NCBI GenBank assembly: GCA_045567915.1
Contig: JBJLCA010000039.1
Span: 1,879 to 65,878 of the forward strand
Reading direction: 5' to 3'
Origin: Candidatus Poseidoniales archaeon
Lineage (GTDB): Archaea > Thermoplasmatota > Poseidoniia > MGIII > CG-Epi1
Length of the DNA: 64,000 bases
Each line of letters opens with the position of its first letter. Position 1 is the stretch's first letter. Shown one piece after another: positions 1 through 64,000 of this stretch. The translations under genes and the position numbers were made by a program. The notes beneath the pieces were generated by a model. The model saw nothing but the letters and a program-made list of their open reading frames with translations. It was not told the origin of the DNA and searched no databases.

Positions 1-14
1 AGGAGGCAAAAAAA

Positions 15-326
15 ATGGAATACGTCTATACAGCAATGTTGTTGCATTCAGCAGGAACAGAAGTAAGCGCAAAAAGCGTAGAAAAAGTCTTGAAAGCCGC
101 AGGCGTCAAGGCAGACAAATCAAGAGCAGAAGCTCTTGTCGCATCTCTTGAAGGAGTAGATATCGAAGAAGCAATGGCTACAGCAGCAGTAGCAGCACCA
201 GCAGCTAGCGGTGCAGCACCTGCAGCAGCATCTTCAGAAGAAGCTCCAGCAGAAGAAGCTGAAGAAGAAGAAGAAGAAGTAAGCGAAGAAGACGCAGTAT
301 CTGGACTAGGTGCACTTTTCGGTTAA
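15..326 (+). CDS. rpl12: 50S ribosomal stalk protein P1 (aL12/L12e)
   Basis: AGGAGG Shine-Dalgarno at 1-6, ATG at 15. Ala-rich body with Glu-rich tail ending [21 protein letters not shown], which is the diagnostic C-terminus of archaeal/eukaryotic P-stalk proteins. Confidence 0.9.
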
Positions 327-357
327 GATTGAATGGGCATAGAGCCCTATAAATTCA

Positions 358-1533
358 ATGGATTCCGATCAGGAAAACCAAGCCACTACAGCATCTGAAG
401 ATAATCCTTCTTCAAATAATAGCGAAAGCTCTGTAGATACGCAAGAAGATTTCAGCAAATTCTCTGTTGATGAATTAAAATCTAAACTCAAAGAGGCCGG
501 TTTGCCAGTTTCTGGTAAAAAGGCAGAACTCGTGGAGAGGTTAGAGTCTTCTACATCTGAAAAATCAGATGCAGACTCAGAAGAGGATTCAGAGACAGAT
601 AAAGATTCACAAGTAACCGATGAGGATTCAGAAAAAGCTGATGCTAAACCAGTATTCACACTAGAGGAACTAGAGCAGTTATCTAGATCTCAATTGCGAA
701 AAATACGAAAGGATTATCATCATAAAGCTGAAGAATTAAGAGTTGCTAGAGATGAATTAAATCTCACCTCGCAAACACATGCAGCTGAAAGGAATGAATT
801 GAATGTTAAAGCGAAAGAATACATGGACGAGGTCCATATGTATCGAGATAGGCGAAATGGCTTAAATGTTGAAGTAGGCCAAATTAGGGACGAGAGAAAT
901 GAAGTCACCGAAAAAGTGAATTCACTAAAAGACAATTTCTTATCATTAAAACGTAAAAGGTTTTCAGGTCAAAATTTACCTCCAATATCAAGACTCCGAA
1001 AGCAAATACAAGAATTAGAAATTAAACAAATGACCACTCCACTTACAACAGATAAGGAAAGGGCATTAGTTGAGGAAATTTCATCCTTACAAAATAAAAT
1101 TAAGCAGCATGATGACTTGATTGAAACTGATACCGAAGTTTTAGATGCTAGAGACACATTTAGAGAATCTGAAAATAAGCGTCGTGAATTAAGTAAATCA
1201 ATGCAAAAGAGCCGTCAAGAAGCTCAAACAGCTCATCACTCAATGAAAGATTCATTAAGACTTAATCGTTCAACCCGTAGAAAAGCAGATGCAGCTCAGA
1301 GAGCCTTTGTAAAAGCTAAAGAAAAAGCGGATATTGTTCACAATGAATATATTGAATACTTGAGAGGCATGCAAGAAATCGACAGAATGACTGCATCCCA
1401 AGGTAAATCAGGTTCTTTAGCAGATCAAAAAGCTAGCGCAGCTAGTGCAGAGGATTTGTTTGCCAAGTTCTTGGCAGGTGAAAAATTGTCAACTGAGCAA
1501 CTAATGATTATTCAAAAAGCAGGAATGCTTTAA
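358..1533 (+). CDS. hypothetical protein: acidic N-terminus, SAP-like motif, then long coiled-coil
   Basis: Residues ~34-63 (FSVDELKSKLKEAGLPVSGKKAELVERL) match the SAP helix-extended-helix consensus. An acidic S/D/E-rich linker follows, then ~280 aa of heptad-like K/E/R/L-rich sequence. No enzymatic motif seen. Confidence 0.5.
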   Translation: MDSDQENQATTASEDNPSSNNSESSVDTQEDFSKFSVDELKSKLKEAGLPVSGKKAELVERLESSTSEKSDADSEEDSETDKDSQVTDEDSEKADAKPVFTLEELEQLSRSQLRKIRKDYHHKAEELRVARDELNLTSQTHAAERNELNVKAKEYMDEVHMYRDRRNGLNVEVGQIRDERNEVTEKVNSLKDNFLSLKRKRFSGQNLPPISRLRKQIQELEIKQMTTPLTTDKERALVEEISSLQNKIKQHDDLIETDTEVLDARDTFRESENKRRELSKSMQKSRQEAQTAHHSMKDSLRLNRSTRRKADAAQRAFVKAKEKADIVHNEYIEYLRGMQEIDRMTASQGKSGSLADQKASAASAEDLFAKFLAGEKLSTEQLMIIQKAGML

Positions 1534-1575
1534 TTTTAGTCTAAATTTTTTAACTACCTTTTAAATTTGGTATAA

Positions 1576-3501
1576 ATGAGTAGACCTATTTGGGTGCCTT
1601 CAAATGAAAGAATTAATAATTCTTTGATGCATAAATTTATGCAAAAGGGCCCTAAAGTTTTTGATTCATATTTTGAGTTACACAAGTGGTCTGTAGAGCA
1701 TATGGAAAGTTTTTGGTCTCAGTTTTGGGAATTTTCCAATATCAAGTATTCAAAGAATTACGATTCAATATTAGAGAATCCAGTGATGCCAGGTGCTAAG
1801 TGGTTTTCAGGTTCTGAGATTAATTATGCTGAAAATTTACTGAATGGAGATCCAAATCAAGTGGCAATCATCTCCTTAGGAGAAGATAAACCTGCAAAAT
1901 CAATAACATTTCAAGAACTTAACCAGAAGGTATCTTCTGTTCAGAAAGGTTTAGTTAGTCTAGGTGTAAAGAAGGATACAATTGTAGCAGGTTTTGTTCC
2001 TAATTGTGTCGAAACCGTAATTATTATGCTTGCAGTTTCTTCACTTGGAGGGATATGGACTTCCTGTTCACCAGATTTTGGGGCAAAGGGCGTGGTTGAT
2101 AGGTTTGGACAAGTCAATCCTCATATCCTAATTACTTCAAATGGATACAGTTATAATGGAAAAATATTCCAATTAGAAGAAAAAGTCAATGGAGTTCTAG
2201 AAGTAATTGATAGTATTAAACATATCATTGAAATAGAATACATTGATATTCAATCTGAATTTAATCATGATTCAGTTATCTCTTTTCGCAAATTATTAGA
2301 TAATGAAGCCGCACCTCCAAAGTTTGAGCAATTGCCTTTTGATCATCCACTATACATAATGTATTCATCAGGGACTACGGGACCTCCAAAGTCGATTGTA
2401 CATGGTGCAGGAGGCACATTAATTCAACATATGAAGGAACATCAACTTCACTGTGATGTTCAAGCAGGTAAATCTAAAATGTTTTGGTTTACTACATGTG
2501 GATGGATGATGTGGAATTGGTTAGTTTCAGGTCTTTCTTCAGGAGCTACCATAGTTTTGTATGATGGAAGTCCAAGTTATCCCAATCTTGGGAAGCTATG
2601 GAAGATAATAGATGATGTTGGAATCACTCATTTCGGAACGAGTCCTAAATTTTTGAGTGCGTGTGATTCAGCTAAAATCTTACCAAATGAGTTCTGCACT
2701 TTGGATAGCTTACAAGCAATATTGTCTACAGGTTCTCCTTTAGTTGAAGAGCAGTTTGATTGGATTTACGATCATGTCAAATCAGATATCCAACTTTCAT
2801 CGATATCTGGTGGTACAGACATAATAGGTTGCTTTTTGGCAGGTTCACCAACACTTCCCGTTTTCCGTGGAGAGCTACAATGTCCACAGTTAGGCATGGC
2901 AGTTCAATCTTGGAATGATGAAGGTGTAGCATTAATTGGAGAAAGTGGAGAGTTAGTATGTACCAAACCGTTCCCATCAATGCCTATTGGATTTTGGAAT
3001 GATCAAAATGGTTCGAATTATAATTCAGCATACTTTGAAGAATTCAAGGGAGTTTGGACACACGGTGATTATTTAGAGATTACAGAAAATGGCGGTGCAA
3101 TAATATATGGAAGAAGCGATACTACGTTAAATCCAGGTGGAGTAAGAATTGGAACTGCTGAGATATATCGCTCAATTGAGAGCTTTGAGGAAATCATTGA
3201 TTCTGTAGTCATAGGAAAACCAGAGGGTTCAGATGTATCTATTGTCCTATGCTTAAAATTGATAGAAGGTATGAATATTACAAAAGTTTTGGAGGATGAA
3301 ATAAAACTTCAGATACGGAATTCAACAAGCCCTCGTCATGTTCCAAATTTTGTATTCCAAGTAGAAGATATTCCATATACTATTAGCGGAAAGAAAGTTG
3401 AAAAAGCAGTTCTGCATTCAATTTTAGGCAAGAAGATTAAAAATAAAGATGCTTTGGCAAATCCGGAATCACTGGCAGAATATGCTAATTTACCATTCTA
3501 A
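1576..3501 (+). CDS. acetoacetyl-CoA synthetase (acetoacetate--CoA ligase), AMP-forming
   Basis: N-terminus PIWVPSNERINNSLMHKF is typical of acetoacetyl-CoA synthetases. It has the adenylate-forming motif YSSGTTGPPKSIVHG and C-terminal GKKVE. Length 641 aa. Confidence 0.75.
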   Translation: MSRPIWVPSNERINNSLMHKFMQKGPKVFDSYFELHKWSVEHMESFWSQFWEFSNIKYSKNYDSILENPVMPGAKWFSGSEINYAENLLNGDPNQVAIISLGEDKPAKSITFQELNQKVSSVQKGLVSLGVKKDTIVAGFVPNCVETVIIMLAVSSLGGIWTSCSPDFGAKGVVDRFGQVNPHILITSNGYSYNGKIFQLEEKVNGVLEVIDSIKHIIEIEYIDIQSEFNHDSVISFRKLLDNEAAPPKFEQLPFDHPLYIMYSSGTTGPPKSIVHGAGGTLIQHMKEHQLHCDVQAGKSKMFWFTTCGWMMWNWLVSGLSSGATIVLYDGSPSYPNLGKLWKIIDDVGITHFGTSPKFLSACDSAKILPNEFCTLDSLQAILSTGSPLVEEQFDWIYDHVKSDIQLSSISGGTDIIGCFLAGSPTLPVFRGELQCPQLGMAVQSWNDEGVALIGESGELVCTKPFPSMPIGFWNDQNGSNYNSAYFEEFKGVWTHGDYLEITENGGAIIYGRSDTTLNPGGVRIGTAEIYRSIESFEEIIDSVVIGKPEGSDVSIVLCLKLIEGMNITKVLEDEIKLQIRNSTSPRHVPNFVFQVEDIPYTISGKKVEKAVLHSILGKKIKNKDALANPESLAEYANLPF

Positions 3502-3510
3502 AGGCTTTAA

Positions 3511-6500
3511 ATGGAACACTTCTACCAAAATATGAAATCCCTATTTGTCTTATTACTTTTTGTCACATCAATCGTGGCAAATCACGTAGACATAGAGGCA
3601 AAGCATTCAGGTGAAACTGAGATTAAAATTGAATACATAGACTGTGGCCCTTCCTCATTTTCTGACAGTGTCAAAAGTTCTTTTTTAAAGAAGATTAATA
3701 GTAATTATTTGGATTCAGAATTATACAAGCTGACAGACTGGATTGTGTTAATTAATGATAATCATTGTCATCATGATTTAGATTTTTTATTTAACTTATC
3801 TAATCTGGAAGCATATCATTCAATAAGAATTATTGATGGGGGCTGGAGTATAAGCTTTCAGTCTGGAGACATTGCTTATTCCGTATTAGATAACTGGAGA
3901 AATACCGGAAAAGTTTGGGGTTTTTATCCAGAAATTAGCATAAGAAATGAATTGCGTTATGAGCCTAATGATCCATATTATGTTTCAGGAGATCAATGGT
4001 ATTTGAACAATTATGGTCAAAATGGCGGAAATTCGGGAATTGACATCAGTCCCCAAAGTGCTTGGGAAAACTATGACGGAGCAGGCATACGTATTGGAGT
4101 AGTTGATGACGGTATAGATTATGATAATCCAGATTTGTCTGCTAATTTTGCGAGTTCTTTGAGTTATGATTATTGTGATGACGATGGTGATGTTATGCCT
4201 TCAGATTCAGACAATGACGGTGAAATTGACTGGCATGGTACTGCGGTTGCTGGCATAGTCTCCGCAAAAGGTAACAATAGTATAGGGATTTCAGGCGTTT
4301 CCTATAATTCAGATTTGGTAGGGATAAGACTGGTTGCAGATTCTTGTAATTCATCATTTACCTTAGATGAATCTGAGGCATATGCGCTTAATCATAGATT
4401 AGATGTTGTAGACATTTATGCAAATAGTTGGGGTCCACCAGATGACGGTAATCTTTTAGGTGAAATAGGTCCTTTAGCATTGTCAGCCTTAGAGGAAGGA
4501 GTCTCTGAAGGTCGCGACGGGTTAGGTTCCATTTATGTTTGGGCTGCAGGCAACGGTCACCAAAATGGAGATAATTCTAATAAAGATGCTTATGCAAACA
4601 GTAGATATACTGTAGCTGTAGGAGCAATAAATTGGAAAGGCGAACGTACAGAGTATTCAGAATCAGGATCAAATTTAATGCTTGTAGCACCTTCACATAA
4701 CAATAGTGAATGGGTTGATCCAGCTATATTTTCAACAGATATTTCAGGATCTGATGGTCACACTAATACAAGTTATTTAGATGATATGGGAGGTACTTCA
4801 GCATCTACACCGATGGTTGCAGGAGTAATTGCATTAATGCTAGAAGCAAATCCTGATTTGACATGGCGTGACGTCCAACATATCCTAGTAAGAACATCTA
4901 AAATGGTAGACAGTTCTAATGAAGGTTGGTTTAAGACATATGAAGGACGCGATTATAATCACGCATATGGATATGGTCTAGTCGATGCTAGCAGCGCAGT
5001 TAACCTTGCTAGAAATTGGGAAAACGTAACTGGAGAAATGAATTTAACAGAAGTTACTGCTAATACAGGAAAAATCATGGTGAATGAAATTATAAGTGAT
5101 GCCAATGAGTTGGGAGTAACTTCGGAATTCTTTGTTAAGGAAAGCATAGATATAGAAACGATTGAGATAAAAGTCAATATTTCACATTCTTGGAGGGGAG
5201 ATTTGAATTTATTTTTAGAATCTCCTAATGGTATTGTATCTGAGTTAGTTCGAGAAAGTAATGATGGTAATGATAATTATCGAGATTGGACTTTTTCATC
5301 AGTAGTTCATTGGGATGAAAATTCGTTTGGACTTTGGAAATTAAAAGCTAATGATACTGTGTTTGGAGGCGATACAGGAGTTTGGGTTGACTGGAATATG
5401 ACTATTTACGGTCATCCTGCAGCTGATCGCGATTTTGACGGACTTACTGATTTTGCAGAATCTAAGCTTGGAACTAAACTCTCAGATCCAGACGATGATA
5501 ATGACGGTTTATTAGATGGTGAAGAATATTATGGATGGTTAGATTTGCAAGGTAATTTCCATTTGACCGATCTTAAAGATCAAGATTCCGACGATGATGG
5601 AGTTACGGATTGGTATGAAGGCCGCGAGGATAACTTAACACGTTCACTTACCGATCCAAATGATAATGATACCGATGATGATGGAATACTTGACGGCTGT
5701 GAGATATATGGTTTAGATGATTGTGATAATTATGTAACAGATCCGTTAGAAGTAGATACTGATGGGGATGGAATCAGTGATTATGATGAAATTTTCGCTA
5801 ATTTACTTGAGCCTTCAAGGCTTAGAAGTGATCCAACTAAAATTGATTCGGATAATGACGGAATGCCAGATCCTTACGAATTAGATAATGGCTTTGGTCC
5901 TAAAGTAACTGCCGATGGCTTTCAAGATTCAGATTGTGATGGAGTGCAGGTTCAGTTTCAAGGTCTTGATTGTATTTTATTGAATGAGAATTCAATAAGG
6001 TATACTAATTACCAAGAATATTTAATGGGTACTAATCCAAATGACCCAGATACAGATTTAGATGGCCTACCTGATGGTTGGGAATATTTTTCTGGATTAA
6101 ATCCTTTAGTTGATGATTCTCATCTTGATTTCGATAATGATACGATTTCGAATATTTATGAGTTTAACAATTATTTGGTAGAGTCTGATATTTTTTCAAA
6201 AATGAGTTCAGGGTTGCGAGCCTATTGGCAATTTGAGTCTTCGTTCCCAACTGACGCAATAGGTTCAGGTCCGAGTTCACATTTTGCCTCGATGGTTAAT
6301 GGTGCAACTAAAATTCCTGCAAAACTGGCTAATGGTGTATATTGCGATGGTTCATCATCTCATCTAACTATTGATTCAATTAAGAATACGAAATTTACAG
6401 AATATACGGTACAGACTTGGGTTAAGTTGACCAATTATACAAACTTTGGGACTATAGTTGGGACGGCTACAGATGGTAGAACATGGTTAGGCATAGACTC

Positions 6501-7626
6501 TGAAGGTTTCATTCAATTTAGAGTATTCGCAGGTAATACCCTTTATTCAACACCTCTAGAAAATGATACGAGAGCAGCACTTGATGTCTGGTATCATGTT
6601 GCAGCAACTTATAGTGAAACTGGTAATTCATTAAGACTTTATGTTAATGGTACATTGGCTACAAATGCCACGATATCATCCTCGGATTCAATAAAAACAG
6701 CAGGAAGTAAAAATTACATTTGTAGAGGCCAAAGTGGAGCTTATCTTAACGGAACGGTAGATCATATTGCTATATGGGAAAGGGCATTTACAGAAGACGA
6801 AATAAGGTATTTTTATGAAAGACCATTAGCAATAGATAATTATTTCAATTTAAGGGTAGATGATGGAATAAGATACACGAATGCTAATTCTACAGATACT
6901 GATGAAGATGGTTTATCAGATGGGGAAGAATTCTATTTCGGTTTAGATGGATATTTAACAGATCCTACTAATAATGACACCGATGGAGATGGGTTGAACG
7001 ATTATCAGGAATGGTACTTCTTTGGAACGGACCCTACAACAAATGACACAGACTCCGATAATTTCACGGATGACATTGATATTTTCCCGCTAGATTCAAC
7101 AGAATGGATTGATACTGATGGAGATGGAGTTGGAGATAATTCAGATTATTTCCCACTTGATTTTAATGAAAGCAAAGACTCAGATTTAGATGGGTTGGGA
7201 GACAAACTTGAAATATTGATGCAAACTAATCCGTTTTCAAATGATACAGACGGAGATGGCAGTATTGATTCAATAGATAAATTTCCTTTAAATGACACTG
7301 AGTACTTAGATTCGGACAACGATGGTTTTGGAGACAATATTGATAAGTGTCCTGAAAATCCTAATGGTTATTTAGATTCAGACGATGATGGTTATTGTGA
7401 TAATGTGGATGCATTTCCATTAAATCCAAATGAATATTTGGATTCTGATAGTGATGGTTACGGCGACAATTCAGACAAGTATCCTAACGATTCTTCAAAG
7501 TCTAGTGATCCTCTTCAGAAAGTCGATAAGAATGATCCATTAAGTGGGGGAACCTTAGATTTGGCTTTACCTTATATTGTACTAATAGGTACACTTTATT
7601 TTATTTTCAAATTTTTCAGAAAATAA
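3511..7626 (+). CDS. secreted subtilisin/kexin-like S8 serine protease with P-domain, thrombospondin type-3 Ca-binding repeats, LamG/ConA-like domain and C-terminal TM anchor
   Basis: Signal-like N-terminus (MKSLFVLLLFVTSIVA). S8 catalytic triad contexts are VVDDGID (Asp), DWHGTAVAGIV (His) and GTSASTPMVAGVIAL (Ser). P-domain pattern HSWRGDLNLFLESPNGIVSELV...WTFSSVVHWDENSFGLWKLKA. Many DxDxDGxxDxxE repeats. LamG-like WYHVAATYSETGNSLRLYVNG. C-terminal hydrophobic LALPYIVLIGTLYFIF then KFFRK. Confidence 0.8.
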   Translation: MEHFYQNMKSLFVLLLFVTSIVANHVDIEAKHSGETEIKIEYIDCGPSSFSDSVKSSFLKKINSNYLDSELYKLTDWIVLINDNHCHHDLDFLFNLSNLEAYHSIRIIDGGWSISFQSGDIAYSVLDNWRNTGKVWGFYPEISIRNELRYEPNDPYYVSGDQWYLNNYGQNGGNSGIDISPQSAWENYDGAGIRIGVVDDGIDYDNPDLSANFASSLSYDYCDDDGDVMPSDSDNDGEIDWHGTAVAGIVSAKGNNSIGISGVSYNSDLVGIRLVADSCNSSFTLDESEAYALNHRLDVVDIYANSWGPPDDGNLLGEIGPLALSALEEGVSEGRDGLGSIYVWAAGNGHQNGDNSNKDAYANSRYTVAVGAINWKGERTEYSESGSNLMLVAPSHNNSEWVDPAIFSTDISGSDGHTNTSYLDDMGGTSASTPMVAGVIALMLEANPDLTWRDVQHILVRTSKMVDSSNEGWFKTYEGRDYNHAYGYGLVDASSAVNLARNWENVTGEMNLTEVTANTGKIMVNEIISDANELGVTSEFFVKESIDIETIEIKVNISHSWRGDLNLFLESPNGIVSELVRESNDGNDNYRDWTFSSVVHWDENSFGLWKLKANDTVFGGDTGVWVDWNMTIYGHPAADRDFDGLTDFAESKLGTKLSDPDDDNDGLLDGEEYYGWLDLQGNFHLTDLKDQDSDDDGVTDWYEGREDNLTRSLTDPNDNDTDDDGILDGCEIYGLDDCDNYVTDPLEVDTDGDGISDYDEIFANLLEPSRLRSDPTKIDSDNDGMPDPYELDNGFGPKVTADGFQDSDCDGVQVQFQGLDCILLNENSIRYTNYQEYLMGTNPNDPDTDLDGLPDGWEYFSGLNPLVDDSHLDFDNDTISNIYEFNNYLVESDIFSKMSSGLRAYWQFESSFPTDAIGSGPSSHFASMVNGATKIPAKLANGVYCDGSSSHLTIDSIKNTKFTEYTVQTWVKLTNYTNFGTIVGTATDGRTWLGIDSEGFIQFRVFAGNTLYSTPLENDTRAALDVWYHVAATYSETGNSLRLYVNGTLATNATISSSDSIKTAGSKNYICRGQSGAYLNGTVDHIAIWERAFTEDEIRYFYERPLAIDNYFNLRVDDGIRYTNANSTDTDEDGLSDGEEFYFGLDGYLTDPTNNDTDGDGLNDYQEWYFFGTDPTTNDTDSDNFTDDIDIFPLDSTEWIDTDGDGVGDNSDYFPLDFNESKDSDLDGLGDKLEILMQTNPFSNDTDGDGSIDSIDKFPLNDTEYLDSDNDGFGDNIDKCPENPNGYLDSDDDGYCDNVDAFPLNPNEYLDSDSDGYGDNSDKYPNDSSKSSDPLQKVDKNDPLSGGTLDLALPYIVLIGTLYFIFKFFRK

Positions 7627-7627
7627 T

Positions 7628-9451
7628 TTATAATTTCTTTTCAACTCTTTCTGTAATTGTTGTAAGTAATTGTTCACAATCAATTAATACCTTATTCAAC
7701 TCAGTAATAGTTTTCTCAATATATTTTTTATCCTCAATACTATTCAAATTTATTCTAACGTTATACGCTGCAGATCTAGCTCCTGCAATGGACATATGTG
7801 CTCCAGAGCCCACATCACTGGCCATACTATCGTCCATTAACTTAGATATTCTTTTACAAACTTTTAACGCATTATAACAATTTTTGACTGTTTCTAGTGG
7901 TATTTCCGTTGCAGCTTTATATCCCTCTTGCATTTTCTCTGCACGTAGTTTTTTTTCAGAATCTGAATCTTTGGGCATTCTCATGGCCTTGATTACTTTA
8001 TCAAATGCGTTGGTATCTTCATCAATTGCGTTTACCAAGAATTCCTTAATTTTCTGACCATCTTCGGCGATTTGATTTAATTCATCACTATACTCTTCAA
8101 ATCCGGATTTAGATGCGCATAAATTAGCAACCATAACTCCAAGTGCAACACCTAATGAACCTGAAATGGCGGCCACAGATCCTCCACCTGGCGCTGGAGA
8201 ATCCCTAGATACTTCATCAATTAGGTCAAATGTTATTCGATTTGCGAGTTCACCATCATTTTTAGGCATACCTAGTATCTTATCAGCTGGATTAAAATCA
8301 CTAACGTCCGATAATCCTAGACTTTGAATTGCCACATTTACTAGGTCAATTGGTGGCATTCCTGAAGATTTACCCATTTTTCTCAGGTAATACTTTCCAG
8401 CTTCTTCAATTGCATTATAGGGTATGAGTCCTACGATTTCGGAGCCTGTAATTCTCAAACCTCTTTTTTCAGCTTCTTCACAAGCGGCTTCAAATATTTT
8501 GTGAATAGGGCTAATTTTGTAATTGGTTAGGTTCATACTAATTTGCGCTCTGTTATATTCTGGGATTACCCAACCTAACCCTTTTACATGTGTAAAACGT
8601 CCCTCCTTGTAAACTGGCTTACCAATCAGGTTATCAGGATCTAATCCTAAGGAGCAGTATCTTTTTCTAAAATCTCTTCCATCTTTACGATAGAAGTTTT
8701 CGATTTCTTCAAGATTTTTACCTATATAGTTGGAATTACTATCTGGATAGTACTCTTTACCGAAATTGACGACATCTCCCTTATAGTAGAAACTATCTTT
8801 CTGGTTAATTCTTTTCCACCTTCCTCTTTCCCTTAGCTCATAGGCTATTTCGTTTGCATAAGTTCGATCTGTAGTATTCAAATTGATATTATAAGCAATT
8901 AAAAATTCTCTAGCCCCAATAGCAGTAGCCCCAGATTTTACGTTTAACTTTTTTGGTCCAAAATCAGGTTTCCAATTTTTATCTTTCAATTTCTCGCCCA
9001 ATCCTTCGTATTCCCCATTTCTAACGTTTGCCAAATTTTTCCGTTCTTCGTTTGTGGCTGCCTTTTCGTACAGGAAAATAGGGATTTTGAGAAGTTTACC
9101 TACATCATTGCCCAACTTTTTAGCAATGTCAATACAGTCTTCCATAGACACGCTTGATACTGGAATGAAAGGACAAACATCTGTTGCACCCATTCTAGGA
9201 TGGGCTCCAGCATGTTTACTCATGTCGATTAGTTCGGCAGCTTTTTCAATTCCTTTAAATGCTGCCTTTCCTACATAATTACTTTCAGCGATAAATGTAA
9301 CAACGGTACGATTAGTATCTGAACCCATATCTATATCAAGTATTTCAACAGTTTTTACGGTTTTGATTGCATCACAAATTTTATCGATTATATTTTTATC
9401 TTTTCCCTCTGAAAAATTAGGTACACATTCAATAATTTTTTTTGATGACAT
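7628..9451 (-). CDS. ftcD: glutamate formimidoyltransferase-cyclodeaminase (bifunctional FTCD-like)
   Basis: N-terminus MSSKKIIECVPNFSEGKD is the classic formiminotransferase start. I chose the ATG at 9451; the track start at 9475 is a TTG. The C-terminal ~200 aa are helical, consistent with a cyclodeaminase domain. 607-615 aa, with an insertion relative to ~540-aa FTCDs. Confidence 0.7.
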   Translation of the reverse strand: MSSKKIIECVPNFSEGKDKNIIDKICDAIKTVKTVEILDIDMGSDTNRTVVTFIAESNYVGKAAFKGIEKAAELIDMSKHAGAHPRMGATDVCPFIPVSSVSMEDCIDIAKKLGNDVGKLLKIPIFLYEKAATNEERKNLANVRNGEYEGLGEKLKDKNWKPDFGPKKLNVKSGATAIGAREFLIAYNINLNTTDRTYANEIAYELRERGRWKRINQKDSFYYKGDVVNFGKEYYPDSNSNYIGKNLEEIENFYRKDGRDFRKRYCSLGLDPDNLIGKPVYKEGRFTHVKGLGWVIPEYNRAQISMNLTNYKISPIHKIFEAACEEAEKRGLRITGSEIVGLIPYNAIEEAGKYYLRKMGKSSGMPPIDLVNVAIQSLGLSDVSDFNPADKILGMPKNDGELANRITFDLIDEVSRDSPAPGGGSVAAISGSLGVALGVMVANLCASKSGFEEYSDELNQIAEDGQKIKEFLVNAIDEDTNAFDKVIKAMRMPKDSDSEKKLRAEKMQEGYKAATEIPLETVKNCYNALKVCKRISKLMDDSMASDVGSGAHMSIAGARSAAYNVRINLNSIEDKKYIEKTITELNKVLIDCEQLLTTITERVEKKL

Positions 9452-9452
9452 A

Positions 9453-10967
9453 TTAGTAACTCTCCAATCTTTCAATAATAAATTCTTTGTCCATTGTTGC
9501 TAAGAAGAAGCCTAATCGAGGCCCTCTATCTTTGCCTAACAAAATGTTATATATTATTTTAAAGAATTTTTTAGCAGGTATTTGATTCTTCTCCTGCAAA
9601 TCATAAAAAGAATTATGTATGTTTTCAGGAGTCCATTCGATTTCTTTCATTTTCTCACTCAATAGTGAAATGCACTTTTTTTGTTCACTATTAAAATTAA
9701 TTTCAAGTTTTTCTTTTTGTATTTCAAAGATTACACTTTCAGGTGCATAGTTCTGAATCCACTGCTTTATGCAGTCGACTCTTGCTTTTAGTTTTACCTC
9801 ATCAATCTTGCTTGCTTCTCCAGTTCTTTTGAGTGCTTCTATTATTTCATCCAATTTGGTTTTAGATTGAGATAACGTTACAAGATGCTTGTAAGGTATA
9901 TTATTCGGTTTTTGTTCAGAGATTTCTTTAACTTGACTTAATTCAAATGCTCTTTTATCATTCTCTTCAAGCTCATCTTTATAGTATTCCTGCTCTGTCT
10001 TATCGTACCTATCTACAAGATTTAATAGTCCAAGACCAGGATCAAAATCAATATGTCTATTTGGTTGTGGCCTCATTACAATCCATCTTATAACTTCGGG
10101 TGGCGCCATTGTTAGCATCTCTTCAGCTGAAACAACTAGTCCTGTTGATGAATGCATTGCTCCCTTACCCTTTAAGTGAATCCACTCATATACTAAATCT
10201 AGTGGAGTTTTAGATTCCAAAATTTTTTCAGATAACTTTCTTCCAGTATCATAGCTTCCGCCTTTTGTTGCATGATCTTTTCCAAATGCTTCAAAAGTCA
10301 CTTTCAATATTTTCCATTTTGCAGGCCAGTCAAGTCTCCAGGGCAATTTCCCTTCCCCTTTTGACATATCATTTGTAACTTTATTCCCACTTTTATTCAG
10401 AAAAGTAACGTTAGGCCATTCAAGATTTACAACTTCTCCTTCTGTAAGAGTGCCATCATTATCAAGAAACGTCCATGGGAACCATTTTTTTGGTAACTGA
10501 CGTCCAGAGGTCTTCTCTAATATTTCTCGCGTTTTATCTTTGTTTTCAACGAACAGTTTTGTACATTCTGAAAAATCCCCTTGTTTATAAGAGTTGTAAT
10601 TTTCAACTACTTTTGGAAAAACACCCACAGTTTCTAATGATTTGAAAAATGGCCTTAAAAAGTATTGATCATAACTTCCATTTCCATCCGGGGCTGGTAT
10701 TTCTGCGAGAGGCATTCCAACATATTTGTTGTATATGCTAGAATCTAAAAAAGGATAAACTTTTCTTAAAGGATCTGCATTATCAGCAATATATATTAAT
10801 TCAGCCTTACCGCCTTTATCATTAACAGCCCTTACAATTGCATCAGCTGTAAGTATCTCTCTCATACTTCCAAGATGTATTGGTCCTGAGGGAGTTATCC
10901 CCGAGGAAATAACATGTCTCTTTCCGTCTTTCAACAGTTTTTCGGCAACTACGTCTGCCCAGTGCAT
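9453..10967 (-). CDS. lysK: lysine--tRNA ligase, class I (archaeal type)
   Basis: HIGH-type motif ITPSGPIHLGSMRE near the N-terminus with Rossmann-fold class I organisation. Length 504 aa. Confidence 0.85.
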   Translation of the reverse strand: MHWADVVAEKLLKDGKRHVISSGITPSGPIHLGSMREILTADAIVRAVNDKGGKAELIYIADNADPLRKVYPFLDSSIYNKYVGMPLAEIPAPDGNGSYDQYFLRPFFKSLETVGVFPKVVENYNSYKQGDFSECTKLFVENKDKTREILEKTSGRQLPKKWFPWTFLDNDGTLTEGEVVNLEWPNVTFLNKSGNKVTNDMSKGEGKLPWRLDWPAKWKILKVTFEAFGKDHATKGGSYDTGRKLSEKILESKTPLDLVYEWIHLKGKGAMHSSTGLVVSAEEMLTMAPPEVIRWIVMRPQPNRHIDFDPGLGLLNLVDRYDKTEQEYYKDELEENDKRAFELSQVKEISEQKPNNIPYKHLVTLSQSKTKLDEIIEALKRTGEASKIDEVKLKARVDCIKQWIQNYAPESVIFEIQKEKLEINFNSEQKKCISLLSEKMKEIEWTPENIHNSFYDLQEKNQIPAKKFFKIIYNILLGKDRGPRLGFFLATMDKEFIIERLESY

Positions 10968-10970
10968 TAC

Positions 10971-11573
10971 TTACTCTCTAACCGGTCTTGCACGAACTAG
11001 AGCTCTCAGTGGCACTTCATTAATTTCATCATCAGCTTTTTTATTTATTAGAACTATGGCTAAGACTGGTATTCCACCTTCTTTTTTCACAAAATCTATC
11101 ACTTCAGTTGTAGTAGATCCAGTACTTACTACATCATCTACGATTACAATATGCTTACCTTCTAATCCAGCGTAATTTGATGCATAATTAGTTTCATTTT
11201 CTTCACTTCTGCTCGGCCTTATCATTCCGAAGTCAAGTCCCAAAATATCTGAAATGATTGTAGCTAAAGGTACTCCATTGTTTGTAATTCCAGCTACCAT
11301 GTCCAGTTCAAATTGTCTATTTTCCTGTTCTTCTAGCACTACATCAGCCATTATTTCAGCAACTGCTTGCATTCTTGTACCAGATACACCTATGGTTCTC
11401 CATCCCACTTTTACGTCTGCAGGTATATTATCCGTAAAATTATCAGATGCTTGCTTAGCCAAAAGCCATTCAACAGTCGCTTGAGACAAATGCATCTCTT
11501 GGCTAATTTCTCTGGCAGAATGTCCTTTACTTTTCAATTCCTTAGCTTTAGCGGACATCTTTTCTATAGACAT
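10971..11573 (-). CDS. HTH + phosphoribosyltransferase-domain transcriptional regulator (GfcR/PyrE-like)
   Basis: N-terminal HTH (GHSAREISQEMHLSQATVEWLL) fused to a PRTase fold with the PRPP-binding motif VIVDDVVSTGSTTTE. Confidence 0.6.
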   Translation of the reverse strand: MSIEKMSAKAKELKSKGHSAREISQEMHLSQATVEWLLAKQASDNFTDNIPADVKVGWRTIGVSGTRMQAVAEIMADVVLEEQENRQFELDMVAGITNNGVPLATIISDILGLDFGMIRPSRSEENETNYASNYAGLEGKHIVIVDDVVSTGSTTTEVIDFVKKEGGIPVLAIVLINKKADDEINEVPLRALVRARPVRE

Positions 11574-11624
11574 AAAATTACCTCAGCTGTTTTGTATTTA
11601 AGAATTTCCTACAAAATGTAAATA

Positions 11625-11640
11625 TCAAATCTTAAATACA
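11625..11640 (+). promoter_or_regulatory. putative BRE/TATA box for rps8e-srp19, leaderless
   Basis: cttaaataca lies ~26-34 nt upstream of the rps8e ATG (11665). That is typical spacing for a leaderless archaeal transcript. Confidence 0.3.
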
Positions 11641-11664
11641 ATACTCTTGTGCAAACGAATAGAC

Positions 11665-12048
11665 ATGGCACTTTGGCAAGGAAAATCTAAGAGAAAATCT
11701 ACTGGAGGAAGGCTTTCTCCGCACAGCAGCAAGAAGAGATACGAAATAGGTCGTGAGCTTCAGCAAGCTAAGGTTGGTGAATTTACCAAGAAAGTAGCTA
11801 GAGCAAGAGGCGGAGGTAGAAAAGATAGGCTTTTGAAAACAGAATCAGTCTCTCTTACAGATCCAAAGTCTGGAAAAACTGCAGTTTCTAAAATTATAGA
11901 GGTCGTAGAAAATAGTGCAAATCCTAATTATGTTAGGCAGAATATAATTACCAAAGGATCTATTATTTCTACAGAAAAAGGTAATGCAAAAGTAACCTCG
12001 AGACCAGGTCAACACGGTATGGTTAATGCAGTACTAATGAAAGATTGA
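11665..12048 (+). CDS. rps8e: 30S ribosomal protein S8e
   Basis: MALWQGKSKRKSTGGR is the conserved S8e N-terminus. I used the ATG at 11665 rather than the track's alternative upstream start. Confidence 0.85.
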   Translation: MALWQGKSKRKSTGGRLSPHSSKKRYEIGRELQQAKVGEFTKKVARARGGGRKDRLLKTESVSLTDPKSGKTAVSKIIEVVENSANPNYVRQNIITKGSIISTEKGNAKVTSRPGQHGMVNAVLMKD

Positions 12049-12335
12049 TGTCTTCAAAAAAACCTGTAGTAATTTACCCTGAATACTTTGATCATAGACT
12101 AAAGAGATCTGAAGGTCGTAAAGTACCTCTTTCCGAAGCCGTTAAATCACCAAATATTGAAGAATTATCAAGTATATTGTCTAATTTAGGTTGTGACTTT
12201 CAAATAAGCAAGTCTAGTCATCCAAGTAATTGGTCTAAAACGGAAGGTTCACTGAAAGTAAATGCAGACTTTAGTAAAACCCAATTAATTCATAAGTTGG
12301 GTTCGAGTTTGAAAAAATTACGGCAAACTAATTAA
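12048..12335 (+). CDS. srp19: signal recognition particle protein SRP19
   Basis: VIYPEYFDHRLKRSEGRKVP matches the SRP19 signature. Start ATG at 12048 overlaps the rps8e stop (TGATG). Confidence 0.8.
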   Translation: MSSKKPVVIYPEYFDHRLKRSEGRKVPLSEAVKSPNIEELSSILSNLGCDFQISKSSHPSNWSKTEGSLKVNADFSKTQLIHKLGSSLKKLRQTN

Positions 12336-12905
12336 TTACCAAGGTTCATTTTTTACGCCGATTCTGTAGCCAATAATATTCACACCTCGATGTAGGAATG
12401 GGGTAAGAACTAGTATTGTGAAAAGAGGCACCCATCCATCTATAATCCATGAAAGAAGCCAATCTCGCTGAAAAATAAGACATAATAGAAGCGACATAAA
12501 TATGAAATCATACATATCTAAAAGTGCAAATTTCTCTCCTCTCTGAAGGTTTTGTCTTCTTTTGTAGAAAGAAGCAGCCATATCACCAAACAAAGCACCA
12601 AAAGATAGCAAGAAGAATATTGAAATCATAGTAAGAAAATCAGTCCCCCATGGATATTGGTAATTATTTCTTAACAAAAGATGTAGGCCATATCCAACAA
12701 TAAGTCCCCCAATAGTGCCGCCAATTAGTCCACTCCAAGTTTTCCCATCTCCCAAGATTCGGTTTCCATCACTGTACAATTTTCCTTGATCGATGGGATA
12801 TCTTCCGCCTGTTAAAACTGCAATTGTATTTGATAAATAGGCCGGCGCCATAATTAGTAGGACAACAAAGATACACTCAAGAACAGAGTATGATTCTAAA
12901 TTCAC
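12336..12905 (-). CDS. carS: CDP-archaeol synthase CarS (DUF46 family) candidate
   Basis: ~190-aa polytopic membrane protein. Motifs LTGGRYPIDQGK and GDGKTWSG resemble the CTP-transferase signature of CarS. GTG start. Confidence 0.5.
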   Translation of the reverse strand: MNLESYSVLECIFVVLLIMAPAYLSNTIAVLTGGRYPIDQGKLYSDGNRILGDGKTWSGLIGGTIGGLIVGYGLHLLLRNNYQYPWGTDFLTMISIFFLLSFGALFGDMAASFYKRRQNLQRGEKFALLDMYDFIFMSLLLCLIFQRDWLLSWIIDGWVPLFTILVLTPFLHRGVNIIGYRIGVKNEPW

Positions 12906-13846
12906 TATTTCCCGCCCAATTCACTCTTTAGATTCTCAATTACTTCAACAGGAGTTGGATCTACACCATTTAGTTTTGCGAGCTCAATAGATACCATGTC
13001 TCCAGTGTAAATAGTTTCGAGCATTTTAGCTAACTGGTTGTCAGATTTTGCGAATATTTCCACTAATTTTATATTATTCCAGGCTGTATTTTTGAGAGCC
13101 TCAAATCGGTTTCTTATCTTATCATCTTCATTTTCCTTTCTGATAAGAACTGGTATCATTTTTGGATTTGAATTTGTCCATCCCACAATTTCATTATGGT
13201 TCATTTCAGGTATGACATGATTGAATGCTAATTGCTTTGCATTCTCCTGAATTTGGCATCTCAATCGATATCCAACAGGTTCAAGTGAAGGTTCGGTGTA
13301 GATGCATGGTACTTTACCGAGTAAATTTGAAGCAATATTTTTGATTATATTTTTATCGTAATCCTTTTCGGAGACTTCTTCCACTATTTTTTCTATATTT
13401 GGTATACTTAGTTTGCACATTAAAGGTTTCAGTAATAGAGGCAAAGCAGCCCTAGGCTGATGCCCACTTTCAATTATCGTCTTATCCCAATTATTTTTGT
13501 CTGCTAAATCACCTAATTTACCGCCAGTGGTTATAACTTCTATTTTACAGCCTTTAGAGTGGGCTTCTTTCGCAGCGGAGAGCGTTTCTGCAGTATTCCC
13601 AGAATAGGATATACAAATCACATTATCTTTAGATGAAATCCATGCAGGAATTCCATAGTTGTTCCAAGCAAATATTTCACCTATATTATTATAATTAGCC
13701 AAAGTTTCCATAATTCTTCCACCAATCCCTGAACCTCCCATCCCTGAGATTAATATTTTGTTAGGATATTTGACACCTTCCACAATAATTTTTTCATTGA
13801 GCATATTGAGAAAGTTTTTTGTATCTTCTTCGATAATTGTTCCCAT
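12905..13846 (-). CDS. bifunctional phosphoglucose/phosphomannose isomerase (SIS domain, archaeal PGI/PMI family)
   Basis: ILISGMGGSGIGGRI and SYSGNTAETL are SIS-domain motifs typical of the archaeal PGI/PMI family. ~313 aa. Confidence 0.8.
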   Translation of the reverse strand: MGTIIEEDTKNFLNMLNEKIIVEGVKYPNKILISGMGGSGIGGRIMETLANYNNIGEIFAWNNYGIPAWISSKDNVICISYSGNTAETLSAAKEAHSKGCKIEVITTGGKLGDLADKNNWDKTIIESGHQPRAALPLLLKPLMCKLSIPNIEKIVEEVSEKDYDKNIIKNIASNLLGKVPCIYTEPSLEPVGYRLRCQIQENAKQLAFNHVIPEMNHNEIVGWTNSNPKMIPVLIRKENEDDKIRNRFEALKNTAWNNIKLVEIFAKSDNQLAKMLETIYTGDMVSIELAKLNGVDPTPVEVIENLKSELGGK

Positions 13847-13963
13847 ACAAGCTTATCATAACAATATGCTATTAAAGGCTAAATTTTATATTTTTGCCAT
13901 CCGAAGCCTTTTATTACCCATTATTATAGGAAACATGTTCTTCAGAGAGCTTAGAGGTAAAAA

Positions 13964-15373
13964 ATGTCAAATAAAAGTATGTCAAAAATGGATATGCGAA
14001 GTGCAATTGTAGCTTTTTCAGTTGTAGCTATGTTAGTAGTATCATTTGGAGTTAGTAATGTAGATGCAGCAGCATCTCCAGTTTCTTTGACTTCAGATAT
14101 CTCTTCAGCAGATATAATGAAAGGTGACTATGTCATAGCAACGATAACAGTTAGCAGTAGCGATAATACTTATCGTAAGATGGAAGTTAAACTCACTGCA
14201 AATTTCCCTAGTGGAATTTCATGGGGTACTATGTTTTTAGATACTGACGAAAATCCTATTTCTGGCGACATGGTTTCCTTGGGTAAACAAGATTCAACAA
14301 CTGTCAAGTTAGCAATTTTCTGTGATGGAGTTTGCGAAGCTGGAGATACTAACACAGTTCAAGTTTATGGTCAAACAGATCCACGTTGGTATGATGGTGG
14401 TGCAGACGGTGATAATTGTGGAAGTACAGACTGCGAAACAGATACAAGTCCCGCATCTAGTTCATCAAATGTTACAAATACACTTTCAATTTCTTTGACT
14501 GCAAGAACTGGTGGATCACACACAGTGGTCTGTGACGCAGCTTCAAGTGAAGGTACTAATCAAATGTTCCATGGTTCGACCTATCAATGGGGATATGATT
14601 TAACTAACACAGGCTGGAACACCGATACTTACACATTTGCGATTTCAGTAAATACGAAAGCTGGAGCTACTGTATCCGATTGGACAGCAAATGCAGGTCT
14701 TAGCACCAAAGAATTGACAGGTCAGAGCGATACTTCAAGTAGCGCAGTTCATGCAGCAGAAGCTAGTATGTCTCTCAAAATTTCAGATACTGCTAGACCT
14801 GGCGTTTATACAATTGGCCTTCTGGTTACAGGTACAAATTCAGGTAATGTTGAAGGTTGTACTTTTGATGTAGTTGTTCCTGAACCTGATCTAGAAGTTT
14901 TGGATACAGACATATCTTTTAGTCACTCTAGTGCATGGATTAATTCTAGGGGCGATTCTCAGAGAGTTACCATTTACGCCAAGATAAGAAATAACGGCGG
15001 GACTATGGATTCAGAGGGTGTACCAGTCACAGACGTAGACGTTATTTTCCTTGTAGATGGATCACAATTAGGTTCAGTGCAGACTATTAGCAGTTTAGAT
15101 TATCAAGAAGAAGTTACACTTCAAGCTTTCTGGAATCCAGGTAGAGCTCATGACAGTAATGAAGTAGGTATACCAATCAAAGTATCTGTGGATCCAAGTG
15201 TTAGCGTTCAAGAAAGTGACGCAGATAATAATATTGGTTCAACACATTTCAAAGTAGTAAAGACTAAAGCAAGCAATCCTTCATTTTACATGAGTTTCTT
15301 GTCACTTGTTGGTGCAGTTGGTGCAGCAGTATTGATGTCAACTTATTATAGAAATAAAGATTTAGAAGAATAA
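13964..15373 (+). CDS. secreted surface protein with CARDB-like domain and C-terminal TM anchor
   Basis: Signal peptide (AIVAFSVVAMLVVSFGVSNVDAAA). S/T-rich with many N-x-S/T sequons. CARDB-like segment PDLEVLDTDISFS...TIYAKIRNNGG. C-terminal hydrophobic anchor LSLVGAVGAAVLM then YYRNKDLEE. Confidence 0.5.
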   Translation: MSNKSMSKMDMRSAIVAFSVVAMLVVSFGVSNVDAAASPVSLTSDISSADIMKGDYVIATITVSSSDNTYRKMEVKLTANFPSGISWGTMFLDTDENPISGDMVSLGKQDSTTVKLAIFCDGVCEAGDTNTVQVYGQTDPRWYDGGADGDNCGSTDCETDTSPASSSSNVTNTLSISLTARTGGSHTVVCDAASSEGTNQMFHGSTYQWGYDLTNTGWNTDTYTFAISVNTKAGATVSDWTANAGLSTKELTGQSDTSSSAVHAAEASMSLKISDTARPGVYTIGLLVTGTNSGNVEGCTFDVVVPEPDLEVLDTDISFSHSSAWINSRGDSQRVTIYAKIRNNGGTMDSEGVPVTDVDVIFLVDGSQLGSVQTISSLDYQEEVTLQAFWNPGRAHDSNEVGIPIKVSVDPSVSVQESDADNNIGSTHFKVVKTKASNPSFYMSFLSLVGAVGAAVLMSTYYRNKDLEE

Positions 15374-15390
15374 TTCGAGTCTTTTTGTAG

Positions 15391-17172
15391 ATGAAAAAAG
15401 CCCTAACAGGTCCAGATATTGGCCACTTAGTCAAGGGATGGCAGCCTTTAATCGGTTCACGTGTAGATCAATTTGGTCGGCCAGAGTTAAATAAAATAGT
15501 TCTCAAATTACGTTCAAGAGAAAAGGGCACTGTAAGATTACTAATTGATTTGTCAGGTTGGGCCTACCTTACCAGGGAAACAATAAGCACAGAATCAAAT
15601 CAAGGAGTTTTCGTTCAAAAGGTTCGTAAGCTTATTAAGAAATCTAGAATTGAATCAATAGAGCAAATAAATGGAGATAGAATATTATCGGTTTCATTTA
15701 TAAGAAAAGAGCAAAAAGTAAATTTAATTTTTGAAATGTTCCATAAAGGTAACATAGTATTGTGTACAGATGATAAAATATCTGCCGTAATGAGGAAACA
15801 GAAATTTAGGCATAGGTCCCTCGAAGCCGGATTACCATATCAATCACCGCCAAGTATTGATCCCTTTGCTGTTGATTATGATACTTTCAAAAATAAGCTA
15901 ATTAGCTCTCAAAGAGGCTTAGGTGCTGCATTGACAATTGATTGTAATGTTGGCGGAGACATATCGACATTAATATGTAATAATTTAGATATTGGTAAAG
16001 ATGTTAGTATTTCAGAGGCATCAGTCCAAGAGATATATGATGAATTGAAAAGAATTTTAAATGAAGTTATAGAGCCGACTATCTTTCTTGATTCAGAAGG
16101 GAATAATTTTACAGTTTCCTCATTTGATTTAGGTATGAATTCAAAGGAAACTTTTTCATCTCTTGATGAGGCAGTGGAGAGATATGTTTCTAGTATTGTA
16201 GTATTAAAGAAAGAAGTTAAGAGTTCAGATGAAGTCCGTGTAGACCATCAGAACAAAGCAATAGAAAAATATATTTTGAAGTCTAAAGATTTTAGAGAAA
16301 AGGGTAATACTGTTTTTTCCAGATTAAATGAAATTAGAGAGATGATTGACTATGAGAATGATGACGATGAAGTAGTAATTAAGATAGGTGATAGTAATAT
16401 CTGGATTGATAAGAGAAAGTCGCTTGAAGCAAATGCCTCCTCGTATTTTGACAAATCTAAGGAAATGGATAGGAAGGCTGAAAGGACAAGAGAAGTCATA
16501 GCATCTAAACCAATTTCAAAGCCCAAAAAGAAAATAGTGAAGAATCAGAATCTTGAGTGGTTCGAGCGTTTCAGATGGTTTATAACTACAGATGGAGAAA
16601 TTGCAGTTGGAGGCAAGGATGCTAGATCTAATGAGCAGGTTGTTAAGAAGTATTTAAAAAATAACGACAGATATGCTCACGCTGACATTCACGGAGCTCC
16701 TAGTATTGTTGTTAAAAATATCAATGGAACTCAACCATCAGAACAATCAATGCTAGAAGCTTGTAATTTCAGTTTATCTTATAGTAAAGCATGGGGTGCT
16801 CGAGTATCTGGAGGTCATTCATTTTGGGTAGAGAATGACAAGGTTTCTAAGACGCCTAATACAGGTGAATTCCTTGCAAAAGGTGCATTTGTTATTAGGG
16901 GAAAAAGAAATTGGCACCGTAATCTTGAGCTGAATGTGGCGATTGGCCTGATTTCATACGATGGTAATTTGAAATTTATGGGTGGGCCAATAAGTTCAAT
17001 TGAGAAGCATTCAGAAAAATATGTGATTTTTAGGCCAGGTTTTACGGAAAGAAAGATAGTTATTCGTAAACTTTCTGAGGCATTTAGTGCAGAATCCACT
17101 GATATTGAAAAATTGTTACCAAGCGGCGGATTTGATTTGGTAAGATCTAAAGGTATTGAACTGAAATTATAG
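15391..17172 (+). CDS. NFACT-family protein (FbpA/Rqc2/NEMF homologue; ribosome quality control)
   Basis: N-terminal NFACT-N and coiled-coil, then the NFACT-R/DUF814 motif YAHADIHGAPSIVVKN. 593 aa, typical of archaeal Rqc2 homologues. Confidence 0.75.
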   Translation: MKKALTGPDIGHLVKGWQPLIGSRVDQFGRPELNKIVLKLRSREKGTVRLLIDLSGWAYLTRETISTESNQGVFVQKVRKLIKKSRIESIEQINGDRILSVSFIRKEQKVNLIFEMFHKGNIVLCTDDKISAVMRKQKFRHRSLEAGLPYQSPPSIDPFAVDYDTFKNKLISSQRGLGAALTIDCNVGGDISTLICNNLDIGKDVSISEASVQEIYDELKRILNEVIEPTIFLDSEGNNFTVSSFDLGMNSKETFSSLDEAVERYVSSIVVLKKEVKSSDEVRVDHQNKAIEKYILKSKDFREKGNTVFSRLNEIREMIDYENDDDEVVIKIGDSNIWIDKRKSLEANASSYFDKSKEMDRKAERTREVIASKPISKPKKKIVKNQNLEWFERFRWFITTDGEIAVGGKDARSNEQVVKKYLKNNDRYAHADIHGAPSIVVKNINGTQPSEQSMLEACNFSLSYSKAWGARVSGGHSFWVENDKVSKTPNTGEFLAKGAFVIRGKRNWHRNLELNVAIGLISYDGNLKFMGGPISSIEKHSEKYVIFRPGFTERKIVIRKLSEAFSAESTDIEKLLPSGGFDLVRSKGIELKL

Positions 17173-17220
17173 ATTACAGTTTATGCAGCTGTGATAATCT
17201 ATTTTGTAGAATTGAATAAG

Positions 17221-17307
17221 TGGTGCGGGGGGAGGGATTTGAACCCTCGTACCACTAAGGACAAGGCCCTCAACCTTGCGCAATTGGCCTGGCTATGCGA
17301 CCCTCGC
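17221..17307 (-). tRNA. tRNA-Leu (anticodon GAG), type II with long variable arm
   Basis: Reverse complement GCGAGGGTCGCATAGCCAGGCCAATTGCGCAAGGTTGAGGGCCTTGTCCTTAGTGGTACGAGGGTTCAAATCCCTCCCCCCGCACCA. T-loop TTCAAAT. Anticodon stem CAAGG/CCTTG with loop TTGAGGG. 3' CCA is encoded. One A4-C69 mismatch in the acceptor stem. Confidence 0.75.
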
Positions 17308-17309
17308 AC

Positions 17310-18167
17310 TTATGCGGCAGCGTCAATACTGGTCATGAAATCTTTACAATGTGTATCCAAAGATTTCAGTGCTTGCTCTAGAGCTAATTTAGCTTCCATT
17401 GCACCAGTCGTTTCAAATTCTAAAATAAAGTGTGTTTTGTTACGTGTAACAGTCATAGCATTATTTGCATCTTCATCATTCCATAATGATTCTAATTTCT
17501 TAATTGCTTCGTGAGCTGCAACAGGATCTTCAATAACGTGATTCTTACCTTTCTTTTTGAAATGTTCTTTGCCTACAGTATCAATGACAGTTTTGCTACC
17601 TTTTCCGGAAGAAACAGTTAGTGTTGGCGCCTGGTAAAATCTAGGAGCTACTGCAGTTTGCCACTTTGCGTGCTGCTTTGCAGTTCCCATTTTTGCTTTT
17701 GCATAGACTAGAATAGCTTGTCCTTCAGCAAGCTTTACAATAGGAACACTTGTCTCAGGAATGACTAAAGATGAATCGCCATTTACGGGTTCTAAGTCTC
17801 CAGAATAAACAGTGCATGGGCCTTGTTTATGTAAGGAATACATAATGTCAGGTTGTTTTGAATCATCACCTATGCTACCGCCAAAAGCTTCGACAGTTTT
17901 TTCATCAGTTGGTATAGGTAACATTCCGATACGATGTGCTACAATTTCATTGAACATTGCACTAATTGATTCATATTCTTTTTCTTCACCACTTTCTTCG
18001 TCGATATAAGCTCCTAATGAACCCATGTGAAAGTCAACTTCATGTATAGCTAAGCAAGGAACCATAGAAACTAAAGATCTACGAATTGAATTAACAAATG
18101 AATAGTTTACATCTTCAAATTCCACTTGTGCAAAGTATTTTTCACTTTTTCTTAATTTTACTTTCAT
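17310..18167 (-). CDS. rpoD: DNA-directed RNA polymerase subunit D (Rpo3)
   Basis: N-terminus VEFEDVNYSFVNSIRRSLVSMVP is the conserved Rpo3/RpoD signature. It sits in the canonical S13-S4-S11-rpoD cluster. No cysteines, so no Fe-S domain. Confidence 0.85.
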   Translation of the reverse strand: MKVKLRKSEKYFAQVEFEDVNYSFVNSIRRSLVSMVPCLAIHEVDFHMGSLGAYIDEESGEEKEYESISAMFNEIVAHRIGMLPIPTDEKTVEAFGGSIGDDSKQPDIMYSLHKQGPCTVYSGDLEPVNGDSSLVIPETSVPIVKLAEGQAILVYAKAKMGTAKQHAKWQTAVAPRFYQAPTLTVSSGKGSKTVIDTVGKEHFKKKGKNHVIEDPVAAHEAIKKLESLWNDEDANNAMTVTRNKTHFILEFETTGAMEAKLALEQALKSLDTHCKDFMTSIDAAA

Positions 18168-18550
18168 TAAACTCTCCTACCTCTTCTACCGCCTTTAGCT
18201 TTTCCACCATCGTGCGGAATTGGTGTAACATCATCAATGCGTGAAATAGTCATACCTGCCCTAGCCAATGTACGAATTGCAGCTTGAGCTCCAGGACCAG
18301 GAGTCCCTCCTCTTTTGCCTCCGGCACCTCTCAGCTTAACATGAACTTCCTTTATTCCTCTTTCTTGTAAAGCCTCAGCAACTTGTCCAGCAGCTAGCAT
18401 AGCTGCATGTGGTCTTGATTCCTCTCTTTGTGACCTTACTACCATACCTCCAGAGCATTTTGCAATAGTTTCAGCTCCAGTAGAATCAGTAGCTGTAATA
18501 ATTATGTTATTGTGTGATGCAAATATATGTGCAACCGCCCATTTATCCAT
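18167..18550 (-). CDS. rps11: 30S ribosomal protein S11
   Basis: [16 protein letters not shown]...GMVVRS and the C-terminal [12 protein letters not shown] are S11 hallmarks. Confidence 0.9.
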
Positions 18551-19197
18551 TATTTGGACCCCTCTTTGTTTTCATCTTTCTTTTCAGTTCCTTTTTCTTC
18601 AGCTTTAGTTTCCTTATCTTCGGTTTTTGGTTCTTCCTTAGCCTCTTCTTCAGCTGTTTCTTCATCTTCATATGATGCTTTTGCACCTGGCCTAACAGGA
18701 TGTAAATCGCTGTTTAATGCAGATGATGGAGAATAAGTAATATTTTTTTCTTGAGTTTTAGTTACAATCATACCTGGTACTCTGTTTACAGCACCTTCGA
18801 CGGAAATGTGACCATGGATAATTAGCTGTCTTGACTGTTTTACAGTTGAAGCTAAACCTTGTAAATAAACTTGAGTTTGTAATCTTCTATCTAAAATATT
18901 TTCAGGAGCCATTCTTAGAACGTCTTCCAAAGCAGCTCCCTGCTCTAGCATTCCTAGTCTACTCAATTTATTCAGAAGAAGAGTTTTTTCCTTTTGAGCT
19001 TGTTCATCATTAGCCTTAGCAGTGAGTTTCCTTGCTTGACGACGCATTTCACGGACTTTGGTATCTGCCTTCCAAATTTCTTTCTTGGATTTTAGACCAT
19101 ATTGATGTGTAAGAGTTCTTTCTTGCTCTATACGGGTTTTTTGCCAAGGATGTGAAGGTGTGTTGTAGTGCTTACTAGGAAATTTTGGATCACCCAT
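18550..19197 (-). CDS. rps4: 30S ribosomal protein S4 (S9e family) with K/E-rich C-terminal extension
   Basis: [26 protein letters not shown] matches the archaeal S4 N-terminus, followed by an S4 RNA-binding domain. The acidic/lysine tail is low complexity. Confidence 0.9.
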
Positions 19198-19201
19198 TTA
19201 T

Positions 19202-19660
19202 CTATGCTCCTCCTTTCCTCTTGCTTACACCTAATGCTAAACCGCGACGACCGTTCGAATAAGTTCTTTGGCCACGTACCTTATGTCCTGAAGCATGTCT
19301 TACACCTTTGTAAGATTTAGTCTTTTTCATTCGATTTATATCATCTTCGTGAAGCATTTTCAAGTCAATGCTTACAGGATGCATATTATCTCCAGTATCA
19401 TAATCTTTTTGACGATTCAATAGCCATGTAGGTGCAAAATCACTTACATTTTGAATGGCCTTCTCAATATCTTTAACATTTTTATCAGTTAGTTCACCAG
19501 CTAGTTTTTCACTATCTAACTTTAGATTTTGAATAATAGCGTTACTAATTCTAGAACCAATGCCTCGAATTGAGGTTAGAGCGTAACCTAGCCTTTGCTC
19601 TCCTGAAACGTCTGAGTTTGCTATGCGAATTATATATTTGAAATCTGGGTCTTCGGACAC
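19202..19660 (-). CDS. rps13: 30S ribosomal protein S13
   Basis: YIIRIANSDVSGEQRLGYALTSIRGIGSR is the S13 signature. GTG start preceded by GAGGT 5 nt upstream. Confidence 0.9.
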   Translation of the reverse strand: MSEDPDFKYIIRIANSDVSGEQRLGYALTSIRGIGSRISNAIIQNLKLDSEKLAGELTDKNVKDIEKAIQNVSDFAPTWLLNRQKDYDTGDNMHPVSIDLKMLHEDDINRMKKTKSYKGVRHASGHKVRGQRTYSNGRRGLALGVSKRKGGA

Positions 19661-19786
19661 TTTTACCTCTTGGAATAAATTCTCAAGGCTGCGCTAGCCG
19701 GGAGGTCTATTTATATTCTTTTCTTCACAAATATCCCATTATTCCTAAGGTTAATTATTAATAAGGCTAAAAATAAGTATGTAATA

Positions 19787-20509
19787 ATGAAGAAGATATC
19801 ATTACTACTAATAATTTTGCTCTTTGCAGTGGGGGCTTCAGGTGGGTATGGATATTACGCTTATGTTCTCAACGAAGATGATGCTGATTCAGATGGTGAA
19901 GATCAAGCAGAGGGTAACTCAGCGCCTAGTGCAAAGATAGATCCGTCCAATCCGAAGATACAGGTTAATTCCAATATAAATTTTACAGCTTCAAAGTCAA
20001 CCGATCCAGATAATGATGAGCTCTCCTATGTTTGGATGTTTGAAGGAGACAATAAGGAATATGGGGGAGAAGTTGTCGAGAGAAATTACCCGAATGAGGG
20101 TGAGTTTGAGGTTAAATTAATAGTTTTTGATTCCGAAGGATTATCAGATGAGGCCATCACTATTGTTACAGTAGTTAGTAATTATCAAGGTGAATTTAGT
20201 GGTAGTTTAAGTGAAGGTCAAACAGAAACTATTACTTTTCCAGTTCAAAGTGGTGCAATTAGTCTTGATGTTGATTGGAATTTGTCAGATGATCAACAGG
20301 GAATAATAAATTTAGATCCATCTACTGTTGACATGTATTTAGAAGATTCTGAAGGTAATGTTTTGGAAAATGCAACGGGAGAGCAGGAAGGTTCAGGTTC
20401 TTGGTCAATAGTAGATGATAGATTGGAGCCAACCGGTGATTACATTATAGTTATAGAGTGTACTAACGGTGAAATGGGATATGAAATTGTTGTTAATGTT
20501 AAATATTAA
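19787..20509 (+). CDS. secreted PKD-domain protein
   Basis: Signal peptide (ISLLLIILLFAVGASG). PKD-like motif NFTASKSTDPDNDELSYVWMFEGD. No membrane anchor. Confidence 0.55.
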   Translation: MKKISLLLIILLFAVGASGGYGYYAYVLNEDDADSDGEDQAEGNSAPSAKIDPSNPKIQVNSNINFTASKSTDPDNDELSYVWMFEGDNKEYGGEVVERNYPNEGEFEVKLIVFDSEGLSDEAITIVTVVSNYQGEFSGSLSEGQTETITFPVQSGAISLDVDWNLSDDQQGIINLDPSTVDMYLEDSEGNVLENATGEQEGSGSWSIVDDRLEPTGDYIIVIECTNGEMGYEIVVNVKY

Positions 20510-21501
20510 TTTTTTTCTAACACTATAATGTTTCTAGTAAGTGACTTATGTATGTACCATTCAAATTTATGTATTAATTTAAGATTTTGATGTTTAACCA
20601 TTTCAGCATTAGATACTGCGATTACTAATCGTTGTTTTCTCTTCATCACTTTTTGAAAAGTATCTAGACATCTTTCCATTAGTTGACTAATACTTTCTCC
20701 CCCTGTTGTTGATGCTATCCCATAAGGTGGATCGCATACAATGGAACTAAATTCCAAATTCTTTATTTCTTTAAAATCTGATTTTAGTAGGTTTGCTTCA
20801 AACCCATAATGCTTAAGATTTCCTTTTGAAAATTCAATCATTTTCTCTTTGAGATCAATTCCAATAACATTTAATCCCATGTCAGCCCCTTCAATGAGTA
20901 TTCCGCCAGTTCCACAAAAAGGGTCAATTACAGGTTCTGTATAATTGCAATTTGATAGGTTTACCATGGCTCTGGCAATTCTAGGATGAATACTTATCGG
21001 TGAAAAGTAGGGGCGATAACTTATGTGGTGTTTAAGGCATTTTTTGTACGCAGTATGCCCGCTCTTATATGCCAACGAGATATTGAAATTCTTGTTTTTA
21101 TAAAATAAGATTGTGGCATCTGGATCTTTTAGATCTGTTTGGTTGTTGACCGACACTTTTTCACCAATTAATATTGAAGTCTTTTCATTCTCTAGTTTAT
21201 TTCCACCAACTTGCCTTATTGCAAAACTTTTCTCACCTATATCTATTTCCTGTAAGTCGTCCAATGATTTCTTTATGTTGTCTTTTCTTGAACTGAAAAT
21301 AATTTTTGATAGCCTTTTTGTCATAGAGAGTCTATTGATTATTTTATTTTCAATTTCTTTTGAAGTTGAAATTACTACTATCTTTCCGTAATCATTTTCT
21401 AATTTTGGATGATATTTTCTGAATTTAAATAACTCAAGAGCTTCATATTTACCTAAAGTAGTGTTCTCACCGCCCAGTTCAAGTAAATATTTTTCTCTCA
21501 T
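20506..21501 (-). CDS. trm11: tRNA (guanine10-N2)-methyltransferase, THUMP-domain (Trm11/Trm-G10 family)
   Basis: N-terminal THUMP-like region plus SAM-methyltransferase motifs DPFCGTGGILIEGADMG and CDPPYG. Confidence 0.75.
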   Translation of the reverse strand: MREKYLLELGGENTTLGKYEALELFKFRKYHPKLENDYGKIVVISTSKEIENKIINRLSMTKRLSKIIFSSRKDNIKKSLDDLQEIDIGEKSFAIRQVGGNKLENEKTSILIGEKVSVNNQTDLKDPDATILFYKNKNFNISLAYKSGHTAYKKCLKHHISYRPYFSPISIHPRIARAMVNLSNCNYTEPVIDPFCGTGGILIEGADMGLNVIGIDLKEKMIEFSKGNLKHYGFEANLLKSDFKEIKNLEFSSIVCDPPYGIASTTGGESISQLMERCLDTFQKVMKRKQRLVIAVSNAEMVKHQNLKLIHKFEWYIHKSLTRNIIVLEKN

Positions 21502-21526
21502 TTCAACCTATAAAAGTTGTTTTATA

Positions 21527-22327
21527 ATGTTGTATCTAGAGTCTTTTGTGTTTAAATTAGCCCGAAAGGCAGTTTCTCCAATTTATGCAGTCTATCAAAG
21601 GCGTTTAGAAAGTCAGGTTAAGAATGGTGAAGTACCAAATCATTTGGCAGTCATAATGGATGGTAATCGAAGATACGCAGAAAGTGCGGGCCTTTTGCCT
21701 CATGAAGGACATCTTAAGGGAAAAAACACTCTGGAGAACTTGTCAGATTGGTGCCGTTCTGTTGGTATTAAGATTTTAACAGTATATGCATTTTCGTTGG
21801 AAAATTTTAATAGAAGCAAGGAAGAGCTCGAAAAACTTATGGATTTATTTGAAGAATCATTTCGAAATGCAGGAGATGATCCTCGAGTTCATAAGAACCA
21901 GGTTAGAGTCAAAGCTTTAGGTCATCGTGAGCTCCTTCCAGAAAGAGTTAAGGATGCAATAGATTATGCTGAATCCAAGACTAGAGATTATTCTAATTTT
22001 AATTACAATTTAGCTGTTGCATACGGAGGTAGACAAGAAATAATTCGTTCAATGAAAATACTTGGTAGAATGATAGAAAAGGGAGAACTGAAGGCAGATG
22101 AAATTGATGCTGATCTTATTTCCTCGAATTTGTATACAAGTGACCTGCCAGATCCAGATTTAATATTGCGAACATCAGGTGAAGAAAGGATTAGTAATTT
22201 TCTTCTTTGGCAATTAGCATATTCAGAATTATATTTCGCAGATGTTTTTTGGCCAGATATGAGAAAAATTGATTTTTTAAGAGCTATTAGGTCTTTTCAG
22301 CAAAGGAAAAGACGCCTTGGTAAGTAA
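21527..22327 (+). CDS. uppS: cis-prenyltransferase (undecaprenyl/polyprenyl diphosphate synthase, UppS family)
   Basis: VPNHLAVIMDGNRRYA and the C-terminal SNFLLWQLAYSELYF are UPPS-family signatures. I used the ATG at 21527; the track ORF extends upstream from an alternative start. Confidence 0.85.
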   Translation: MLYLESFVFKLARKAVSPIYAVYQRRLESQVKNGEVPNHLAVIMDGNRRYAESAGLLPHEGHLKGKNTLENLSDWCRSVGIKILTVYAFSLENFNRSKEELEKLMDLFEESFRNAGDDPRVHKNQVRVKALGHRELLPERVKDAIDYAESKTRDYSNFNYNLAVAYGGRQEIIRSMKILGRMIEKGELKADEIDADLISSNLYTSDLPDPDLILRTSGEERISNFLLWQLAYSELYFADVFWPDMRKIDFLRAIRSFQQRKRRLGK

Positions 22328-22362
22328 CGACAGGTTTTAAGCACCCTTCTTATGCAGCCAAT

Positions 22363-25230
22363 ATGCTCGAGCGTTATGCGCGACTTCCAATCGACAGTCC
22401 AAGACAGATTATCTTAGTCGTAGCATTGATAACTTTAATAATTTCACCTTTTGTTCTTAAAGTGGAGTTTTCAACAGATGTTCAAGCCTTCTTACCCCAG
22501 TCACAAGAAGTTGAGACTTACGATGCAATAACTGAGGATTTTGGTAAGGATTCTAGTGTAGTCAATTTGTATTTGACTTCAATCAGCAGCAGTAATGTTC
22601 TTACAATGGATAATCTTGTTGACATTTTGCAGCTCCATAATGATTGTTTACAAATAGACGGAGTCGAGGGTGTTTTGTCCGTGGCAGATTTTTTCGATTC
22701 AGCTTTATTGGACTCTGGTTTGTCTTTATCGGCAGTTGAGTCTGCAGAGGAACCTTGGGAGCTTGTTTATGATTCAATATCGACGTCAGGTAGCGGTAAT
22801 TATTCTTGGAATGAAGTAGATTTTGTTGGTGATGTGTTAATCAATAGAGATTTGAATTTAGATCCTTTAATAATTGTGGAATCTGAGGGTTCAGTTCGTG
22901 GAGCACCTATAGCTAATTCGACGATTATCATGGTGAATTTAGATCCGGATTTATCCACAGAGCAGAAAAAGGAAGCTGGCCAAAAACTGAGAACACTTGC
23001 AGACAGTCACAATCAAGACTCTGGGAGCGATATTAGTGCAGAAGCATTTTCAGTAGATCTTTTAGCTTCAGATGTAGACGAATCTACACAATATACCAAT
23101 GTTTTGATGATTGTTGGTATGCTCTTAGTTACTGTAGTACTACTGTGGTTGACTTTCAGGCACTGGAGTTATGTAGTTTTACCAATTATCACGTTAATAT
23201 TGTCCATCTTTTGGACATTTTCTTTCGCAGGGATTGTTGGAATTAAGATGACTGCATTAGGCGTTGCAGTTATTCCACTAGTAGTTGGATTGGGCATTGA
23301 CTTTTCAGTTCATGTGAGTCGAAGATATCAAGAGGGTATTGCAGCAGGCAGTAGTTTGGAAGATTCACTTATTGAGTCCCAAGTGCATACAGGTCAAGCC
23401 TTGTCACTGGCAATGTTTACTACAGTTATTGCATTTCTATCAGGAATCACAGGCGGTGTTGGGCCAGTTAGAGATTTTAGTTTACTTTGTGCTTTTGGAA
23501 TATTTTCGTCATTTATTTTAACATTATTTTTCTATACTTCTATGAGGTATTTGTTAGACTCCTCTTCAGAGGGGATGGCTGTTAAACCTCAGAACTCTGA
23601 AATAATAGAGTCTTCAATACTCAAAGCCTCTCAAATAGTTGATAAACATCCACAAGCTATTATTTCAACAGTAATTGTTCTTACAATTTTAGCACTCGGT
23701 GGAGCTTCCCAGATTGAGACTTCCTTTTCGTTGGATGATTTTCTTTCGGATGATTTAGAAATAATGGTTACAGCTGAAAAAATACAATCAGATTTCAGAG
23801 GTGCTAGTTATTCACAGTCACAAATTTTGATTCAGGGAGATATTGATTCAACTGATTTTATTGATGGCAATTATGAGTTCCAATATGGTCAATCTAGTTC
23901 CGATAATAAAGGACTTAACGATGACCGCTATGTTATCAAAGTAGGAGCAAATGCACGTGTAGAGTCAGTGCATCAGATAGTTCAAAAGGCGATTGATTCA
24001 GAGGAATATAGTGTAAATCATGGAGAAAATTTAACACATGAATGGACAATAACAAACCCATTTTTGGTTACTTCAGGAGATGACTTGGATGTTCACTGGA
24101 CGATGGAACAATCTGTAGTTTCTCCATCCTTAGAAGCCATAATATTATGGTATGATTCTTCGAACGAGCTTCTAGGTACTGAAGAATTAACTAATATTGA
24201 TATTTCAACTGATTTATCATCCTCTTCAAGCGCAACAATTCAAATATTTGAAAATTCGTATAAAGCTCGACTCAAGTTTTCATATGTTCAAGATGCGTCA
24301 GAGGATTCTTTAATTCAGTCAATAGAAGTTCATAATAGAGAAAGATACGTATTTGTTCAATCATTAACAGATACCTTTAATTTAACTTATCAGGCAAAAA
24401 CGTTTAGTTTGACAACAGACTCAGATATTCACAATTTGTATGATTATATTTATCAAAGGGAATTGGACATTGCAGACCCTTTCACAGGAGAGTCATATGC
24501 TGATGAAATTGAACATGTTCTAAATGTAGATTCTGAAGGAAACTATGTCTCTTCTGTTGTTAGAATATACATTGGACCTACTACGTCTTATGAATTAGAT
24601 AATGATGGTTTAGAGTTTATGCGTGACCAATTAGATGAAGATATTCCAGATATATTTATTGAAAATTTCACAGTCAGTACTACTGGTGGTCATGTTTTAA
24701 CCAGCGTAACCGTTAATGAGATTCAAAAGACTCAGATTAGCTCTACGTTAATAGCTATTGTTTTTGCAGCAATAACTTTGATTCTTATCTACAGAAGTGT
24801 AGATCTTGGAATAATTGCAGTTTTCCCAACTATTCTAGCTTCAATATGGATACTAGCAACAATGACTTTACTTGGAATAACTCTTAATGTTCTAACTGTT
24901 ATGGTAACTGCACTTACAATTGGTTTGGGAATAGATTATGCGATTCATATTGTTGAAAGATATCGTGAGGAAAGAGAACATAAGACCGAGAGCCAGGCAA
25001 TTGAAACTACAATCGTAAGAACAGGTTCAGCATTATTAATTTCAGGTTTAACTACTGTTTCAGGCTTCGCAGTATTATTCTTGTCTCCTATGCCCTTAGT
25101 TCGTAATTTTGGAATAATTACTGCAGCTACAATAATCTATTCGATGTTTATTGCTATTTTTGTTTTACCTAGCTTAATTTGGATATCTAATAGAATTAAG
25201 GAATGGATATCTAGTCAAACTTTAGATTAG
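22363..25230 (+). CDS. MMPL/RND-superfamily membrane exporter (two sterol-sensing-like 6-TM bundles with large extracytoplasmic loops)
   Basis: Two hydrophobic clusters (~aa 240-400 and ~770-940), each preceded by a single TM and a large soluble loop. Motif GLGIDYAIH. Architecture matches MMPL-type RND transporters. Confidence 0.7.
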   Translation: MLERYARLPIDSPRQIILVVALITLIISPFVLKVEFSTDVQAFLPQSQEVETYDAITEDFGKDSSVVNLYLTSISSSNVLTMDNLVDILQLHNDCLQIDGVEGVLSVADFFDSALLDSGLSLSAVESAEEPWELVYDSISTSGSGNYSWNEVDFVGDVLINRDLNLDPLIIVESEGSVRGAPIANSTIIMVNLDPDLSTEQKKEAGQKLRTLADSHNQDSGSDISAEAFSVDLLASDVDESTQYTNVLMIVGMLLVTVVLLWLTFRHWSYVVLPIITLILSIFWTFSFAGIVGIKMTALGVAVIPLVVGLGIDFSVHVSRRYQEGIAAGSSLEDSLIESQVHTGQALSLAMFTTVIAFLSGITGGVGPVRDFSLLCAFGIFSSFILTLFFYTSMRYLLDSSSEGMAVKPQNSEIIESSILKASQIVDKHPQAIISTVIVLTILALGGASQIETSFSLDDFLSDDLEIMVTAEKIQSDFRGASYSQSQILIQGDIDSTDFIDGNYEFQYGQSSSDNKGLNDDRYVIKVGANARVESVHQIVQKAIDSEEYSVNHGENLTHEWTITNPFLVTSGDDLDVHWTMEQSVVSPSLEAIILWYDSSNELLGTEELTNIDISTDLSSSSSATIQIFENSYKARLKFSYVQDASEDSLIQSIEVHNRERYVFVQSLTDTFNLTYQAKTFSLTTDSDIHNLYDYIYQRELDIADPFTGESYADEIEHVLNVDSEGNYVSSVVRIYIGPTTSYELDNDGLEFMRDQLDEDIPDIFIENFTVSTTGGHVLTSVTVNEIQKTQISSTLIAIVFAAITLILIYRSVDLGIIAVFPTILASIWILATMTLLGITLNVLTVMVTALTIGLGIDYAIHIVERYREEREHKTESQAIETTIVRTGSALLISGLTTVSGFAVLFLSPMPLVRNFGIITAATIIYSMFIAIFVLPSLIWISNRIKEWISSQTLD

Positions 25231-26350
25231 TTTTTCTCTTCCTTCTCTTTTCCCAAAGCTCACGGGCTAATTGTCTCATATCTTCTACCGAATCTGATTC
25301 ATCTACAATTTCAGCACCTAGTAATGTTTCTACGGCGTCTTCGAGTGTAATAATTCCTTGGGTGGTTCCATATTCATCGACAACCAGAAAGATATGTTCT
25401 CGTTTCTTTAAAAATTCATCTAATAGAGTAGCGATAGAATCTTCAGGACTTACTGTGGATAATTCCGAAATCAAATTTTCCATAGGTATATCTGTCTTCC
25501 CTTCACCATAAAGTTCCATAATTTGGCTTCTATAAACAACACCTATTATGTCATCAAGATTTTTTTCCCGAACAGGTATTCTGGAGAAAGGAATTGGTGA
25601 ATGCTCGTCCACAATCTTTCCTATTTCATCATTACGGTGAAAAGTTAGCATTACAGTACTTGGAGTCATGACATCTTCAGCTAAAATTTTATCCATAGTC
25701 AAAAGATTTTTGATTACTTGGGTTTCTTGTTTTTCAAGAGCACCCTGATTTTCGCCCATCTCAGCAACGGCTATCATTTCCTCTCTTGTCATCTCTTTCT
25801 GATCCTCATTCCCCTCAGATATTCTTCGTGAAAAACTATTCAATACGACTACAATTGGCCATGTAATCCATATCATTGCATCTAATAGGTATGCTGAACT
25901 TGGTGCCAGTCTCTTCCAGTAATTAGCACCTAATGTCTTTGGTATTATTTCAGAAAATACAAGTATTAAGATGGTAAGTATTATTGATGCAACGGTAAAC
26001 CATTCATTACCCAATTTGTTAAATTCTGAGCCCACTCCTGCAGCTCCAATAGTATGTGAGATTGTATTTAGTGTCAATATTGCAGCTAAAGGCACATCAA
26101 TGTCTTCTTTTAACTCTTTAAGTCTTTTACCACTTCGGCTATCATCCTTACTTAAAATTTCTATATGTGACCAAGTTACAGATAGGATTATAGCTTCTAA
26201 AAGTGAACAGATAAATGATACACCTAGCGCTAAAACAAGAAAAACAATTATTCTTCCCCATTCCAGCTCGGGATTACCAAGATCATCCCCTACATTCGAA
26301 ACAATAGATAAAAAACTCAACAAATTAATTACTACCTCCAAGTAGTTCAT
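25211..26350 (-). CDS. CNNM/CorC-family membrane protein (DUF21 + CBS pair + CorC_HlyC), putative Mg2+/Co2+ efflux
   Basis: N-terminal 4-TM DUF21 region, then CBS-pair region, then a C-terminal transporter-associated domain. 379 aa, typical of this family. Confidence 0.75.
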   Translation of the reverse strand: MNYLEVVINLLSFLSIVSNVGDDLGNPELEWGRIIVFLVLALGVSFICSLLEAIILSVTWSHIEILSKDDSRSGKRLKELKEDIDVPLAAILTLNTISHTIGAAGVGSEFNKLGNEWFTVASIILTILILVFSEIIPKTLGANYWKRLAPSSAYLLDAMIWITWPIVVVLNSFSRRISEGNEDQKEMTREEMIAVAEMGENQGALEKQETQVIKNLLTMDKILAEDVMTPSTVMLTFHRNDEIGKIVDEHSPIPFSRIPVREKNLDDIIGVVYRSQIMELYGEGKTDIPMENLISELSTVSPEDSIATLLDEFLKKREHIFLVVDEYGTTQGIITLEDAVETLLGAEIVDESDSVEDMRQLARELWEKRRKRKTNLKFD

Positions 26351-26494
26351 AACGCAAATTCAGATAGCACATCAGGTTACTATTCAATTACTAGAAACCC
26401 CTGATATGAATTGCCCTTTTGGGCCTTACACACATAATTGGCTAAAGAAGTATGTTTATTAGTACTTTTGTTGTAAAAATTGATATTTTTTGCA

Positions 26495-26510
26495 CAAATC
26501 ATTATAATGC
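26495..26510 (+). promoter_or_regulatory. putative TATA box for rpl40e (leaderless)
   Basis: attataat at 26501-26508, ~26 nt upstream of the ATG at 26530. Confidence 0.3.
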
Positions 26511-26529
26511 CGCTTTCTACGGCTGCTTT

Positions 26530-26679
26530 ATGGCACGATTCCCGGAAGCTGAAGCACGCTTGTTTCAAAAGAAAGTGTGTATGAAGTGTAATGCTACAGT
26601 AGGTTGGAAGGCAGTAGTCTGCAGAAAGTGCGGGTATAAGGGACTCAGACCTAAAGCCAAAGAGCAACGTGGTAAGTAG
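26530..26679 (+). CDS. rpl40e: 50S ribosomal protein L40e
   Basis: [24 protein letters not shown]...CRKCGY is the C4 zinc-ribbon signature of L40e. True ATG at 26530. Confidence 0.85.
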
Positions 26680-26680
26680 T

Positions 26681-27358
26681 TCAGTCAATTATTTTTGTTC
26701 CATTTGGAGTTCCAACAATCACTTTTGTTGTCATATCTATGAATAGTCCTGTATCTATTACACCATCTATGTTCATTAGTTTCACATCGAGCTCTCTCGG
26801 ATTTTCTATGCCTTTTTCAAATTTACAGTGATATATGTAATTTCCATTGTCAGTTATAAATGGTAGCGAATTAGGTTCAACTCTTATCTCAGCCTTACAA
26901 CCCAAATTAGCGATTTGTTTTTGTGTTTGCTTATGTTCTTTAATGGAAACTTCAACAGGTAGAAACCCAACGCCTAACTGTTCTACAATTTTGCTTTCAT
27001 CCACTATAATGATCAATTTTTTTGCTTTTCTTTCTACTTTCTTTTCTCTCAGAAGAGCTCCACCCAATCCCTTTATCAGAGACAAGTCAGGCGATACTTC
27101 ATCAGCACCGTCAATTGCGATGTCAATCGAATCAGTAGAGTCAATATTAATTAGTTCTATACCTAATTTTTCAGCCTGGTTTTTAGTTTGTATTGATGTT
27201 GGCATTCCAATTATTTTAAAATTATCTGATAATTTTTCACCTATAAGATCAACAGCTATTTTTGCAGTTGAACCTGTACCTAATCCTACCAGCATTCCGT
27301 TCTCAACGAGTTTTACTGCTTCTTTTGCGGCATTAAATTTAGACGAATCTTGGTTCAA
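26681..27358 (-). CDS. rpiA: ribose-5-phosphate isomerase A
   Basis: AVKLVENGMLVGLGTGSTA and GIDGADEV motifs. 225 aa. TTG start at 27358. Confidence 0.8.
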   Translation of the reverse strand: MNQDSSKFNAAKEAVKLVENGMLVGLGTGSTAKIAVDLIGEKLSDNFKIIGMPTSIQTKNQAEKLGIELINIDSTDSIDIAIDGADEVSPDLSLIKGLGGALLREKKVERKAKKLIIIVDESKIVEQLGVGFLPVEVSIKEHKQTQKQIANLGCKAEIRVEPNSLPFITDNGNYIYHCKFEKGIENPRELDVKLMNIDGVIDTGLFIDMTTKVIVGTPNGTKIID

Positions 27359-28557
27359 TAGTACAATCCACTTTCAGGTTCAGAAATTTCAGAATCATCT
27401 AAACGATTTCTAATTTTTTCTAAAGCTTCTGTAAAATTCTTGTAAGTAGTTTGAGTTTTATTGTCCTTGATAGCTTTCATTCCAGCTTCTACACATAGTG
27501 CCCTTAGGTCTGCTCCTGAAAATCCTTCAGTCTGTGCAGCCAATTTTTTGTAATTTACACCTTTCGAAATGTTCATAGCTTTACTATGAATTTTTATTAT
27601 TCTATTTCTTGCCTCTTCTTCAGGTAATGGTATTTTAATAATTCGATCGAATCTCCCAGGTCTCAAAAGGGCTTCATCCAAAATATCAGGTCGATTTGAA
27701 GCTCCCATAATAGAAACTTGACCTCTTGGCGTAAATCCATCAAGTTCACCTAGTAATTGCATCAAAGTTCTTTGTACCTCTCTATCGCCAGTGGTGCCTA
27801 CATCCATTCTTTTAGCACCTACAGCATCTAATTCATCAATGAAAATTATACTTGGAGCTCTTTCTTGAGCTAGTTGGAAAAGTTCACGAACTAGTCTAGC
27901 ACCTTCGCCAATATATTTTTGGACAAGTTCACTACCAATGAGTCTTATAAATGTAGCATTTGTAGCATTGGCTACGGCTTTTGCCATCAAAGTTTTTCCA
28001 GTTCCTGGAGGTCCAACTAGTAAAACGCCTTTAGGAGGTTCGACACCTACTTTGGTAAAACTTTCGGGTTTTAGCATAGGTAATTCTACAGTACTTCTTA
28101 ATTCATCGAGTTCCTCTACTAAACCTCCAATATCGGAGTATTTTTCAGTTGGTTTTTCATCGACTTCAGCACCCATGACCAAAGGATCTTTAGTTGAAGG
28201 TAAAGTCTCTAGAACTGCGAGAGTTTGTCTATGTAGAGCAACACGATCACCCACGTCTAAATTTTTCTTGTCGATGCCTTCTGAGATGTGAACTACAAAA
28301 TCAGGCCCACTACTTGATTTAATTCCTACACGGCCGTCTTCTAGTAAATCTCTCACAGTTCCAATAACTTGTGGAGGTGCTCTTAATCTGGCAAGTTCAC
28401 CTTTTAAGTGAGCATTTTCTCTTTTCATTCTGGAAACATCGGCTTCTAACTGTCTTTTTTCAGATTGAAAACGTTCGGTTTCTTCGATTAACCATTTATC
28501 CCAATCTTCTCCTTTACCTGGCGAAGAAACTTCACCATCATTTTCATCAGTAGGCAC
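27355..28557 (-). CDS. pan: proteasome-activating nucleotidase PAN (AAA+ ATPase)
   Basis: N-terminal coiled-coil, OB region, Walker [16 protein letters not shown], Walker B IIFIDELDA, and C-terminal HbYX-like ending SGLYY. GTG start. Confidence 0.9.
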   Translation of the reverse strand: MPTDENDGEVSSPGKGEDWDKWLIEETERFQSEKRQLEADVSRMKRENAHLKGELARLRAPPQVIGTVRDLLEDGRVGIKSSSGPDFVVHISEGIDKKNLDVGDRVALHRQTLAVLETLPSTKDPLVMGAEVDEKPTEKYSDIGGLVEELDELRSTVELPMLKPESFTKVGVEPPKGVLLVGPPGTGKTLMAKAVANATNATFIRLIGSELVQKYIGEGARLVRELFQLAQERAPSIIFIDELDAVGAKRMDVGTTGDREVQRTLMQLLGELDGFTPRGQVSIMGASNRPDILDEALLRPGRFDRIIKIPLPEEEARNRIIKIHSKAMNISKGVNYKKLAAQTEGFSGADLRALCVEAGMKAIKDNKTQTTYKNFTEALEKIRNRLDDSEISEPESGLYY

Positions 28558-28611
28558 TTTTTATCACTAAACATTTAATTGGGTCAGATATATATCAGTT
28601 GTGACTTAACA

Positions 28612-29103
28612 ATGTTATGCGAAATGTGCGGGGCGGAATCAGCAAGTTTAGATTCACGTAAAGTTTCAGGATCGGTTCTAAGAGTCTGTACATCATGTGC
28701 AGGTATGGGCAAGCAAACATCCCATAGAGAATCAGTTGGACAAAGGGCGTTTGTTGCACAAACATTGGAAAAGAGGGAACAAAAGACAAGATACAAAGAT
28801 ATTACTTCAGATGAGAAAGTTTTGATTAGCGATTACGGCGCAGTAGTAAGGAAAGCTAGAGAAAGGAAAGGTTTAGATCACACTTCACTGGCAATGAAGA
28901 TATCCGAAAAGAAATCAATTATAACTTCAGTTGAATCAGGTAATATGAGGCCAAATGAAAAGCTAATTAAGAAATTAGAGAATTTTTTGAAGATTAATTT
29001 AATGGAAGAAGTCGAAGCCGCATCCTCTTCTTACAAACCAGGTTCAAAGAAAAATTTAACCATGGGTGATTTAATCAATCAAGCCTTAGAAGATAAGAAT
29101 TAA
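28612..29103 (+). CDS. mbf1: archaeal multiprotein-bridging factor 1 (aMBF1; Zn-ribbon + HTH-XRE)
   Basis: N-terminal zinc ribbon MLCEMCG...CTSCAGMG and C-terminal HTH_XRE (GLDHTSLAMKISEKKSIITSVESG). I used the ATG at 28612; the track start is a TTG. Confidence 0.7.
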   Translation: MLCEMCGAESASLDSRKVSGSVLRVCTSCAGMGKQTSHRESVGQRAFVAQTLEKREQKTRYKDITSDEKVLISDYGAVVRKARERKGLDHTSLAMKISEKKSIITSVESGNMRPNEKLIKKLENFLKINLMEEVEAASSSYKPGSKKNLTMGDLINQALEDKN

Positions 29104-29148
29104 AACACACACATAATCTTTTTTACTAACATTTAGAGTTAAGATTGT

Positions 29149-30045
29149 ATGGGGTTGTTAGGCCGTCAATTTAATTTAGAGCGAGAATCAGAAGATTCGT
29201 TGCTCCTTGCGTTTTCAACTTTAACGTTTGCAACCTCTTTATTTGCAGGATACCAAGAAAGCGGTATTGGTAGGCTTATCTCTCTTCCTTTGTTTGGAAT
29301 TGAGTTTCACTTAATTTCTACACCACTTTGGATTATTTCAGGAATACTATGTCTACTTTGCTTGCAACAATTGTTCCACAAAATCTGGACACATGGTGTT
29401 TGGTTGATAGGAATATATTGGTTGACTGCATTCGGAACTACTTTGTTATTTGTAATGTTTGATCAAGGATATGTTTGGTTTGTAGCAAGTTTAATTCTTT
29501 TACTATTAGCAATGTTCATAATGTATTGGATGGTTCTAGAGATATATGCATTAAGGCATAATATAATTAGAGAAGTGCCAGAAGCAGTTTCATTAAGTTT
29601 ATCAGATTGGTTATTATCAGTTCCTTCGTTTTTCTTATCCACCTTTATAAGTTACTATTATTACAGTAAACTTTACCTTCAAGAAGATGGATGGTTTACA
29701 TTTGGCTTTGCTTCAGAAGGATATCTTCTATTTCAGTTTGTAATGTTCTTTTCAGGCATGTATATTTTGTATATTCCACAGAGCTTGCTTGGTGATTATC
29801 TAGAATACAGTGATCTGGATATAAATACAAGTTTTAATGTAGATAGAGAGAAAGTAGAGAAGAGGTTATTAGATTATACTAAAAGTGTGGACGAGGGTAA
29901 GATTCAAGCAACTCTTGTTGATTTGTATAAAATGGCTGAAGGCGATGGAGAGACTTGGTCACAGTTGGGAGAATTCTATCCAGAGTGGAGCGTTGAAGAA
30001 GTTAAACTTTTCATTACCATGCTTGAAGAGTTAACCGAAAAGTGA
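29149..30045 (+). CDS. hypothetical polytopic membrane protein with C-terminal soluble acidic domain
   Basis: About six hydrophobic helices, then a ~80-aa charged C-terminal domain. No recognisable motif. Confidence 0.4.
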   Translation: MGLLGRQFNLERESEDSLLLAFSTLTFATSLFAGYQESGIGRLISLPLFGIEFHLISTPLWIISGILCLLCLQQLFHKIWTHGVWLIGIYWLTAFGTTLLFVMFDQGYVWFVASLILLLLAMFIMYWMVLEIYALRHNIIREVPEAVSLSLSDWLLSVPSFFLSTFISYYYYSKLYLQEDGWFTFGFASEGYLLFQFVMFFSGMYILYIPQSLLGDYLEYSDLDINTSFNVDREKVEKRLLDYTKSVDEGKIQATLVDLYKMAEGDGETWSQLGEFYPEWSVEEVKLFITMLEELTEK

Positions 30046-30155
30046 TTCATTTTTTGAAACAGCACAAAGTATTATATAGAATTTAATCTAAAACGTTGTA
30101 GTGTGTGTTGAATAAATGCATAAAAATCATGCAATAAGCATGAGGAAATTCAATC

Positions 30156-30368
30156 ATGAGTGACATGAATAAACCCGAAATGACGGCCCAAGTACTAGTT
30201 GCTGTAGGAGCAGTATTTTTGTTAATATCTGCATATGTTATGGGAGTATATATTCCAAACCAAAAAGAGTTAGATGATGACTTCGAAAGTAGAACTTCTT
30301 TTGACGGAGATATGACTCTATTCGATGCAACTAAATCAGCTACTCTTTCAAGGAGATTTCAATGCTGA
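30156..30368 (+). CDS. signal-anchor fragment, probably the displaced N-terminus of the following large protein (frameshift)
   Basis: MSDMNKPEMTAQVLVAVGAVFLLISAYVMGV is an N-terminal TM/signal anchor. This ORF overlaps the next ORF, which sits in the +1 frame. Confidence 0.35.
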   Translation: MSDMNKPEMTAQVLVAVGAVFLLISAYVMGVYIPNQKELDDDFESRTSFDGDMTLFDATKSATLSRRFQC

Positions 30369-32670
30369 AAATGCTTTGAATTCTTATGCAGCTGCAGATG
30401 GAACTAATGCTGAAATTGTAGCTAAAGCAGATCCCTCAAAAAGTGATGATGAAAAAACATATTATAATTTCAATGCTTCAGCTTTTACATCAAAAGAGAT
30501 GATTGAAGAAAATAGAATCTTAACATTTACAGATTATAACAATTACGTAGACAGAACAACTTGGGAAACTAAAGATGCAGATGATCCAGAAGATACTTTT
30601 GGATATTCACTTTGGAATCCTAATGAGTTACCTGAGAAGAAGAATACTCAATATCCTAATCCTTTCGTCTCAAGCCACACCAATAACTACATTTATGTAA
30701 GTGAAGAAAAAGTAGGCGGAATTGATTGCTACAAATACACTGCAGACGAAACATTTGAATATTCTAGTGACAGCGTATTAGCATTAAAAGCTAATTTTGA
30801 TGGCTTCCTTCCAGCAGGCGTTGAAGGAACTTCTTATGGAGAAATGCAATACAAGGAAGTAATTTGGGTATCTACTGAAACAGGTCAAGTTGCAGACAGA
30901 GAACTAGATATTGTAGTTAATTTCATTCCAGATCCTAGACTAGCAGTTCTTTTCCAGGCAACAGAATCTCTTGATTCAGTTATCATATATGAAGGTACTC
31001 TAGATGGCGCTAACATCACTGCAGACAGGAGAACTTTTTCATCAGGTTCAATTTTCACAGGGACAGATAATACAACTGGAGCAGAGAGAACATACATGAA
31101 TGCAACAGGTACATTATTAATATCCGGAGAAACAGAACCACGTGTAAATTCAACATTCTTAATTGATACTCACACACAGCAAGCTCAAGTTCAAGCACCA
31201 GATGGCACTTACATTAGTGCAGGTTCGACTTTCTTTAGTATTGGATCAGTTTGTGAGACCTCAACAGTCGATAATTTTACAACATATAATTATCCGAATT
31301 TGTTCTTAACTACACATGTTAATACCTACGAATGTGTTGAAACAACGGCAATTCCAGGATTTATCATTCCGTCAGCCAATGTTGTAGGAAATACATCTGT
31401 ATACCACTACAGATCTGTTGAGACTGATGTTTCCTTTGGTAACCTTGACCAAGACGGTGATGGTGTAGATGATACACCAAATTTACCTGTATTTGACCCG
31501 GTAAATGGATTCTGTATGAATCCTGCAGTTTGTGCAGATAGGCAATGGTCCAGTTTGATTGCTTATGCCTTAACACAAACATCACTTGGTGATCAGGCAC
31601 TTCAAATTCCAATTCGTTCAGACTCTAACATGACTTTACCGCAATTAGGTACGGTAGAGATGGTAATGTCTGGAGATGCATTACAAGGTAAAAATTTCCA
31701 CCCAATAATTCAATCTAGTTTTGTTGAAATTAATGATTATGCAGCAAATCTCGGAGTAACTAATGAAGACGGCTCACCATTAACTTATGATGATATGCCA
31801 TTTGTTTTAGATACTGCACATCCTTCGTTAGCGCTTGGTGAAGTCGCAGTTCCAGGAAATATGGATGCAATGCTTGCAGGTCAGGCTCAACTAGGTTCTG
31901 AATTCCACCCAACTGTTTTTGCAGGAATCGCAGGTAAAGTAGGGGCAGTGGGAATTAATTTAACTACAGCTCAAGCAATGCCATGGATGATTGCTGGAGA
32001 TATTGATGTAGGTGAGGATGAGAATGTTACCAATGTGATGACTATGCCTTGGAATGCCTATCCCGTTCTTGAAGCTGCAGATTTACCTGTACTTGAAAAT
32101 CAAACACTTCCACTTTTCATGGATTACGAAGAGAATGTAATGCTTGATCCTGTTACAGCGACAGTTTTAGATCAGGACTTCAACATTATAGTATCGATTC
32201 ATTTCCCATGGGGAACTGAAACAATTGTCCAAGCAATTAATGTAGCTTACACAGATAATCAAACCTGGTCCAGTTCAGCTTCGAGATGGACTGCTGAATT
32301 TGGATACACTTTCATTCCAGGAAGTCCTGTTAGAGCAGATAATGCTAACTTCACAATCATGACTCTAAAAGGTGGTTATTCAGATGCAGAAGTAGCAGAT
32401 GCTAAGAAAACTATTGAAGATACTAGCTCAGCATTAAGTTCAGCTAGAACAATTCCAATGGTGCTTATTGGTGTGGCTTTGGTTAGTTTGATGGGTGGTT
32501 TCTATGTATACTACCAAAATAACCAAGGTGAAGGCATGACTTCAGGAATGGATGATAGTTCTTCTGAAGAATCAGCACCAAGCATGGCAGTAACTGAAGA
32601 GGATTCTGAGGAAGAAGCTGAAGATTCTGGCGATGATTCTGAAGAAGAATCAGGTGACTCCGACGAATAG
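30325..32670 (+). CDS. large extracellular protein with C-terminal TM and acidic cytoplasmic tail; lacks its own signal peptide
   Basis: 781-aa ORF rich in N-x-S/T sequons. C-terminal TM (IPMVLIGVALVSLMGGFYVYY) then an E/D/S-rich tail. The upstream in-frame region is closed by a TGA at 30313. Confidence 0.55.
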   Translation: MQLNQLLFQGDFNAENALNSYAAADGTNAEIVAKADPSKSDDEKTYYNFNASAFTSKEMIEENRILTFTDYNNYVDRTTWETKDADDPEDTFGYSLWNPNELPEKKNTQYPNPFVSSHTNNYIYVSEEKVGGIDCYKYTADETFEYSSDSVLALKANFDGFLPAGVEGTSYGEMQYKEVIWVSTETGQVADRELDIVVNFIPDPRLAVLFQATESLDSVIIYEGTLDGANITADRRTFSSGSIFTGTDNTTGAERTYMNATGTLLISGETEPRVNSTFLIDTHTQQAQVQAPDGTYISAGSTFFSIGSVCETSTVDNFTTYNYPNLFLTTHVNTYECVETTAIPGFIIPSANVVGNTSVYHYRSVETDVSFGNLDQDGDGVDDTPNLPVFDPVNGFCMNPAVCADRQWSSLIAYALTQTSLGDQALQIPIRSDSNMTLPQLGTVEMVMSGDALQGKNFHPIIQSSFVEINDYAANLGVTNEDGSPLTYDDMPFVLDTAHPSLALGEVAVPGNMDAMLAGQAQLGSEFHPTVFAGIAGKVGAVGINLTTAQAMPWMIAGDIDVGEDENVTNVMTMPWNAYPVLEAADLPVLENQTLPLFMDYEENVMLDPVTATVLDQDFNIIVSIHFPWGTETIVQAINVAYTDNQTWSSSASRWTAEFGYTFIPGSPVRADNANFTIMTLKGGYSDAEVADAKKTIEDTSSALSSARTIPMVLIGVALVSLMGGFYVYYQNNQGEGMTSGMDDSSSEESAPSMAVTEEDSEEEAEDSGDDSEEESGDSDE

Positions 32671-32715
32671 AAGTAAATAAATTTAAATTTATATACTGAT
32701 GAATAAGTCGCAGTT

Positions 32716-33759
32716 ATGATTAATCTACCCCAGTTTGTGACAGATAGAAAGAGACTATTCCTTTCAATATCGGTTGTACTAGTTTTACTTCTACCTGCCA
32801 TTTGGTTTGGATTAGGTCACGTTATCGCTAAGCAAGCTTTGACAGTACCTCACGGTTGTGGTCTTTGGGAATCCAATACTCCAACAAATTGGACAGTGGA
32901 TGATGATTGGGAGTCTTTTGAGCCTTGGGCAGATTCGGAACAACGAATATCAATGCGGAAGGATTTCAACGCAACTTCTTGGCAGTTTGATTCGTATGAA
33001 ACAATAAACTTTACAAGCAGAGATGGAATTAATCTTGAAGGTTGGTATGTTGAGGTAAATTCCTCATCACCAGTAGTTATTTTTGTTCATGGTGGCTATG
33101 AAAACGGCAAATGTAAGCCAGAGATTTTACTCTCAGCTTCATACTTGTCAAAGAATAATATCAATGTTTTCATGATTGATCTTCGAAATCATGGCCACAG
33201 TGAAGTAGTTTCAGACTATTTTTATCTAGGTCAGAAAGAATATTTGGATGTTCTAGGAGCTTACGATTGGTTAGTTGAAGATAAATCCTACAATCCTCAG
33301 TCAATCGGAATTGTTAGTATTTCGACTTACGCTTTAGCATCAACACTTGCTTTCGATGAATCAGAGATAGGAGCAATGTGGTTAGATAGTCCAATAATAG
33401 ATTTCCCTCTTTTGGTTGGGAATGAACTAGAAAGGCTTGGTTTCCCTAGGATGCTTGCATCACCTGCAATAACTATGGGTGAAAGGTTAGTTGGAGTGAA
33501 TATAGATGATAAGGTTCCTTTAGAAGTAGCCTCAAGGGCTGGAGATAGGCCAATGTACCTAGTCCATGGTGATAGCGATGTAAGAATATCCAACGAGCAT
33601 TCCAAGAAATTTTATAATAAAGCTGTAGAAGCTGAAGCTAATGTTACTTTATGGTTGGTTGAAGACAGCGCTCATGTAGATGCACTCTGGCAATATTCTT
33701 CCGATTATGAATCTCGTATTGTTACTTTCTTTACAGATTCTCTTATAATTGAATCTTAG
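32716..33759 (+). CDS. membrane-anchored alpha/beta-hydrolase fold protein
   Basis: N-terminal TM (LFLSISVVLVLLLPAIWFGL). PVVIFVHGGYENG, then a loop-helix and C-terminal HGDSD...AHVD, consistent with the alpha/beta hydrolase (DLH/peptidase S9-like) topology. The nucleophile motif is not canonical. Confidence 0.5.
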   Translation: MINLPQFVTDRKRLFLSISVVLVLLLPAIWFGLGHVIAKQALTVPHGCGLWESNTPTNWTVDDDWESFEPWADSEQRISMRKDFNATSWQFDSYETINFTSRDGINLEGWYVEVNSSSPVVIFVHGGYENGKCKPEILLSASYLSKNNINVFMIDLRNHGHSEVVSDYFYLGQKEYLDVLGAYDWLVEDKSYNPQSIGIVSISTYALASTLAFDESEIGAMWLDSPIIDFPLLVGNELERLGFPRMLASPAITMGERLVGVNIDDKVPLEVASRAGDRPMYLVHGDSDVRISNEHSKKFYNKAVEAEANVTLWLVEDSAHVDALWQYSSDYESRIVTFFTDSLIIES

Positions 33760-35375
33760 TCTTCACCCATGAACGGATATTTCCAATCATGGATCTTTAG
33801 AGTATTTCTTTTGACAGATCTTGGGGAAATCCATCTTAATAAGTTCAGTGGTCCGCCAGCTTTGTCATTAGTTCCTGAAGCTCTAGCACCTCCGAAAGGT
33901 TGCTGGGCAACAACAGCACCAGTAGGTTTGTCATTGATATAGAAATTACCAGCAGTGAATCTTAATTTATCATATGCTTTTTGAATATTTTCTTCACTAC
34001 TTGAAAATATAGATCCAGTTAAAGCATATGGTGAAGCTTTATCACATAAATCCAAGACATCTTCAAAATCATCATCTTCGTATATGTAAATAGTCAAAAC
34101 AGGCCCAAATATCTCCTCAACCATAGTTTCTGAATTTGGATTTTCAGTCAATATGATTGTAGGTTCTATGAACCAACCAGTTTTATTATCGCATTTTCCG
34201 CCAGTTATTACTTTACAATCTGAGTCATTAGCAGCTCGATCGATATATCCTTTTATTTTGTTAAAAGCTCTGTCATCGATAACTGCAGTCATGAAGTTAG
34301 AGAAGTCGGAAGCATCGCCCATTTTTATTTTTTCAACTTCAGAGACTAAATCATTGCCCATACTTTCCCAAACAGTTCTTGGGACGTATGCTCTACTAGC
34401 TGCAGAGCATTTCTGTCCTTGGTATTCGAATGCACCTCTTAGGAGTGCAACCAATAGCCCTCTTCGGTCACAGTCAGGATGAGCTACAACGAAATCTTTA
34501 CCTCCAGTTTCACCAACTATTCTTGGATAACTTCTTAGATTAGGTAAAGCTTCAGCTATGCGTTGCCAGATACCTTGGAAAACTGCAGTCGATCCAGTAA
34601 AGTGAAGTCCTGCAAAATCCGGATTTGACAAACAAACTTCAGTTATTTCTGAACCTGATCCAGGAAGGAAATTAATAACTCCAGCAGGTAGCCCCGCTTC
34701 CATCATCAGTTCCATTAGTAAATAATTAGAATGGTAAGAATTGCGGCTTGGCTTCCATAGGGCAGTACATCCAACAATGGCTGGAGCACTTGGAAGATTT
34801 GCAGCTATGCTAGTAAAATTAAACGGAGTTACAGCTAATACGAATCCTTCAAGAGGTCGAATTTCAGTTGTATTAAGATTACCTTCAGGCGAAACTAATG
34901 GTTGGTATTGTTCATGAAATTCTCTCACATAGTGGGCGTTAAACTTCCAAAAGTCTATCAATTCACAAGCTGCGTCAATTTCAGCTTGAAAAACAGTCTT
35001 ACTCTGGTTAAGCATTGTAGATGCGTTAATTTTCATCCGCCACTTTCCGGCAAGAAGCTCAGCACATTTTTCAAATATTTGTGCACGTTTATCCATCCCT
35101 AGGTTAATCCAATCGTTTTGGGCATTAATTGCTGATTTACAGGCTTTTTCAATTTCTTTCTTACCTGCAAGGTGGACCTTTGCAAGTACATGATTGTGAT
35201 TGTGAGGTACTACTTGTGTTACAGTATTATCTGTGTAAATTTTTTCTCCATTTATTATGCACGGAATCTCAATAACTTCTCTCATTTGTTTGTTTAATTC
35301 TTTCAGTAAAGACTCTTTTTCAGTACTTCCAGGTTCGTACCCTAGAATAGGTTCATTGGTTGGATGAGAACTCAT
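33756..35375 (-). CDS. delta-1-pyrroline-5-carboxylate dehydrogenase (ALDH4-like aldehyde dehydrogenase)
   Basis: N-terminal region (EPGSTEKESLLKELNKQMREVIEIPCIINGEK) resembles eukaryote-type P5CDH. ALDH motifs FTGSTAVF and GETGGKDFVV. ATG at 35375 preferred over the TTG at 35396. Confidence 0.8.
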   Translation of the reverse strand: MSSHPTNEPILGYEPGSTEKESLLKELNKQMREVIEIPCIINGEKIYTDNTVTQVVPHNHNHVLAKVHLAGKKEIEKACKSAINAQNDWINLGMDKRAQIFEKCAELLAGKWRMKINASTMLNQSKTVFQAEIDAACELIDFWKFNAHYVREFHEQYQPLVSPEGNLNTTEIRPLEGFVLAVTPFNFTSIAANLPSAPAIVGCTALWKPSRNSYHSNYLLMELMMEAGLPAGVINFLPGSGSEITEVCLSNPDFAGLHFTGSTAVFQGIWQRIAEALPNLRSYPRIVGETGGKDFVVAHPDCDRRGLLVALLRGAFEYQGQKCSAASRAYVPRTVWESMGNDLVSEVEKIKMGDASDFSNFMTAVIDDRAFNKIKGYIDRAANDSDCKVITGGKCDNKTGWFIEPTIILTENPNSETMVEEIFGPVLTIYIYEDDDFEDVLDLCDKASPYALTGSIFSSSEENIQKAYDKLRFTAGNFYINDKPTGAVVAQQPFGGARASGTNDKAGGPLNLLRWISPRSVKRNTLKIHDWKYPFMGED

Positions 35376-35451
35376 AATTTGTTTATTGAAGCTCAATTAA
35401 TATTAGTTGTCTTAGAGAGATATCTTTAATTCAGCAATACAATAGCATGAT

Positions 35452-35637
35452 ATGGCAAGAATAGATGTCAAAGACAAGGACCCCTTTGCTCATGCAGATG
35501 ATGAGCCAAAAGATAACATATCTACAGGCGGATTTATTTTTAGAGCGTTATTTAGATATTTGAGAATTTTTATATTCTTCTATGGAATTACAGCAATTGT
35601 CTATTATTTTGTGTTTGGAACCCTACCTGGTTTTTGA
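35452..35637 (+). CDS. small hypothetical membrane protein
   Basis: 61-aa ORF with one strongly hydrophobic C-terminal segment. No other support. Confidence 0.25.
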   Translation: MARIDVKDKDPFAHADDEPKDNISTGGFIFRALFRYLRIFIFFYGITAIVYYFVFGTLPGF

Positions 35638-35643
35638 ATAGGA

Positions 35644-36420
35644 TTAACTTTCGTATTTCTCAGCTGAATCGTATAGACTATCAAAGATTAATCTAGCAAG
35701 TCGAGCCAATTCAGGTTGGTTCATCCACATACCTAGAAGTGTGTTTTCAGATTCAGGAACATCTAATCCACCTACACAAAATTCACTATTATCTATTAGT
35801 ATAATTCCTGCAGCAGGTATTGATCTTGCTAATTTAACTTCAAAATACCCTTCTAAGCGGCTTAAATCTAAGTTATTTTCTTTATCTGGAAATAACATTC
35901 TGACTTTTATTCCTCGACCACTTGCGTCGGAAAAAGCTCTACAAACATTTCGTGGCATTTCAGAAGGAAGTATGGCTGCGATAACATCAATGGTTTCATT
36001 CGCCCTCTCGCACATGTCAACTACTTGTGAAAATATATCCATGTCTTTTACAGTTAGTGTTTCTAAGTAATCTACGGGTTTTGATTTGAATAACGGAGCC
36101 AGTTCTTCATCTACTAATTTAGATGCATTTTGTATTGACTTTAATTTTCTATCAGATATTTCTTTAGGGTCGACTGGGAAATAGGTTTTAGGGTGCTTAT
36201 TACCTTCAACTACAATTCCTTCGGCCAGAAGATTATCAATAATTCCATAAATCTTTGCTCTTGAAAAGTTTATAGATCTACTTATTTTACCAACAGTAGA
36301 TTCTTTTGATACAAGAAGTACGTGGTAAACATGAGCTTCATCCTTTGATAATCCTAATTGAGTTAATATTTTAATTTCTTTTTCAGATTTTACTTTGTCG
36401 CTTTGACTTAGGCCTCGCAT
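35644..36420 (-). CDS. TrmB-family transcriptional regulator
   Basis: N-terminal winged HTH (EAHVYHVLLVSKESTVGKISRSINFSRAKIYGIIDNLLAEG) and a C-terminal TrmB-like effector domain. Divergent from the beta-oxidation operon. Confidence 0.7.
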   Translation of the reverse strand: MRGLSQSDKVKSEKEIKILTQLGLSKDEAHVYHVLLVSKESTVGKISRSINFSRAKIYGIIDNLLAEGIVVEGNKHPKTYFPVDPKEISDRKLKSIQNASKLVDEELAPLFKSKPVDYLETLTVKDMDIFSQVVDMCERANETIDVIAAILPSEMPRNVCRAFSDASGRGIKVRMLFPDKENNLDLSRLEGYFEVKLARSIPAAGIILIDNSEFCVGGLDVPESENTLLGMWMNQPELARLARLIFDSLYDSAEKYES

Positions 36421-36539
36421 ACGGTTACATAATTATGTACCTATTTAAAATGTCAGTTTAGTCACAAAGTATATAAATGTTTTATTAATTTAATCTGTTT
36501 CCTTAGTTTTATATACTAAATGTATATTGTAAAATTAAG

Positions 36540-37661
36540 ATGAGTAGTGACGTAGCAATTTGTGGCTTTGTTCGTTCGCCTTTTACTCCGGCTAAAAGGG
36601 GAGGTTTATCGAAAGTTAGACCTGATGATTTGGCAGCAGGCGTAGTTAATGGTTTGATTGAAAAGTATTCGGTAAATGTGGATGATATTGAAGATTTGAT
36701 ATTAGGTTGCGCTTTTCCAGAGGCGGAACAAGGAATGAATTTAGCTAGAAATGTAGTATTTTTATCTCAATTACCTAACAGTGTTGGTGGAGTTACAGTG
36801 AATAGGTTTTGTGCATCCTCAATGCAAGCCATTCATCAGGCAGCTGGAGCTATAAATTCAGGTTCGGGAGAGCTGTTCATAGCTGGTGGTGTTGAGTCAA
36901 TGAGCCGTGTTCCAATGCCAGGTTTCAATCCAATGCTCAATCCAAGTTTAATTGATGTTGACGCTTACATTGGGATGGGACATACAGCAGAAAATTTGGC
37001 TAAGAAACATTCTATTTCTCGTGAGGATCAAGAGGCAATGGCTCTTGAGAGTCATCAAAAAGCAACAGAAGCACAAGAGAAAGGTAAATTTAAGGAAGAA
37101 ATTATTCCAATTAAGGGAGTCAACGATGACGGCTGTGTTCGACCTGAAACCTCACTCGAGTCCATGGCTAAGTTGAAACCAGCTTTTGACAAGGAAGGAG
37201 TTGTTACGGCTGGAACCTCATCACCTTTGACAGACGGTGCAGCTGCAGTTATTGTATGCTCAAAGGAATATGCTGAAAAGAATAATTTGAATATTATGGC
37301 CTATATTAGAGGAATGGCAATCTCAGGTTGCGATCCAGAAGTTATGGGTATCGGACCAGTTAAGTCTTCACAAAAAGCTCTTGAAAGGGCAGGAATCAGC
37401 TTAGAAGACGTTGATGTTATTGAAATGAATGAAGCTTTTGCAGCTCAGAGTTTAGCATGTGTTAAAGAATTAGGTATTGATATGTCGAAATTGAACATGC
37501 ACGGCGGTGCAATTTCCATGGGTCATCCTTTGGGAGCTAGTGGTGCTAGAATTACAGGAAAAGCAGCCTCTCTTTTGAAAGAGACTGGCAAAAAGTATGC
37601 TCTTTCAACAATGTGCGTTGGCGGTGGGCAAGGTTGTGCAACAGTTCTAGAAAGGGCTTAA
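36540..37661 (+). CDS. acetyl-CoA C-acyltransferase (3-ketoacyl-CoA thiolase)
   Basis: Thiolase active-site contexts NRFCASSMQAI (Cys), GHPLGASGARI (His) and CVGGGQG (Cys). Confidence 0.85.
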   Translation: MSSDVAICGFVRSPFTPAKRGGLSKVRPDDLAAGVVNGLIEKYSVNVDDIEDLILGCAFPEAEQGMNLARNVVFLSQLPNSVGGVTVNRFCASSMQAIHQAAGAINSGSGELFIAGGVESMSRVPMPGFNPMLNPSLIDVDAYIGMGHTAENLAKKHSISREDQEAMALESHQKATEAQEKGKFKEEIIPIKGVNDDGCVRPETSLESMAKLKPAFDKEGVVTAGTSSPLTDGAAAVIVCSKEYAEKNNLNIMAYIRGMAISGCDPEVMGIGPVKSSQKALERAGISLEDVDVIEMNEAFAAQSLACVKELGIDMSKLNMHGGAISMGHPLGASGARITGKAASLLKETGKKYALSTMCVGGGQGCATVLERA

Positions 37662-40019
37662 ATGGAAATTAGTAAAGTTGCAGTGATTGGTGCTGGCTTA
37701 ATGGGTAGTGGTATTGCCGCACACATAGCAAATTCAGGTCTTCCAGTAACTTTATTGGATATCGTTCCAAAGGAAGCTACTAATCGTAATATCGTAGCTG
37801 AAACTGCAGTTAAGAGTATGTTGAAGCCAGTTAAAACAGGAAGTCCGACGCCTCTAATGCACAAGGATAATGTTAAATTAATAAAAACAGGTAATCTTGA
37901 AGATGATATTAATCTGATAAATGATGCAGATTTGATAATTGAAGTAGTCCTAGAAAGGCTTGACATAAAGCACGATGTGTTCAAAAAGATTGATAAACAC
38001 AGAAAGCCGGGTTCGATTGTAACTTCGAATACATCTACAATCCCAAGGGAAAAACTCGTAAGCGGAATGCCAGATTCATTCGCACAAGATTTTATGATTA
38101 CTCATTTTTTTAATCCACCAAGATATTTACGATTGCTAGAGATTGTAGCCGGCAAAGAAGTTAGTAAAAAGAAGATTGAAAAAATCGTTAAGTTTTGCGA
38201 TTTGAATCTTGGAAAAGAGGTTGTTATCTGTAATGATACTCCAGGATTTATAGGTAATCGAATAGGAACTTACTGGACACTTGTCGGAATGATTGAGGCC
38301 TTTAAGCTTGGTTTGACAGTCGAAGAAGCTGATGCTGTGATGGGCCGCCCTATCGGAGCTCCTAAAACAGGTATATTTGGTTTAGTTGACGTAGTAGGCT
38401 TAGATCTTATTCCTCATGTAACTGAGAGTATGTCTTCAAATCTTTCAATTGAGGATTTGTATAACGATGGAGTAAAAGAACAGGAAGCCTTAGGAATTGA
38501 TAAATTATTGCAGGAAATGATTGCTAGTGGATATACTGGAAGAAAAGGCAAAGGTGGATTCTACAGACTAAATACAGAAGGTGGTAAGAAAATTAAAGAA
38601 TCTCGTAATTTAGTATCTGGGAACTACAGCCCTTCCAATAGGCGAGTAGGGTTAGAGAGTGTAAAAGCAGCCAAAAAAGGCCTAAAAACCCTTGTTGAAT
38701 ATAATGATAAAGGCGGAAATTATGCATGGAAAGTACTGTCAAAGACTCTTTCATACGCAGCTTCACTTGTACCTGAAATAACTGATAATTTGGTAAATGT
38801 AGATTTAGCAATGAAAAATGGATTTCTATGGAAAAAAGGCCCGTTTGAAATGTTAGATGATTTAGGCCCTTCTTGGTTTGCCAGCAAAATTGAGGCTGAA
38901 GGTATGCAGGTTCCAGATTTGTTAAAGGTAGTTTCAGATGGTAAATTTTATGACGTAATTAGTGGCGAATTAAATTATCTTGGTGTGGGTGGAAAATACT
39001 CTAAAATACAAAAACCAAAAGGATATTTGAATACTAAAGATGTTAAGCTAGGTAAAGAACCTATTTTCAGAAATCCTTCAGCTAGTCTGTGGGACATGGA
39101 TGATGAAATACTTTTAGCTGAATTCCATAGTAAGATGAATTCTATGGATCCCTTAATCATGGAGGCTTTGTCTAAAGCTTCAGATTTATGTGAATCAGGA
39201 AATTTCAAAGGCCTTGTGGTAGGTAATGATGGTACTAATTTTTCAGCAGGGGCGAATTTAGGTTTATCAAGTTTTGTAACAAATGTAGGGGCTTGGGAAG
39301 AAGCTGAAAATTTTGTTCAAGGCGGTCAACTAGCTTTTATGATGTTGAAACACGGGAGTTTTCCAGTAGTGGGAGCTTCACATGGTTTAGCCATCGGAGG
39401 CGGCTGTGAGGTTTTACTCGCATGTGATGCAATACAAGCCCATGCAGAAAGTTACATTGGATTGGTGGAAGTAGGTGTAGGTCTTGTTCCAGCTTGGGGT
39501 GGATGTAAAGAGATGATTACTCGTTGGAATCAAGATCCAGATCAACCAAAGGGGCCAATGGCATCAATAATGAATATTTTCCAGAATGTTGGAACTGCAA
39601 AAGTAGCAACAAGTGCTCAAGAAGCTAAAGAAATGAAATTTTTAAGCCCAAAAGACCAAATAACTATGAATCGCGAACGTTTACTCCACGATGCAAAGGA
39701 ATTATGTATGAAAATGACAGATAACTATGAAGCTCCATCTCCAAAGGAACATTTTTTGCCTGGACCTTCAGGAAAAGCAGCTTTAGATTTAGCTGTGGAT
39801 GATTTGGTAAAAGCAGGCCATGCTACACCCCATGACGTTGTAGTAACTAAAGAATTGTCTCACATATTATCTGGAGGTGACACAGATCCAACTGAAACAG
39901 TGTCTGATGATAAACTACTTGAGATGGAAAGAGAGGGCATTCTTAGACTTATGAGAACCGAAGGGACAATGGATAGAGTTGAACATATGTTGACAACAGG
40001 GAGACCGTTGAGGAATTAA
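37662..40019 (+). CDS. bifunctional 3-hydroxyacyl-CoA dehydrogenase / enoyl-CoA hydratase (FadN-type order: HCDH N-terminal, crotonase C-terminal)
   Basis: N-terminal Rossmann VIGAGLMGSGIAAHIA (3HCDH). C-terminal crotonase fold with GLAIGGGCEVLLACD. 785 aa. Confidence 0.85.
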   Translation: MEISKVAVIGAGLMGSGIAAHIANSGLPVTLLDIVPKEATNRNIVAETAVKSMLKPVKTGSPTPLMHKDNVKLIKTGNLEDDINLINDADLIIEVVLERLDIKHDVFKKIDKHRKPGSIVTSNTSTIPREKLVSGMPDSFAQDFMITHFFNPPRYLRLLEIVAGKEVSKKKIEKIVKFCDLNLGKEVVICNDTPGFIGNRIGTYWTLVGMIEAFKLGLTVEEADAVMGRPIGAPKTGIFGLVDVVGLDLIPHVTESMSSNLSIEDLYNDGVKEQEALGIDKLLQEMIASGYTGRKGKGGFYRLNTEGGKKIKESRNLVSGNYSPSNRRVGLESVKAAKKGLKTLVEYNDKGGNYAWKVLSKTLSYAASLVPEITDNLVNVDLAMKNGFLWKKGPFEMLDDLGPSWFASKIEAEGMQVPDLLKVVSDGKFYDVISGELNYLGVGGKYSKIQKPKGYLNTKDVKLGKEPIFRNPSASLWDMDDEILLAEFHSKMNSMDPLIMEALSKASDLCESGNFKGLVVGNDGTNFSAGANLGLSSFVTNVGAWEEAENFVQGGQLAFMMLKHGSFPVVGASHGLAIGGGCEVLLACDAIQAHAESYIGLVEVGVGLVPAWGGCKEMITRWNQDPDQPKGPMASIMNIFQNVGTAKVATSAQEAKEMKFLSPKDQITMNRERLLHDAKELCMKMTDNYEAPSPKEHFLPGPSGKAALDLAVDDLVKAGHATPHDVVVTKELSHILSGGDTDPTETVSDDKLLEMEREGILRLMRTEGTMDRVEHMLTTGRPLRN

Positions 40020-40020
40020 T

Positions 40021-41832
40021 ATGGTAAAATACAAAGCACCTCTTAGAGAATATGAATTCATATTGCGTGAAGTATTAGATATTGAGAAAGAGTTAGGATC
40101 TTATCCTGAATATAGCGAAGCTACGTGGGACATGATTGAGATGGTTAGTGAGCAATTTGCAAAGATAAATGAGGATTACTGGCTTCCTTCAGCAAAAGAG
40201 GGGGATGAAGTAGGTGTCAAGTTTGACAATGGCAATGTGATTGTGCCAGATTCAATGAAAGAGGCCACAAAAATTGTTATTGAAGGAGGACTAACACAGC
40301 TGTTTGGACATCAGGAATATGGTGGAATGGAGTTTCCAAATGTAATTAGCGTATTGTCCGATGAAATGTCATGCGCAGCTAACATGTCACTTGGTATATA
40401 TTTGGGATTAACTAAAGGAGCATATCACTGTATTCATAAGCACGGAAGCGAAGAGATTAGGCAAAGATATCTTCCTAAGTTTTTATCTGGTGAATGGTTT
40501 GGAACAATGTGTCTGACTGAAGCCCATTGTGGTACCGATTTGGGATTAATTCGAACAACAGCTACACCAGATGGAGATAGATATTCAGTAAGTGGTCAAA
40601 AAATTTTCATATCTTGCGGCGAGCATGATATGGCTGAGAACATAATACATTTGGTTCTTGCGAGACTGCCAGACGCTCCCAAAGGAGTTAAAGGAATTAG
40701 CCTTTTCTTAATTCCTAAATATAAAGTAAATGAAGATGGAACGTTAGGTGATCATAACAACGTGAATTGTGTGTCTATTGAAGAAAAAATGGGAGTTCAC
40801 GGCTCTGCAACTTGTGTAATGAGTTTTGAAGGTTCTGAGGGCTATTTAATTGGAGAACTTAATGAAGGTCTTGCAGCGATGTTTTCAATGATGAATACTG
40901 AAAGAATAGCAGTTGGTTTACAGGGTTTAGGGCAGGCTGAGATTGCATATCAAAATGCATTAGCATATGCAAAGGATAGAATCCAAGGGAGAGACCTTAA
41001 AGGGCCTAAAAATCCAGACGACGAAGCTGATCCGTTAATAGTTCATCCAGATATTAGGCGTATGTTAATGCGTTCTAAGGCGCTAATTGACTCAGGTAGG
41101 ATGCTAGCCAGTTGGACTGCATTGTCAATTGATAAATCTGAAAAAGATCCTGATGCTAAAGTTCGTAAAGAGCATAATGATTTAGTTGAATTGATGACTC
41201 CGATAATCAAGGCTCTGCTGACAGATTACGGTGTTGAAATTACTTCAGAAATGATGCAAGTTTTCGGTGGTCATGGATATATCAAAGAATATGGGATGGA
41301 ACAATTTTACCGTGATGTTCGAATTGCACCAATATGGGAAGGGACCAATGGTATTCAGGCTCTTGACTTAGCAGGAAGAAAGATGCCCCAACACATGGGT
41401 CGATTACTTAGGAGGTTTTTCCATCCAGCATTAGAATTTATAGATGATAACAAGGACGATGACAATATGAAAGAATTTGTTGAACCTTTTGGAAAGGCAC
41501 TAAAAGGTTTGCAAAAGACTACCTTGTATATGGCCCAGAAAGGTCTATCGAATCCATATGAGATTGGAGCTGCAGCAACGGATTATTTGAGGCAATTTGG
41601 TTTAGTGGCAATGGGTTACATGTGGCTATTGATGTTAAAAGTTGCTTATGCGAAAAAAGATACTGATTCATATTATGAGCATAAAATAATAACAGCTCGT
41701 TTTTTCTTCGAGAGAATATTGCCAGAGACATTATCTAGAGCAATAGCTATTGGTTCAGGATCAAAAACTATGATGTCATTACCTGATGAAGGATTTGATA
41801 GTGTTCACAAATTTACCGGAGCTGCTAATTAA
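40021..41832 (+). CDS. acyl-CoA dehydrogenase (long FadE-like form with extra C-terminal domain)
   Basis: ACAD motifs MCLTEAHCGTDLG and GGHGYIKEYGMEQFYRD. 603 aa. Confidence 0.85.
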   Translation: MVKYKAPLREYEFILREVLDIEKELGSYPEYSEATWDMIEMVSEQFAKINEDYWLPSAKEGDEVGVKFDNGNVIVPDSMKEATKIVIEGGLTQLFGHQEYGGMEFPNVISVLSDEMSCAANMSLGIYLGLTKGAYHCIHKHGSEEIRQRYLPKFLSGEWFGTMCLTEAHCGTDLGLIRTTATPDGDRYSVSGQKIFISCGEHDMAENIIHLVLARLPDAPKGVKGISLFLIPKYKVNEDGTLGDHNNVNCVSIEEKMGVHGSATCVMSFEGSEGYLIGELNEGLAAMFSMMNTERIAVGLQGLGQAEIAYQNALAYAKDRIQGRDLKGPKNPDDEADPLIVHPDIRRMLMRSKALIDSGRMLASWTALSIDKSEKDPDAKVRKEHNDLVELMTPIIKALLTDYGVEITSEMMQVFGGHGYIKEYGMEQFYRDVRIAPIWEGTNGIQALDLAGRKMPQHMGRLLRRFFHPALEFIDDNKDDDNMKEFVEPFGKALKGLQKTTLYMAQKGLSNPYEIGAAATDYLRQFGLVAMGYMWLLMLKVAYAKKDTDSYYEHKIITARFFFERILPETLSRAIAIGSGSKTMMSLPDEGFDSVHKFTGAAN

Positions 41833-42657
41833 ATGGCTAACGAGAGTATTTTCAAACAAGATATCTTTGAAGGCAAAAAAGTATTCATAACAGGCGGTGC
41901 AACAGGCATGGGATTAGGATTTGCTAAATCTTTTTTAGAACATGGTGCTGAAGTAATTATTGCTTCCAGAAAAGAAGATAACTTACGTTTAGCTTCAGAA
42001 GAAGCTGAAAAGGAGACCGGTAAGAAGTTAATATGGAAAGTTATGGATGTTCGTGATAATGGTAGTGTAGAGAAAGTAGCTGATTACATCAAATCTGAAT
42101 GGGGTAATTTAGATATTTTAGTAAATAATGCCGCAGGTAATTTTCTTTCTCCAGTATCTAACATGAGTGAAAATGCTTGGAGAGCTGTAGTAGATATCGT
42201 GCTGGATGGTACTTTTAGAGTATCTAAGGCTTGCTACCCACTTCTTAGAAAAGCGCCATCAGCATCTGTGGTTAATATAATAGCAAATTATGCTTGGAAT
42301 GCAGCCCCCTATGTAGGTCATTCAGGAGCTGCAAAAGCAGGAGTTTTGAATCTGACAAGAACTTTGGCATTGGAATGGGCTAGTGACAATATTCGCGTCA
42401 ATGCTTTTTGTCCCGGAGTAGTTCTTACAGAGAATGTTAAGAGTAATTTAATGCTTGATGAAGATACTGCTAAACTGTTTGAAAATTATATTCCGTTGGG
42501 TGGAGTAACCGATTCAAATAAGATGGCTCAGCAAGTTCTATATCTTTGTTCTTCAGCTGCAGATGTTATAACTGGAGATATGTTGATTGCAGATGGAGGG
42601 CAGTGGTTAGTAGGAAATGCTTTTTATCATGCAGGGAAACAATTTCTAGATGGGTGA
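41833..42657 (+). CDS. SDR-family oxidoreductase (2,4-dienoyl-CoA reductase-like)
   Basis: TGGATGMGLG cofactor motif and YVGHSGAAK (YxxxK). Sits in the beta-oxidation operon. The DECR assignment is inferred from context and similarity of motifs. Confidence 0.65.
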   Translation: MANESIFKQDIFEGKKVFITGGATGMGLGFAKSFLEHGAEVIIASRKEDNLRLASEEAEKETGKKLIWKVMDVRDNGSVEKVADYIKSEWGNLDILVNNAAGNFLSPVSNMSENAWRAVVDIVLDGTFRVSKACYPLLRKAPSASVVNIIANYAWNAAPYVGHSGAAKAGVLNLTRTLALEWASDNIRVNAFCPGVVLTENVKSNLMLDEDTAKLFENYIPLGGVTDSNKMAQQVLYLCSSAADVITGDMLIADGGQWLVGNAFYHAGKQFLDG

Positions 42658-43087
42658 TTCCAAATCGATTATCACAAAAATCCCAGTTTTGTGGGGAGAT
42701 ATGGATGGGTTTGGACATGTTAATAACATAATATATCTAAAATGGTGTGAAACTTCAAGGATAGAACTATTTCGAAGTATATGGAATTATAAAATAGGAA
42801 ATATGGAAGAGGTGTTGGAAAGAGGAGGCGTAGGTCCGATATTAGCTAATTTTAATATGGACTATAAGTATCCTGTCAAATATCCTGACGAAATAAGAAT
42901 TGAAACTTATTTGACACACATTGGTAATTCATCAATGGGCATTGGCCATGAACTTTTTAGCCAGAATACTGATAAATTAGTTGCTAAGGCAAATAGCGTA
43001 ATTGTTATGCTAAATTATGTTTCAAATGATAAAGTTATCATTAGCGATAAAGATCGGGAAATTTTGTCTCAGTATCTAAGAACATAG
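42650..43087 (+). CDS. hotdog-fold acyl-CoA thioesterase (YbgC/4HBT-like)
   Basis: VLWGDMDGFGHVNNIIYLKWCE is typical of 4HBT-family thioesterases. 145 aa. Confidence 0.7.
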   Translation: MGDSKSIITKIPVLWGDMDGFGHVNNIIYLKWCETSRIELFRSIWNYKIGNMEEVLERGGVGPILANFNMDYKYPVKYPDEIRIETYLTHIGNSSMGIGHELFSQNTDKLVAKANSVIVMLNYVSNDKVIISDKDREILSQYLRT

Positions 43088-43101
43088 TATTGGGAAAAAT
43101 A

Positions 43102-43179
43102 TGGTGGGCCCGATCGGATTTGAACCGATGGCCTCCCGGTTATCAGCCGGGTGCTCCAACCAGGCTAAGCTACGGGCCC
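43102..43179 (-). tRNA. tRNA-Ile (anticodon GAT)
   Basis: Reverse complement GGGCCCGTAGCTTAGCCTGGTTGGAGCACCCGGCTGATAACCGGGAGGCCATCGGTTCAAATCCGATCGGGCCCACCA is a perfect cloverleaf. Anticodon loop CTGATAA. CCA encoded. Confidence 0.85.
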
Positions 43180-43257
43180 AATTATTTTGCTACCGGACTA
43201 GGGGATTTAATATTGCACTTGTGTTTCGTTCGCCTTGTATTTTTTTATAAAATCCTA

Positions 43258-43276
43258 GCTTAAATATTTATAGGCC
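43258..43276 (+). promoter_or_regulatory. putative TATA/BRE for the A-type ATP synthase operon
   Basis: ttaaatatttatagg lies ~40 nt upstream of the atpH ATG (43310). Upstream of that is tttttataaaat. Confidence 0.3.
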
Positions 43277-43309
43277 TTTTTTACTGATACTTCACCAATT
43301 GATTTAACC

Positions 43310-43633
43310 ATGTCCAGAGAAGCCTTATTGGAGAAGATTAAGAAAGCTGAAGCTGCAGCTGCTAGTGATATCGAAGCTGCTGAGAAGGAACAAGTTTCTG
43401 CAAGAAATAAAGTACCTATAGATCAAGATAATTTGATGAAGAAAGCCAAGGATTCAGCTGTATCAAAATCTCAAAAAGAGATTGATGCCGCAAAAGCTGA
43501 GGTTGAATCTCAAAAGAGTGCAATTCTCAAAAAAGGTAAAAAAAGTAATTCGGATATGAAAAAGAAGGCTGATGGTAAAGTAGATGCAGCAGCAGATAAG
43601 TTTATCGAAGAGTTTTTGGAGAGTCTATCTTAA
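43310..43633 (+). CDS. atpH: A-type ATP synthase subunit H
   Basis: 107-aa charged helical protein (K/A/E-rich) at the head of the atpHIKECFABD operon. Confidence 0.7.
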   Translation: MSREALLEKIKKAEAAAASDIEAAEKEQVSARNKVPIDQDNLMKKAKDSAVSKSQKEIDAAKAEVESQKSAILKKGKKSNSDMKKKADGKVDAAADKFIEEFLESLS

Positions 43634-45588
43634 TGCTAAAGTCTGAAAAAATGTCAAGAATGACCATAAGTGGTCATAAAAAGGATTTAGCAGATTTATC
43701 AAAGTTACTAAACGATCAAAATTTAGTTCATGTTGTTGAGTATAATAATGAGGATGAAGGTTTTGGTATAGGTACATCTTTAGACTATGGAGAGCAATCT
43801 TCAGATTTTTTGGTTAAATTACGATCAGTTATCAAATTATTAGAAGTTGAACCTAATCCGCCTAGTAATGTTAAGCTAGATTCTGAAATAGAATCTGAAA
43901 TATCTGAGTTAGAAGCAATAATCTCACAAACTCACGAGCTAAAAGATAAACAACGAGATTGTGACAGGAGAATTGATGAAGTTAGTAGTAGCATTGATCA
44001 ACTTAAAGAGTTTGAAGATTTTGATATAGATGTCAAGTATCTTTCAGGTTATTCTAGTATTACTGTGTTTGCAGGTCATCTTTCACCTGATGCAGATGTT
44101 TCAGGCCTAAGTTCTAATAATAATATAGACTTTGTTAAAAATGGCGATAATATAGTTGTTTTCTGTGCAAATGAAATTTCATCAGATATTGAAAAAGATT
44201 TACTGAAAATAGGTTTCAGATCTATGGACGTCCCAAATGGCGAAGGTTTACCAAAAGTAATGCTAAATACGCTAGATGGTCAACTTCTGAAGTTAGAAAA
44301 CGAAAAGGAAGCTATTTTACATGAAATTCAGGCTTTATCTACTCGAAACGGAGACTGGTTAGTTGCTTGCGAAGAACATTATGCAGCTCTTTCTGAGAAA
44401 TCAGGCCTTCCTCTTAAGTTAGCTACTTCTGAAAATATGTTTGTATTGGATGGCTGGGTTCCTTCAGGTTCAGTTTCAGATTTACAACAATCTCTGCAAG
44501 GTTTGGACATCTATTATGAGGTAGATAATGATTCTAAAGAGGAACCTCCAATCAAGTTAGATAATCCCGAGGTTGCCAAGCCTTTCGAATTATTTACAAA
44601 GTTGTACAGTACTCCTAAGCATTGGGAATTTGATCCTACGATGATTATTTTCATCACTTATCCCTTATTCTTCGGTTTGATGGTAGGAGATGCAGGTTAT
44701 GGTTTCGCATACATTTTATTCGGTCATTACATACTATCTAAATTTGCACATAATGAAGCTCTAGCTAACTTAGGTAAGATATTGAGAACTGCAGGTATCT
44801 ACACCTTTTTGTTTGGTACTTTCATTTATGCAGAAGCTTTTGGTCAATCCTTCTATAATATTGGAAACACACTTGGCTACACTTCAGCGTTATTTGCAAA
44901 GCATTATGGACCTGGTTTTGACATACCCTTGATTGAAAAGGCAGAAGGTTTCAGCTGGCATCTTCCTATACACAAGTTTGATCCACATGGTGCACAATTA
45001 ATGCTTTTATCTTCAATATTGATTGGCGTTATTCATATTTCTTTAGGTTTAATCCTAGGATTTTTGAACGAATGGAAACATCATGATTTGAAACATGCAG
45101 TTTATGCAAAGTTATCTTTTTTCATGATTCTTTGGGGAGGTCTACTTTCACTTGTTTCTTTGGTTGGTTTGTTACCTGAATCGTTTCAAACCATTGGTTT
45201 AGTTGTTATGCTTACAGGTTTAGGTTTGGCAATAATAGGAGAAGGCGTAGTTGGGCTTTTAGAATTTCCAACAATTTTCTCGAATGTTATTTCATATGCT
45301 CGTATAGGTGCCATTGGTCTCAGTGACTATGGTTTAGCTTATACTGTAAACTTTATCTCATTTTCTCTTCTCTGGCCATCAGGTCCAGCAGGCATAATTG
45401 CTGCAGTCTTTGTAATGTTAATCGGACATTTGACTGTATTTACACTTGGTATTATTGGAACCGGAATTAACTCACTAAGGTTACAATATGTTGAATTCTT
45501 TACAAAATTTGTGCAGGGTGGGGGCACGCTTTACAGTCCTTTCGGTTATATACGAAAGTATACAAAAGAAAAAGAGGTAACACCATGA
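43633..45588 (+). CDS. atpI: A-type ATP synthase subunit I (membrane stator a-subunit)
   Basis: ~300-aa soluble N-terminal coiled-coil domain, then 7-8 TM helices including the conserved Arg-containing helix (LEFPTIFSNVISYARIGAIGL). Confidence 0.85.
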   Translation: MLKSEKMSRMTISGHKKDLADLSKLLNDQNLVHVVEYNNEDEGFGIGTSLDYGEQSSDFLVKLRSVIKLLEVEPNPPSNVKLDSEIESEISELEAIISQTHELKDKQRDCDRRIDEVSSSIDQLKEFEDFDIDVKYLSGYSSITVFAGHLSPDADVSGLSSNNNIDFVKNGDNIVVFCANEISSDIEKDLLKIGFRSMDVPNGEGLPKVMLNTLDGQLLKLENEKEAILHEIQALSTRNGDWLVACEEHYAALSEKSGLPLKLATSENMFVLDGWVPSGSVSDLQQSLQGLDIYYEVDNDSKEEPPIKLDNPEVAKPFELFTKLYSTPKHWEFDPTMIIFITYPLFFGLMVGDAGYGFAYILFGHYILSKFAHNEALANLGKILRTAGIYTFLFGTFIYAEAFGQSFYNIGNTLGYTSALFAKHYGPGFDIPLIEKAEGFSWHLPIHKFDPHGAQLMLLSSILIGVIHISLGLILGFLNEWKHHDLKHAVYAKLSFFMILWGGLLSLVSLVGLLPESFQTIGLVVMLTGLGLAIIGEGVVGLLEFPTIFSNVISYARIGAIGLSDYGLAYTVNFISFSLLWPSGPAGIIAAVFVMLIGHLTVFTLGIIGTGINSLRLQYVEFFTKFVQGGGTLYSPFGYIRKYTKEKEVTP

Positions 45589-45923
45589 ACGGGAAAAAAA
45601 ACCTATACATTTTGGCAGCAGTGTTCTTTGTAGCATTGTTGACCACGCCAGTAGTAAGTGCTGAAGAGCACGCAGACAACGAAGAAACGGTCAAGGCCGC
45701 AGAAGCAACTTCCAAAGGGTACATTGCTATAGGAGCAGCTCTAGCAGTTGGTTTAGCAGGTATTGGAACCGGTTTAGCACAGAGTAACATTGGTTCAGCT
45801 GCAATTGGAGCAGTTGCTGAAGATGATAAGAACTTTACAAATGGTCTTATCTTTACAGCTATTCCTGAAACAATTGTTATTTTTGGTCTAGTTATTTCAG
45901 CATTAATCATTTTCGTGTTGTAA
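45585..45923 (+). CDS. atpK: A-type ATP synthase proteolipid subunit K (c), single hairpin, with N-terminal extension
   Basis: Two TM helices: helix 1 GIGTGLAQSNIGSAAIG, helix 2 FTAIPETIVIFGLVISALII with the carboxylate E. ATGA overlap with atpI. GAGGT Shine-Dalgarno. Confidence 0.85.
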   Translation: MNGKKNLYILAAVFFVALLTTPVVSAEEHADNEETVKAAEATSKGYIAIGAALAVGLAGIGTGLAQSNIGSAAIGAVAEDDKNFTNGLIFTAIPETIVIFGLVISALIIFVL

Positions 45924-45924
45924 A

Positions 45925-46467
45925 ATGGGTCTTGAGGAAATTCTCAAGCAGGTTGAAGAGACCGGCAAAGAGAAAGCTGCAGCCATACGCAAAGAGACCG
46001 TTGAAGAGGTTGAGAATAAGATGAAAGAGGCTACAAGTGAGTCTAAAGATTTGGTTTCTCAAATTGAATCGGGTACGTCTAGACGTATAGAGCAGCTAAA
46101 ACAGCAAGAGATTCCAGCTGCAGAGTTAGAGGTAAAAAGAAGTCTATTAGAGATGCAAAAAGATTTACTTTCTCAGACAAAGTCCAGAGTTATGGAAAAA
46201 TTAGAAGGTTTAAGTTCTAAAGAGCTTGAAAAGATATATTCTAATTTATTAACGAAGGTGCCTAAAGAAGGTAAGTTATTTTGCAGAAAAGAGGATAAAG
46301 CTACATTCAAGAAAATTAGTAAGTTATCCAATGGTGGTACCATTGACGACTTAGGTTTTCTAGTAGAAGCTGGCGAATATCGGTTAGATTTCAGATTCTC
46401 AACATTGGTGGACTCATCCTGGCAGAATCATCTGTCAATGGTAAGTGAGGTATTGTTTACCAAATGA
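45925..46467 (+). CDS. atpE: A-type ATP synthase subunit E
   Basis: 180-aa coiled-coil N-terminus plus globular C-terminus. Operon position. Confidence 0.75.
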   Translation: MGLEEILKQVEETGKEKAAAIRKETVEEVENKMKEATSESKDLVSQIESGTSRRIEQLKQQEIPAAELEVKRSLLEMQKDLLSQTKSRVMEKLEGLSSKELEKIYSNLLTKVPKEGKLFCRKEDKATFKKISKLSNGGTIDDLGFLVEAGEYRLDFRFSTLVDSSWQNHLSMVSEVLFTK

Positions 46468-47477
46468 GTAATTATGCTTACGTAGCCACACGAGCTAGGT
46501 CTCGTCGTTCTCGTCTTCTTCCAGCTGAAGCATATAATCAGTTGTTAAATCTTGAACATGCAGAAATTGCAAGGTACATTCAAGATTTAGAGTATAGAAG
46601 AGAAATAGATAGGTACGGTTCCACTTTGAGTGGGGCTGATCTTATTGAAACAGCTTTAGTGGATAATTTAGCTAAAGATGTTGGCGACTTTTTGAGTTTT
46701 AGCAAAGGAAAGCTACGTGACATATTACACGTTTATGCAGAGAAATATCGTGTCGATAATTTGAAGAATATAATAAGGGGTATTAATCAGAATATGGATA
46801 AGACAAATTTAGAACGTCTTGTTTGTCCAATAAATGATTCAGACAAAGATCTTTACAATAAATTATATGATTCAAAAACAGTAGAAGATGTGATAGCTTC
46901 GTTAGAAGGTACTGCATATTTCAATCCACTGAAAAAAGCATTAGAGTCTCGTAATTCAGACAGTTTACAACCTCTTGAAGATGCCCTTGATTTGATATAC
47001 TATAGGAATTTAGTTTCAAATCAGCCTTCAGGTGGTGCAGATGTTGAAGTTTATCGTAACTTTATACACCTAAAAGTAGACATAGCTAATATCAAAACGC
47101 TTTTAAGAATGAGACATCGAGGAATTAGTGCTCACAACGAATTATTGATTAATGGAGGCTCCATAAGTATTGATTTATTGTCTAGTACTCAGTCTTTAGA
47201 TGATTTACTGACTTCACTTGAAGGTACCAAGTATTTTGAGTTACTCGAACCTCATTTGCAAAAAGATTCAGTAGATTTGAATTCTTGTGTACATTCATTA
47301 GATGAACATATGGCAAACAAGACAAAAAGATTTTCATATCTTTATCCTTTATCAGTTCTACCCGTTCTAGATTATTTACTGAAAAAGGAAAGAGAAGTGT
47401 ACAATCTTCGAGCAATTGTCAGAGGTAAGCAAGCCGGTCTTTCGAATGAAATTATTGAGGAGTTGGTGGTAGTCTAA
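46464..47477 (+). CDS. atpC: A-type ATP synthase subunit C (d-subunit homologue)
   Basis: 337-aa all-helical protein in the operon slot for subunit C. Confidence 0.75.
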   Translation: MSNYAYVATRARSRRSRLLPAEAYNQLLNLEHAEIARYIQDLEYRREIDRYGSTLSGADLIETALVDNLAKDVGDFLSFSKGKLRDILHVYAEKYRVDNLKNIIRGINQNMDKTNLERLVCPINDSDKDLYNKLYDSKTVEDVIASLEGTAYFNPLKKALESRNSDSLQPLEDALDLIYYRNLVSNQPSGGADVEVYRNFIHLKVDIANIKTLLRMRHRGISAHNELLINGGSISIDLLSSTQSLDDLLTSLEGTKYFELLEPHLQKDSVDLNSCVHSLDEHMANKTKRFSYLYPLSVLPVLDYLLKKEREVYNLRAIVRGKQAGLSNEIIEELVVV

Positions 47478-47776
47478 TGGAGATTGCAGTAGTTGGAGAT
47501 GATTTGTTTACAATTGGTTTTAGACTAGTTGGTATAGAAAAGTGGTTCAATGTAAGTGGTGATGTAAGTGTAGATGAAGCAGTAAAATCTGCTTTAAGTG
47601 ATAAGGGAATAGGAGTGATTGTTATTCATGATAAGAATTGGAAGGAATTAGAACCTTCCTTAAGAAAAAAACTAAGCAATAGCGTGAAACCAACGGTAAT
47701 AGCCATTGGTTCTGAAGTTGATCAAGGTCTTAGGGACCGTATCAAAACCGCTGTAGGAGTTGACCTATGGAAATAA
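47477..47776 (+). CDS. atpF: A-type ATP synthase subunit F
   Basis: 99 aa, [20 protein letters not shown] is typical of V/A-type F subunits. Confidence 0.8.
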
Positions 47777-49506
47777 AAGGAGAAATATATAGAGTGTCAG
47801 GGCCGGTTGTAACGGCCAGAGGTGTTTCACCTCGTATGTACGACGTGGTACTAGTAGGCCACGAAAAATTGATGGGTGAGGTCATTGGTCTGGAAGATGA
47901 TGACGTTACAATTCAGGTGTATGAAGATACATCTGGAGTCAAACCTGGTGAACCTGTAGAAAATACAGGCGAACCCCTATCTGTAGAGTTAGGTCCCGGT
48001 CTTCTCACATCGATTTATGATGGTATTCAAAGACCATTACCTGTATTGCAGGAAAAAATGGGAGACTACATCGAAAGGGGTGTTACTGCACCTGGATTAG
48101 ATCATTCCAAAAAATGGGATTTTGTTCCTACAGTAGATGTTGGATCCTCAGTAAATGGTGGTCAAATGATAGGTACTGTACAAGAAACTCCAACAATCTC
48201 TCACAAAATATTAGTTCCTCCTTTTTCATCTGGTAAAGTTACAGAATTAAAGAAAGGAACCTATACAGTTGATGATATCATTGGTAAATTAGATGATGGT
48301 ACTGAATTAAAATTAATGCAACTGTGGCCAGTTAGAGTTCCTAGGCCATATAACAAAAAGTTCCGTCCAGATATTCCATTAGTTACAGGTACTCGAACAC
48401 TAGATGGTCTTTTCCCTATTGCTAAAGGTGGAACTGCAGCAATTCCTGGGGGTTTCGGTACTGGTAAAACAGTTACTCAGCAGACACTTGCAAAGTGGTC
48501 AGATGCTCAGATTGTAGTTTATGTTGGATGTGGTGAGAGGGGTAATGAGATGACTGAAGTTTTAACAGAATTCCCTCATTTGAAAGATCCAAAGACAGGC
48601 GGGCCATTAATGGATAGAACTGTTTTAATTGCTAATACTTCCAATATGCCAGTGGCTGCACGTGAAGCTTCAGTTTACACAGGTATAACTTTAGCAGAAT
48701 ATTACAGAGATCAAGGTTATGACGTGGCTATGATGGCAGATTCAACTTCTCGTTGGGCAGAAGCAATGCGTGAAATTTCATCTAGGCTTGAAGAGATGCC
48801 TGGTGAGGAAGGTTATCCTGCTTACCTAGCAGCACGTCTTTCAGAGTTTTATGAAAGGGCAGGCAGAGTTCAGACTAAGAACGATGAAAGTGGTTCAGTT
48901 ACAGTTATTGGGGCAGTATCTCCACCCGGTGGAGATTTCTCAGAGCCTGTAACTCAGAATACTTTGAGAATTGTTAAAGTTTTCTGGGCTCTTGATTCAA
49001 AATTAGCTCAAAAAAGGCACTTTCCTGCAATTAATTGGTTAACTAGTTATTCTCTTTACAATCGTAGTTTAGAAGGTTGGTATACTGAAAATGCAGGCGA
49101 TGAATGGAATGATAGTATTGCAACTGCAATGGCAGTATTAACAGAGGAATCTAAATTACAAGAGATTGTGCAATTAGTAGGTTCTGATGCACTTCCAGAA
49201 GACCAGCAGTTAACATTGGAAGTGGCTAGAATGTTAAGAGAATTTTACTTACAACAGAATGCTTTCCATGATGTAGACACTTATTGTAAAACGCAAGATC
49301 AGTCTAAATTTTTATCAGTAATTCTTCATTATAAAGATTTGGCAGAGAAGGCAATGAGTAGCGGTGTTGAACTTGAAAATGTCATTGGTTTACCAATTTT
49401 AGAAGATATTGGAAGAGCTAAATTCGAAGAAAATATGGTTGAATTGTTGGAAAAATATGATAAAACAATGACGGATGATTTTGCTAAATTAATGGAGGAA
49501 GCATAA
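47767..49506 (+). CDS. atpA: A-type ATP synthase catalytic subunit A
   Basis: P-loop GGFGTGKTV, the non-homologous-region insert, and ...[16 protein letters not shown]-like motifs. Confidence 0.95.
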
Positions 49507-50885
49507 TGCAGAAAGAATATAAAACAATTAAAGAAATTTCAGGTCCTCTGGTTTTTGTTGAAAAGACAGAGCCTGTATCTTATGGAGAATTAGTACAAGT
49601 TTCACTTCCAGATGGAACAACAAAAAGAGGTCAAGTTTTGGATACCTCACACGATATTGTTGTTGTTCAGATTTTTGAAGGAACTACAGGTATAAACAAA
49701 GAATCTGGAGTAAAGTTTTTGGGCGAAACCATCAAAATTAATCTTTCGAAAGATATGTTAGGAAGAATTATGAGCGGAGCCGGAGAGCCAATCGATGGCG
49801 GGGCACCTATAATTCCAGAACAAAGGCAAGAAATTATTGGAGCTGCAATCAACCCTTATTCAAGAGATTCACCTCTGGAATTTATTCAAACAGGTATTTC
49901 TACAATAGATGGTTTGAATACATTGGTCATGGGGCAGAAATTACCAATTTTTTCAGGAGCAGGTTTACCTCATAATGATATTTCGTTACAAATCGCGCGT
50001 CAAGCACAGACTTTAGGTGCAGATAGAGATTTTGCGGTTGTTTTCTGTGCAATGGGTATTACAGATGAAGAAGCTCAGTATTTCATGGCAGATTTCGAGA
50101 GAACCGGAGCTCTAAGTAGGGCTGCAGTTTTCATGAACTTGGCCAGTGATCCTGCTGTTGAAAGATTAATTACGCCAAGAATGGCTCTTACTACTGCAGA
50201 ATACCTTGCTTTTGAAAAAGGATATGATGTTCTTGTTATTTTAACGGACATGACTAACTATTGTGAGGCTTTAAGGCAGATTGGAGCAGCTCGTGAAGAG
50301 GTTCCTGGACGTCGTGGTTACCCTGGATACATGTACACCGATTTGGCTCAGATATACGAGAGAGCAGGTTTAATCAAAGGAAAATCAGGTTCAGTTACAC
50401 AAATTCCAATTTTGACTATGCCTGGTGATGATATAACTCATCCAATTCCAGATTTGACAGGATATATTACCGAAGGTCAAATTGTTGTGGCTAGAGATTT
50501 ACATCGGAAAGGAATTTATCCTCCAAATTACGTATTGCCATCACTTTCGCGTTTAATGAACGCAGGTATCGGAGATAAGAAGACACGTGAAGATCATAAG
50601 CAAGTAAGTGACCAGCTTTATGCAGGTTATGCAGAAGGTAACGACTTGAGAGGTCTTGTTGCGATTGTAGGTAAGGAGGCCCTTTCTGAGAGAGACCAAA
50701 AGCTCCTTGAGTTTGCAGATGAGTTTGAAGAAAGATTTGTTACTCAAGACAGAGAAGAAAATCGATCGATTGAAGATACATTGGAGATCGGTTGGGACAT
50801 GCTAAGTAAATTACCCGAATCTGCATTAACAAGAATTGATCGTAAGACTCTTGATAAATATCATCCAGCTTATAGGAAAAAATAA
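49506..50885 (+). CDS. atpB: A-type ATP synthase regulatory subunit B
   Basis: Conserved B-subunit sequence ([10 protein letters not shown]...) with a degenerate P-loop. ATAATG overlap with atpA. Confidence 0.95.
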
Positions 50886-50889
50886 TTAA

Positions 50890-51507
50890 ATGAGTACATC
50901 AGACGTTAAGCCGACTCGAATGGAGCTCATTGAAACTAAACGTAAAATTAAGCTTTCAAAAAGTGGATATAAGTTATTGAAAATGAAGCGTGATGGTCTG
51001 ATTATGGAGTTCTTTGAATTATTGCCAAAGGTAAAAGATTTGAGGAGTCAATTATCTGCACTATATTCTGATGCTATGGAAAAGTTAGCGATTGCAGTTG
51101 CAGCAGATGGAAAGACTGCGCTTGAATCGGCAGCTAATTGTCTGAATAAGGCCCCTGAAGTAGAACTGTCATCGAAGAATATTATGGGTGTTGTTGTCCC
51201 TTCAGTAGAAGTGACAGCAGTCGAAAAGTCTTTGGAAGACAGAGGTTATGGCTTGATAGGAACCTCAATTCGTGTTGATGAAGCTGTTCATTCTTTTGAA
51301 AAGTTATCTGAAATGATTATTTTGGCTGCTGAAGGTGAAACTACAATGAAGAAGTTACTCGACGAGATTGAATCTACAAAACGTAGAGTTAATGCTCTAG
51401 AGTTCAAAGTTATCCCAAGTTTGGAAGAAATAGCAAAATATATTTCTTTCAGACTAGAAGAGTTGGAAAGAGAAAGTATTTTCGGTCTAAAACGCATTAA
51501 AGGATAA
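50890..51507 (+). CDS. atpD: A-type ATP synthase subunit D (central stalk)
   Basis: MSTSDVKPTRMELIETKRKIKLSKSGYKLLKMKRDGL is the D-subunit N-terminal coiled-coil signature. Confidence 0.9.
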   Translation: MSTSDVKPTRMELIETKRKIKLSKSGYKLLKMKRDGLIMEFFELLPKVKDLRSQLSALYSDAMEKLAIAVAADGKTALESAANCLNKAPEVELSSKNIMGVVVPSVEVTAVEKSLEDRGYGLIGTSIRVDEAVHSFEKLSEMIILAAEGETTMKKLLDEIESTKRRVNALEFKVIPSLEEIAKYISFRLEELERESIFGLKRIKG

Positions 51508-51656
51508 TGGACTGGTTAATTGAACAAATGGAAGATCCTGATAAACGGGTTCGCTTATTCAAAACAATGGCAGTTATTTCCCAAGGTATGGTAGTTTTGG
51601 GTGTTGCCATATTCATATGGATTTTCAGGCATCAACTTACGGAATTACTTAGTTAA
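51507..51656 (+). CDS. small hypothetical membrane protein (49 aa) translationally coupled to atpD
   Basis: ATG overlaps the atpD stop (TAATG). Product [49 protein letters not shown] has one TM helix. Not in the ORF track because it is under 60 aa. Its 3' end overlaps rps27ae convergently. Confidence 0.3.
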
Positions 51657-51801
51657 ATTTAGTATATCCGCATTTTCCACAAGATACTCTGTCCTTGTGC
51701 ACTGCTAAAAATACACCAGGGCCGCAGTCTTCTTTAGGACAAAATTGTTTTTTGCGTACTAACTTTCCGTCAGTTACTTCATACTGTTTAATTTTACTCA
51801 T
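51649..51801 (-). CDS. rps27ae: 30S ribosomal protein S27ae (S31e), C4 zinc ribbon
   Basis: Manual translation of the minus strand gives [50 protein letters not shown]. The start ATGAGTAA overlaps the rps24e stop. Absent from the ORF track because it is 50 aa. Confidence 0.8.
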
Positions 51802-52174
51802 CCGTTTTTTCTCCTTCATCGGTAGAAGATTCTTCTACAGGTGCCTCTTCAGAAGGGGCAGCTTCTTCAGCCTTCTTTTCACCTGAGTGTGAGTCTATGT
51901 CCTTATGTCTGTCCATTGAAGGTTTAGTTTCTATTCTTGTTAAAGATTCTTTATCTGAATAAACTTTAGCATATCCATGAGTCTCTGTTTTCCCATAAGC
52001 ATTCTTTAAGTGATCGATAATGACTAATTCTCTGTTTGCCTTTAGTTGCTCAGCTAAGTTTTTGATAACTTGGTTTCTTCTAGGCGTGGAGTCTTCATTA
52101 TGCTTAATGACTACTTTAATTTCCTGTCTGCTTAGCAGAGGATTATCGTTTTGCTCGGTTATTTCTAATTCCAT
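51794..52174 (-). CDS. rps24e: 30S ribosomal protein S24e with acidic C-terminal tail
   Basis: [21 protein letters not shown]...[15 protein letters not shown] is the S24e signature. The E/A/S-rich tail is low complexity. Confidence 0.85.
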
Positions 52175-52675
52175 TTATTTCACCAACATTCTTTCAAGAA
52201 GCTTATTGGTCCTCTCTTTTGTTTGTTGACTGACGTCAACTACTACCATACCTTTGTCGGGCATCCCATAAATTACCTTCGCTCCAATTTTACAGTGTTT
52301 AATCGCAGGCAATGTGGCTAAATCCTCTTCCCCTAATACTATAATTCGAGTTTTTTCATGACTATTAACGGCTTTTTCTATTTCCAAGTACAGTTCTTCA
52401 GATATAGTTCCAGCTTTATTGTCTATTTTAACAGTTTTACAATTTATGTTATCGATTACACTTTTTTGTTCATTAGTCAATTCGATATTCCGTTTTGTTT
52501 TATAGTCTACAATCATTAAATCCGGAATACGTATTTCTTCAATAATTTTTATTGTACATATGTCTCCAATAGTCGCTATAAAATCAGATTTTTCTAAAAA
52601 TGGAGGGGAACTTGTATAAATTTTTGATTTGGTTTGCTTTAATTCCTGAGCCATTTCAGGCTTTAGAACGTACAT
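52175..52675 (-). CDS. DUF359/COG1909 protein (GTP-dependent dephospho-CoA kinase family candidate)
   Basis: 166 aa. Placed between spt4 and rps24e, the conserved archaeal location of COG1909. GD..T-type motif IATIGDICT. Identity rests mainly on synteny. Confidence 0.5.
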   Translation of the reverse strand: MYVLKPEMAQELKQTKSKIYTSSPPFLEKSDFIATIGDICTIKIIEEIRIPDLMIVDYKTKRNIELTNEQKSVIDNINCKTVKIDNKAGTISEELYLEIEKAVNSHEKTRIIVLGEEDLATLPAIKHCKIGAKVIYGMPDKGMVVVDVSQQTKERTNKLLERMLVK

Positions 52676-52861
52676 TTAGCGAACACGTAGGGCATAGCGC
52701 CCAGGTGTTTTGATTCCCATTTCTTTAGCTAAAGATGATTTTTCTGGATTCAAGATCTCTACGAAACCCTGCCATTCCCTTGATATTTCAGATTCTGGAC
52801 ATCTTGGACAATTGCTTTCCTCAAGAATCATATGACATTCTTTACAAGCAAAATCAGCCAT
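52676..52861 (-). CDS. spt4: transcription elongation factor Spt4 (RpoE2)
   Basis: 61 aa. Zn ribbon CKECHMILEESNCPRC and C-terminal ...KTPGRYALRVR are typical of archaeal Spt4. Confidence 0.8.
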   Translation of the reverse strand: MADFACKECHMILEESNCPRCPESEISREWQGFVEILNPEKSSLAKEMGIKTPGRYALRVR

Positions 52862-53427
52862 TATTCACCGCCAGCGGCTGCCTTATCTTGATCTTCGGCT
52901 ATCCACTCGTGTTTACCTAATCCAGGCTGTCGCATTGTTAAACCTATCTTAGATTCACGTGGTGAAATTTCGTTTATTGAAACAGTTACAATTCTTGCTC
53001 TAACCTTATCTCCGACTCTCAACTCTCTTTTAGTTTCCTTGCCTACTAATCTTTGATTACCAACATCTGTGTTGATGTGATCATCTTGTACTTGTGAAAC
53101 ATGCAATAGTCCATCTAATGGTCCAAATCTTACAAATGCACCATACTCAGTTATTTGGTCGACGACACCTTCAACAACTTCTTGAACTTTAATGTCGAAA
53201 AGAAGCATATCCATTCTAACTGGCTGATATACAGCTCCATCTCCATGAACTACACGACTGTCTCCAGTTAGCTTTAGATTAGTAATGAGGACAACTAATT
53301 TTTGGTCTGGCCCCATTCTTCCTTCGAATGCTTGATGGGCTAGTTCCATCGTCACTTTTTCTATATCTTCATTTAAGCGATCTGGAGGAATTCGAACCAT
53401 GTCGTCTCTTGTATGTAAGTAATACAT
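52861..53427 (-). CDS. rpoE: DNA-directed RNA polymerase subunit E' (Rpo7) with S1 domain
   Basis: N-terminal Rpo7 fold ([15 protein letters not shown]...), then S1/OB domain ([26 protein letters not shown]). Confidence 0.85.
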
Positions 53428-53464
53428 TATTTTTTCTCAGTAGACCCCACTATAAACGGACTTC

Positions 53465-55552
53465 TCAAAGTCCTGCCAGAACTAAACTAACTACAGACAT
53501 TAATTTAATTAAAATATTGAGACTTGGTCCTGCAGTGTCTTTGAATGGATCACCAACGGTATCTCCAACTACAGCTGCCTTATGTGAATCAGACCCCTTA
53601 CCGCCGTGTGCGCCACCTTCTATGTGTTTCTTTGCGTTGTCCCATGCGCCACCAGAGTTTGACATGAAAATAGCCATCAAAACACCTGAAACTGTTACTC
53701 CTGCAAGAACTCCAGCAAGCATTTGCATTCCATCATCATCACTTAGAATTCCTGTAGTTGGTAAAACTATAGCAAATATTACTGGTGTTGAAATAGCTAA
53801 TAGACCTGGTGCAACCATTTTCTTGATTGCAGCCTGAGTTGAAATATCAACACACTTAGCAAAATCAGCTTCTGCTTTACCGTCCAGGAGTCCTTCAATT
53901 TCTCTAAATTGCCTTCTAACTTCTTCAATCATTTCGAAAGCAGCTTCGCCTACAGCTTGCATCGAGAATGCAGCAAAAACAAATGGTAGCATTCCTCCAA
54001 TGAAAAGACCAGCTAATACTTTCGGATTAAGTATATCAACTTCAGTTATTCCAGCTTGTGTAGTAAAAGCAGCGAAAAGGACTAATGCCGTTAGTGCAGC
54101 TGAACCTATCGCGAAACCTTTTCCGATTGCAGCAGTAGTATTTCCTACCGCATCTAGTTTATCGGTTCTCTCTCTTACGATTGGTTCTAGTCCAGTCATC
54201 TCAGCAATTCCACCTGCATTATCTGCAATAGGTCCATATGCATCAACTGCAAGTTGAATTCCAATTGTAGACAGCATTCCAAGTGCAGCTATTCCAATTC
54301 CATACAAGTGTGCCACTTCATATGAGATTAACATAGCTAAGGCGATGGTAATTACTGGGAAAGCTGTAGAAATCATTCCCATTCCTAATCCTGAAATAAT
54401 ATTTGTTGCTGAACCAGTTTCCGAGGCTTTAGAAATCTCATGTACCGGACCATATTCATCAGAAGTATAGTATTCAGCAAGTAATCCAATTATAATTCCG
54501 GAAGCAACTCCTGCCAATGTAGCAAAGAATAAATCTAGAGTTTGTAGCATATCTACTTCTTCGGTTCCATCAGTATTAGTTCCTACAACCCATTTCAATC
54601 CCTCTTCAGGTAGCATATTGTCAATAACAAGGTATGAAGCTGCTAACATCATTCCAGCAGCACCGAAATGGCCTGCATTGAGTGCCTTTTGTGGATTTCC
54701 ACCCTCTTGTGTTCTAACAAGGAATGTACCAATAATGGATACAAAAATACCAACAGCAGCTAATGTTAGCGGTAATTGAACCAAATCTGGTTGATTTTGA
54801 GCTGCAGCTAAAACCATAGCTCCAATAATAACACCTACGAAAGATTCAAACAAATCAGCCCCCATTCCAGCAACATCACCAACATTATCACCTACGTTGT
54901 CAGCAATAGTAGCAGGATTTCTTGGATCATCTTCAGGGATTCCAGCTTCCACTTTACCAACAAGGTCAGCACCTACATCTGCGGCCTTTGTGTAGATTCC
55001 TCCACCCACTCTAGCGAAAAGAGCAATAGATGAAGCCCCTAGTGAAAACCCGGCCATTACAGACAGTCTATCTTCTAAATTTTCGAAACTACTTTCTAAA
55101 CCTATGTAAAGTAATGATAGCCCCATAACACCAAGTCCAGCTACACACATCCCCATTACAGCTCCACCAGAAAATGCCACACTCAAAGCATCGTTTAGAC
55201 TTGTTCTTGCAGCGTTAGTAGTTCGGCTGTTAGAAGCTGTAGCTGCCCACATTCCGATAAATCCCGCTAATCCTGAGCAAAGAGCTCCGAAAACGAATGC
55301 CAAGGCGATGATTCCTTGGCCTTTAGAGTTGTAACCTAGAAATAATAATACAGCTACAACTAAAACAAAAATAGACAGTACCCTGTATTCCCTGTTAAGG
55401 AAAGCCATAGCTCCGTCCCTTATATGCCCAGCAATTTTTGCTATTTCTTCAGTTCCTTGGCTTTGACTTTCTACCCATCTTAATTTCCAAAAAGCGAAAC
55501 CAAGTGCTGAAAGCCATGCAACAATCCACAAAATCATTATGTTTTGATCCAT
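53465..55552 (-). CDS. hppA: membrane-bound ion-translocating pyrophosphatase (M-PPase/HppA), K+-dependent-type signature
   Basis: Signatures [27 protein letters not shown] and [21 protein letters not shown]. ~16 TM helices. [10 protein letters not shown] carries Ala at the K+-dependence-determining position. Confidence 0.9.
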
Positions 55553-55635
55553 TATTTCTCCTTGTTTAGTTAAACTTTACAGTTAAACATAAACTATTTT
55601 TCGATTTTAGTACTCTATATAAGATTGTTGTACAG

Positions 55636-55836
55636 TTAATCGGATTTACTGTATACCACAAATCTGCCAATAAATGCAAAACCTAAAAGTACAACAAGAA
55701 CAGAATATATTCCAATATCCCACCATACTCCAAACTTCAACCCCCAACCAATCCAAAATAGTAGAGCTATTGGAATCAATGAGAAGTAGAACCCTTTCGT
55801 CATTTTCTCTTGTTCGGGTAAGTTTTCTAAGTTCAA
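55636..55836 (-). CDS. small hypothetical 2-TM membrane protein
   Basis: 66 aa, two hydrophobic helices, co-directional just upstream of hppA. No other support. Confidence 0.3.
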   Translation of the reverse strand: MNLENLPEQEKMTKGFYFSLIPIALLFWIGWGLKFGVWWDIGIYSVLVVLLGFAFIGRFVVYSKSD

Positions 55837-56066
55837 ATTTTCACCATCACCATGTCCTTTACTGAACGCACCGTCTCAAAGGGAATATTTAACATATTGT
55901 CTGAATTTACTTGAAAACCTTCAGGAATTTCTCCATCCGAAGAAATTACAAGTGTTTTTAGCTCTCCAGAGGTAGAATCAAGGATGACGTTGGATATAAA
56001 TCCTAACCTTTCACCTGAAACTGTAGTTACTTGCTTATCTTTTAAGTCTGATAGTCTTATTTCCAT
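55833..56066 (-). CDS. PRC-barrel domain protein
   Basis: MEIRLSDLKDKQVTTVSGERLGFISNVILDSTSGELKTLVISS matches the PRC-barrel consensus. ATG at 56066 preferred over the upstream GTG. Confidence 0.55.
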   Translation of the reverse strand: MEIRLSDLKDKQVTTVSGERLGFISNVILDSTSGELKTLVISSDGEIPEGFQVNSDNMLNIPFETVRSVKDMVMVKI

Positions 56067-56067
56067 A

Positions 56068-58296
56068 TTACATGTAGAGGTCGTCTTCACTACGCTTTTG
56101 TTTGCGTACTGTGCGGGTTCTCAGTTTCTTTCCTAGCTCTGCGTAGTATTTTACAGTATCCTCGGTCACTGAAGGTGTGACTTCTTCAAGTGCAGCATCA
56201 AAATGTTTAGAAGTTACTTTTTTAGCTTCATCATCTTCTCTTAGGGCCAATATTGCAGCTTCTCTAACTACCCCTTCGATATCTGCACCAGTATAACCAA
56301 CCATTTTGGCGGCTATCTTGTCCAAATCCACTTTTTTCAAGGGCATATTGCGTGTGTGTATGCCAAGAATCATTTTTCTTGCCTCTTCATCAGGCTCGTT
56401 TACCAATAGCATTCTATCGAATCTTCCTGGCCTTAACAATGCAGGATCTATAATTTCAGGTCTGTTAGTAGCTCCAATAATTATCACCCCTTCTAAATTT
56501 TCAAGACCATCCATACTTGTTAGCAACTGATCGACTAATCTATCACTAACTTTATTTTCACTTCCTCCAGTTCTAGCGGGAGCAAGAGCATCTAATTCGT
56601 CTAAAAATATAATACATGGAGAAACTTGTTTGGCTTTTCTAAATACTTCTCTTAATTTTTTCTCCGATTCCCCAACCCATTTGGACATTACTTCAGGGCC
56701 TTTAATGGCAATGAAATTGGCAGAGGACTCAGTAGCTACAGCTCTCGCAATCAATGTTTTTCCAGTTCCTGGTGGGCCATAAAGTACCATTCCTCTTGGT
56801 GGTGTAATTCCTAATCTTTCAAAGCCTTCTGGATTTGTAAGAGGCCATTCTACCGTTTCCTTTAGTTTCTGTTTGACTTCATCAAGTCCGCCTACTTGAT
56901 CCCATTTAGTTTTGGGAATTTCTACCATTACTTCTCTCAATGCTGAAGGTTCAACGTCTTTCAGAGCTTCCTTAAAGTCTCCTTGCTGTACTTCCATTTC
57001 CTGAAGCAATTTACTTGGAATCGGTTCATCTAGGTCAATTTCTGGTAAATATCTTCTTAGGGCACTCATTGCAGCTTCTCTTGCCAAAGCCGCCAAATCT
57101 GCGCCCACAAAGCCATGTGTTATCTCAGCAAAATGATCTAGCTCTTTCCAGTGACCTTCTTTGTTTCTTTTGATAGGCATTCCTCTAGTGTGAACTTGAA
57201 GGACCTCTCTTCTTCCTTCTCTGTCAGGAATTCCTATTTCGATTTCACGATCGAATCTACCTGGCCTTCGCAAAGCTTGATCGATAGCATCTGGACGATT
57301 GGTTGCAGCAATTACAATCACCTGGCCTCTTGCTTGTAATCCATCCATAAGCGTTAGAAGCTGAGCTACAACGCGTCTTTCGACCTCGCCCTGTGTTTCA
57401 TCACGTTTTGAAGCTATAGAATCAATCTCATCGATGAATATAATGGAGGGTGAATTGGTTTCAGCTTCTTCAAACTTTTGTCTCAGATGGGCTTCAGATT
57501 CTCCATAATATTTATTCATGATTTCAGGACCTTGAATCGATAAGAAATTAGCTCCAGACTCGTTAGCAACAGCTTTTGCTAACAAGGTTTTACCAGTTCC
57601 AGGAGGTCCGTATAGTAAAACTCCTTTTGGTGGATCTATCCCCAATGCCTCGAACAGTTCAGGATGTTTAAGTGGTAACTCAATCATTTCCCTCACCTTC
57701 TTAATTTCTTCTTTTAATCCACCTATATCTTCGTAAACAACTCCTGTCGTAGTTAGTTCTTCTTCCTTTACTGGGTCTTCGTGGACTTGAATAACAGTGT
57801 CAGCTTGGATTTGTATAATTCCCTTAGGCTGAACAACAGTAACTGCAAAGGGTAATCTTCCCCCCATCAAAGTTAATCCCGGTACAATTACTACATCACC
57901 TTTTGTTAATGGACGTCTGTTAAGTCCACGTAATATTACTTCTTCAATTCCAGGCCCAAATTGAACGCGCCCAGATTGATCCATCATTGGTGCTAGAACT
58001 ACTTTCTGTGCAGGCTTAACTTTAGCCTTTTTTACTTCAACTTTATCGCCAAGATTTACTTTGGCATTATTTCGAATTAATCCATCTACTCTGATAATTC
58101 CCTTGCCTTCGTCTTCAGTTCTAGCTCTCCAAACTATTGCTACAGTTGGATCTCTTCTTCTCCCATGTATTTCTACAATGTCACCAATAGATAATCCTAA
58201 TTCGTTGCGTGTAACAGTGTCAAGTCTTCCTCTCCCGTATCCAACTTCGTCCTGTAAAGCTTCAGCAACTTTTAGGGTTATAGATTCTTCTCCCAT
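56068..58296 (-). CDS. cdc48: CDC48/VCP-like AAA+ ATPase (N-domain + D1 + D2)
   Basis: Two complete AAA modules ([17 protein letters not shown]... and [17 protein letters not shown]...) with second-region-of-homology motifs and an N-terminal double-psi barrel region. 742 aa. Confidence 0.9.
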
Positions 58297-58339
58297 GGAC
58301 TTAATGCAATCTTTGGGTTCAAATAACTAATGGTGGTTA

Positions 58340-60721
58340 TTACTCTTTATTTCGGATGCGATTTCCAACGATTAGCATAACAGATGCAATTGGCATAAGA
58401 AGTGTTGAAAACTCAGGTATTGCTGTTGCAGTAGTAACATCATCAGCACCATTTCCTCCATTAGGATTGTTCACTGTAATCCATTGATTCCCGAAAGCAT
58501 CAGCTCCTACATCCGTTGAAATTGCAGAAAATAAGTCACCTGAAACATAAGTAAAACCAAAATCGGCCTTGTCACATGCTATTTCGACACCACTAAATCC
58601 AACCTGGCCCCCGTCGTTAACTCTAACGTGTGATGATCCAGCAAAATTACTAGGCGTCCATGCAGTGTCTACAGAGCTCCATTCTGTCACATACCCCCAG
58701 TTAGCAGAGCCAACTCTTTTTGTGTGACATACAGCTTCATATGTCTGCCCAGTGTTACTAACATCGTCTATTAAAACACCAAAAGTAGCAGTTGATAAAT
58801 CTGCGTTAGCTTCTGTTCCAATTTGGAAAAATAAGTGGTCAGAATCTACGGCCCATTTTACTGTCAAAATTTCTAAATCTGAATCGACTCCATCATCTCC
58901 GTCATTTACTAAAGTGTTCCAGGTGGACGGCCAAGTGAATGAACTTTTAGCCCCATCTTCACCTTCAGTAGGCAGGGTAACTTTGTTGTAAATTTCAGCT
59001 TCAACTTCATCTACTTTATTACTCCATGATTTTATGTAAATGTAATAATTACCAGTAGCTCCGAATATTTCAATTTCCTTGTCATTGTTTGCAGATTCTG
59101 TATCTATTCCTTCGTCCCAAGCTGGAGTTTCTAAGAAGGGAAGCCAAGACTTCATCACACTTGAATCAATAATGCCATAATTTCCTACAATTTCTATCAT
59201 TTTTTCAGCACCAATTCCACCAACAATAAAACCAGTTTCAGCGTTATAGTCGGTATCTATCATGACAAAAATGTGGTCTTTATTTGACAATATTGGTTTA
59301 TTAAATTTGATTTCTTCAAGTCCGCCTTCCAATGTAACGTCAAATCCGCCTTCATTTCCTTTACTCTGGGCTGAATTTGATGTAAATGAGGTTCCATTTA
59401 GTATATTTCCTTCAGTGTTGATGTAATAGAATGTTTCGTCAGTTTTATCAGTAAAATTAGCAAACCTAAGTATGTCTATGTTATCTTCAATATTATTGTC
59501 GTTAGAATCTGCTTTATACTGGTCTACCGAGTTCCAGTCATTGAATTCACCATCAATAGTAATTCCATCTAAATCACCTTTACGGTAAGAATTTGAAACA
59601 TCTCTTCTAGACTTTACGTTTTCATTGTAATCGTACTCATTTCTAGATAAATCAATAACATTGGTTTTATCCATATTTCCTGATGAATCTGAAGCCGTAA
59701 TTAGATATCTCAATCCTTCGCCGGCATTAATTCCGACATCGAAATTTGCTATTTGAAGTTCAAGGGCAGTTGATATTCCCTTGGCGCTTGTTGAATTTGC
59801 TTCAATATTTGTTAAGCTAAAGAATCCATTCCAATCGCTATTGTCTCTGGAATCATCAAAGCTGTACAGCATTGCAGACGAAATAGTACCTGTACTCTCA
59901 CCATAGATTTCTACCATGTGATCTGCACCCAGTCCAGGGTAGAAATATCCACTATTTTGGTTATTGTCGCTGTCAATAAGAATTCTAACTGTAGTTCCAT
60001 CCGAAGATGTGAACATAGGTTCTTTAGTTTTCACCAAAAATGAGGTGTATACATTATCAATTGTAATTCCAGTTTCTATTATGTCAATGTTACCATTAAT
60101 TGAATCATCAGTTCCATCAAGTACAGTTTCGGTACCTGCCCAATCTTCAAAGCTGCCATCAATACTAACAGTTCCCTTTGATTCACCATCTTCCAGCATG
60201 TAATAAATACAACCGCCGCCGATTAGTAATGATAAAAATATAGCAACAGCAGAAGTTCTTGCAATATTACTTGCTCCCTCTAGTTCTATGTGAGAGTATC
60301 CTCCTAAGCCTCCCTTACTCTGTAACCCACTTCCATTAATTAATCCATTACCGTTAGTTAATCCGTTACCATTAGTTAATCCGTTACCGTTAGTTAATCC
60401 ATTACCATTAGTTAGTCCGTTACCGTTAGTTAATCCATTACCATTGGTTAATCCATTACCATTGGTTAATCCGTTTCCGTTGGTTAATCCATTACCGTTA
60501 GTTAGTCCGTTACCGTTAGTTAGTCCGTTACCGTTAGTTAACCCATTACCATTGGTTAATCCGTTTCCGTTGGTTAATCCATTACCGTTAGTTAATCCAT
60601 TACCGTTAGTTAATCCGTTTCCGTTAGTTAGTCCGTTACCGTTAGTTAATCCGTTACCGTTTGTCAATCCTTTACCATGCTTCAGATTTTCGTCTTTATT
60701 TACGATTTTCTTGTCGGACAT
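58340..60721 (-). CDS. large surface protein: N-terminal (GLTNGN)n hexapeptide repeat, TM/signal-anchor, ~600-aa S/T/N/D-rich ectodomain, C-terminal PEF-CTERM sorting signal
   Basis: ATG at 60721. Residues 18-~135 are GLTNGN repeats. Hydrophobic IARTSAVAIFLSLLIGGGCIYYML follows. Ectodomain has many N-x-S/T sequons. C-terminus ...TATAIPEFSTLLMPIASVMLIVGNRIRNKE has PEF, a TM and a basic tail. Confidence 0.6.
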   Translation of the reverse strand: MSDKKIVNKDENLKHGKGLTNGNGLTNGNGLTNGNGLTNGNGLTNGNGLTNGNGLTNGNGLTNGNGLTNGNGLTNGNGLTNGNGLTNGNGLTNGNGLTNGNGLTNGNGLTNGNGLTNGNGLTNGNGLINGSGLQSKGGLGGYSHIELEGASNIARTSAVAIFLSLLIGGGCIYYMLEDGESKGTVSIDGSFEDWAGTETVLDGTDDSINGNIDIIETGITIDNVYTSFLVKTKEPMFTSSDGTTVRILIDSDNNQNSGYFYPGLGADHMVEIYGESTGTISSAMLYSFDDSRDNSDWNGFFSLTNIEANSTSAKGISTALELQIANFDVGINAGEGLRYLITASDSSGNMDKTNVIDLSRNEYDYNENVKSRRDVSNSYRKGDLDGITIDGEFNDWNSVDQYKADSNDNNIEDNIDILRFANFTDKTDETFYYINTEGNILNGTSFTSNSAQSKGNEGGFDVTLEGGLEEIKFNKPILSNKDHIFVMIDTDYNAETGFIVGGIGAEKMIEIVGNYGIIDSSVMKSWLPFLETPAWDEGIDTESANNDKEIEIFGATGNYYIYIKSWSNKVDEVEAEIYNKVTLPTEGEDGAKSSFTWPSTWNTLVNDGDDGVDSDLEILTVKWAVDSDHLFFQIGTEANADLSTATFGVLIDDVSNTGQTYEAVCHTKRVGSANWGYVTEWSSVDTAWTPSNFAGSSHVRVNDGGQVGFSGVEIACDKADFGFTYVSGDLFSAISTDVGADAFGNQWITVNNPNGGNGADDVTTATAIPEFSTLLMPIASVMLIVGNRIRNKE
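60333..60670. repeat. about 19 tandem copies of an 18-bp unit (coding-strand consensus ggtaacggattaactaac), in-frame within the CDS above
   Basis: Visible directly on the + strand as repeated gttagttaatccgttacc with synonymous variants (att/gtt, aat/agt/aac, ccg/cca). Confidence 0.85.
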
Positions 60722-60770
60722 GCTTTCCTTTCGTAGGTAGACCTTATTTAAAATTAACCTTTGTTTTATA

Positions 60771-60847
60771 TGGCGGGCACGGAGGGATTTGAACCCCCGA
60801 CCTGCTGCTTAGGAGGCAGCCGCCATTCCTGGCTAGGCCACGTGCCC
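60771..60847 (-). tRNA. tRNA-Arg (anticodon CCT)
   Basis: Reverse complement GGGCACGTGGCCTAGCCAGGAATGGCGGCTGCCTCCTAAGCAGCAGGTCGGGGGTTCAAATCCCTCCGTGCCCGCCA. Anticodon loop CTCCTAA. CCA encoded. Confidence 0.85.
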
Positions 60848-60853
60848 TAAAAG

Positions 60854-61237
60854 TTATGTTTTATTTGGATATTTTTCTTTTTTCATAGTCTCGTCAACTT
60901 TTTTCTCTTCATAAAATTTGCCGAGTGTAGGTGATTCCACTTGTTTCAATTTACCAATCATCTTAGAGCTTTCTAGCATTTGAGGTATAGGTCTATCCTT
61001 CAACATTTCTAAATGTTTAGGTTTTATTTCATTATCAATATAGTTATTTCTATCTATGTCAGGAAGATTAATTTTTTCTACTAAATTGCTAGGGAATTTA
61101 CCTAGCTCAAAGGCTTCAATATTTGTTAATACTTTTCCATCTTTGACTGATGTAATACTTTTTTCATCAGGTAAAGGGTCATTGTCTATGGCACTTTTTT
61201 TTATAAATTTATTCGCTTTATGTTTGTTAAATTCCAT
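60854..61237 (-). CDS. hypothetical Lys-rich protein
   Basis: 127-aa ORF with no recognisable motif. Lies between tRNA-Arg and meaB. Confidence 0.35.
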   Translation of the reverse strand: MEFNKHKANKFIKKSAIDNDPLPDEKSITSVKDGKVLTNIEAFELGKFPSNLVEKINLPDIDRNNYIDNEIKPKHLEMLKDRPIPQMLESSKMIGKLKQVESPTLGKFYEEKKVDETMKKEKYPNKT

Positions 61238-61265
61238 ATTACCTATTCCGTATGAGATGCTAATG

Positions 61266-62192
61266 CTATTCCTTTATTATGTTATCTACTGCAGTAAACG
61301 GATCTATTTTTCGGTTTAAAACATCGTTTGATGTTTTTGCTATTTCATCATCCCCAATTTCGATAATCTTCTTAGTAAATAATTTTTGACTAATTTGATT
61401 TTCTAGTTCATACTTTAATTTTTCTAGTCTTTTTGCTAAAAATTTCTCTTTACCTAAATATTCTTGATGTTTTTCTATATTTTGCCACAATTCATCTATT
61501 CCCTCGCCTGATGTTGCAGTAGTTGGCACAATTGGTGCTTTCCATCCTTTCTGCTCGCCAAGTGACAGCATCATTTGTAATTCTCTTGCTAGTCTATCAG
61601 AGCCAGGTCTATCACTTTTGTTGACCACAAGAACATCTCCAATTTCTAATATTCCTGCCTTTTGAGCTTGTACTTCATCACCCAATCCAGGTACTTCTAC
61701 AACAATAGTAGTATCAGAGATTTTTACAATTTCAACATCTCCTTGTCCGGCTCCGACAGTTTCAACGAGAGTAAAATCATTTCCAAGGAGTTCAACAGCG
61801 TTAATCAACAACCTTGTAGTTGCAGCTAGGCCACCTAAATGCCCTCGACTTGCAACAGATCGAATAAAAATCCCAGACGTCTGGGCACCTGACATTCTAA
61901 GCCTATCGCCCAATACTGCGCCGCCTGAAAACGGGCTAGTTGGGTCTACAGCTAAAATCCCTACACTTTTCCCTTTTTTTGCCAAAAATTTAGCTAAAGA
62001 ATCAACAATTGTTGATTTTCCGGCACCAGGTGGACCTGTTATTCCTATAATGTAAGATTTACCTGTATTTATCCAAATTTTTTTGAGGATATATTCAGCT
62101 ATTGGATCTTCATTCTCAATTAATGTTATCAATCTAGCAACTGCACGGGTATCTGCTTTCTTTAATTTTTCTAAAAGTCGCTTTTTATTCAA
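61266..62192 (-). CDS. meaB: methylmalonyl-CoA mutase-associated GTPase MeaB (ArgK family)
   Basis: P-loop [18 protein letters not shown]-motifs include [11 protein letters not shown] start overlaps the stop of the upstream B12-subunit gene. Confidence 0.8.
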
Positions 62193-62586
62193 TATTTTTT
62201 CCGTCGATATACTTTATTATATCTTTTGTGGATGAACCAGGGCCAAATATTGCTTCAATACCCATATCATTCCATTTTGGTATCTCTTCATCAGGAATTA
62301 TGCCTCCAGCAATAATTTTAATGTCTTCAGCGTCTCTTTCCTTTAATAAGTCAATAACTCTTGGGAAAATGTGCGTGTGCGCACCCGAGAGTATACTCAG
62401 CCCAATGAAGTGTACGTCTTCTTGAATAGCAGCTTCTACAATATCTTCAGGTGTTTGCCTTAAGCCAGTGTAGATTACTTCCATGCCTGAATCTCTTAGT
62501 GCCCTTGCAATCACTTTAGCGCCGCGATCATGCCCATCCAGGCCAGGTTTTGCAATTAAAACTCGAATCTTTCCTTTTGAGGCCAT
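62185..62586 (-). CDS. methylmalonyl-CoA mutase B12-binding (small/C-terminal) subunit
   Basis: [22 protein letters not shown] contains the DxHxxG cobalamin-binding motif on a Rossmann-like B12-binding fold. 133 aa. Confidence 0.8.
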
Positions 62587-62617
62587 ATTTCATTCCACAT
62601 ATACATCTATATAACTA

Positions 62618-63232
62618 TTAACTTTTCTTACCTTTGACCCCTAATTCAGCACTTCTTTTTTTGGTCTTCTTAAATTCATTTTTTAAATCAGCTAATTTGT
62701 CCTTTACATCTTTGCTTTTTGAAGGTTGGTTTTCAGTTACAGCCATAATTGCCTTCGGAGAAACATTCTCTTTTTCAAAAGTTTCGCTTTCTTTAGCTAT
62801 AGCAATCATTTCTTTACTGTCATTTTCATCTTCCTGCTCCTCTCTATCCCATTCTTCTTCATTAATTTGAACCTCGCTTTTTAACTCTGTAGAATTTCTA
62901 ACACCAATAAAAAATGAACCCCAAATTAGTGCAGCTACTATTGCTAAAATTATGGGTTCAGCTATTCCAATTTTAAGAGATGGTCCTAAAGATAGTGATA
63001 AGATTAGATAGAGACTGAATACTAAACCGAGACTACACCCACCTCCCACAGTTATGATAAATGTTGAATGCCAATCTTTAGGTAATTCATTTGCTCCAGA
63101 TCTCCCAGCTAAAAATGGGATTATTATTAGTGAAAGAGGTACCCCTATGGGTAAAAAAAATAAAAATATTAATCCAAAGCCCATTGTTTTGACAGCAGAG
63201 TTTCGGGCTGAGTAGTAGTTTTCTAGAGTCAT
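62618..63232 (-). CDS. hypothetical membrane protein with acidic then K-rich C-terminal tail
   Basis: ~4 TM helices, then EEEWDREEQEDEND... and KKTKKRS. Start reassigned to the ATG at 63232 because the upstream part of the track ORF is tRNA-Phe read in a protein frame. Confidence 0.4.
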   Translation of the reverse strand: MTLENYYSARNSAVKTMGFGLIFLFFLPIGVPLSLIIIPFLAGRSGANELPKDWHSTFIITVGGGCSLGLVFSLYLILSLSLGPSLKIGIAEPIILAIVAALIWGSFFIGVRNSTELKSEVQINEEEWDREEQEDENDSKEMIAIAKESETFEKENVSPKAIMAVTENQPSKSKDVKDKLADLKNEFKKTKKRSAELGVKGKKS

Positions 63233-63246
63233 ATGGCGAATCAGGT

Positions 63247-63322
63247 TGGTGCCGCCGGCCGGGATCGAACCGGCGACCTCGGGATCTTCAGTCCCGCGCT
63301 CTCCCAACTGAGCTACAGCGGC
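63247..63322 (-). tRNA. tRNA-Phe (anticodon GAA)
   Basis: Reverse complement GCCGCTGTAGCTCAGTTGGGAGAGCGCGGGACTGAAGATCCCGAGGTCGCCGGTTCGATCCCGGCCGGCGGCACCA. Anticodon loop CTGAAGA. CCA encoded. Confidence 0.85.
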
Positions 63323-63521
63323 TGAGTGTTTCATTAAGAGCCCCCATAAATGCTTCACCGTAGTAGAATAAGCTTTTATTCACCCTCTTTACACTATACA
63401 TGTGGTGATAAGTTTTGCCTAAATTTACCGGAAAAGAATCTGCATTTGAAGGAAACTGCTATTTTTGTGAGAAAGTTCTAGTTGTTCCGACAGGGCCCGG
63501 TTGGAATTCCACTAGGATTAT

Positions 63522-63992
63522 TTGTCGGGACTGTTCAAAGAGCCAAGAAGAGAAAAAATGATGAAGAGAGATTGCCCACATTGTTTTGAACGTCTTGAAA
63601 AAAAGAGTTTTAAGAAAGGATTATGGTCAGTTGAAACAGATGTATGCTCCTCTTGTAACGGTTTGTACCTCGACAAGGGTGAATTGCTTAAGCTGACCTC
63701 AAACAGACCTTTACACAACATAACTACAAAATATTTAGGTGTTGATTCAGATTCAAGTTTACTTTGTCCAGGCTGTGGATCTATAATGGACATGGAATCA
63801 GTTGGTGGTGTTGAAATTGACGTTTGTCTCCAGTGCAATGGAGTATGGTTAGATTCCGATGAGTTAGAGCAATTAAAAGAGTTGGATTCAGATGATATAG
63901 AAAAGTTGTCTCCTGAAAAGTTGGCTGAATTATACGATGCTAACAAGGCAGTTCCAACCTCAGGAATATTAAGCTGGTTATTCGGGAGATAG
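63522..63992 (+). CDS. tandem zinc-ribbon protein (two zf-TFIIB-like C4 modules)
   Basis: Two copies of CPxC-x(n)-CxxC-NG-[LV]-[YW]-LD-x-[GD]-EL-x-L. These are CPHCFERL...CSSCNGLYLDKGELLKL and CPGCGSIMD...CLQCNGVWLDSDELEQL. The true start may be the ATG at 63555. Confidence 0.55.
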   Translation: MSGLFKEPRREKMMKRDCPHCFERLEKKSFKKGLWSVETDVCSSCNGLYLDKGELLKLTSNRPLHNITTKYLGVDSDSSLLCPGCGSIMDMESVGGVEIDVCLQCNGVWLDSDELEQLKELDSDDIEKLSPEKLAELYDANKAVPTSGILSWLFGR

Positions 63993-64000
63993 TTTGCATA

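Follow-up and report, generated by a model that had tools for sequence, protein, structure and literature searches.

A divergently encoded TrmB-family protein as the probable local regulator of a fatty-acid degradation operon in Marine Group III archaea

A compact locus in the genome of a planktonic marine archaeon of Marine Group III (MGIII) raises the question of whether a TrmB-family protein can govern the breakdown of fatty acids. Archaea of Marine Groups II and III, heterotrophs that are abundant and uncultured, influence carbon turnover in the ocean through their use of lipids. To our knowledge, almost nothing is known about metabolic regulation in these archaea, and a link between TrmB proteins and beta-oxidation appears to be unreported. 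In the 64,000-nt stretch of DNA analysed here (the window), five genes occupy positions 36540-43087 of the forward strand, with junctions of 0, +1, 0 and -8 nt. The regulator gene lies on the reverse strand (35644-36420) and opposes the start of the first of them, the thiolase gene, across a spacer of 119 nt (36421-36539) with 80% A+T. The initial annotation had described the gene content, the order, the tight coupling, the divergent TrmB-family gene and an AT-rich spacer of 119 bp; all six open reading frames and the spacer were recovered as described, and the families it had named were checked against Pfam and NCBIfam profiles and their cut-offs.

All four activities of beta-oxidation are encoded by the operon: acyl-CoA dehydrogenase (ACAD), enoyl-CoA hydratase, L-3-hydroxyacyl-CoA dehydrogenase and 3-ketoacyl-CoA thiolase. 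The first gene (36540-37661, forward strand, as are all five) specifies an acetyl-CoA C-acyltransferase (3-ketoacyl-CoA thiolase, FadA-like) that scores 443.9 bits against TIGR01930, with a cut-off of 240.55. It is followed by a 785-aa fusion protein (37662-40019), which carries the 3-hydroxyacyl-CoA dehydrogenase domains 3HCDH_N and 3HCDH at residues 5-302 and the enoyl-CoA hydratase domain ECH_1 at residues 491-615, the Pfam domain order of FadN; its full-length match to NF052272 Staph_FadB (513 bits) stays under the cut-off of that model, and its PDB matches cover single domains only. The third product (40021-41832) is a long FAD acyl-CoA dehydrogenase of the FadE1/FadE2/DmdC type with the PF12806 C-terminal helical domain, and its PDB matches score 590 bits (8png/8r1e), 575 bits (6ijc) and 555 bits (8pns). 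The fourth (41833-42657) is an SDR placed in the 2,4-dienoyl-CoA / trans-2-enoyl-CoA reductase subgroup by PDB and NCBIfam resemblance. Among NCBIfam models it comes closest to PRK07576 (240 bits) and to the 2,4-dienoyl-CoA reductase model PRK07677 (233 bits, cut-off 318), both matched below cut-off; judging by these scores, the label DECR-like denotes a resemblance and not membership. PDB relatives of the SDR include 3imf, 4fc6 (peroxisomal DECR), 1yxm and 1w6u, and the nearest characterised structures are DECR2, PECR and DECR1. The last gene (42650-43087), overlapping the SDR gene by 8 nt, encodes a hotdog-fold acyl-CoA thioesterase (4HBT_2; YbgC/FadM-like), which belongs to the 4HBT_2 fold at 76.6 bits against 25.5 and falls outside TIGR00051 (FadM/YbgC) at 52.9 bits against 68.7. 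No gene for ETF, the electron acceptor of ACAD, was found among the window ORFs scanned; an AMP-binding ligase is encoded at 1576-3501, 33 kb from the operon.

A resemblance of these enzymes to bacterial or eukaryotic peroxisomal ones had also been proposed, and both likenesses were recovered. The thiolase-FadN-ACAD core recurs on a Gram-negative bacterial contig in the order FadL-FadD-thiolase-FadN-ACAD, with 63, 56 and 51% identity to the window proteins, and the SDR clusters with the 2,4-dienoyl-CoA reductases of peroxisomes and mitochondria. The best solved relatives of the ACAD are FadE1 and FadE2 of P. aeruginosa, catabolic enzymes induced by fatty acids (PMC11890623). Core gene and domain order are the same as in bacterial fadA-fadN-fadE clusters (Bacillus/Staphylococcus FadN-type; P. 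aeruginosa FadE1/FadE2), whereas the MGIII operon has an archaeal host, a BRE/TATA promoter and a near-leaderless geometry, lacks FadL and FadD, adds the DECR-like SDR and the thioesterase, and stands beside a regulator from an archaeal-type family. Beta-oxidation genes of MG-III have already been published, with plentiful transcripts in situ (PMC4660358). There is nothing unusual about the operon itself, whose pathway has been reported before. The abundance of these transcripts and the 590-bit match of the ACAD to FadE1/2 argue for the catabolic direction.

It is very improbable that the operon instead works in reverse, towards synthesis, or serves another pool of CoA-thioesters, such as DMSP-derived 3-methylmercaptopropionyl-CoA (through a DmdC-like ACAD) or branched or isoprenoid acids. 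Such a role would be consistent with the score of the ACAD against DmdC (6ijc, 575 bits), which is close to those against FadE1/2 (590 and 555 bits; PMC6850173, PMC11890623), with the likeness of the SDR to trans-2-enoyl-CoA reductase (1yxm) and to a dehydrogenase of citronellol catabolism (6lln), and with the reversibility of archaeal beta-oxidation enzymes discussed in PMC6449355. However, the conserved core position is held by a flavin ACAD and not by an NAD(P)H enoyl reductase, and synteny marks the SDR as dispensable, since it is missing from two loci (L013 and L016). The DMSP demethylation route does without thiolase and L-3-hydroxyacyl-CoA dehydrogenase, no DmdA-like gene was found in the cluster, and in the bacterial counterpart FadL and FadD immediately precede this core.

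The regulator, a protein of 258 aa, is a member of the TrmB family: its residues 19-86 match the whole PF01978 profile (1-68) at 54.4 bits, with a cut-off of 25.6. It consists of a wHTH domain (~19-86), a long helix (85-113) and a PLD-like C-terminal domain (~121-252). The AF2 model (pLDDT 89.5) reproduces the helix and an alpha/beta domain at 121-252 and contains no sugar-binding beta-barrel, the protein ending at residue 258. The long helix and the PLD-like N-subdomain of the EBD (PF11495) are both present, and PF11495 is annotated on the orthologs P0034, P0042, P0048 and P0054; the length is uniform in the orthogroup, at about 258 aa. This is the ~260-aa architecture of TrmBL2 (TK0471 / PF0496) without the sugar-binding subdomain, and TrmBL2 is also the best full-length structural match. 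Foldseek ranks 5bqt/5bpd highest (E 4e-15), with 5box and 5bpi likewise at the top and ~265 columns aligned to the TrmBL2 structures, followed by TrmB 3qph (E 7.5e-12) and PLD-fold proteins; the TrmB EBD 2f5t is matched at E 2.5e-7. A PDB profile search aligns only residues 18-114 to 3qph, and a sequence-level PDB search gave no TrmBL2 match, the identity to TrmBL2 being 18%.

Assignment of the regulator to the sugar-sensing equivalogs TrmB sensu stricto or TrmBL1 was rejected on account of the missing barrel, the length of 258 instead of ~340 aa, and the low NCBIfam scores (32 bits against 600 for TrmB, 24 bits against 650 for TrmBL1). TrmB of Pyrococcus furiosus (Pfu) and Thermococcus litoralis (trehalose/maltose or TM operon) shares with the MGIII protein the PF01978 wHTH, the long dimerisation helix and the PLD-like N-subdomain of the EBD, and both are local, with genes at the catabolic or uptake operon under their control, the control being predicted for MGIII. 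TrmB differs in its length of 338 aa, its sugar transport target, the position of its gene inside the operon instead of divergent from it, and its C-terminal beta-barrel, where six of the seven residues that bind sugar are located (PMC4158304). Lack of this subdomain would argue against sugar-responsive DNA binding by the MGIII regulator. The premise of the initial annotation, that a TrmB protein at a fatty-acid operon is surprising because the family serves sugar metabolism, is thereby weakened, the more so as PF01978 proteins with other roles are already known (the chromatin protein TrmBL2, and OxsR). The Pfam label 'sugar-specific regulator TrmB' is unfit for transfer to short TrmBL2-like members.

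Linkage of the regulator to the operon is strict. A divergent thiolase gene lies within 400 nt of the regulator in 94 of the 97 loci with upstream sequence, and two further loci are deletion derivatives that retain the promoter; the possibility raised initially, that the regulator stands beside unrelated genes in relatives, is not borne out by these orthologs. MGIII genomes are broadly syntenic in the region, and P5CDH adjoins in all MGIII loci, yet the pairing persists although P5CDH inverts and the ATPase operon switches sides. It is also kept in a GC-rich clade in which the regulator is just 46-47% identical and every other neighbour, P5CDH included, is different. Exceptions are two loci that hold the regulator after loss of the operon (L010, where the operon core is gone and the regulator is intact, and L006), and a locus of a related archaeal lineage (L034) with the operon and no adjacent regulator; the regulator kept in L010 may have other targets. 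The nearest paralog groups are themselves locus-specific and adjoin MMPL transporters, an arrangement typical of local regulators.

The spacer contains two TATA-centred blocks. Block A-ext (AGTATATAAATGTTTTATT, 36468-36486) comprises the regulator promoter, a BRE-like RAAACA and the TATA box TTTATATA in minus-strand reading. Block B-ext (TTAGTTTTATATACTAA, 36503-36519, forward strand) comprises the TATA box of the operon (TTTATATA, 36508-36515), 32 nt ahead of the thiolase ATG, with conserved TTAsT and AsTAA flanks; nine flanking positions past the TATA box are conserved across MGIII. Unlike the regulator promoter with its RAAACA, the operon promoter has no BRE-like purine run, which suits activator-dependent control as well as repression. 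The 30 nt between the TATA boxes (36478-36507) are invariant in length and variable in central sequence across MGIII, and inverted in L006. In 86 MGIII loci the inverted TATA boxes are separated by exactly 38 nt, and in all eight loci of the distant clade by 27 nt; the difference of 11 nt is close to one helical turn. In the GC-rich clade, a 35-nt AT-rich island survives within DNA of 63-64% GC.

A-ext is the best-conserved element of the spacer and the leading candidate operator. It is kept in all MGIII loci, is identical (TATATAAATGTTTTAT) in the clade with 46-47% regulator identity, and forms a 17-bp quasi-dyad with a score of 0.69 (null 95th percentile 0.64, null maximum 0.71). The block TATATAAATGTTTYAT, common to both clades, has no other occurrence in 1 Mb of related DNA. 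Both A-ext and B-ext occur once in the 64-kb window and once per locus in 1.05 Mb that covers promoters of ribosomal-protein, RNA polymerase and ATP-synthase genes, and are therefore not the generic promoter consensus of the organism. In Pfu TrmB, DNA is contacted by Y50 and D51 of the recognition helix (PMC4158304, Table 1); the regulator aligns Y58, invariant in the orthogroup, with Y50, and has Gly59 in place of D51. Because the recognition-helix segment FSRA[KR]IYGI[IL]DNL is kept in both clades, the operator is expected to be conserved in both, and A-ext fits this expectation. B-ext, as TA[C/G]T-N7-A[G/C]TA, is a candidate second operator, and the known TrmB half-sites are TACT/AGTA (PMC4158304). 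Its dyad score of 0.61 does not reach significance, covariation of the C/G positions in its half-sites is within chance (15/23), and conservation of its right arm does not extend to the distant clade. Both blocks overlap core promoter elements, and their conservation could partly reflect the binding of TBP and TFB alone. The initial annotation saw no palindrome by eye; two are present (36426-36439 and 36511-36527), both window-specific and within chance. The meaningful signal of the spacer is the cross-species conservation of the two blocks and not palindromes.

Conservation of the pairing and of the compact two-promoter region across the lineage suggests that the regulator probably controls fat breakdown and not sugar use. 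The reading we favour, with a probability of roughly 0.6, is that of a catabolic beta-oxidation operon with a dedicated TrmB-family repressor that acts at the TATA-centred blocks and is released by a lipid effector. The operon would supply one full cycle and two auxiliary enzymes characteristic of the breakdown of unsaturated fatty acids, and would be transcribed from a near-leaderless promoter. As its dedicated local regulator, the divergent protein would sit as a dimer or dimer of dimers on A-ext and B-ext within a 46-bp bidirectional region, block TBP/TFB at both promoters, and so repress the operon and its own gene. Release would come from a lipid-derived effector, most plausibly acyl-CoA, acting through the PLD-like C-terminal domain. 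Direct control of the operon is what we infer from this conservation, and DNA binding at the blocks, the sign of regulation and the effector are proposals of the model. The model follows Pfu TrmB, which represses malE from a short TACT-N3-AGTA dyad over BRE/TATA by blocking assembly of the pre-initiation complex; other family members use TACT-N7-8-GAGTA sites (PMC4158304). For the sign of regulation, repression has about even odds, and activation or dual function is less likely. Weak dyad symmetry and the closest structural relative, the non-specific chromatin protein TrmBL2, count against the proposal.

Binding could also be confined to A-ext, the sole element that the two clades share unchanged and the one with the highest dyad score. 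The regulator on its quasi-dyad would then repress its own gene, by overlapping its BRE/TATA, and activate the operon, recruiting TBP/TFB from a fixed, phased distance to the BRE-less TATA box when fatty acids are present, in a LysR-like logic that matches activation of the Tgr/TrmBL1/Hbt TrmB/MalR type. According to a review, TrmB-family sites that lie upstream of BRE/TATA serve activation, and MalR works as an activator (PMC4158304). The strict distance from A to B (38 nt; 27 in the distant clade) suits contacts between activator and promoter, the operon promoter pairs a consensus TATA with no purine-rich BRE while the regulator promoter has RAAACA, and in the duplicated regulator promoter of the window's clade the distal copy, 38 nt from B, is the better conserved one. 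However, such binding leaves the nine conserved flanking positions of B-ext unexplained, and a fixed spacing would follow equally from a tetramer bridging the boxes or from steric limits on back-to-back pre-initiation complexes. Bacterial FadR and PsrA, which regulate fatty-acid degradation, act as repressors. So does the characterised archaeal regulator FadR_Sa (PMC6449355), and we regard binding at A-ext alone as rather unlikely. Still less probable is that the regulator adjoins the operon as a conserved neighbour but does not specifically control it, being a general chromatin or global regulator or one with another target, and that the spacer is conserved as two strong core promoters in a syntenic region. 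The structural match to TrmBL2, the synteny with P5CDH in all MGIII loci, the regulator kept in L010 and L006 after loss of the operon, the operon of L034 with no regulator beside it and the weak dyad statistics are in its favour. Yet the linkage survives in the 46-47% clade where P5CDH and the remaining neighbours have changed, the promoter blocks are unique to the locus within 1.05 Mb, TrmBL2 is merely 18% identical, and the nearest paralog groups are also locus-specific, beside MMPL transporters. TrmBL2 occupies coding and intergenic DNA alike, without sequence specificity, and has no tie to a single operon (PMC4158304), whereas the MGIII regulator stays with a single divergent operon whose conserved control region is unique to the locus; this single-locus linkage would argue against TrmBL2-orthologous function.

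A dedicated repressor of the kind favoured here would do the job of FadR_Sa (Saci_1107), a TetR-family, acyl-CoA-responsive repressor of the lipid/fatty-acid gene cluster of Sulfolobus acidocaldarius, with orthologs reported in thermophiles including Thermoplasmatales and not in MGIII (PMC6449355). FadR_Sa is encoded among or beside beta-oxidation genes and released by acyl-CoA, as the MGIII protein would be. The role of FadR_Sa was characterised experimentally, whereas that of the MGIII protein is predicted from sequence, and the TetR fold is unrelated to a TrmB wHTH with a PLD-like domain. If true, the MGIII system would be a second, unrelated archaeal solution to fatty-acid regulation. More speculatively, it might represent a lipid-responsive TrmB subfamily, in which a protein lacking the sugar-binding subdomain, recruited in planktonic Poseidoniia to sense lipids or acyl-CoA through its catalytically dead PLD-like domain, controls a horizontally acquired bacterial beta-oxidation cassette. 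One oligomer would gate both divergent promoters through the helically phased inverted TATA boxes (38 or 27 bp), and the paralog groups beside MMPL lipid-transporter-like genes would share the lipid sensing. In either form, the conserved, compact and easily synthesised pair of regulator and promoter region offers a concrete way to probe how these marine archaea sense their substrates.

The regulator promoter is further modified in the clade of the window. A 28-nt insertion peculiar to this clade resembles a tandem duplicate of block A, and places the start of the regulator 49 nt from A, against 21 nt elsewhere. It contains a proximal TATA-like box (36442-36449, reverse strand; TATTTAAA on the forward strand) located 21 nt from the regulator start codon, and the duplicated TATATAAATGTT is visible in L058.

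The divergent pairing of the TrmB-family regulator gene (35644-36420, minus strand, 258 aa) with the thiolase gene of the beta-oxidation operon is a conserved feature of Marine Group III (MGIII). The five operon genes occupy 36540-43087 on the plus strand with junctions of 0, +1, 0 and -8 nt, and are separated from the regulator by a 119-nt spacer (36421-36539) that is 80% A+T; the ORF map matches the gene coordinates of the initial annotation exactly. Searched against GTDB species representatives, the regulator retrieves 25 loci, all from Marine Group III/Poseidoniia MAGs or SAGs, the closest being designated 'MGIII CG-Epi1' at 94-97% identity; 23 of them carry the divergent pair. With 80 metagenome loci added, 97 loci offered 500 nt or more of sequence upstream of the regulator and were counted. 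The thiolase lies divergently within 400 nt of the regulator in 94 of these, a thioesterase takes its place in two (L006 and L010), and the remaining one (L009) is an oddity of assembly. The two genes remain together even though the neighbouring P5C dehydrogenase (P5CDH) gene inverts (L020-L024), the ATPase operon switches sides and the hydrolase gene moves. The pair is also present in a distant GC-rich archaeal clade with a regulator 46-47% identical to that of the window, where P5CDH does not adjoin and the neighbours encode TBP and aIF5A. The initial annotation would have counted a regulator conserved beside unrelated genes in relatives against the link; in both groups it is the thiolase that it accompanies, and the link withstands this check.

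Two counter-cases are known. The operon of L034, a related archaeal variant, has no TrmB-family gene adjacent to it, and in L010 an intact regulator (77% identity) stands beside a thiolase remnant. The latter (L010:1034-1243 and flanks) consists of a 42-codon thiolase N-terminus (…LSKIRPDD…) behind an intact promoter pair, and the thioesterase comes next. It is a genuine deletion scar, which means that beta-oxidation has been lost in some MGIII lineages that still have the regulator.

The regulator forms a tight orthogroup, with about 258 aa throughout and 63-95% identity, and falls into a single 50%-identity cluster among 1.84 billion representatives; beyond it the next relatives share at most 37% identity at unchanged length. 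Its Pfam match is confined to the TrmB wHTH domain (PF01978, 54.4 bits). In a PDB sequence-profile search only residues 18-114 align, to Pfu TrmB, and the C-terminal half finds no match by sequence, which made structure prediction necessary. In the AlphaFold2 model (pLDDT 89.5) the wHTH is followed by a helix of 29 residues and a single alpha/beta domain. The top Foldseek match along the entire length is TrmBL2 (E 4e-15), TrmB comes next, and PLD-fold proteins follow with matches to the C-terminal half. The predicted architecture is thus of the short TrmBL2/TrmBL3 type, and differs from TrmB by the absence of the beta-barrel subdomain, which houses the sugar-binding residues (PMC4158304, a review). 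The 'sugar-specific' label of the Pfam family is therefore uninformative about the function of this protein, and the surprise voiced initially at a sugar regulator next to a fatty-acid operon is weakened. The tyrosine aligned with the DNA-contacting Y50 is invariant, and the aspartate that follows it is replaced by glycine. Four paralogs (P0076-P0079) share 31-37% identity with the regulator; beta-oxidation genes are found in none of their four contexts, and two of the four flank MMPL transporter genes. The nearest paralogs (34-37% identity, 248 aa; L026:6001-9439 and L030:3551-6747) are encoded right next to MMPL/RND-type transporters, in some cases overlapping them in the same direction and in others divergent from them; this may point to a link with lipids in this TrmB subfamily. 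The MMPL gene of the window itself (22363-25230, 955 aa) has no adjoining TrmB-like gene.

Alignment-free anchoring locates two conserved TATA-centred blocks in the spacer. Block A (36468-36486, AGTATATAAATGTTTTATT) reads RAAACA-TTTATATA-CT toward the regulator, in which a BRE-like element precedes a TATA box. Block B (36503-36519, TTAGTTTTATATACTAA) has the identical TTTATATA box between conserved flanks, TTAsT and AsTAA, and lacks a purine-rich BRE. In the window the two boxes form a perfect 10-nt inverted repeat. From start to start they are exactly 38 nt apart in every one of the 86 MGIII loci scored; in the GC-rich clade the offset is 27 nt at all eight loci, shorter by 11 nt, which is roughly a turn of the helix. 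The distance from block A to the regulator start codon is 21 nt in the GC-rich clade and in the majority of MGIII loci, and box B starts 26-33 nt before the thiolase ATG; judged by archaeal promoter geometry, these distances fit leaderless or near-leaderless transcripts. The GC-rich clade keeps an invariant 35-nt AT-rich island (TATATAAATGTTTTATTTTATTAAACTATTATATA) between variable flanks. A 28-nt insertion (36442-36469), confined to the clade of the window, resembles a tandem duplicate of block A and the regulator core promoter, and one locus (L058) still has TATATAAATGTT twice. The insertion supplies a second TATA-like box (36442-36449), likewise 21 nt from the regulator start codon; of the two tandem boxes, the distal one, 38 nt from box B, is the better conserved.

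The control region of L006, an MGIII MAG, is rearranged. The locus lacks the four core genes, thiolase to SDR, and has the thioesterase directly behind the promoter. In the thioesterase-regulator spacer (L006:2806-2899) the 30 nt that separate the TATA boxes match the standard segment in reverse complement (25/30 identity, against 10/30 in the forward sense), so that the BRE-like GAAACA flanks the operon-side box, and the 38-nt offset is maintained. The arrangement suggests that the stretch between the inverted TATA repeats flipped and that a deletion occurred as well.

The extended blocks, A-ext and B-ext, are candidate operators, for which the sequence evidence is only moderate. Each occurs once per locus across 1.05 Mb scanned and once in the 64-kb window, with no further copies, and they are therefore not a generic promoter consensus of the organism. 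An unbiased dyad scan of 72 unique MGIII cores against a column-shuffle null finds the best symmetry axis within A-ext (TATATAAATGTTTYATA), with a score of 0.69 against a null 95th percentile of 0.64 and a null maximum of 0.71; the axis of B-ext scores 0.61 and is not significant against the same null. The pattern of B-ext, TA[C/G]T-N7-A[G/C]TA, recalls the TACT/AGTA half-sites documented for the TrmB family, namely TACT-N3-AGTA over the malE BRE/TATA and TACT-N7-8-GAGTA (PMC4158304). Compensatory change between the half-sites (TACT..AGTA versus TAGT..ACTA) was discarded, the S positions being complementary in 15 of 23 loci, close to chance. The recognition helix of the regulator is conserved in both clades, and an operator would therefore be expected in both; A-ext is conserved accordingly and B-ext partly so, its right arm not being conserved in the distant clade. 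Both blocks overlap the core promoter, so that regulator binding and constraint by TBP/TFB are inseparable from sequence alone.

The initial annotation saw no obvious TrmB-type palindrome in the spacer by eye. Two with a TrmB/TGM-like look do exist, TACATAATTATGTA (36426-36439) and ATATAC-N5-GTATAT (36511-36527), yet they are specific to the window, missing even in the closest relatives. Shuffled spacers yield a 14-bp palindrome in 5% of cases and a 6+6 inverted repeat in 49%. We reject both as operators on these two grounds. A third regulon member was sought in the alpha/beta-hydrolase gene at 32688-33759 (347 aa, with a hydrophobic N-terminal segment), and was rejected: its TTTATATACT promoter is conserved in the nearest relatives only. 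This 10-mer lies 28 nt ahead of the hydrolase ATG and has three copies in the whole window. A homologous hydrolase (31% identity) is found within the beta-oxidation operon of L034, and the window enzyme may supply beta-oxidation as a lipase or esterase.

The best-supported reading is that the protein serves as a dedicated local regulator and acts by way of the 46-bp two-TATA control region, and we put the probability of a regulatory link between it and the operon at about 0.75-0.8. That the protein exerts no specific control over the operon is improbable. In its favour, L034 and L010 show operon and regulator apart, and core-promoter constraint bears on the same blocks; against it stand the conserved pairing and the single occurrence of A-ext and B-ext per locus. 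The sign of regulation is less certain. Repression, for which the odds are about even, would involve an oligomer of the regulator occupying the TATA-centred blocks and shutting both promoters, to be released when an acyl-CoA or related lipid effector is bound by the PLD-like domain. The parallels that favour it are Pfu TrmB at malE and the FadR-type regulators, among them FadR_Sa, an archaeal member of the TetR family (PMC6449355). Activation or dual function is somewhat doubtful in our estimate, though it performs nearly as well as a model: the regulator would bind A-ext only, repress its own gene and, from a phased position upstream, activate the operon promoter, which lacks a BRE. The fixed, phased spacing of the boxes is accounted for by both models alike.

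A full-text literature search returned no paper tying TrmB-family proteins to beta-oxidation or to MGII/MGIII, and the only characterised archaeal fatty-acid regulator retrieved was the TetR-family FadR_Sa. The operon, the pathway and the regulator architecture are already known; the regulator-operon pairing and the geometry of the control region appear unreported. Beta-oxidation genes were described in MG-II and MG-III, with transcripts abundant in the deep sea, by Li et al. 2015 (PMC4660358), and the pathway itself is therefore not new.

By Pfam and NCBIfam profiles the operon encodes one complete beta-oxidation cycle and two accessory activities. The thiolase exceeds the TIGR01930 cut-off (444 bits against 240). 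In the 785-aa fusion the 3-hydroxyacyl-CoA dehydrogenase domains (residues 5-302) precede the crotonase domain (491-615), the domain order of FadN and the opposite of FadB. The acyl-CoA dehydrogenase (ACAD, 603 aa) has an additional PF12806 C-terminal domain. The best specific model for the SDR is 2,4-dienoyl-CoA reductase (233 bits, below the cut-off of 318), and the last gene encodes a 4HBT_2 hotdog thioesterase related to YbgC/FadM, also scoring below its cut-off. FadH/DECR and FadM activities serve unsaturated fatty acids. Among solved structures the ACAD is closest to 8png/8r1e (590 bits) and 8pns/8pu5 (555 bits), the P. aeruginosa FadE1 and FadE2 of one study, long- and medium-chain acyl-CoA dehydrogenases induced by fatty acids (PMC11890623); the score against 6ijc, the DMSP-pathway enzyme DmdC (PMC6850173), is nearly equal (575 bits). 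Structural neighbours of the SDR are a Bacillus anthracis SDR, peroxisomal 2,4-dienoyl-CoA reductase and mitochondrial DECR, and it also groups with peroxisomal trans-2-enoyl-CoA reductase. Its gene is missing in L013 and L016. The presence of a flavin-dependent ACAD in the conserved core and the dispensability of the SDR favour a catabolic direction.

Contexts of FadN homologs were compared at increasing distance. In L035 and its relatives, the GC-rich archaeal clade (63-64% GC) that has TBP and aIF5A genes close by, thiolase, FadN and ACAD are 61, 58 and 62% identical to the window proteins. L034 (38% GC) has the order thiolase-FadN-ACAD-thioesterase-alpha/beta-hydrolase-SDR, adjoining PPDK; its thiolase gene (L034:6865-8001) is split into ORFs of 299 and 78 aa by a frameshift or sequencing error. 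The third, L036:3557-12109 (GCA_053986525.1), is a Gram-negative bacterial contig with FadL-FadD-thiolase-FadN-ACAD; a FadL/Toluene_X outer-membrane channel, FadD, GGDEF and RelB/ParE are encoded on it. Its thiolase, FadN and ACAD, at 63, 56 and 51% identity, are about as near to the window proteins as those of the GC-rich archaeal clade, a parity that supports inter-domain transfer. Identity levels and gene order suggest that the three-gene core moved between domains. To this extent the likeness to bacterial enzymes proposed initially holds for the core, and that to peroxisomal enzymes finds a counterpart in the SDR.

The window is ordinary chromosome. It contains genes for ribosomal proteins, RNA polymerase subunits, the proteasome-activating ATPase, Cdc48, H+-PPase, lysyl-tRNA synthetase and CDP-archaeol synthase; GC content is flat (0.35-0.40), with 0.383 in the operon and 0.370 in the whole window. 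The near-equal GC and the housekeeping surroundings give no sign of a recent island. A tRNA-Ile(GAT) gene (43102-43179, minus strand) lies 14 nt past the last stop codon of the operon, on the opposite strand, between it and the A-type ATP synthase operon starting at 43310. Genes related to heterotrophy include an AMP-forming acyl/acetyl-CoA ligase (1576-3501, plus strand) and a secreted 1371-aa subtilase with lectin-like and TSP3 repeats (3511-7626, plus strand). A MeaB-type methylmalonyl-CoA mutase chaperone (61266-62192, minus strand) belongs to the propionyl-CoA route for odd-chain products. Between the 3' end of the regulator gene and the P5CDH gene, divergent from the latter, lies an unannotated 61-aa ORF (35452-35637, plus strand) with a hydrophobic C-terminal half (MARIDVKDKDPFAHADDEPKDN…FIFFYGITAIVYYFVFGTLPGF); many MGIII loci have a start codon at the same position upstream of P5CDH.

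Follow-up and report, generated by a model that had tools for sequence, protein, structure and literature searches.

A GLTNGN hexapeptide array in the predicted cytoplasmic tail of a Thermoplasmatota surface protein

A complete 793-residue open reading frame (ORF) on the minus strand (58340..60721; stop codon at 58340–58342) of the 64-kb window, the whole stretch of DNA analysed here, begins with a long run of nearly identical hexapeptides. Is this run a genuine, translated part of the protein, and what might it do so close to a membrane anchor? The run corresponds to the single strong tandem array in the window (60336..60676; period 18, 18.9 copies, 87% matches, no indels, TRF score 472). The remaining tandem repeats across the window score just 50–57, and no further copy of the array was found within it. 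Read in the frame of the ORF, the array comprises 19 units of 18 bp on the minus strand (60329..60670, residues 18–131): residues 18–125 (60670..60347) are 18 exact GLTNGN units, and unit 19 (60346..60329) is GLINGS. The degenerate units GLQSKG and then GLGGYS follow. The plus-strand string quoted in the initial annotation, gttagttaatccgttacc, is the reverse complement of GGTAACGGATTAACTAAC, i.e. the unit in a shifted phase. TRF and our unit table thus agree with that annotation on about 19 in-frame units encoding GLTNGN from residue 18. Its term ‘perfect’ is too strong for the DNA units, which are 87% alike and include 12 distinct 18-mers among the 19.

The differences between these units carry a clear coding signature. 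All 28 departures from the consensus within the 18 exact units are synonymous (eight distinct variant types). Only 24% of the possible single changes would be synonymous, and the chance of an all-synonymous pattern is ∼1e-5. Across the relatives, 350 of 452 units encode exact GLTNGN; they do so with 126 different 18-mers, among which each synonymous codon is found, and the codon sets of the array units are lineage-specific. Together, the 28 synonymous differences and the many 18-mers encoding one peptide indicate that GLTNGN is translated and held under strong purifying selection. Judged from this synonymous-only variation and the lineage-differing codons, the array is confirmed as real and translated, as the initial annotation had predicted. 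A shadow ORF on the plus strand (60444..60740, VNPLPL...) was rejected as the coding frame, since variants that are synonymous on the minus strand alter residues there. The argument from start codons also holds, because the only in-frame starts within the first 200 codons are an ATG at codon 1 (60721), a TTG at codon 19 (inside unit 1) and an ATG at codon 175, where the transmembrane (TM) helix ends. The starts ahead of this helix are therefore only those at or before unit 1, and the one ATG upstream of it precedes the repeats, as had been noted from the sequence.

Copy number differs among related genomes, and the differences seen are between lineages. The direct orthologues contain 19 (the window, as assembled), 21, 20, 17, 11, 10, 8 and 7 units, and paralogues contain 25 and at least 33. 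Stretches of identical DNA units, such as RRRR, DDD and VVV in our unit code, are particular to each array, and the edge units are conserved. The array thus gains and loses whole 18-bp units as slippage or unequal recombination duplicates them locally in tandem, with selection preserving all residues of the hexapeptide. The initial annotation had raised the possibility of a phase- or length-variable module, and only the second half of this suggestion stands. A contingency switch, in which slipped-strand mispairing turns the surface protein on or off, would account for a copy number that varies among relatives and for the location of tandem repeats in the 5′ portion of a gene for such a protein. 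The 18-nt unit is, however, a multiple of three, so that gain or loss preserves the frame and produces length variation rather than on/off phase variation. The array shows no indels, lies inside the ORF and not in the promoter, and is in frame in every complete relative (5 to at least 33 units). We regard such a switch as extremely unlikely.

Arrays of this kind are also a known hazard for assembly, and the related contigs bear out the earlier warning about short reads. About 16 of them end in or beside the array, and one related scaffold has a 100-N gap inside it. With a longest exact internal repeat of 52 bp in an array of 342 bp, short reads cannot span the array unambiguously, and gene callers have truncated several orthologues (P0001 and P0005). 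These observations could be taken to mean that assembly has created the array or distorted its copy number, or that translation begins downstream and leaves the array out. The truncated calls are, however, accounted for by contig ends and the N-gap. Dozens of independent assemblies have the same array at the same position; among them are several contigs in which it is internal and L018, a 25-unit array from a metagenome-assembled genome (MAG) whose name suggests long-read sequencing. Moreover, an artefact would not explain variation that is exclusively synonymous, and no downstream start would retain the TM helix. An artefact or an untranslated array is accordingly very improbable. No second assembly of the same strain carrying the array was found in the collections (L065 is cut at residue 246), and an exact-match look-up of the window protein found no record. 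One contig with an identical CDC48 neighbour ends short of the array.

The 5′ end of the gene is bounded by a tRNA-Arg(CCT) gene on the same strand (60771..60847; ARAGORN and Rfam), with only 49 bp of intergenic DNA between the two. This synteny is kept in orthologue L022, where the upstream translation runs through the same tRNA. A TATA-box-like element, TTTAAATA (60745..60752, minus strand), is centred ∼27 nt upstream of the ATG. Given general archaeal promoter architecture, its position suggests a putative leaderless or very short-leader mRNA starting from the ATG at 60721. The array itself is preceded by a short lysine-rich leader, MSDKKIVNKDENLKHGK (residues 1–17, 60671..60721), and the orthologous arrays by equivalent 11-residue leaders (MSGKKILEADD, MSEKKILKFDD and MSDKKILKDDD).

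Downstream of the array, the degenerate repeat remnants merge into a conserved linker, GLQSKGGLGGYSHIELEGASNIAR (residues 132–155, 60257..60328, minus strand), in which the motif G(L/V/I)GGYSxIEL is shared by orthologues and paralogues. The linker leads into the sole N-terminal TM helix, a predicted signal anchor with the sequence TSAVAIFLSLLIGGGCIYYML (residues 156–176, 60194..60256), supported by an AF2 helix at 152–176 and by the orthologue alignment. The helix contains a conserved mid-helix GGG(C/A/T). The GGGC of the window protein was rejected as a lipobox or signal-peptidase site, since orthologues carry GGGA or GGGT and the helix continues past it. The ectodomain (residues ∼185–765, 58427..60169, minus strand) is composed of three β-sandwich domains. 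Domains 1 and 2 (∼185–355 and 380–550) are tandem copies of the pattern ‘IDGxFxDW ... DSDxxxxTGY ... GAD..E.YG ... DWNGF’ with a CBM9/DOMON-like fold, and a local phmmer search with residues 181–793 gave matches at 185–355 and 380–550 in nearly all of 120 homologues. The β-sandwich is superimposable on CBM9 or DOMON structures. The comparison with known proteins of this type (Thermotoga maritima Xyn10A CBM9, PDB 1i82; glucodextranase, 1ulv) concerns the ectodomain only, and the window protein has no Pfam CBM9 match.

The C-terminus resembles a PEF-CTERM sorting signal. The segment IPEFSTLLMPIASVMLIVGNRIRNKE (residues 768–793, 58343..58420, minus strand) is invariant in the orthologues, is predicted by AF2 to form a helix at 772–792, and scores 16 bits against TIGR03024 (arch_PEF_CTERM; E 0.011), compared with a curated cut-off of 23. 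Like PEF-CTERM/archaeosortase C cargo (TIGR03024, IPR017474), the protein combines a P-E-F motif, a hydrophobic helix and a basic tail at the end of a secreted, multi-domain surface protein. It differs from this cargo in its sub-threshold score and in the absence of an archaeosortase gene from the window: none was found among the window's ORFs, no ORF of ∼300 residues has 7–8 TM helices, and the multi-TM ORFs matched other families in NCBIfam scans. Archaeosortase C has been reported to recognise PEF-CTERM (PMC5244752), and that paper makes no mention of an N-terminal NG-repeat tail. The 25 positions of the TIGR03024 model match the C-terminal signal only. Literature searches for archaeosortase together with marine group II found no paper. 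An N-terminal NG-repeat tail is, to our knowledge, part of no published description of the PEF-CTERM class. Homologues are named as marine group II/III euryarchaeote or Thermoplasmatota, and the orthologous loci come from marine group III (MGIII) single-cell genomes (SAGs) and MAGs. The 793-residue product is thus predicted to be a surface protein, bitopic or double-anchored, from a marine group III-like archaeon of the Thermoplasmatota. The initial placement of the array before the sole signal anchor of a large surface protein is supported; this protein has three β-sandwich domains and a PEF-CTERM-like anchor at its C-terminus.

The protein belongs to a large Thermoplasmatota family that carries no annotation, comprises hundreds of 50%-identity clusters and is marked by the motif G-[L/R/F/M]-[T/V/I]-N-G. 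An exhaustive HMMER search returned 927 representatives at E ≤ 1e-3. A contig search with the single protein found no relative, and an alignment-based search of the contigs did find relatives. When the N-terminus alone was used as the query, most matches were fragments of family members; the others were low-complexity matches to a lobster and to lichen fungi, attributable to chance. We defined the family by a G-[LRFMI]-[TVI]-N-G run that ends ∼12–80 residues before the first TM helix, with no earlier TM helix, using simple regular-expression and hydropathy heuristics for the run and TM calls. The window protein has this run at residues 18–131, ahead of the helix at 156–176, and two ‘IDGxFxDW ... 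TGY..GAD..E.YG ... DWNGF’ domains directly after the helix. Such tandem CBM9-like domains are common to family members. A run of at least four motifs is present in 149 of 185 members of ≥600 residues. A TM helix follows the run in 96 of 97 members, with a median gap of 22.5 residues, and none precedes it in 95 of 97. Near the C-terminus, P[EG][FY] occurs in 125 of 142 long members that have a C-terminal TM helix. The position of the array had been called unusual, but a run ∼20 residues upstream of a TM helix is the rule in this family.

From N- to C-terminus, the family layout consists of an optional cytoplasmic region (HhH, zinc-ribbon, TPR or KaiC-like), a G-[LRF]-[TVI]-N-G run, a basic linker of ∼20 residues, a TM helix, two CBM9/DOMON-like domains, a variable ectodomain and a PEF-CTERM-like anchor. 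The size of the first element varies widely. More than 250 residues lie upstream of the run in 49 members, and 60 or fewer in 63 of 149. Eight of nine large members that we scanned have HhH, DZR/zinc-ribbon and/or TPR domains ahead of the run, or KaiC (P0159); the ninth, P0251, has only one weak TPR_14 match. The N-domain of 55–80 residues in one paralogue subfamily has no Pfam match. Within the family, therefore, the repeat run links the TM helix to a cytoplasmic part that ranges from almost nothing, as in the window protein, to HhH plus zinc-ribbon plus TPR modules or a KaiC-like ATPase.

The place of the run in this layout identifies the array as a cytoplasmic juxtamembrane tail. AF2 predicts two terminal helices, and both the linker before the first TM helix and the C-terminal tail are basic. 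The array thus forms an N-terminal tail that is translated, consists of (GLTNGN)18 followed by degenerate units, and lies on the cytoplasmic face directly upstream of the basic linker and the sole signal-anchor helix. The tail could instead be a topogenic export leader, an extended n-region of the signal anchor that slows or routes membrane insertion of PEF-CTERM cargo and is perhaps removed later. Its constant position directly upstream of the helix on which export of a large ectodomain must depend, its co-occurrence with a PEF-CTERM-like end and the conserved glycine triplet within the helix would all be consistent with this idea, as would the many members, including the window protein, whose cytoplasmic part is little more than the repeat. 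In the third of members with large folded regions upstream of the run, such as the KaiC-like ATPase or HhH/zinc-ribbon/TPR modules, these regions are implausible as parts of a cleaved leader. There is also no clear signal-peptidase or lipobox site at GGG, given the variable residue that follows and the continuing helix. The closest bacterial parallels are ESPR (autotransporters), YSIRK-G/S and KxYKxGKxW (serine-rich repeat adhesins), which likewise extend the N-terminus before the export helix of very large surface proteins and have glycines in the hydrophobic core. Each of these is one short motif within a bacterial signal peptide that is cleaved, whereas GLTNGN forms a long archaeal tandem array, often behind folded cytoplasmic domains. 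The ESPR, YSIRK and KxYKxGKxW models matched neither the full protein nor its N-terminal 111 residues (E ≤ 10). A role as export leader is therefore unlikely.

Existing libraries gave no name to the repeat, in agreement with the initial impression of an unrecognised family. Pfam and NCBIfam matched nothing in the repeat when searched with the full protein, the N-terminal 111 residues (even at E ≤ 10) or the C-terminal 34 residues. The scans yielded only the sub-threshold PEF-CTERM match and meaningless weak matches (ser_rich_anae_1, Cyano_gly_rpt and VlpA_Nterm). A PDB sequence search with the family profile gave no match, literature searches for the repeat peptide returned irrelevant papers or none, and neither Pfam, NCBIfam nor the literature provided a description of the repeat module.

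Structure prediction gave a divided answer. With an alignment, AF2 models of residues 1–150 have pLDDT 33–41 and no secondary structure, which may be a mere effect of an alignment that is gapped and shallow over the array. Without an alignment, a weak solenoid-like model with β bridges at every third residue (pLDDT 63–68) appeared in two of five runs, and the other three were unstructured. The array might accordingly form a rigid β-solenoid, either a rod resembling a left-handed β-helix, each coil built from three hexads, or a more tightly wound form. It would then act as a stalk on the cytoplasmic side, with copy number determining its length, and would possibly stack laterally with neighbouring tails. 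The strict six-residue period, the single aliphatic residue per hexad, the Asn and Gly residues at presumptive turns and the invariance of all positions across lineages resemble the hexapeptide left-handed β-helix (PF00132, Hexapep) and β-solenoids such as pentapeptide repeats, bactofilin and insect antifreeze proteins. The top-ranked Foldseek neighbours of the solenoid-like model are likewise all solenoids (pentapeptide repeat 6fls, pectin lyase, Tenebrio antifreeze protein and bactofilin), although every match has E > 0.5. The full protein, however, matches no Pfam family at E ≤ 1, Hexapep and Pentapeptide included, and the unit L-T-N-G-N-G departs from the classical consensus [LIV]-[GAED]-X2-[STAV]-X, with Thr at i+1 and Asn at i+4. 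Distant members space their motifs irregularly (4, 6 and 2 residues), a poor fit to one fixed solenoid geometry. The known LβH domains that we are aware of are enzyme domains and not juxtamembrane tails. Taken together, the evidence makes a rigid solenoid rather unlikely.

We favour a flexible, turn-rich and multivalent juxtamembrane element as the most likely form of the tail. Many identical short motifs could, by analogy, provide docking or clustering sites for a partner in the cytoplasm or for each other, and copy number would set reach and avidity. As to function, our best guess would be a tail in the cytoplasm that is multivalent or acts as a spacer. A mere flexible linker would not be expected to conserve all six residues so strictly, and this invariance would fit a regular fold also. 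As a whole, a translated cytoplasmic tail that is a hallmark of its family, turns over by whole units and probably serves as a multivalent juxtamembrane element is the best explanation of the data, and we consider its chances about even.

The logic of such a tail would be closer to the heptad array of the RNA polymerase II CTD, (YSPTSPS)n, than to a folded domain. Both are tandem arrays of a near-invariant short peptide with lineage-varying copy number and predicted disorder, and the logic of the CTD suits multivalent docking. The likeness is functional only, as sequence, organism and cellular context are unrelated. The [L/R][T/V]NG run might be a lineage-specific cytoplasmic ‘address’ or docking code: a multivalent array that couples PEF-CTERM surface proteins and their fused HhH/zinc-ribbon/TPR or KaiC-like modules to a cytoplasmic partner or to each other, with copy number tuning avidity. 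We put this more specific proposal forward tentatively and think it rather unlikely. A docking or sorting code, if that is what the repeat is, would hint at a previously unknown connection between cell surface and cytoplasm in archaea. Marine groups II and III and other Thermoplasmatota are abundant, and since marine groups II and III are uncultured, sequence is almost the sole source of knowledge about their cell surfaces. What is new here is a large protein family absent from every domain library, in which surface proteins of the sugar-binding type carry, on the cytoplasmic side of their membrane anchors, an Asn-Gly-rich repeat that hardly varies.

The composition of the array has further consequences. 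The 119-residue stretch between Lys17 and Lys136 contains no Lys or Arg and is thereby invisible to standard tryptic proteomics. On inspection, the repeat was rejected as a source of N-glycosylation sequons, as GLTNGN contains no N-x-S/T. Asn-Gly is the sequence most prone to deamidation, and the array contains 37 such dipeptides; more speculatively, these could serve as a timer of protein age that runs by deamidation. Because the array breaks short-read assemblies and truncates gene calls, proteins of this family are mis-annotated in many MAGs.

The GLTNGN array is a real, translated and conserved feature, ordinary in kind as a tandem peptide repeat of variable length and undescribed as a module. 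Tandem Repeats Finder (TRF) places it at 60336..60676 (period 18, 18.9 copies, 87% matches, zero indels, score 472), and there is no other substantial tandem repeat across the 64-kb window. The host ORF (58340..60721, minus strand, 793 aa) contains 18 exact GLTNGN units at residues 18–125, followed directly by a nineteenth unit, GLINGS, and then by the degenerate units GLQSKG and GLGGYS. The DNA units are imperfect, with 12 different 18-mers among the 19 units and a longest exact internal repeat of 52 bp. The TRF result and the ORF translation bear out the coordinates and description of the array in the initial annotation.

On sequence evidence the array is translated, because its variation is synonymous only, relatives encode the same hexapeptide with other codons and the available start codons are restrictive. 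Within the 18 exact units there are 28 deviations from the unit consensus (8 distinct variant types), every one of them synonymous; only 13 of the 54 possible single changes would be of this kind, and the chance of such a pattern is about 1e-5. The same variants alter residues in a shadow ORF on the + strand (60444..60740). Among relatives, 350 of 452 units read exactly GLTNGN, with 126 distinct 18-mers and every synonymous codon in use (e.g. GGT CTT ACC AAC GGA AAC; GGT CTG ACT AAC GGC AAT; GGG CTG ACG). Within the first 200 codons, in-frame ATG, GTG or TTG triplets occur only at codons 1, 19 and 175, the second lying inside unit 1 and the third at the end of the TM helix; a product with the export helix must therefore contain the array. 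A TATA-like TTTAAATA precedes the ATG by ~27 nt, and a tRNA-Arg(CCT) ends 49 bp upstream of the gene, a spacing that fits a presumably leaderless transcript. Just upstream of this tRNA, a 127-aa ORF (60854..61237, minus strand) has no Pfam or NCBIfam match.

HMMER, run exhaustively against 1.84 billion representatives, places 927 clusters in the family at E<=1e-3 and 470 at the stricter E<=1e-10. Two tandem ‘IDGxFxDW’ domains straight after a TM helix, together with a run of G-[L/R/F/M]-[T/V/I]-N-G motifs, occur in over 100 further Thermoplasmatota proteins. The run precedes the TM helix in 96 of 97 proteins (median gap 22.5 residues, with an Arg/Lys-rich linker), and a TM helix lies upstream of the run in only two of the 97; the position N-terminal to the signal-anchor, previously described as unusual, is thus the rule in this family. 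Layout was counted over the 185 members that reach 600 aa or more, of which 149 contain a run of four or more motifs (median 11, maximum 32). The sequence ahead of the run is <=60 aa in 63 members, 61–250 aa in 37 and >250 aa in 49, and P[EG][FY] occurs near the end of 125 of the 142 long members that have a C-terminal TM helix. A Pfam scan of nine long upstream regions found helix-hairpin-helix (HhH) motifs, double zinc ribbons and TPR repeats in most, a KaiC-like ATPase in homologue P0159 and, as the sole match in homologue P0251, a weak TPR_14. Because these upstream modules are typically cytoplasmic, and given the two-helix topology and basic flanks, we place the repeat on the cytoplasmic side as a juxtamembrane connector. 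Among family members the window protein is minimal, its cytoplasmic part being essentially the repeat alone.

In eight very large members with the NG-repeat and TM helix (P0159, P0168, P0181, P0200, P0209, P0212, P0241 and P0256; 1600–2900 aa), the cytoplasmic part contains either HhH, double zinc ribbons and TPR or a KaiC-like ATPase, and FG-GAP, DUF11 and CBM-type domains lie outside the membrane. Such a union of DNA-binding-type domains with a surface adhesin is unusual.

AlphaFold2 modeling of the window protein with a 51-sequence alignment (mean pLDDT 72.5) gave three confident beta-sandwich domains, helices at residues 152–176 and, C-terminally, 772–792, and an unstructured N-terminus (residues 1–150, pLDDT 33–41) in which the repeat is coil at very low confidence. 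A solenoid is suggested by the best of five models computed without the alignment, which has a beta bridge every third residue (pLDDT 63–68), and by the top, non-significant Foldseek matches, all of them solenoids. However, three of these five models are unstructured, as is the repeat in the alignment-based model, and Foldseek returned no significant neighbor. The GLTNGN unit fits neither the classical hexapeptide (LbetaH) consensus nor its Pfam model, and motif spacing in distant family members is irregular (4, 6 and 2 residues). Between a solenoid and disorder, we lean towards a disordered, turn-rich, multivalent motif array; a combined model in which this array would serve for docking or as a spacer is an inference that we hold with evenly balanced confidence. 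Midway along the signal-anchor helix (residues 168–171; 60209..60220) is a GGG(C/A/T) motif that is conserved in orthologues and many paralogues. The C-terminus, IPEFSTLLMPIASVMLIVGNRIRNKE, does not vary among orthologues and scores 16 bits against TIGR03024 (arch_PEF_CTERM), under the cut-off of 23. Archaeosortase C is reported to recognize PEF-CTERM (PMC5244752); no archaeosortase gene is encoded within the window.

Direct orthologues with complete N-termini share the linker GLQSxGGLGGYSHIELEGxSN and differ in unit number (21, 20, 17, 11, 10, 8 and 7, compared with 19 in the window); in paralogues the count is 25 (from a MAG with a name suggestive of long-read sequencing) or at least 33. The DNA unit variants are array-specific and include local runs of identical units, and the edge units are conserved (GLKDGN first, GLING[SN] last). 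This pattern points to tandem duplication and loss of units within each array, under purifying selection. Of the proposal that the array is phase-variable or length-variable, the second part holds between lineages (7–21 units in orthologues) and the first does not, since gain or loss of an 18-nt unit never shifts the frame. About 16 related contigs stop inside the array or within a few codons of it and a 100-N gap interrupts the array in one scaffold, so the gene calls for homologues P0001 and P0005 are truncated. In a paralogue at locus L044 (2740..3200, Ga0315338_1000095) leader and array are both duplicated, MTSN-(GLTxGN)12-SKTLSLSPTHLPFMASN-(GLTxGN)10, as if the entire N-terminal module had undergone segmental duplication. 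A paralogue subfamily (loci L013, L015, L037, L038, L043 and L046) has a conserved 55–80-aa domain ahead of the array (RDYWLQFHRQKKFxLPEELEQxSGKSLEEMGL...), to which Pfam gives no match.

Neither Pfam nor NCBIfam has a model that covers the repeat, in line with the initial annotation, which recognized no GLTNGN family, and in the literature searched the motif strings occur in no paper with relevant context. Of the nearest known counterparts, hexapeptide beta-helices resemble the repeat in periodicity only, extended signal peptides (large bacterial surface proteins) in position only and CTD-like tandem motif arrays in logic only; the likeness to PEF-CTERM cargo is limited to the C-terminus, and that to CBM9/DOMON modules concerns the ectodomain fold. 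Chance low-complexity look-alikes occur in eukaryotes (a lobster, lichen fungi). The features of note are strict conservation, the predicted cytoplasmic juxtamembrane position and breadth across Thermoplasmatota.

The homologues that carry a source name are from ‘uncultured marine group II/III euryarchaeote’ and Thermoplasmatota MAGs, and single-cell and metagenome-assembled genomes of marine group III supply the orthologous loci. The neighboring genes are housekeeping (CDC48, H+-pyrophosphatase, MeaB, B12-binding subunit), and CDC48 and tRNA-Arg synteny is kept in orthologues. Related locus L065 (SRR3993157 metagenome contig k127_562508), with a CDC48 identical to that of the window and the H+-PPase in the same order, is probably from the same population; its surface-protein gene breaks off at ~residue 246, before the array is reached, and offers no array for comparison. 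A mechanically listed 246-aa ORF (62618..63358, minus strand) reads through tRNA-Phe(GAA) (63247..63322, minus strand), and its GTG start is therefore spurious; the real product is a small 3-TM protein that starts downstream of the tRNA. The window also encodes a predicted 1371-aa surface subtilase (3511..7626, plus strand) with Peptidase_S8, proprotein-convertase P and Laminin_G_3 domains, thrombospondin-type-3-like DxDxDG repeats and a hydrophobic helix at each end.

Follow-up and report, generated by a model that had tools for sequence, protein, structure and literature searches.

Within a 64-kb stretch of Poseidoniia DNA, the whole of which we call the window, lies a gene for a 793-aa protein of a large, uncharacterized, and so far unnamed Thermoplasmatota family. 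Our preferred reading, to which we would give a probability of about 0.55, is that this is a surface protein composed of a cytoplasmic repeat array, a signal-anchor, an ectodomain, and a PEF-type tail that is processed by an archaeosortase encoded elsewhere.

On this model, the Sec system would insert the protein by way of its internal anchor, the C-terminal helix would hold the far end in the membrane transiently, and an archaeosortase encoded elsewhere (ArtC-like or of a lineage-specific subfamily) would recognize PEF together with the conserved helix. By analogy with ArtA and the PGF-CTERM proteins of Haloferax volcanii, the enzyme would then cut the tail and join the new C terminus to a membrane lipid; the mature protein would have two attachments to the membrane, its helix at the N terminus and the lipid at the C terminus, and its GLTNGN array would remain in the cytoplasm.

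The Poseidoniia (Marine Group II/III) are described in PMC6461757 as the most abundant planktonic archaea of the surface ocean and as having no cultured representatives. For this reason, the building of their envelope and the display of hydrolases or adhesins that is thought to underlie their heterotrophy are known from sequence only.

The gene and its repeat array

The open reading frame (ORF) is real and complete (Table 1). A tRNA-Arg gene ending at 60771 leaves 49 nucleotides before the ATG and thus no room for a start further upstream, and the position of the TATA-like box suggests a leaderless transcript or one with a very short leader. Homologues with 45 to 76% identity come from Poseidoniia or MGII/III metagenomes and metagenome-assembled genomes (MAGs), and the synteny of the locus is kept in the 1.37-Mb contig of a relative. 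An exact look-up returned no identical copy of the protein, a Pfam scan of its full length gave no domain match at E ≤ 10, in line with the earlier remark that its ectodomain has no recognizable catalytic motif, and an NCBIfam scan of the full length gave no useful match.

Table 1. Features of the 793-aa protein and its gene, with positions in the window
Feature	Position	Strand	Basis or remark
Surface-protein ORF (GxxNG-array / IDGxFxDW / PEF-tail family)	58340..60721	(-)	793 aa + stop, complete, ATG start
TATA-like box TTTTAAATA	60745..60753	(-)	24-32 nt upstream of ATG; read by eye
N-terminal leader MSDKKIVNKDENLKHGK, 17 aa, ahead of array	60671..60721	(-)	sequence
18 perfect GLTNGN hexapeptide units (aa 18-125), predicted cytoplasmic	60347..60670	(-)	sequence
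Two degenerate units, GLINGS and GLQSKG (aa 126-137)	60311..60346	(-)	sequence
Junction motif GGLGGYSHIELEG, array to membrane helix, conserved	60275..60313	(-)	G.GGYS[HR][IV][EP]L in paralogues and orthologues
Signal-anchor TM helix (aa 153-177), N terminus predicted inside	60191..60265	(-)	hydropathy peak; AlphaFold helix 151-177
Domain 1 (aa ~184-362), beta-sandwich; begins IDGSFEDW, contains IDSDNNxxSGY...GADHMVEIYG	59636..60172	(-)	AlphaFold; conserved alignment columns
Domain 2 (aa ~386-585), internal duplicate of domain 1; IDGEFNDW...IDTDYNAETGF...GAEKMIEIVG; low-confidence insert	58967..59566	(-)	AlphaFold; BLASTP
Domain 3 (aa ~600-762), variable beta-sandwich	58436..58924	(-)	AlphaFold; paralogue comparison
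PEF signature (aa 769-771), after T/A-rich linker DDVTTATAI	58409..58417	(-)	sequence; TIGR03024 and family-tail profile
Hydrophobic segment STLLMPIASVMLIVG (aa 772-786), conserved Pro six residues past F	58364..58408	(-)	tail comparison
Basic cytoplasmic end NRIRNKE (aa 787-793)	58343..58363	(-)	sequence

The N-terminal hexapeptide repeat recorded in the initial annotation is indeed present, as 18 perfect units followed by the two degenerate ones. Nucleotide differences from the consensus unit number 28 in the perfect array, and every one of them is synonymous (28/28). Five other arrays of the family encode GLTNGN in 123 of 123 units in spite of 170 nucleotide differences and consensus codons that vary, and the six arrays pooled hold the same peptide in 141 of 141 units across about 200 synonymous nucleotide differences. 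Judged by these codon patterns, the GLTNGN repeat is translated, and purifying selection on it is strong. Array lengths in the family range from 8 to 39 units, and short K/D-rich leaders stand ahead of the arrays at other loci as well (L022, L023, L039, and L044); GGLGGYSHIELEGASNIAR is an example peptide of the leader and junction region.

Arrays of this kind are frequent breakpoints in assemblies, and gene callers often place the starts of homologues inside or just ahead of the helix (P0001, P0003, P0006, and P0029). A query with the N-terminal module against a collection of 5.8 billion proteins recovered chiefly fragments at contig ends. The array misleads gene callers and breaks short-read assemblies, which matters for the annotation of Poseidoniia genomes.

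These start calls and assembly breaks would also fit a protein whose true start lies near the helix, in which case the helix would be an ordinary cleavable signal peptide and the array an untranslated or slippage-prone DNA repeat. We strongly disfavor this explanation: between codon 1 and codon 175 the frame has no ATG, the ATG of the long frame is immediately preceded by the tRNA gene and the TATA-like box, and the differences are synonymous in this frame, here and in all five other arrays. Moreover, every array is in frame with an ATG upstream of it and stops 19 to 32 residues short of the helix, and the GxxNG peptide motif survives in distant orders in which the DNA has wholly diverged.

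The perfect conservation of the array leads us to argue that it may be a structural or partner-binding module. The repeat has no description in any library searched. A single-sequence AlphaFold model of the N terminus has a regular three-residue bridge pattern at low confidence (pLDDT 57), which may be read as a weak structural hint of a solenoid-like rod, and a Foldseek search with this model gave no fold match (best E 1.3). More speculatively, and in our view with a chance well short of even, the cytoplasmic (GLTNGN)n could be a new intracellular module, either a rod of solenoid type or a track for multivalent docking, that physically couples displayed, PEF-anchored proteins to a cytoplasmic partner. 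If this reading were true, the Thermoplasmatota would gain a transmembrane link from surface coat to cytoplasm. Genes for a KaiC-like ATPase and TPR/STAND proteins lie directly upstream of family members at three non-Poseidoniia loci and are candidate partners of the array; P0020 and P0125 are members with a KaiC-like ATPase and TPR proteins encoded upstream.

Ectodomain and membrane topology

The internal signal-anchor proposed earlier is recovered as a single internal helix by both hydropathy and AlphaFold, and the basic residues of both membrane helices lie on the cytoplasmic side. At the position of the signal-anchor, relatives that have no array carry a plain N-terminal signal peptide. 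We weighed the LIGGGC within the first helix (TM1) as a possible lipobox but rejected it, since it has G at both -3 and -2 and departs from the archaeal motif [LVI][ASTVI][GAS]C given in PMC12462473. In one homologue (P0012), the whole N terminus is swapped for a lipobox-like signal that ends in SFTGC and, with F at -3, departs from that motif.

The AlphaFold model of the ectodomain (overall pLDDT 78.5), a structure prediction that the initial annotation had called for, contains three beta-sandwich domains. The first two align in BLASTP at 27% identity (E 8e-9), and both membrane-proximal domains share the pattern IDGxFxDW...IDxDxNxxTG[YF]...GA[DE]. In paralogues, the site of the third domain is taken by LamG, FG-GAP, BNR, PKD, or subtilase modules (precomputed Pfam matches PF13385, PF01839, PF13088, and PF00082). 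Foldseek against the PDB found generic Ig-like or beta-sandwich structures only, with the glucodextranase 1ug9 at probability 0.82 and E 0.011, and PDB sequences searched with a profile yielded 0 matches.

A search with a 607-position ectodomain profile gathered more than 1,000 cluster representatives, and most of the complete ones close with PEF-x5-P followed by a hydrophobic stretch and a basic tail. The standard layout of the family is a cytoplasmic GxxNG array, a TM helix, two IDGxFxDW domains, a variable domain, and a PEF tail, so the architecture described at first as unusual is the usual one of a large family. The locus offers a recognizable display scaffold on which the distal domains are interchangeable.

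The ectodomain is rich in S, T, N, and D, as had been noted, with D, G, S, T, and N each at 8.7 to 10.5%, and it is strongly acidic (98 D/E against 32 K/R). The many sequons that had been claimed are not there: N-x-S/T occurs 3 times, whereas shuffles that preserve composition give 9.2 ± 2.6 (P 0.009 for a count this low). Two of these sites are kept across homologues (NST at aa 309 and NFT at aa 422). Conserved sequons, an acidic ectodomain built of beta-sandwiches only and free of catalytic domains, and a locus that is conserved and syntenic in a relative would all suit an S-layer-like lattice subunit, whose tail and N-terminal anchor would do no more than tether a coat that assembles itself and whose cytoplasmic array would be a disordered spacer lacking any specific role. 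We consider this improbable, given that a spacer would not hold all 141 units identical in peptide and that the presence in one genome of several paralogues that differ in their distal domains is a better fit to a display scaffold than to a single lattice protein.

The C-terminal tail and its putative processing

The extreme C terminus of the protein, ...TAIPEFSTLLMPIASVMLIVGNRIRNKE, has the tripartite form first reported for it: IPEF, a 15-aa hydrophobic stretch, and the basic end NRIRNKE, followed by the stop codon. Its assignment to PEF-CTERM holds in part. The isolated tail has TIGR03024 (PEF-CTERM) as its only NCBIfam match, at 16.2 bits (E 0.009) over model positions 1 to 15 of 25, against a curated cut-off of 23 bits; the initial annotation had named this profile comparison beforehand as the one that could overturn the assignment, and formally the score falls on the negative side. 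Neither does the full-length protein match TIGR03024 at E ≤ 10, and the tails of eight close homologues score 11 to 19.7 bits, all eight below the cut-off. What stands is the assignment by descent. A profile made from 73 non-Poseidoniia tails of the family, 13 of which match TIGR03024 at E ≤ 1e-4 (about its cut-off), scores the window tail at 22.9 bits (E 4.8e-7), and the next best of the 203 six-frame ORFs of the window has E 0.56. We conclude from these profile comparisons that the tail is of the PEF-CTERM class by descent and homologous to true PEF-CTERM tails, though it scores below the curated model.

PEF-x5-P is present in 59 of the 73 distant tails, a PEF-like tail ends 86 of 145 further family representatives, and a Thermoplasmata contig that carries a family member (P0020) also encodes an unrelated NosD-like protein whose tail, at 28.2 bits, is above the cut-off. 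A regular-expression scan of the window found no second PEF-type tail; three other envelope proteins encoded there have C-terminal anchors that are without PEF. When the 44-aa tail was searched against the 5.8-billion-protein collection, 4 fragments only were returned by a word index that is weak for short queries.

Our comparisons show the tail to be a lineage-specific and unusually sequence-constrained PEF-CTERM derivative. Over the same 16 proteins, mean pairwise identity is 80% in the tail and 37% in TM1, as would be expected more of a segment recognized by a dedicated partner than of a passive anchor. The tight tail is seen in Poseidoniia only on members of this one protein family, with at least two tail-bearing paralogues per MAG (L003 with L012; L013 with L015), all of one superfamily, so that shared ancestry, and not a modular signal, may account for part of the conservation.

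The restriction to one family, the failure to reach the curated PEF-CTERM model, and the lack of an archaeosortase in the sampled DNA also suit a different view of the C-terminal segment, that it is a permanent TM anchor and no sortase substrate. The protein would then be a two-pass protein with a large external loop, and the segment would be conserved because it packs as a helix against TM1, against paralogues, or against some other membrane protein, a role for which its small residues and Pro (MPIASV..LIVG) would be suitable. We take this to be possible but on balance rather doubtful. Distant relatives vary the sequence of the helix but retain PEF, the Pro at +6, and the basic end, which is the pattern of a sorting signal; some distant tails of the family pass TIGR03024; and PEF stands exactly at the outer membrane boundary past a T/A-rich linker, as the motif does in PGF-CTERM substrates (PMC6098224).

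If the tail is instead a sorting signal, as we prefer, its enzyme should be encoded elsewhere. Consistent with what had been stated for the window, no archaeosortase or exosortase family matched any of its multi-TM ORFs, nor did any such family match a multi-TM ORF in the roughly 482 kb of sequence that surrounds 50 family members. The hunt among neighbors took in 8 genomic contexts, genome and metagenome scans, and a bulk scan of 28 multi-TM ORFs. Several candidates were set aside: a 5-TM ORF adjoining P0070 had no family match; the 163-aa ORFs in L026 and L027 had none either and look like spurious frames; and the window ORF at 29149..30045 (4 to 5 TM), considered as a divergent sortase, had neither a family nor other support. 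Our literature search found no link of Poseidoniia with archaeosortases. The search covered the 64-kb window and these 482 kb, and ArtC-like processing is therefore a step that we infer.

The locus predicts a Poseidoniia archaeosortase with a narrow substrate family. Because current annotation models miss the diverged PEF-type tail, relatives are annotated as "hypothetical protein."

Comparison with known systems

The closest likeness is to PEF-CTERM proteins (TIGR03024/IPR017474), for which archaeosortase C of Methanosarcinales and ANME-2 is the proposed enzyme: the window protein is predicted to be exported and carries the same succession of PEF, hydrophobic helix, and basic tail at its very end. 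It differs in its host, a member of the Poseidoniia, in a helix that is nearly invariant across the window family (LLMPIASV.LIVG) rather than merely hydrophobic, in a basic end that is short and N-rich rather than a run of R/K, and in that no enzyme was found in the window or in the roughly 482 kb of related loci. No experiment in any organism has, to our knowledge, demonstrated that ArtC processes PEF-CTERM. PEFG-CTERM (TIGR04296) has the PEF core in common with the window tail, which does not match that model; the best paralogue tail, which has PEFG, scores 11.7 bits against a cut-off of 25.

For the array, the nearest comparison is with the left-handed beta-helix of Hexapep proteins (PF00132) and other solenoids, with which it shares a strict six-residue period and one aliphatic residue per unit. 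The Hexapep consensus is [LIV]-[GAED]-x2-[STAV]-x, and the GLTNGN unit departs from it; the array had no Pfam match at E ≤ 10 and no confident beta-helix model.

For the mechanism, we turn to ArtA and PGF-CTERM, exemplified by the S-layer glycoprotein of H. volcanii. For no other archaeosortase system have cleavage and lipid attachment been proved by experiment, and for that reason this one serves as the model for the window protein; both the ArtA mechanism and the definition of archaeosortase substrates are taken from PMC6098224. The two tails are alike in placing a motif at the outer face of the membrane, past a Thr-rich linker, and in having a helix and a basic end after it. The motif of the window tail is PEF and not PGF, ArtA-type models gave no match in the window, and whereas halobacterial ArtA substrates have ordinary Sec or Tat signal peptides, the window protein carries a long, predicted cytoplasmic repeat and a signal-anchor.

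The GLTNGN array and its translation

The most interesting part of this 793-aa protein appears to be its predicted cytoplasmic array of GLTNGN units rather than its C-terminal tail: its units are perfectly conserved, their number varies, and its position is fixed. At the DNA level, it has a period of 18, with 18.9 copies and 87% matches (Tandem Repeats Finder). Against their own consensus, the 18 perfect units carry 28 nucleotide differences, all of them (28/28) synonymous, where the expected synonymous share among possible single changes is only 24%. Five comparison arrays from independent assemblies (L022, L023, L026, L039, and L044; 8 to 39 units) encode GLTNGN in 123 of 123 units despite 170 nucleotide differences, and the consensus codons differ between arrays (for example, GGTCTTACGAACGGTAAC versus GGATTAACTAACGGTAAC). 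Moreover, a looser peptide motif (GLVNGRG, GRTNGLTNG, or GITNGNG) precedes a basic patch and a membrane helix in more distant Thermoplasmata relatives. Because the differences are synonymous only, the peptide is constant across arrays, and the motif is kept in distant relatives, we rejected the alternative that the array is untranslated DNA; as judged from these sequence comparisons, it is translated. There is no ATG among codons 2 to 174 of the ORF, and the tRNA-Arg(CCT) gene and TATA-like box lie directly before its start, so there is no room for an alternative upstream start.

Features of the protein and of the window discussed here
Feature	Position	Strand	Remarks
Single long ORF	58340..60721	-	793 aa, ATG start
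tRNA-Arg(CCT) gene	60771..60847	-	Directly upstream of ORF; end 49 nt before ATG
TATA-like TTTTAAATA	24-32 nt before ATG of ORF	-	In sequence
Leader	N terminus		17 aa
GLTNGN units	aa 18-125		18 perfect, then 2 degenerate
Conserved junction GGLGGYSHIELEG	Between degenerate units and helix		
Single hydrophobic helix	aa ~153-177		By hydropathy; AlphaFold helix 151-177
Ectodomain	After helix		~585 aa
C-terminal tail TAIPEFSTLLMPIASVMLIVGNRIRNKE	End of protein		
K/E-rich ORF	60854..61237	-	127 aa, no family match; between MeaB and tRNA
Listed 246-aa ORF	62618..63358	-	Overlaps tRNA-Phe, 63247..63322 (-)
Large exported envelope protein	3511..7626	+	C-terminal anchor without PEF; subtilase-like GVVDD stretch near N terminus
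Large exported envelope protein	13964..15373	+	C-terminal anchor without PEF
Large exported envelope protein	30325..32670	+	C-terminal anchor without PEF; long acidic tail after helix

The perfect-unit counts per array are 8, 18, 19, 21, 36, and 39. Assemblies often break within the array, and gene callers often place the start after it. Since the repeat breaks short-read assemblies, copy numbers from such data, possibly including the 18 of the window, may be underestimated. Eleven related contigs (L006, L007, L008, L011, L012, L013, L024, L027, L031, L037, and L042) start inside a GLTNGN array at their 5' end. Two loci (L049, 9551..16508, and L050, 7856..14786) carry three family members in tandem with GITNGN-type arrays, one array being interrupted by scaffold gaps (runs of N) and the called start of the family member P0070 falling past its array. 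The AlphaFold model of the array has a pLDDT of 57, and a fold-match search with it found nothing.

Topology, ectodomain, and family architecture

The ectodomain is predicted to lie outside the cell and the array in the cytoplasm, because a basic end follows the C-terminal helix, nearly all relatives have R/K ahead of the N-terminal one, the stretch linking the two helices is acidic (98 D/E versus 32 K/R), the same stretch in paralogues carries typical extracellular modules (LamG, FG-GAP, BNR, PKD, and subtilase), and a plain signal peptide occupies the same place in array-less relatives. Hydropathy and AlphaFold both support the internal signal-anchor proposed in the initial annotation. The N-terminal module is exchangeable, as shown by a 437-aa homologue (P0012) in which a short lipobox-like signal (..MICMSFTGC..) replaces array and signal-anchor.

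Three beta-sandwich domains are predicted for the ectodomain (AlphaFold, 23-sequence alignment; mean pLDDT 78.5, pTM 0.59), with two inserts of low confidence. Domains 1 and 2 arose by internal duplication (27% identity, E 8e-9); each opens with IDGxFxDW and contains an IDxDxNxxTG[YF]...GA[DE]xxIE motif, and these motifs include the invariant columns of the family alignment. The ectodomain has no match in Pfam, NCBIfam, or PDB sequences, and Foldseek of the ectodomain model against PDB returned generic beta-sandwich matches only. The initial description of the protein held apart from its "many sequons": three were found versus 9.2 ± 2.6 expected from composition, and homologues conserve two of them (NST at 309 and NFT at 422).

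Nor is the architecture unusual, as had been thought. Across the window and 53 loci, all ORFs with clustered GxxNG motifs share the order array, helix, two IDGxFxDW domains, and, when complete, PEF tail, which makes it the rule; the helix starts 19 to 32 residues past the last GxxNG motif, and the IDGxFxDW domains are about 200 residues apart. At least two GxxNG motifs precede the first helix in 29 of 61 full-length representatives; among the remainder are proteins with a plain signal peptide and proteins with zinc ribbons.

Genomic surroundings

The closest relatives come from uncultured Poseidoniia, MGII-III, Thalassarchaeaceae, and Thermoplasmatota MAGs and from marine metagenomes. A 1.37-Mb relative contig (L018, 76% identity) shares the gene order B12-binding subunit, MeaB, small ORF, family gene, CDC48, and pyrophosphatase. 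These flanking genes enclose a gap without called genes in L018, one that would fit a putative tRNA and array, and a 121-aa ORF occupies the place of the 127-aa ORF of the window. At 10001..14135 of L018, the orthologue is cut to 428 aa and the CDC48 gene is broken into three, probably through uncorrected frameshift errors and not as pseudogenes. In the window, the first ~40 residues of the listed 246-aa ORF (..AAVAQLGERGTEDPEVAGSIPAGGT..) are translated tRNA-Phe, so its true start must be further downstream, probably at MTLENYY.

Three non-Poseidoniia Thermoplasmata loci (L019, 4125..8593; L051, 2683..5135; L020, 8243..9900) have genes for cytoplasmic proteins directly upstream of the family member, namely, a KaiC/RecA-like ATPase (PF06745 with DUF7125) and a TPR protein, or a STAND-type NTPase. 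Such proteins are possible partners of the cytoplasmic array; none of these gene types was seen adjoining the window gene.

The C-terminal tail and the archaeosortase search

The full protein matched no CTERM model, and the isolated tail matched only the PEF-CTERM model TIGR03024, at 16.2 bits versus a curated cut-off of 23 and over model positions 1 to 15 of 25 only; by the letter of that threshold, it does not score as PEF-CTERM, the outcome that the initial annotation had named as refuting its proposal. Eight close-homologue tails scored 11 to 19.7 bits. A full HMMER pass of the family profile over 1.84 billion representatives gave 1036 proteins at E<=1e-3, 708 of them at E<=1e-10, and among the 150 matches listed, 86 of 145 further representatives have a PEF-like C-terminal tail. 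Among these listed matches, 59 of 73 non-Poseidoniia-type tails show PEF-x5-P, then a hydrophobic stretch, then an R/K run, and 13 of the 73 match TIGR03024 at E<=1e-4, approximately at the cut-off. A profile built only from these 73 distant tails matches the window tail at 22.9 bits (E 4.8e-7) and none of the other ORFs among the window's 203 in six frames (next best E 0.56). Because of these family-tail matches, the tail is, on homology, a diverged PEF-CTERM class member by descent, which escapes the curated model because that model is too narrow; the proposed PEF-CTERM-type signal thus stands by homology and falls short by curated threshold. On the contig of the family member P0020, the tail of an unrelated NosD-like protein scores 28.2 bits, over the cut-off.

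Mean identity of the tail (PEF and the next 19 residues) in 16 proteins with both helices is 80%, versus 37% for the N-terminal helix; paralogue ectodomains are ~30% identical to that of the window. That a membrane helix is constrained in its very sequence suggests that a protein partner recognizes it. All complete proteins recovered with the tight tail belong to the same family, and a modular signal on unrelated proteins is thus not demonstrated in the Poseidoniia lineage. Different C-terminal anchoring modes coexist in the genome, since three other exported proteins have a C-terminal anchor without PEF.

We infer that the tail is processed by an archaeosortase. As initially noted, the window holds no such gene: exosortase/archaeosortase families matched none of its multi-TM ORFs and none of 28 multi-TM ORFs from 546 kb (window plus 53 loci), and neighborhood look-ups found no PF09721 gene near seven family members or the window CDC48 gene. 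A 298-aa window protein (29149..30045, +), for which 4 to 5 membrane helices are predicted and whose C-terminal part is soluble, has no Pfam or NCBIfam match. In the literature searched, archaeosortase was not mentioned together with Marine Group II, and PEF-CTERM occurred in three papers, each dealing with Methanosarcinales or ANME. All that follows from this absence nearby is that any such enzyme is unlinked to its substrates, as, to our knowledge, artA likewise is in Haloferax.
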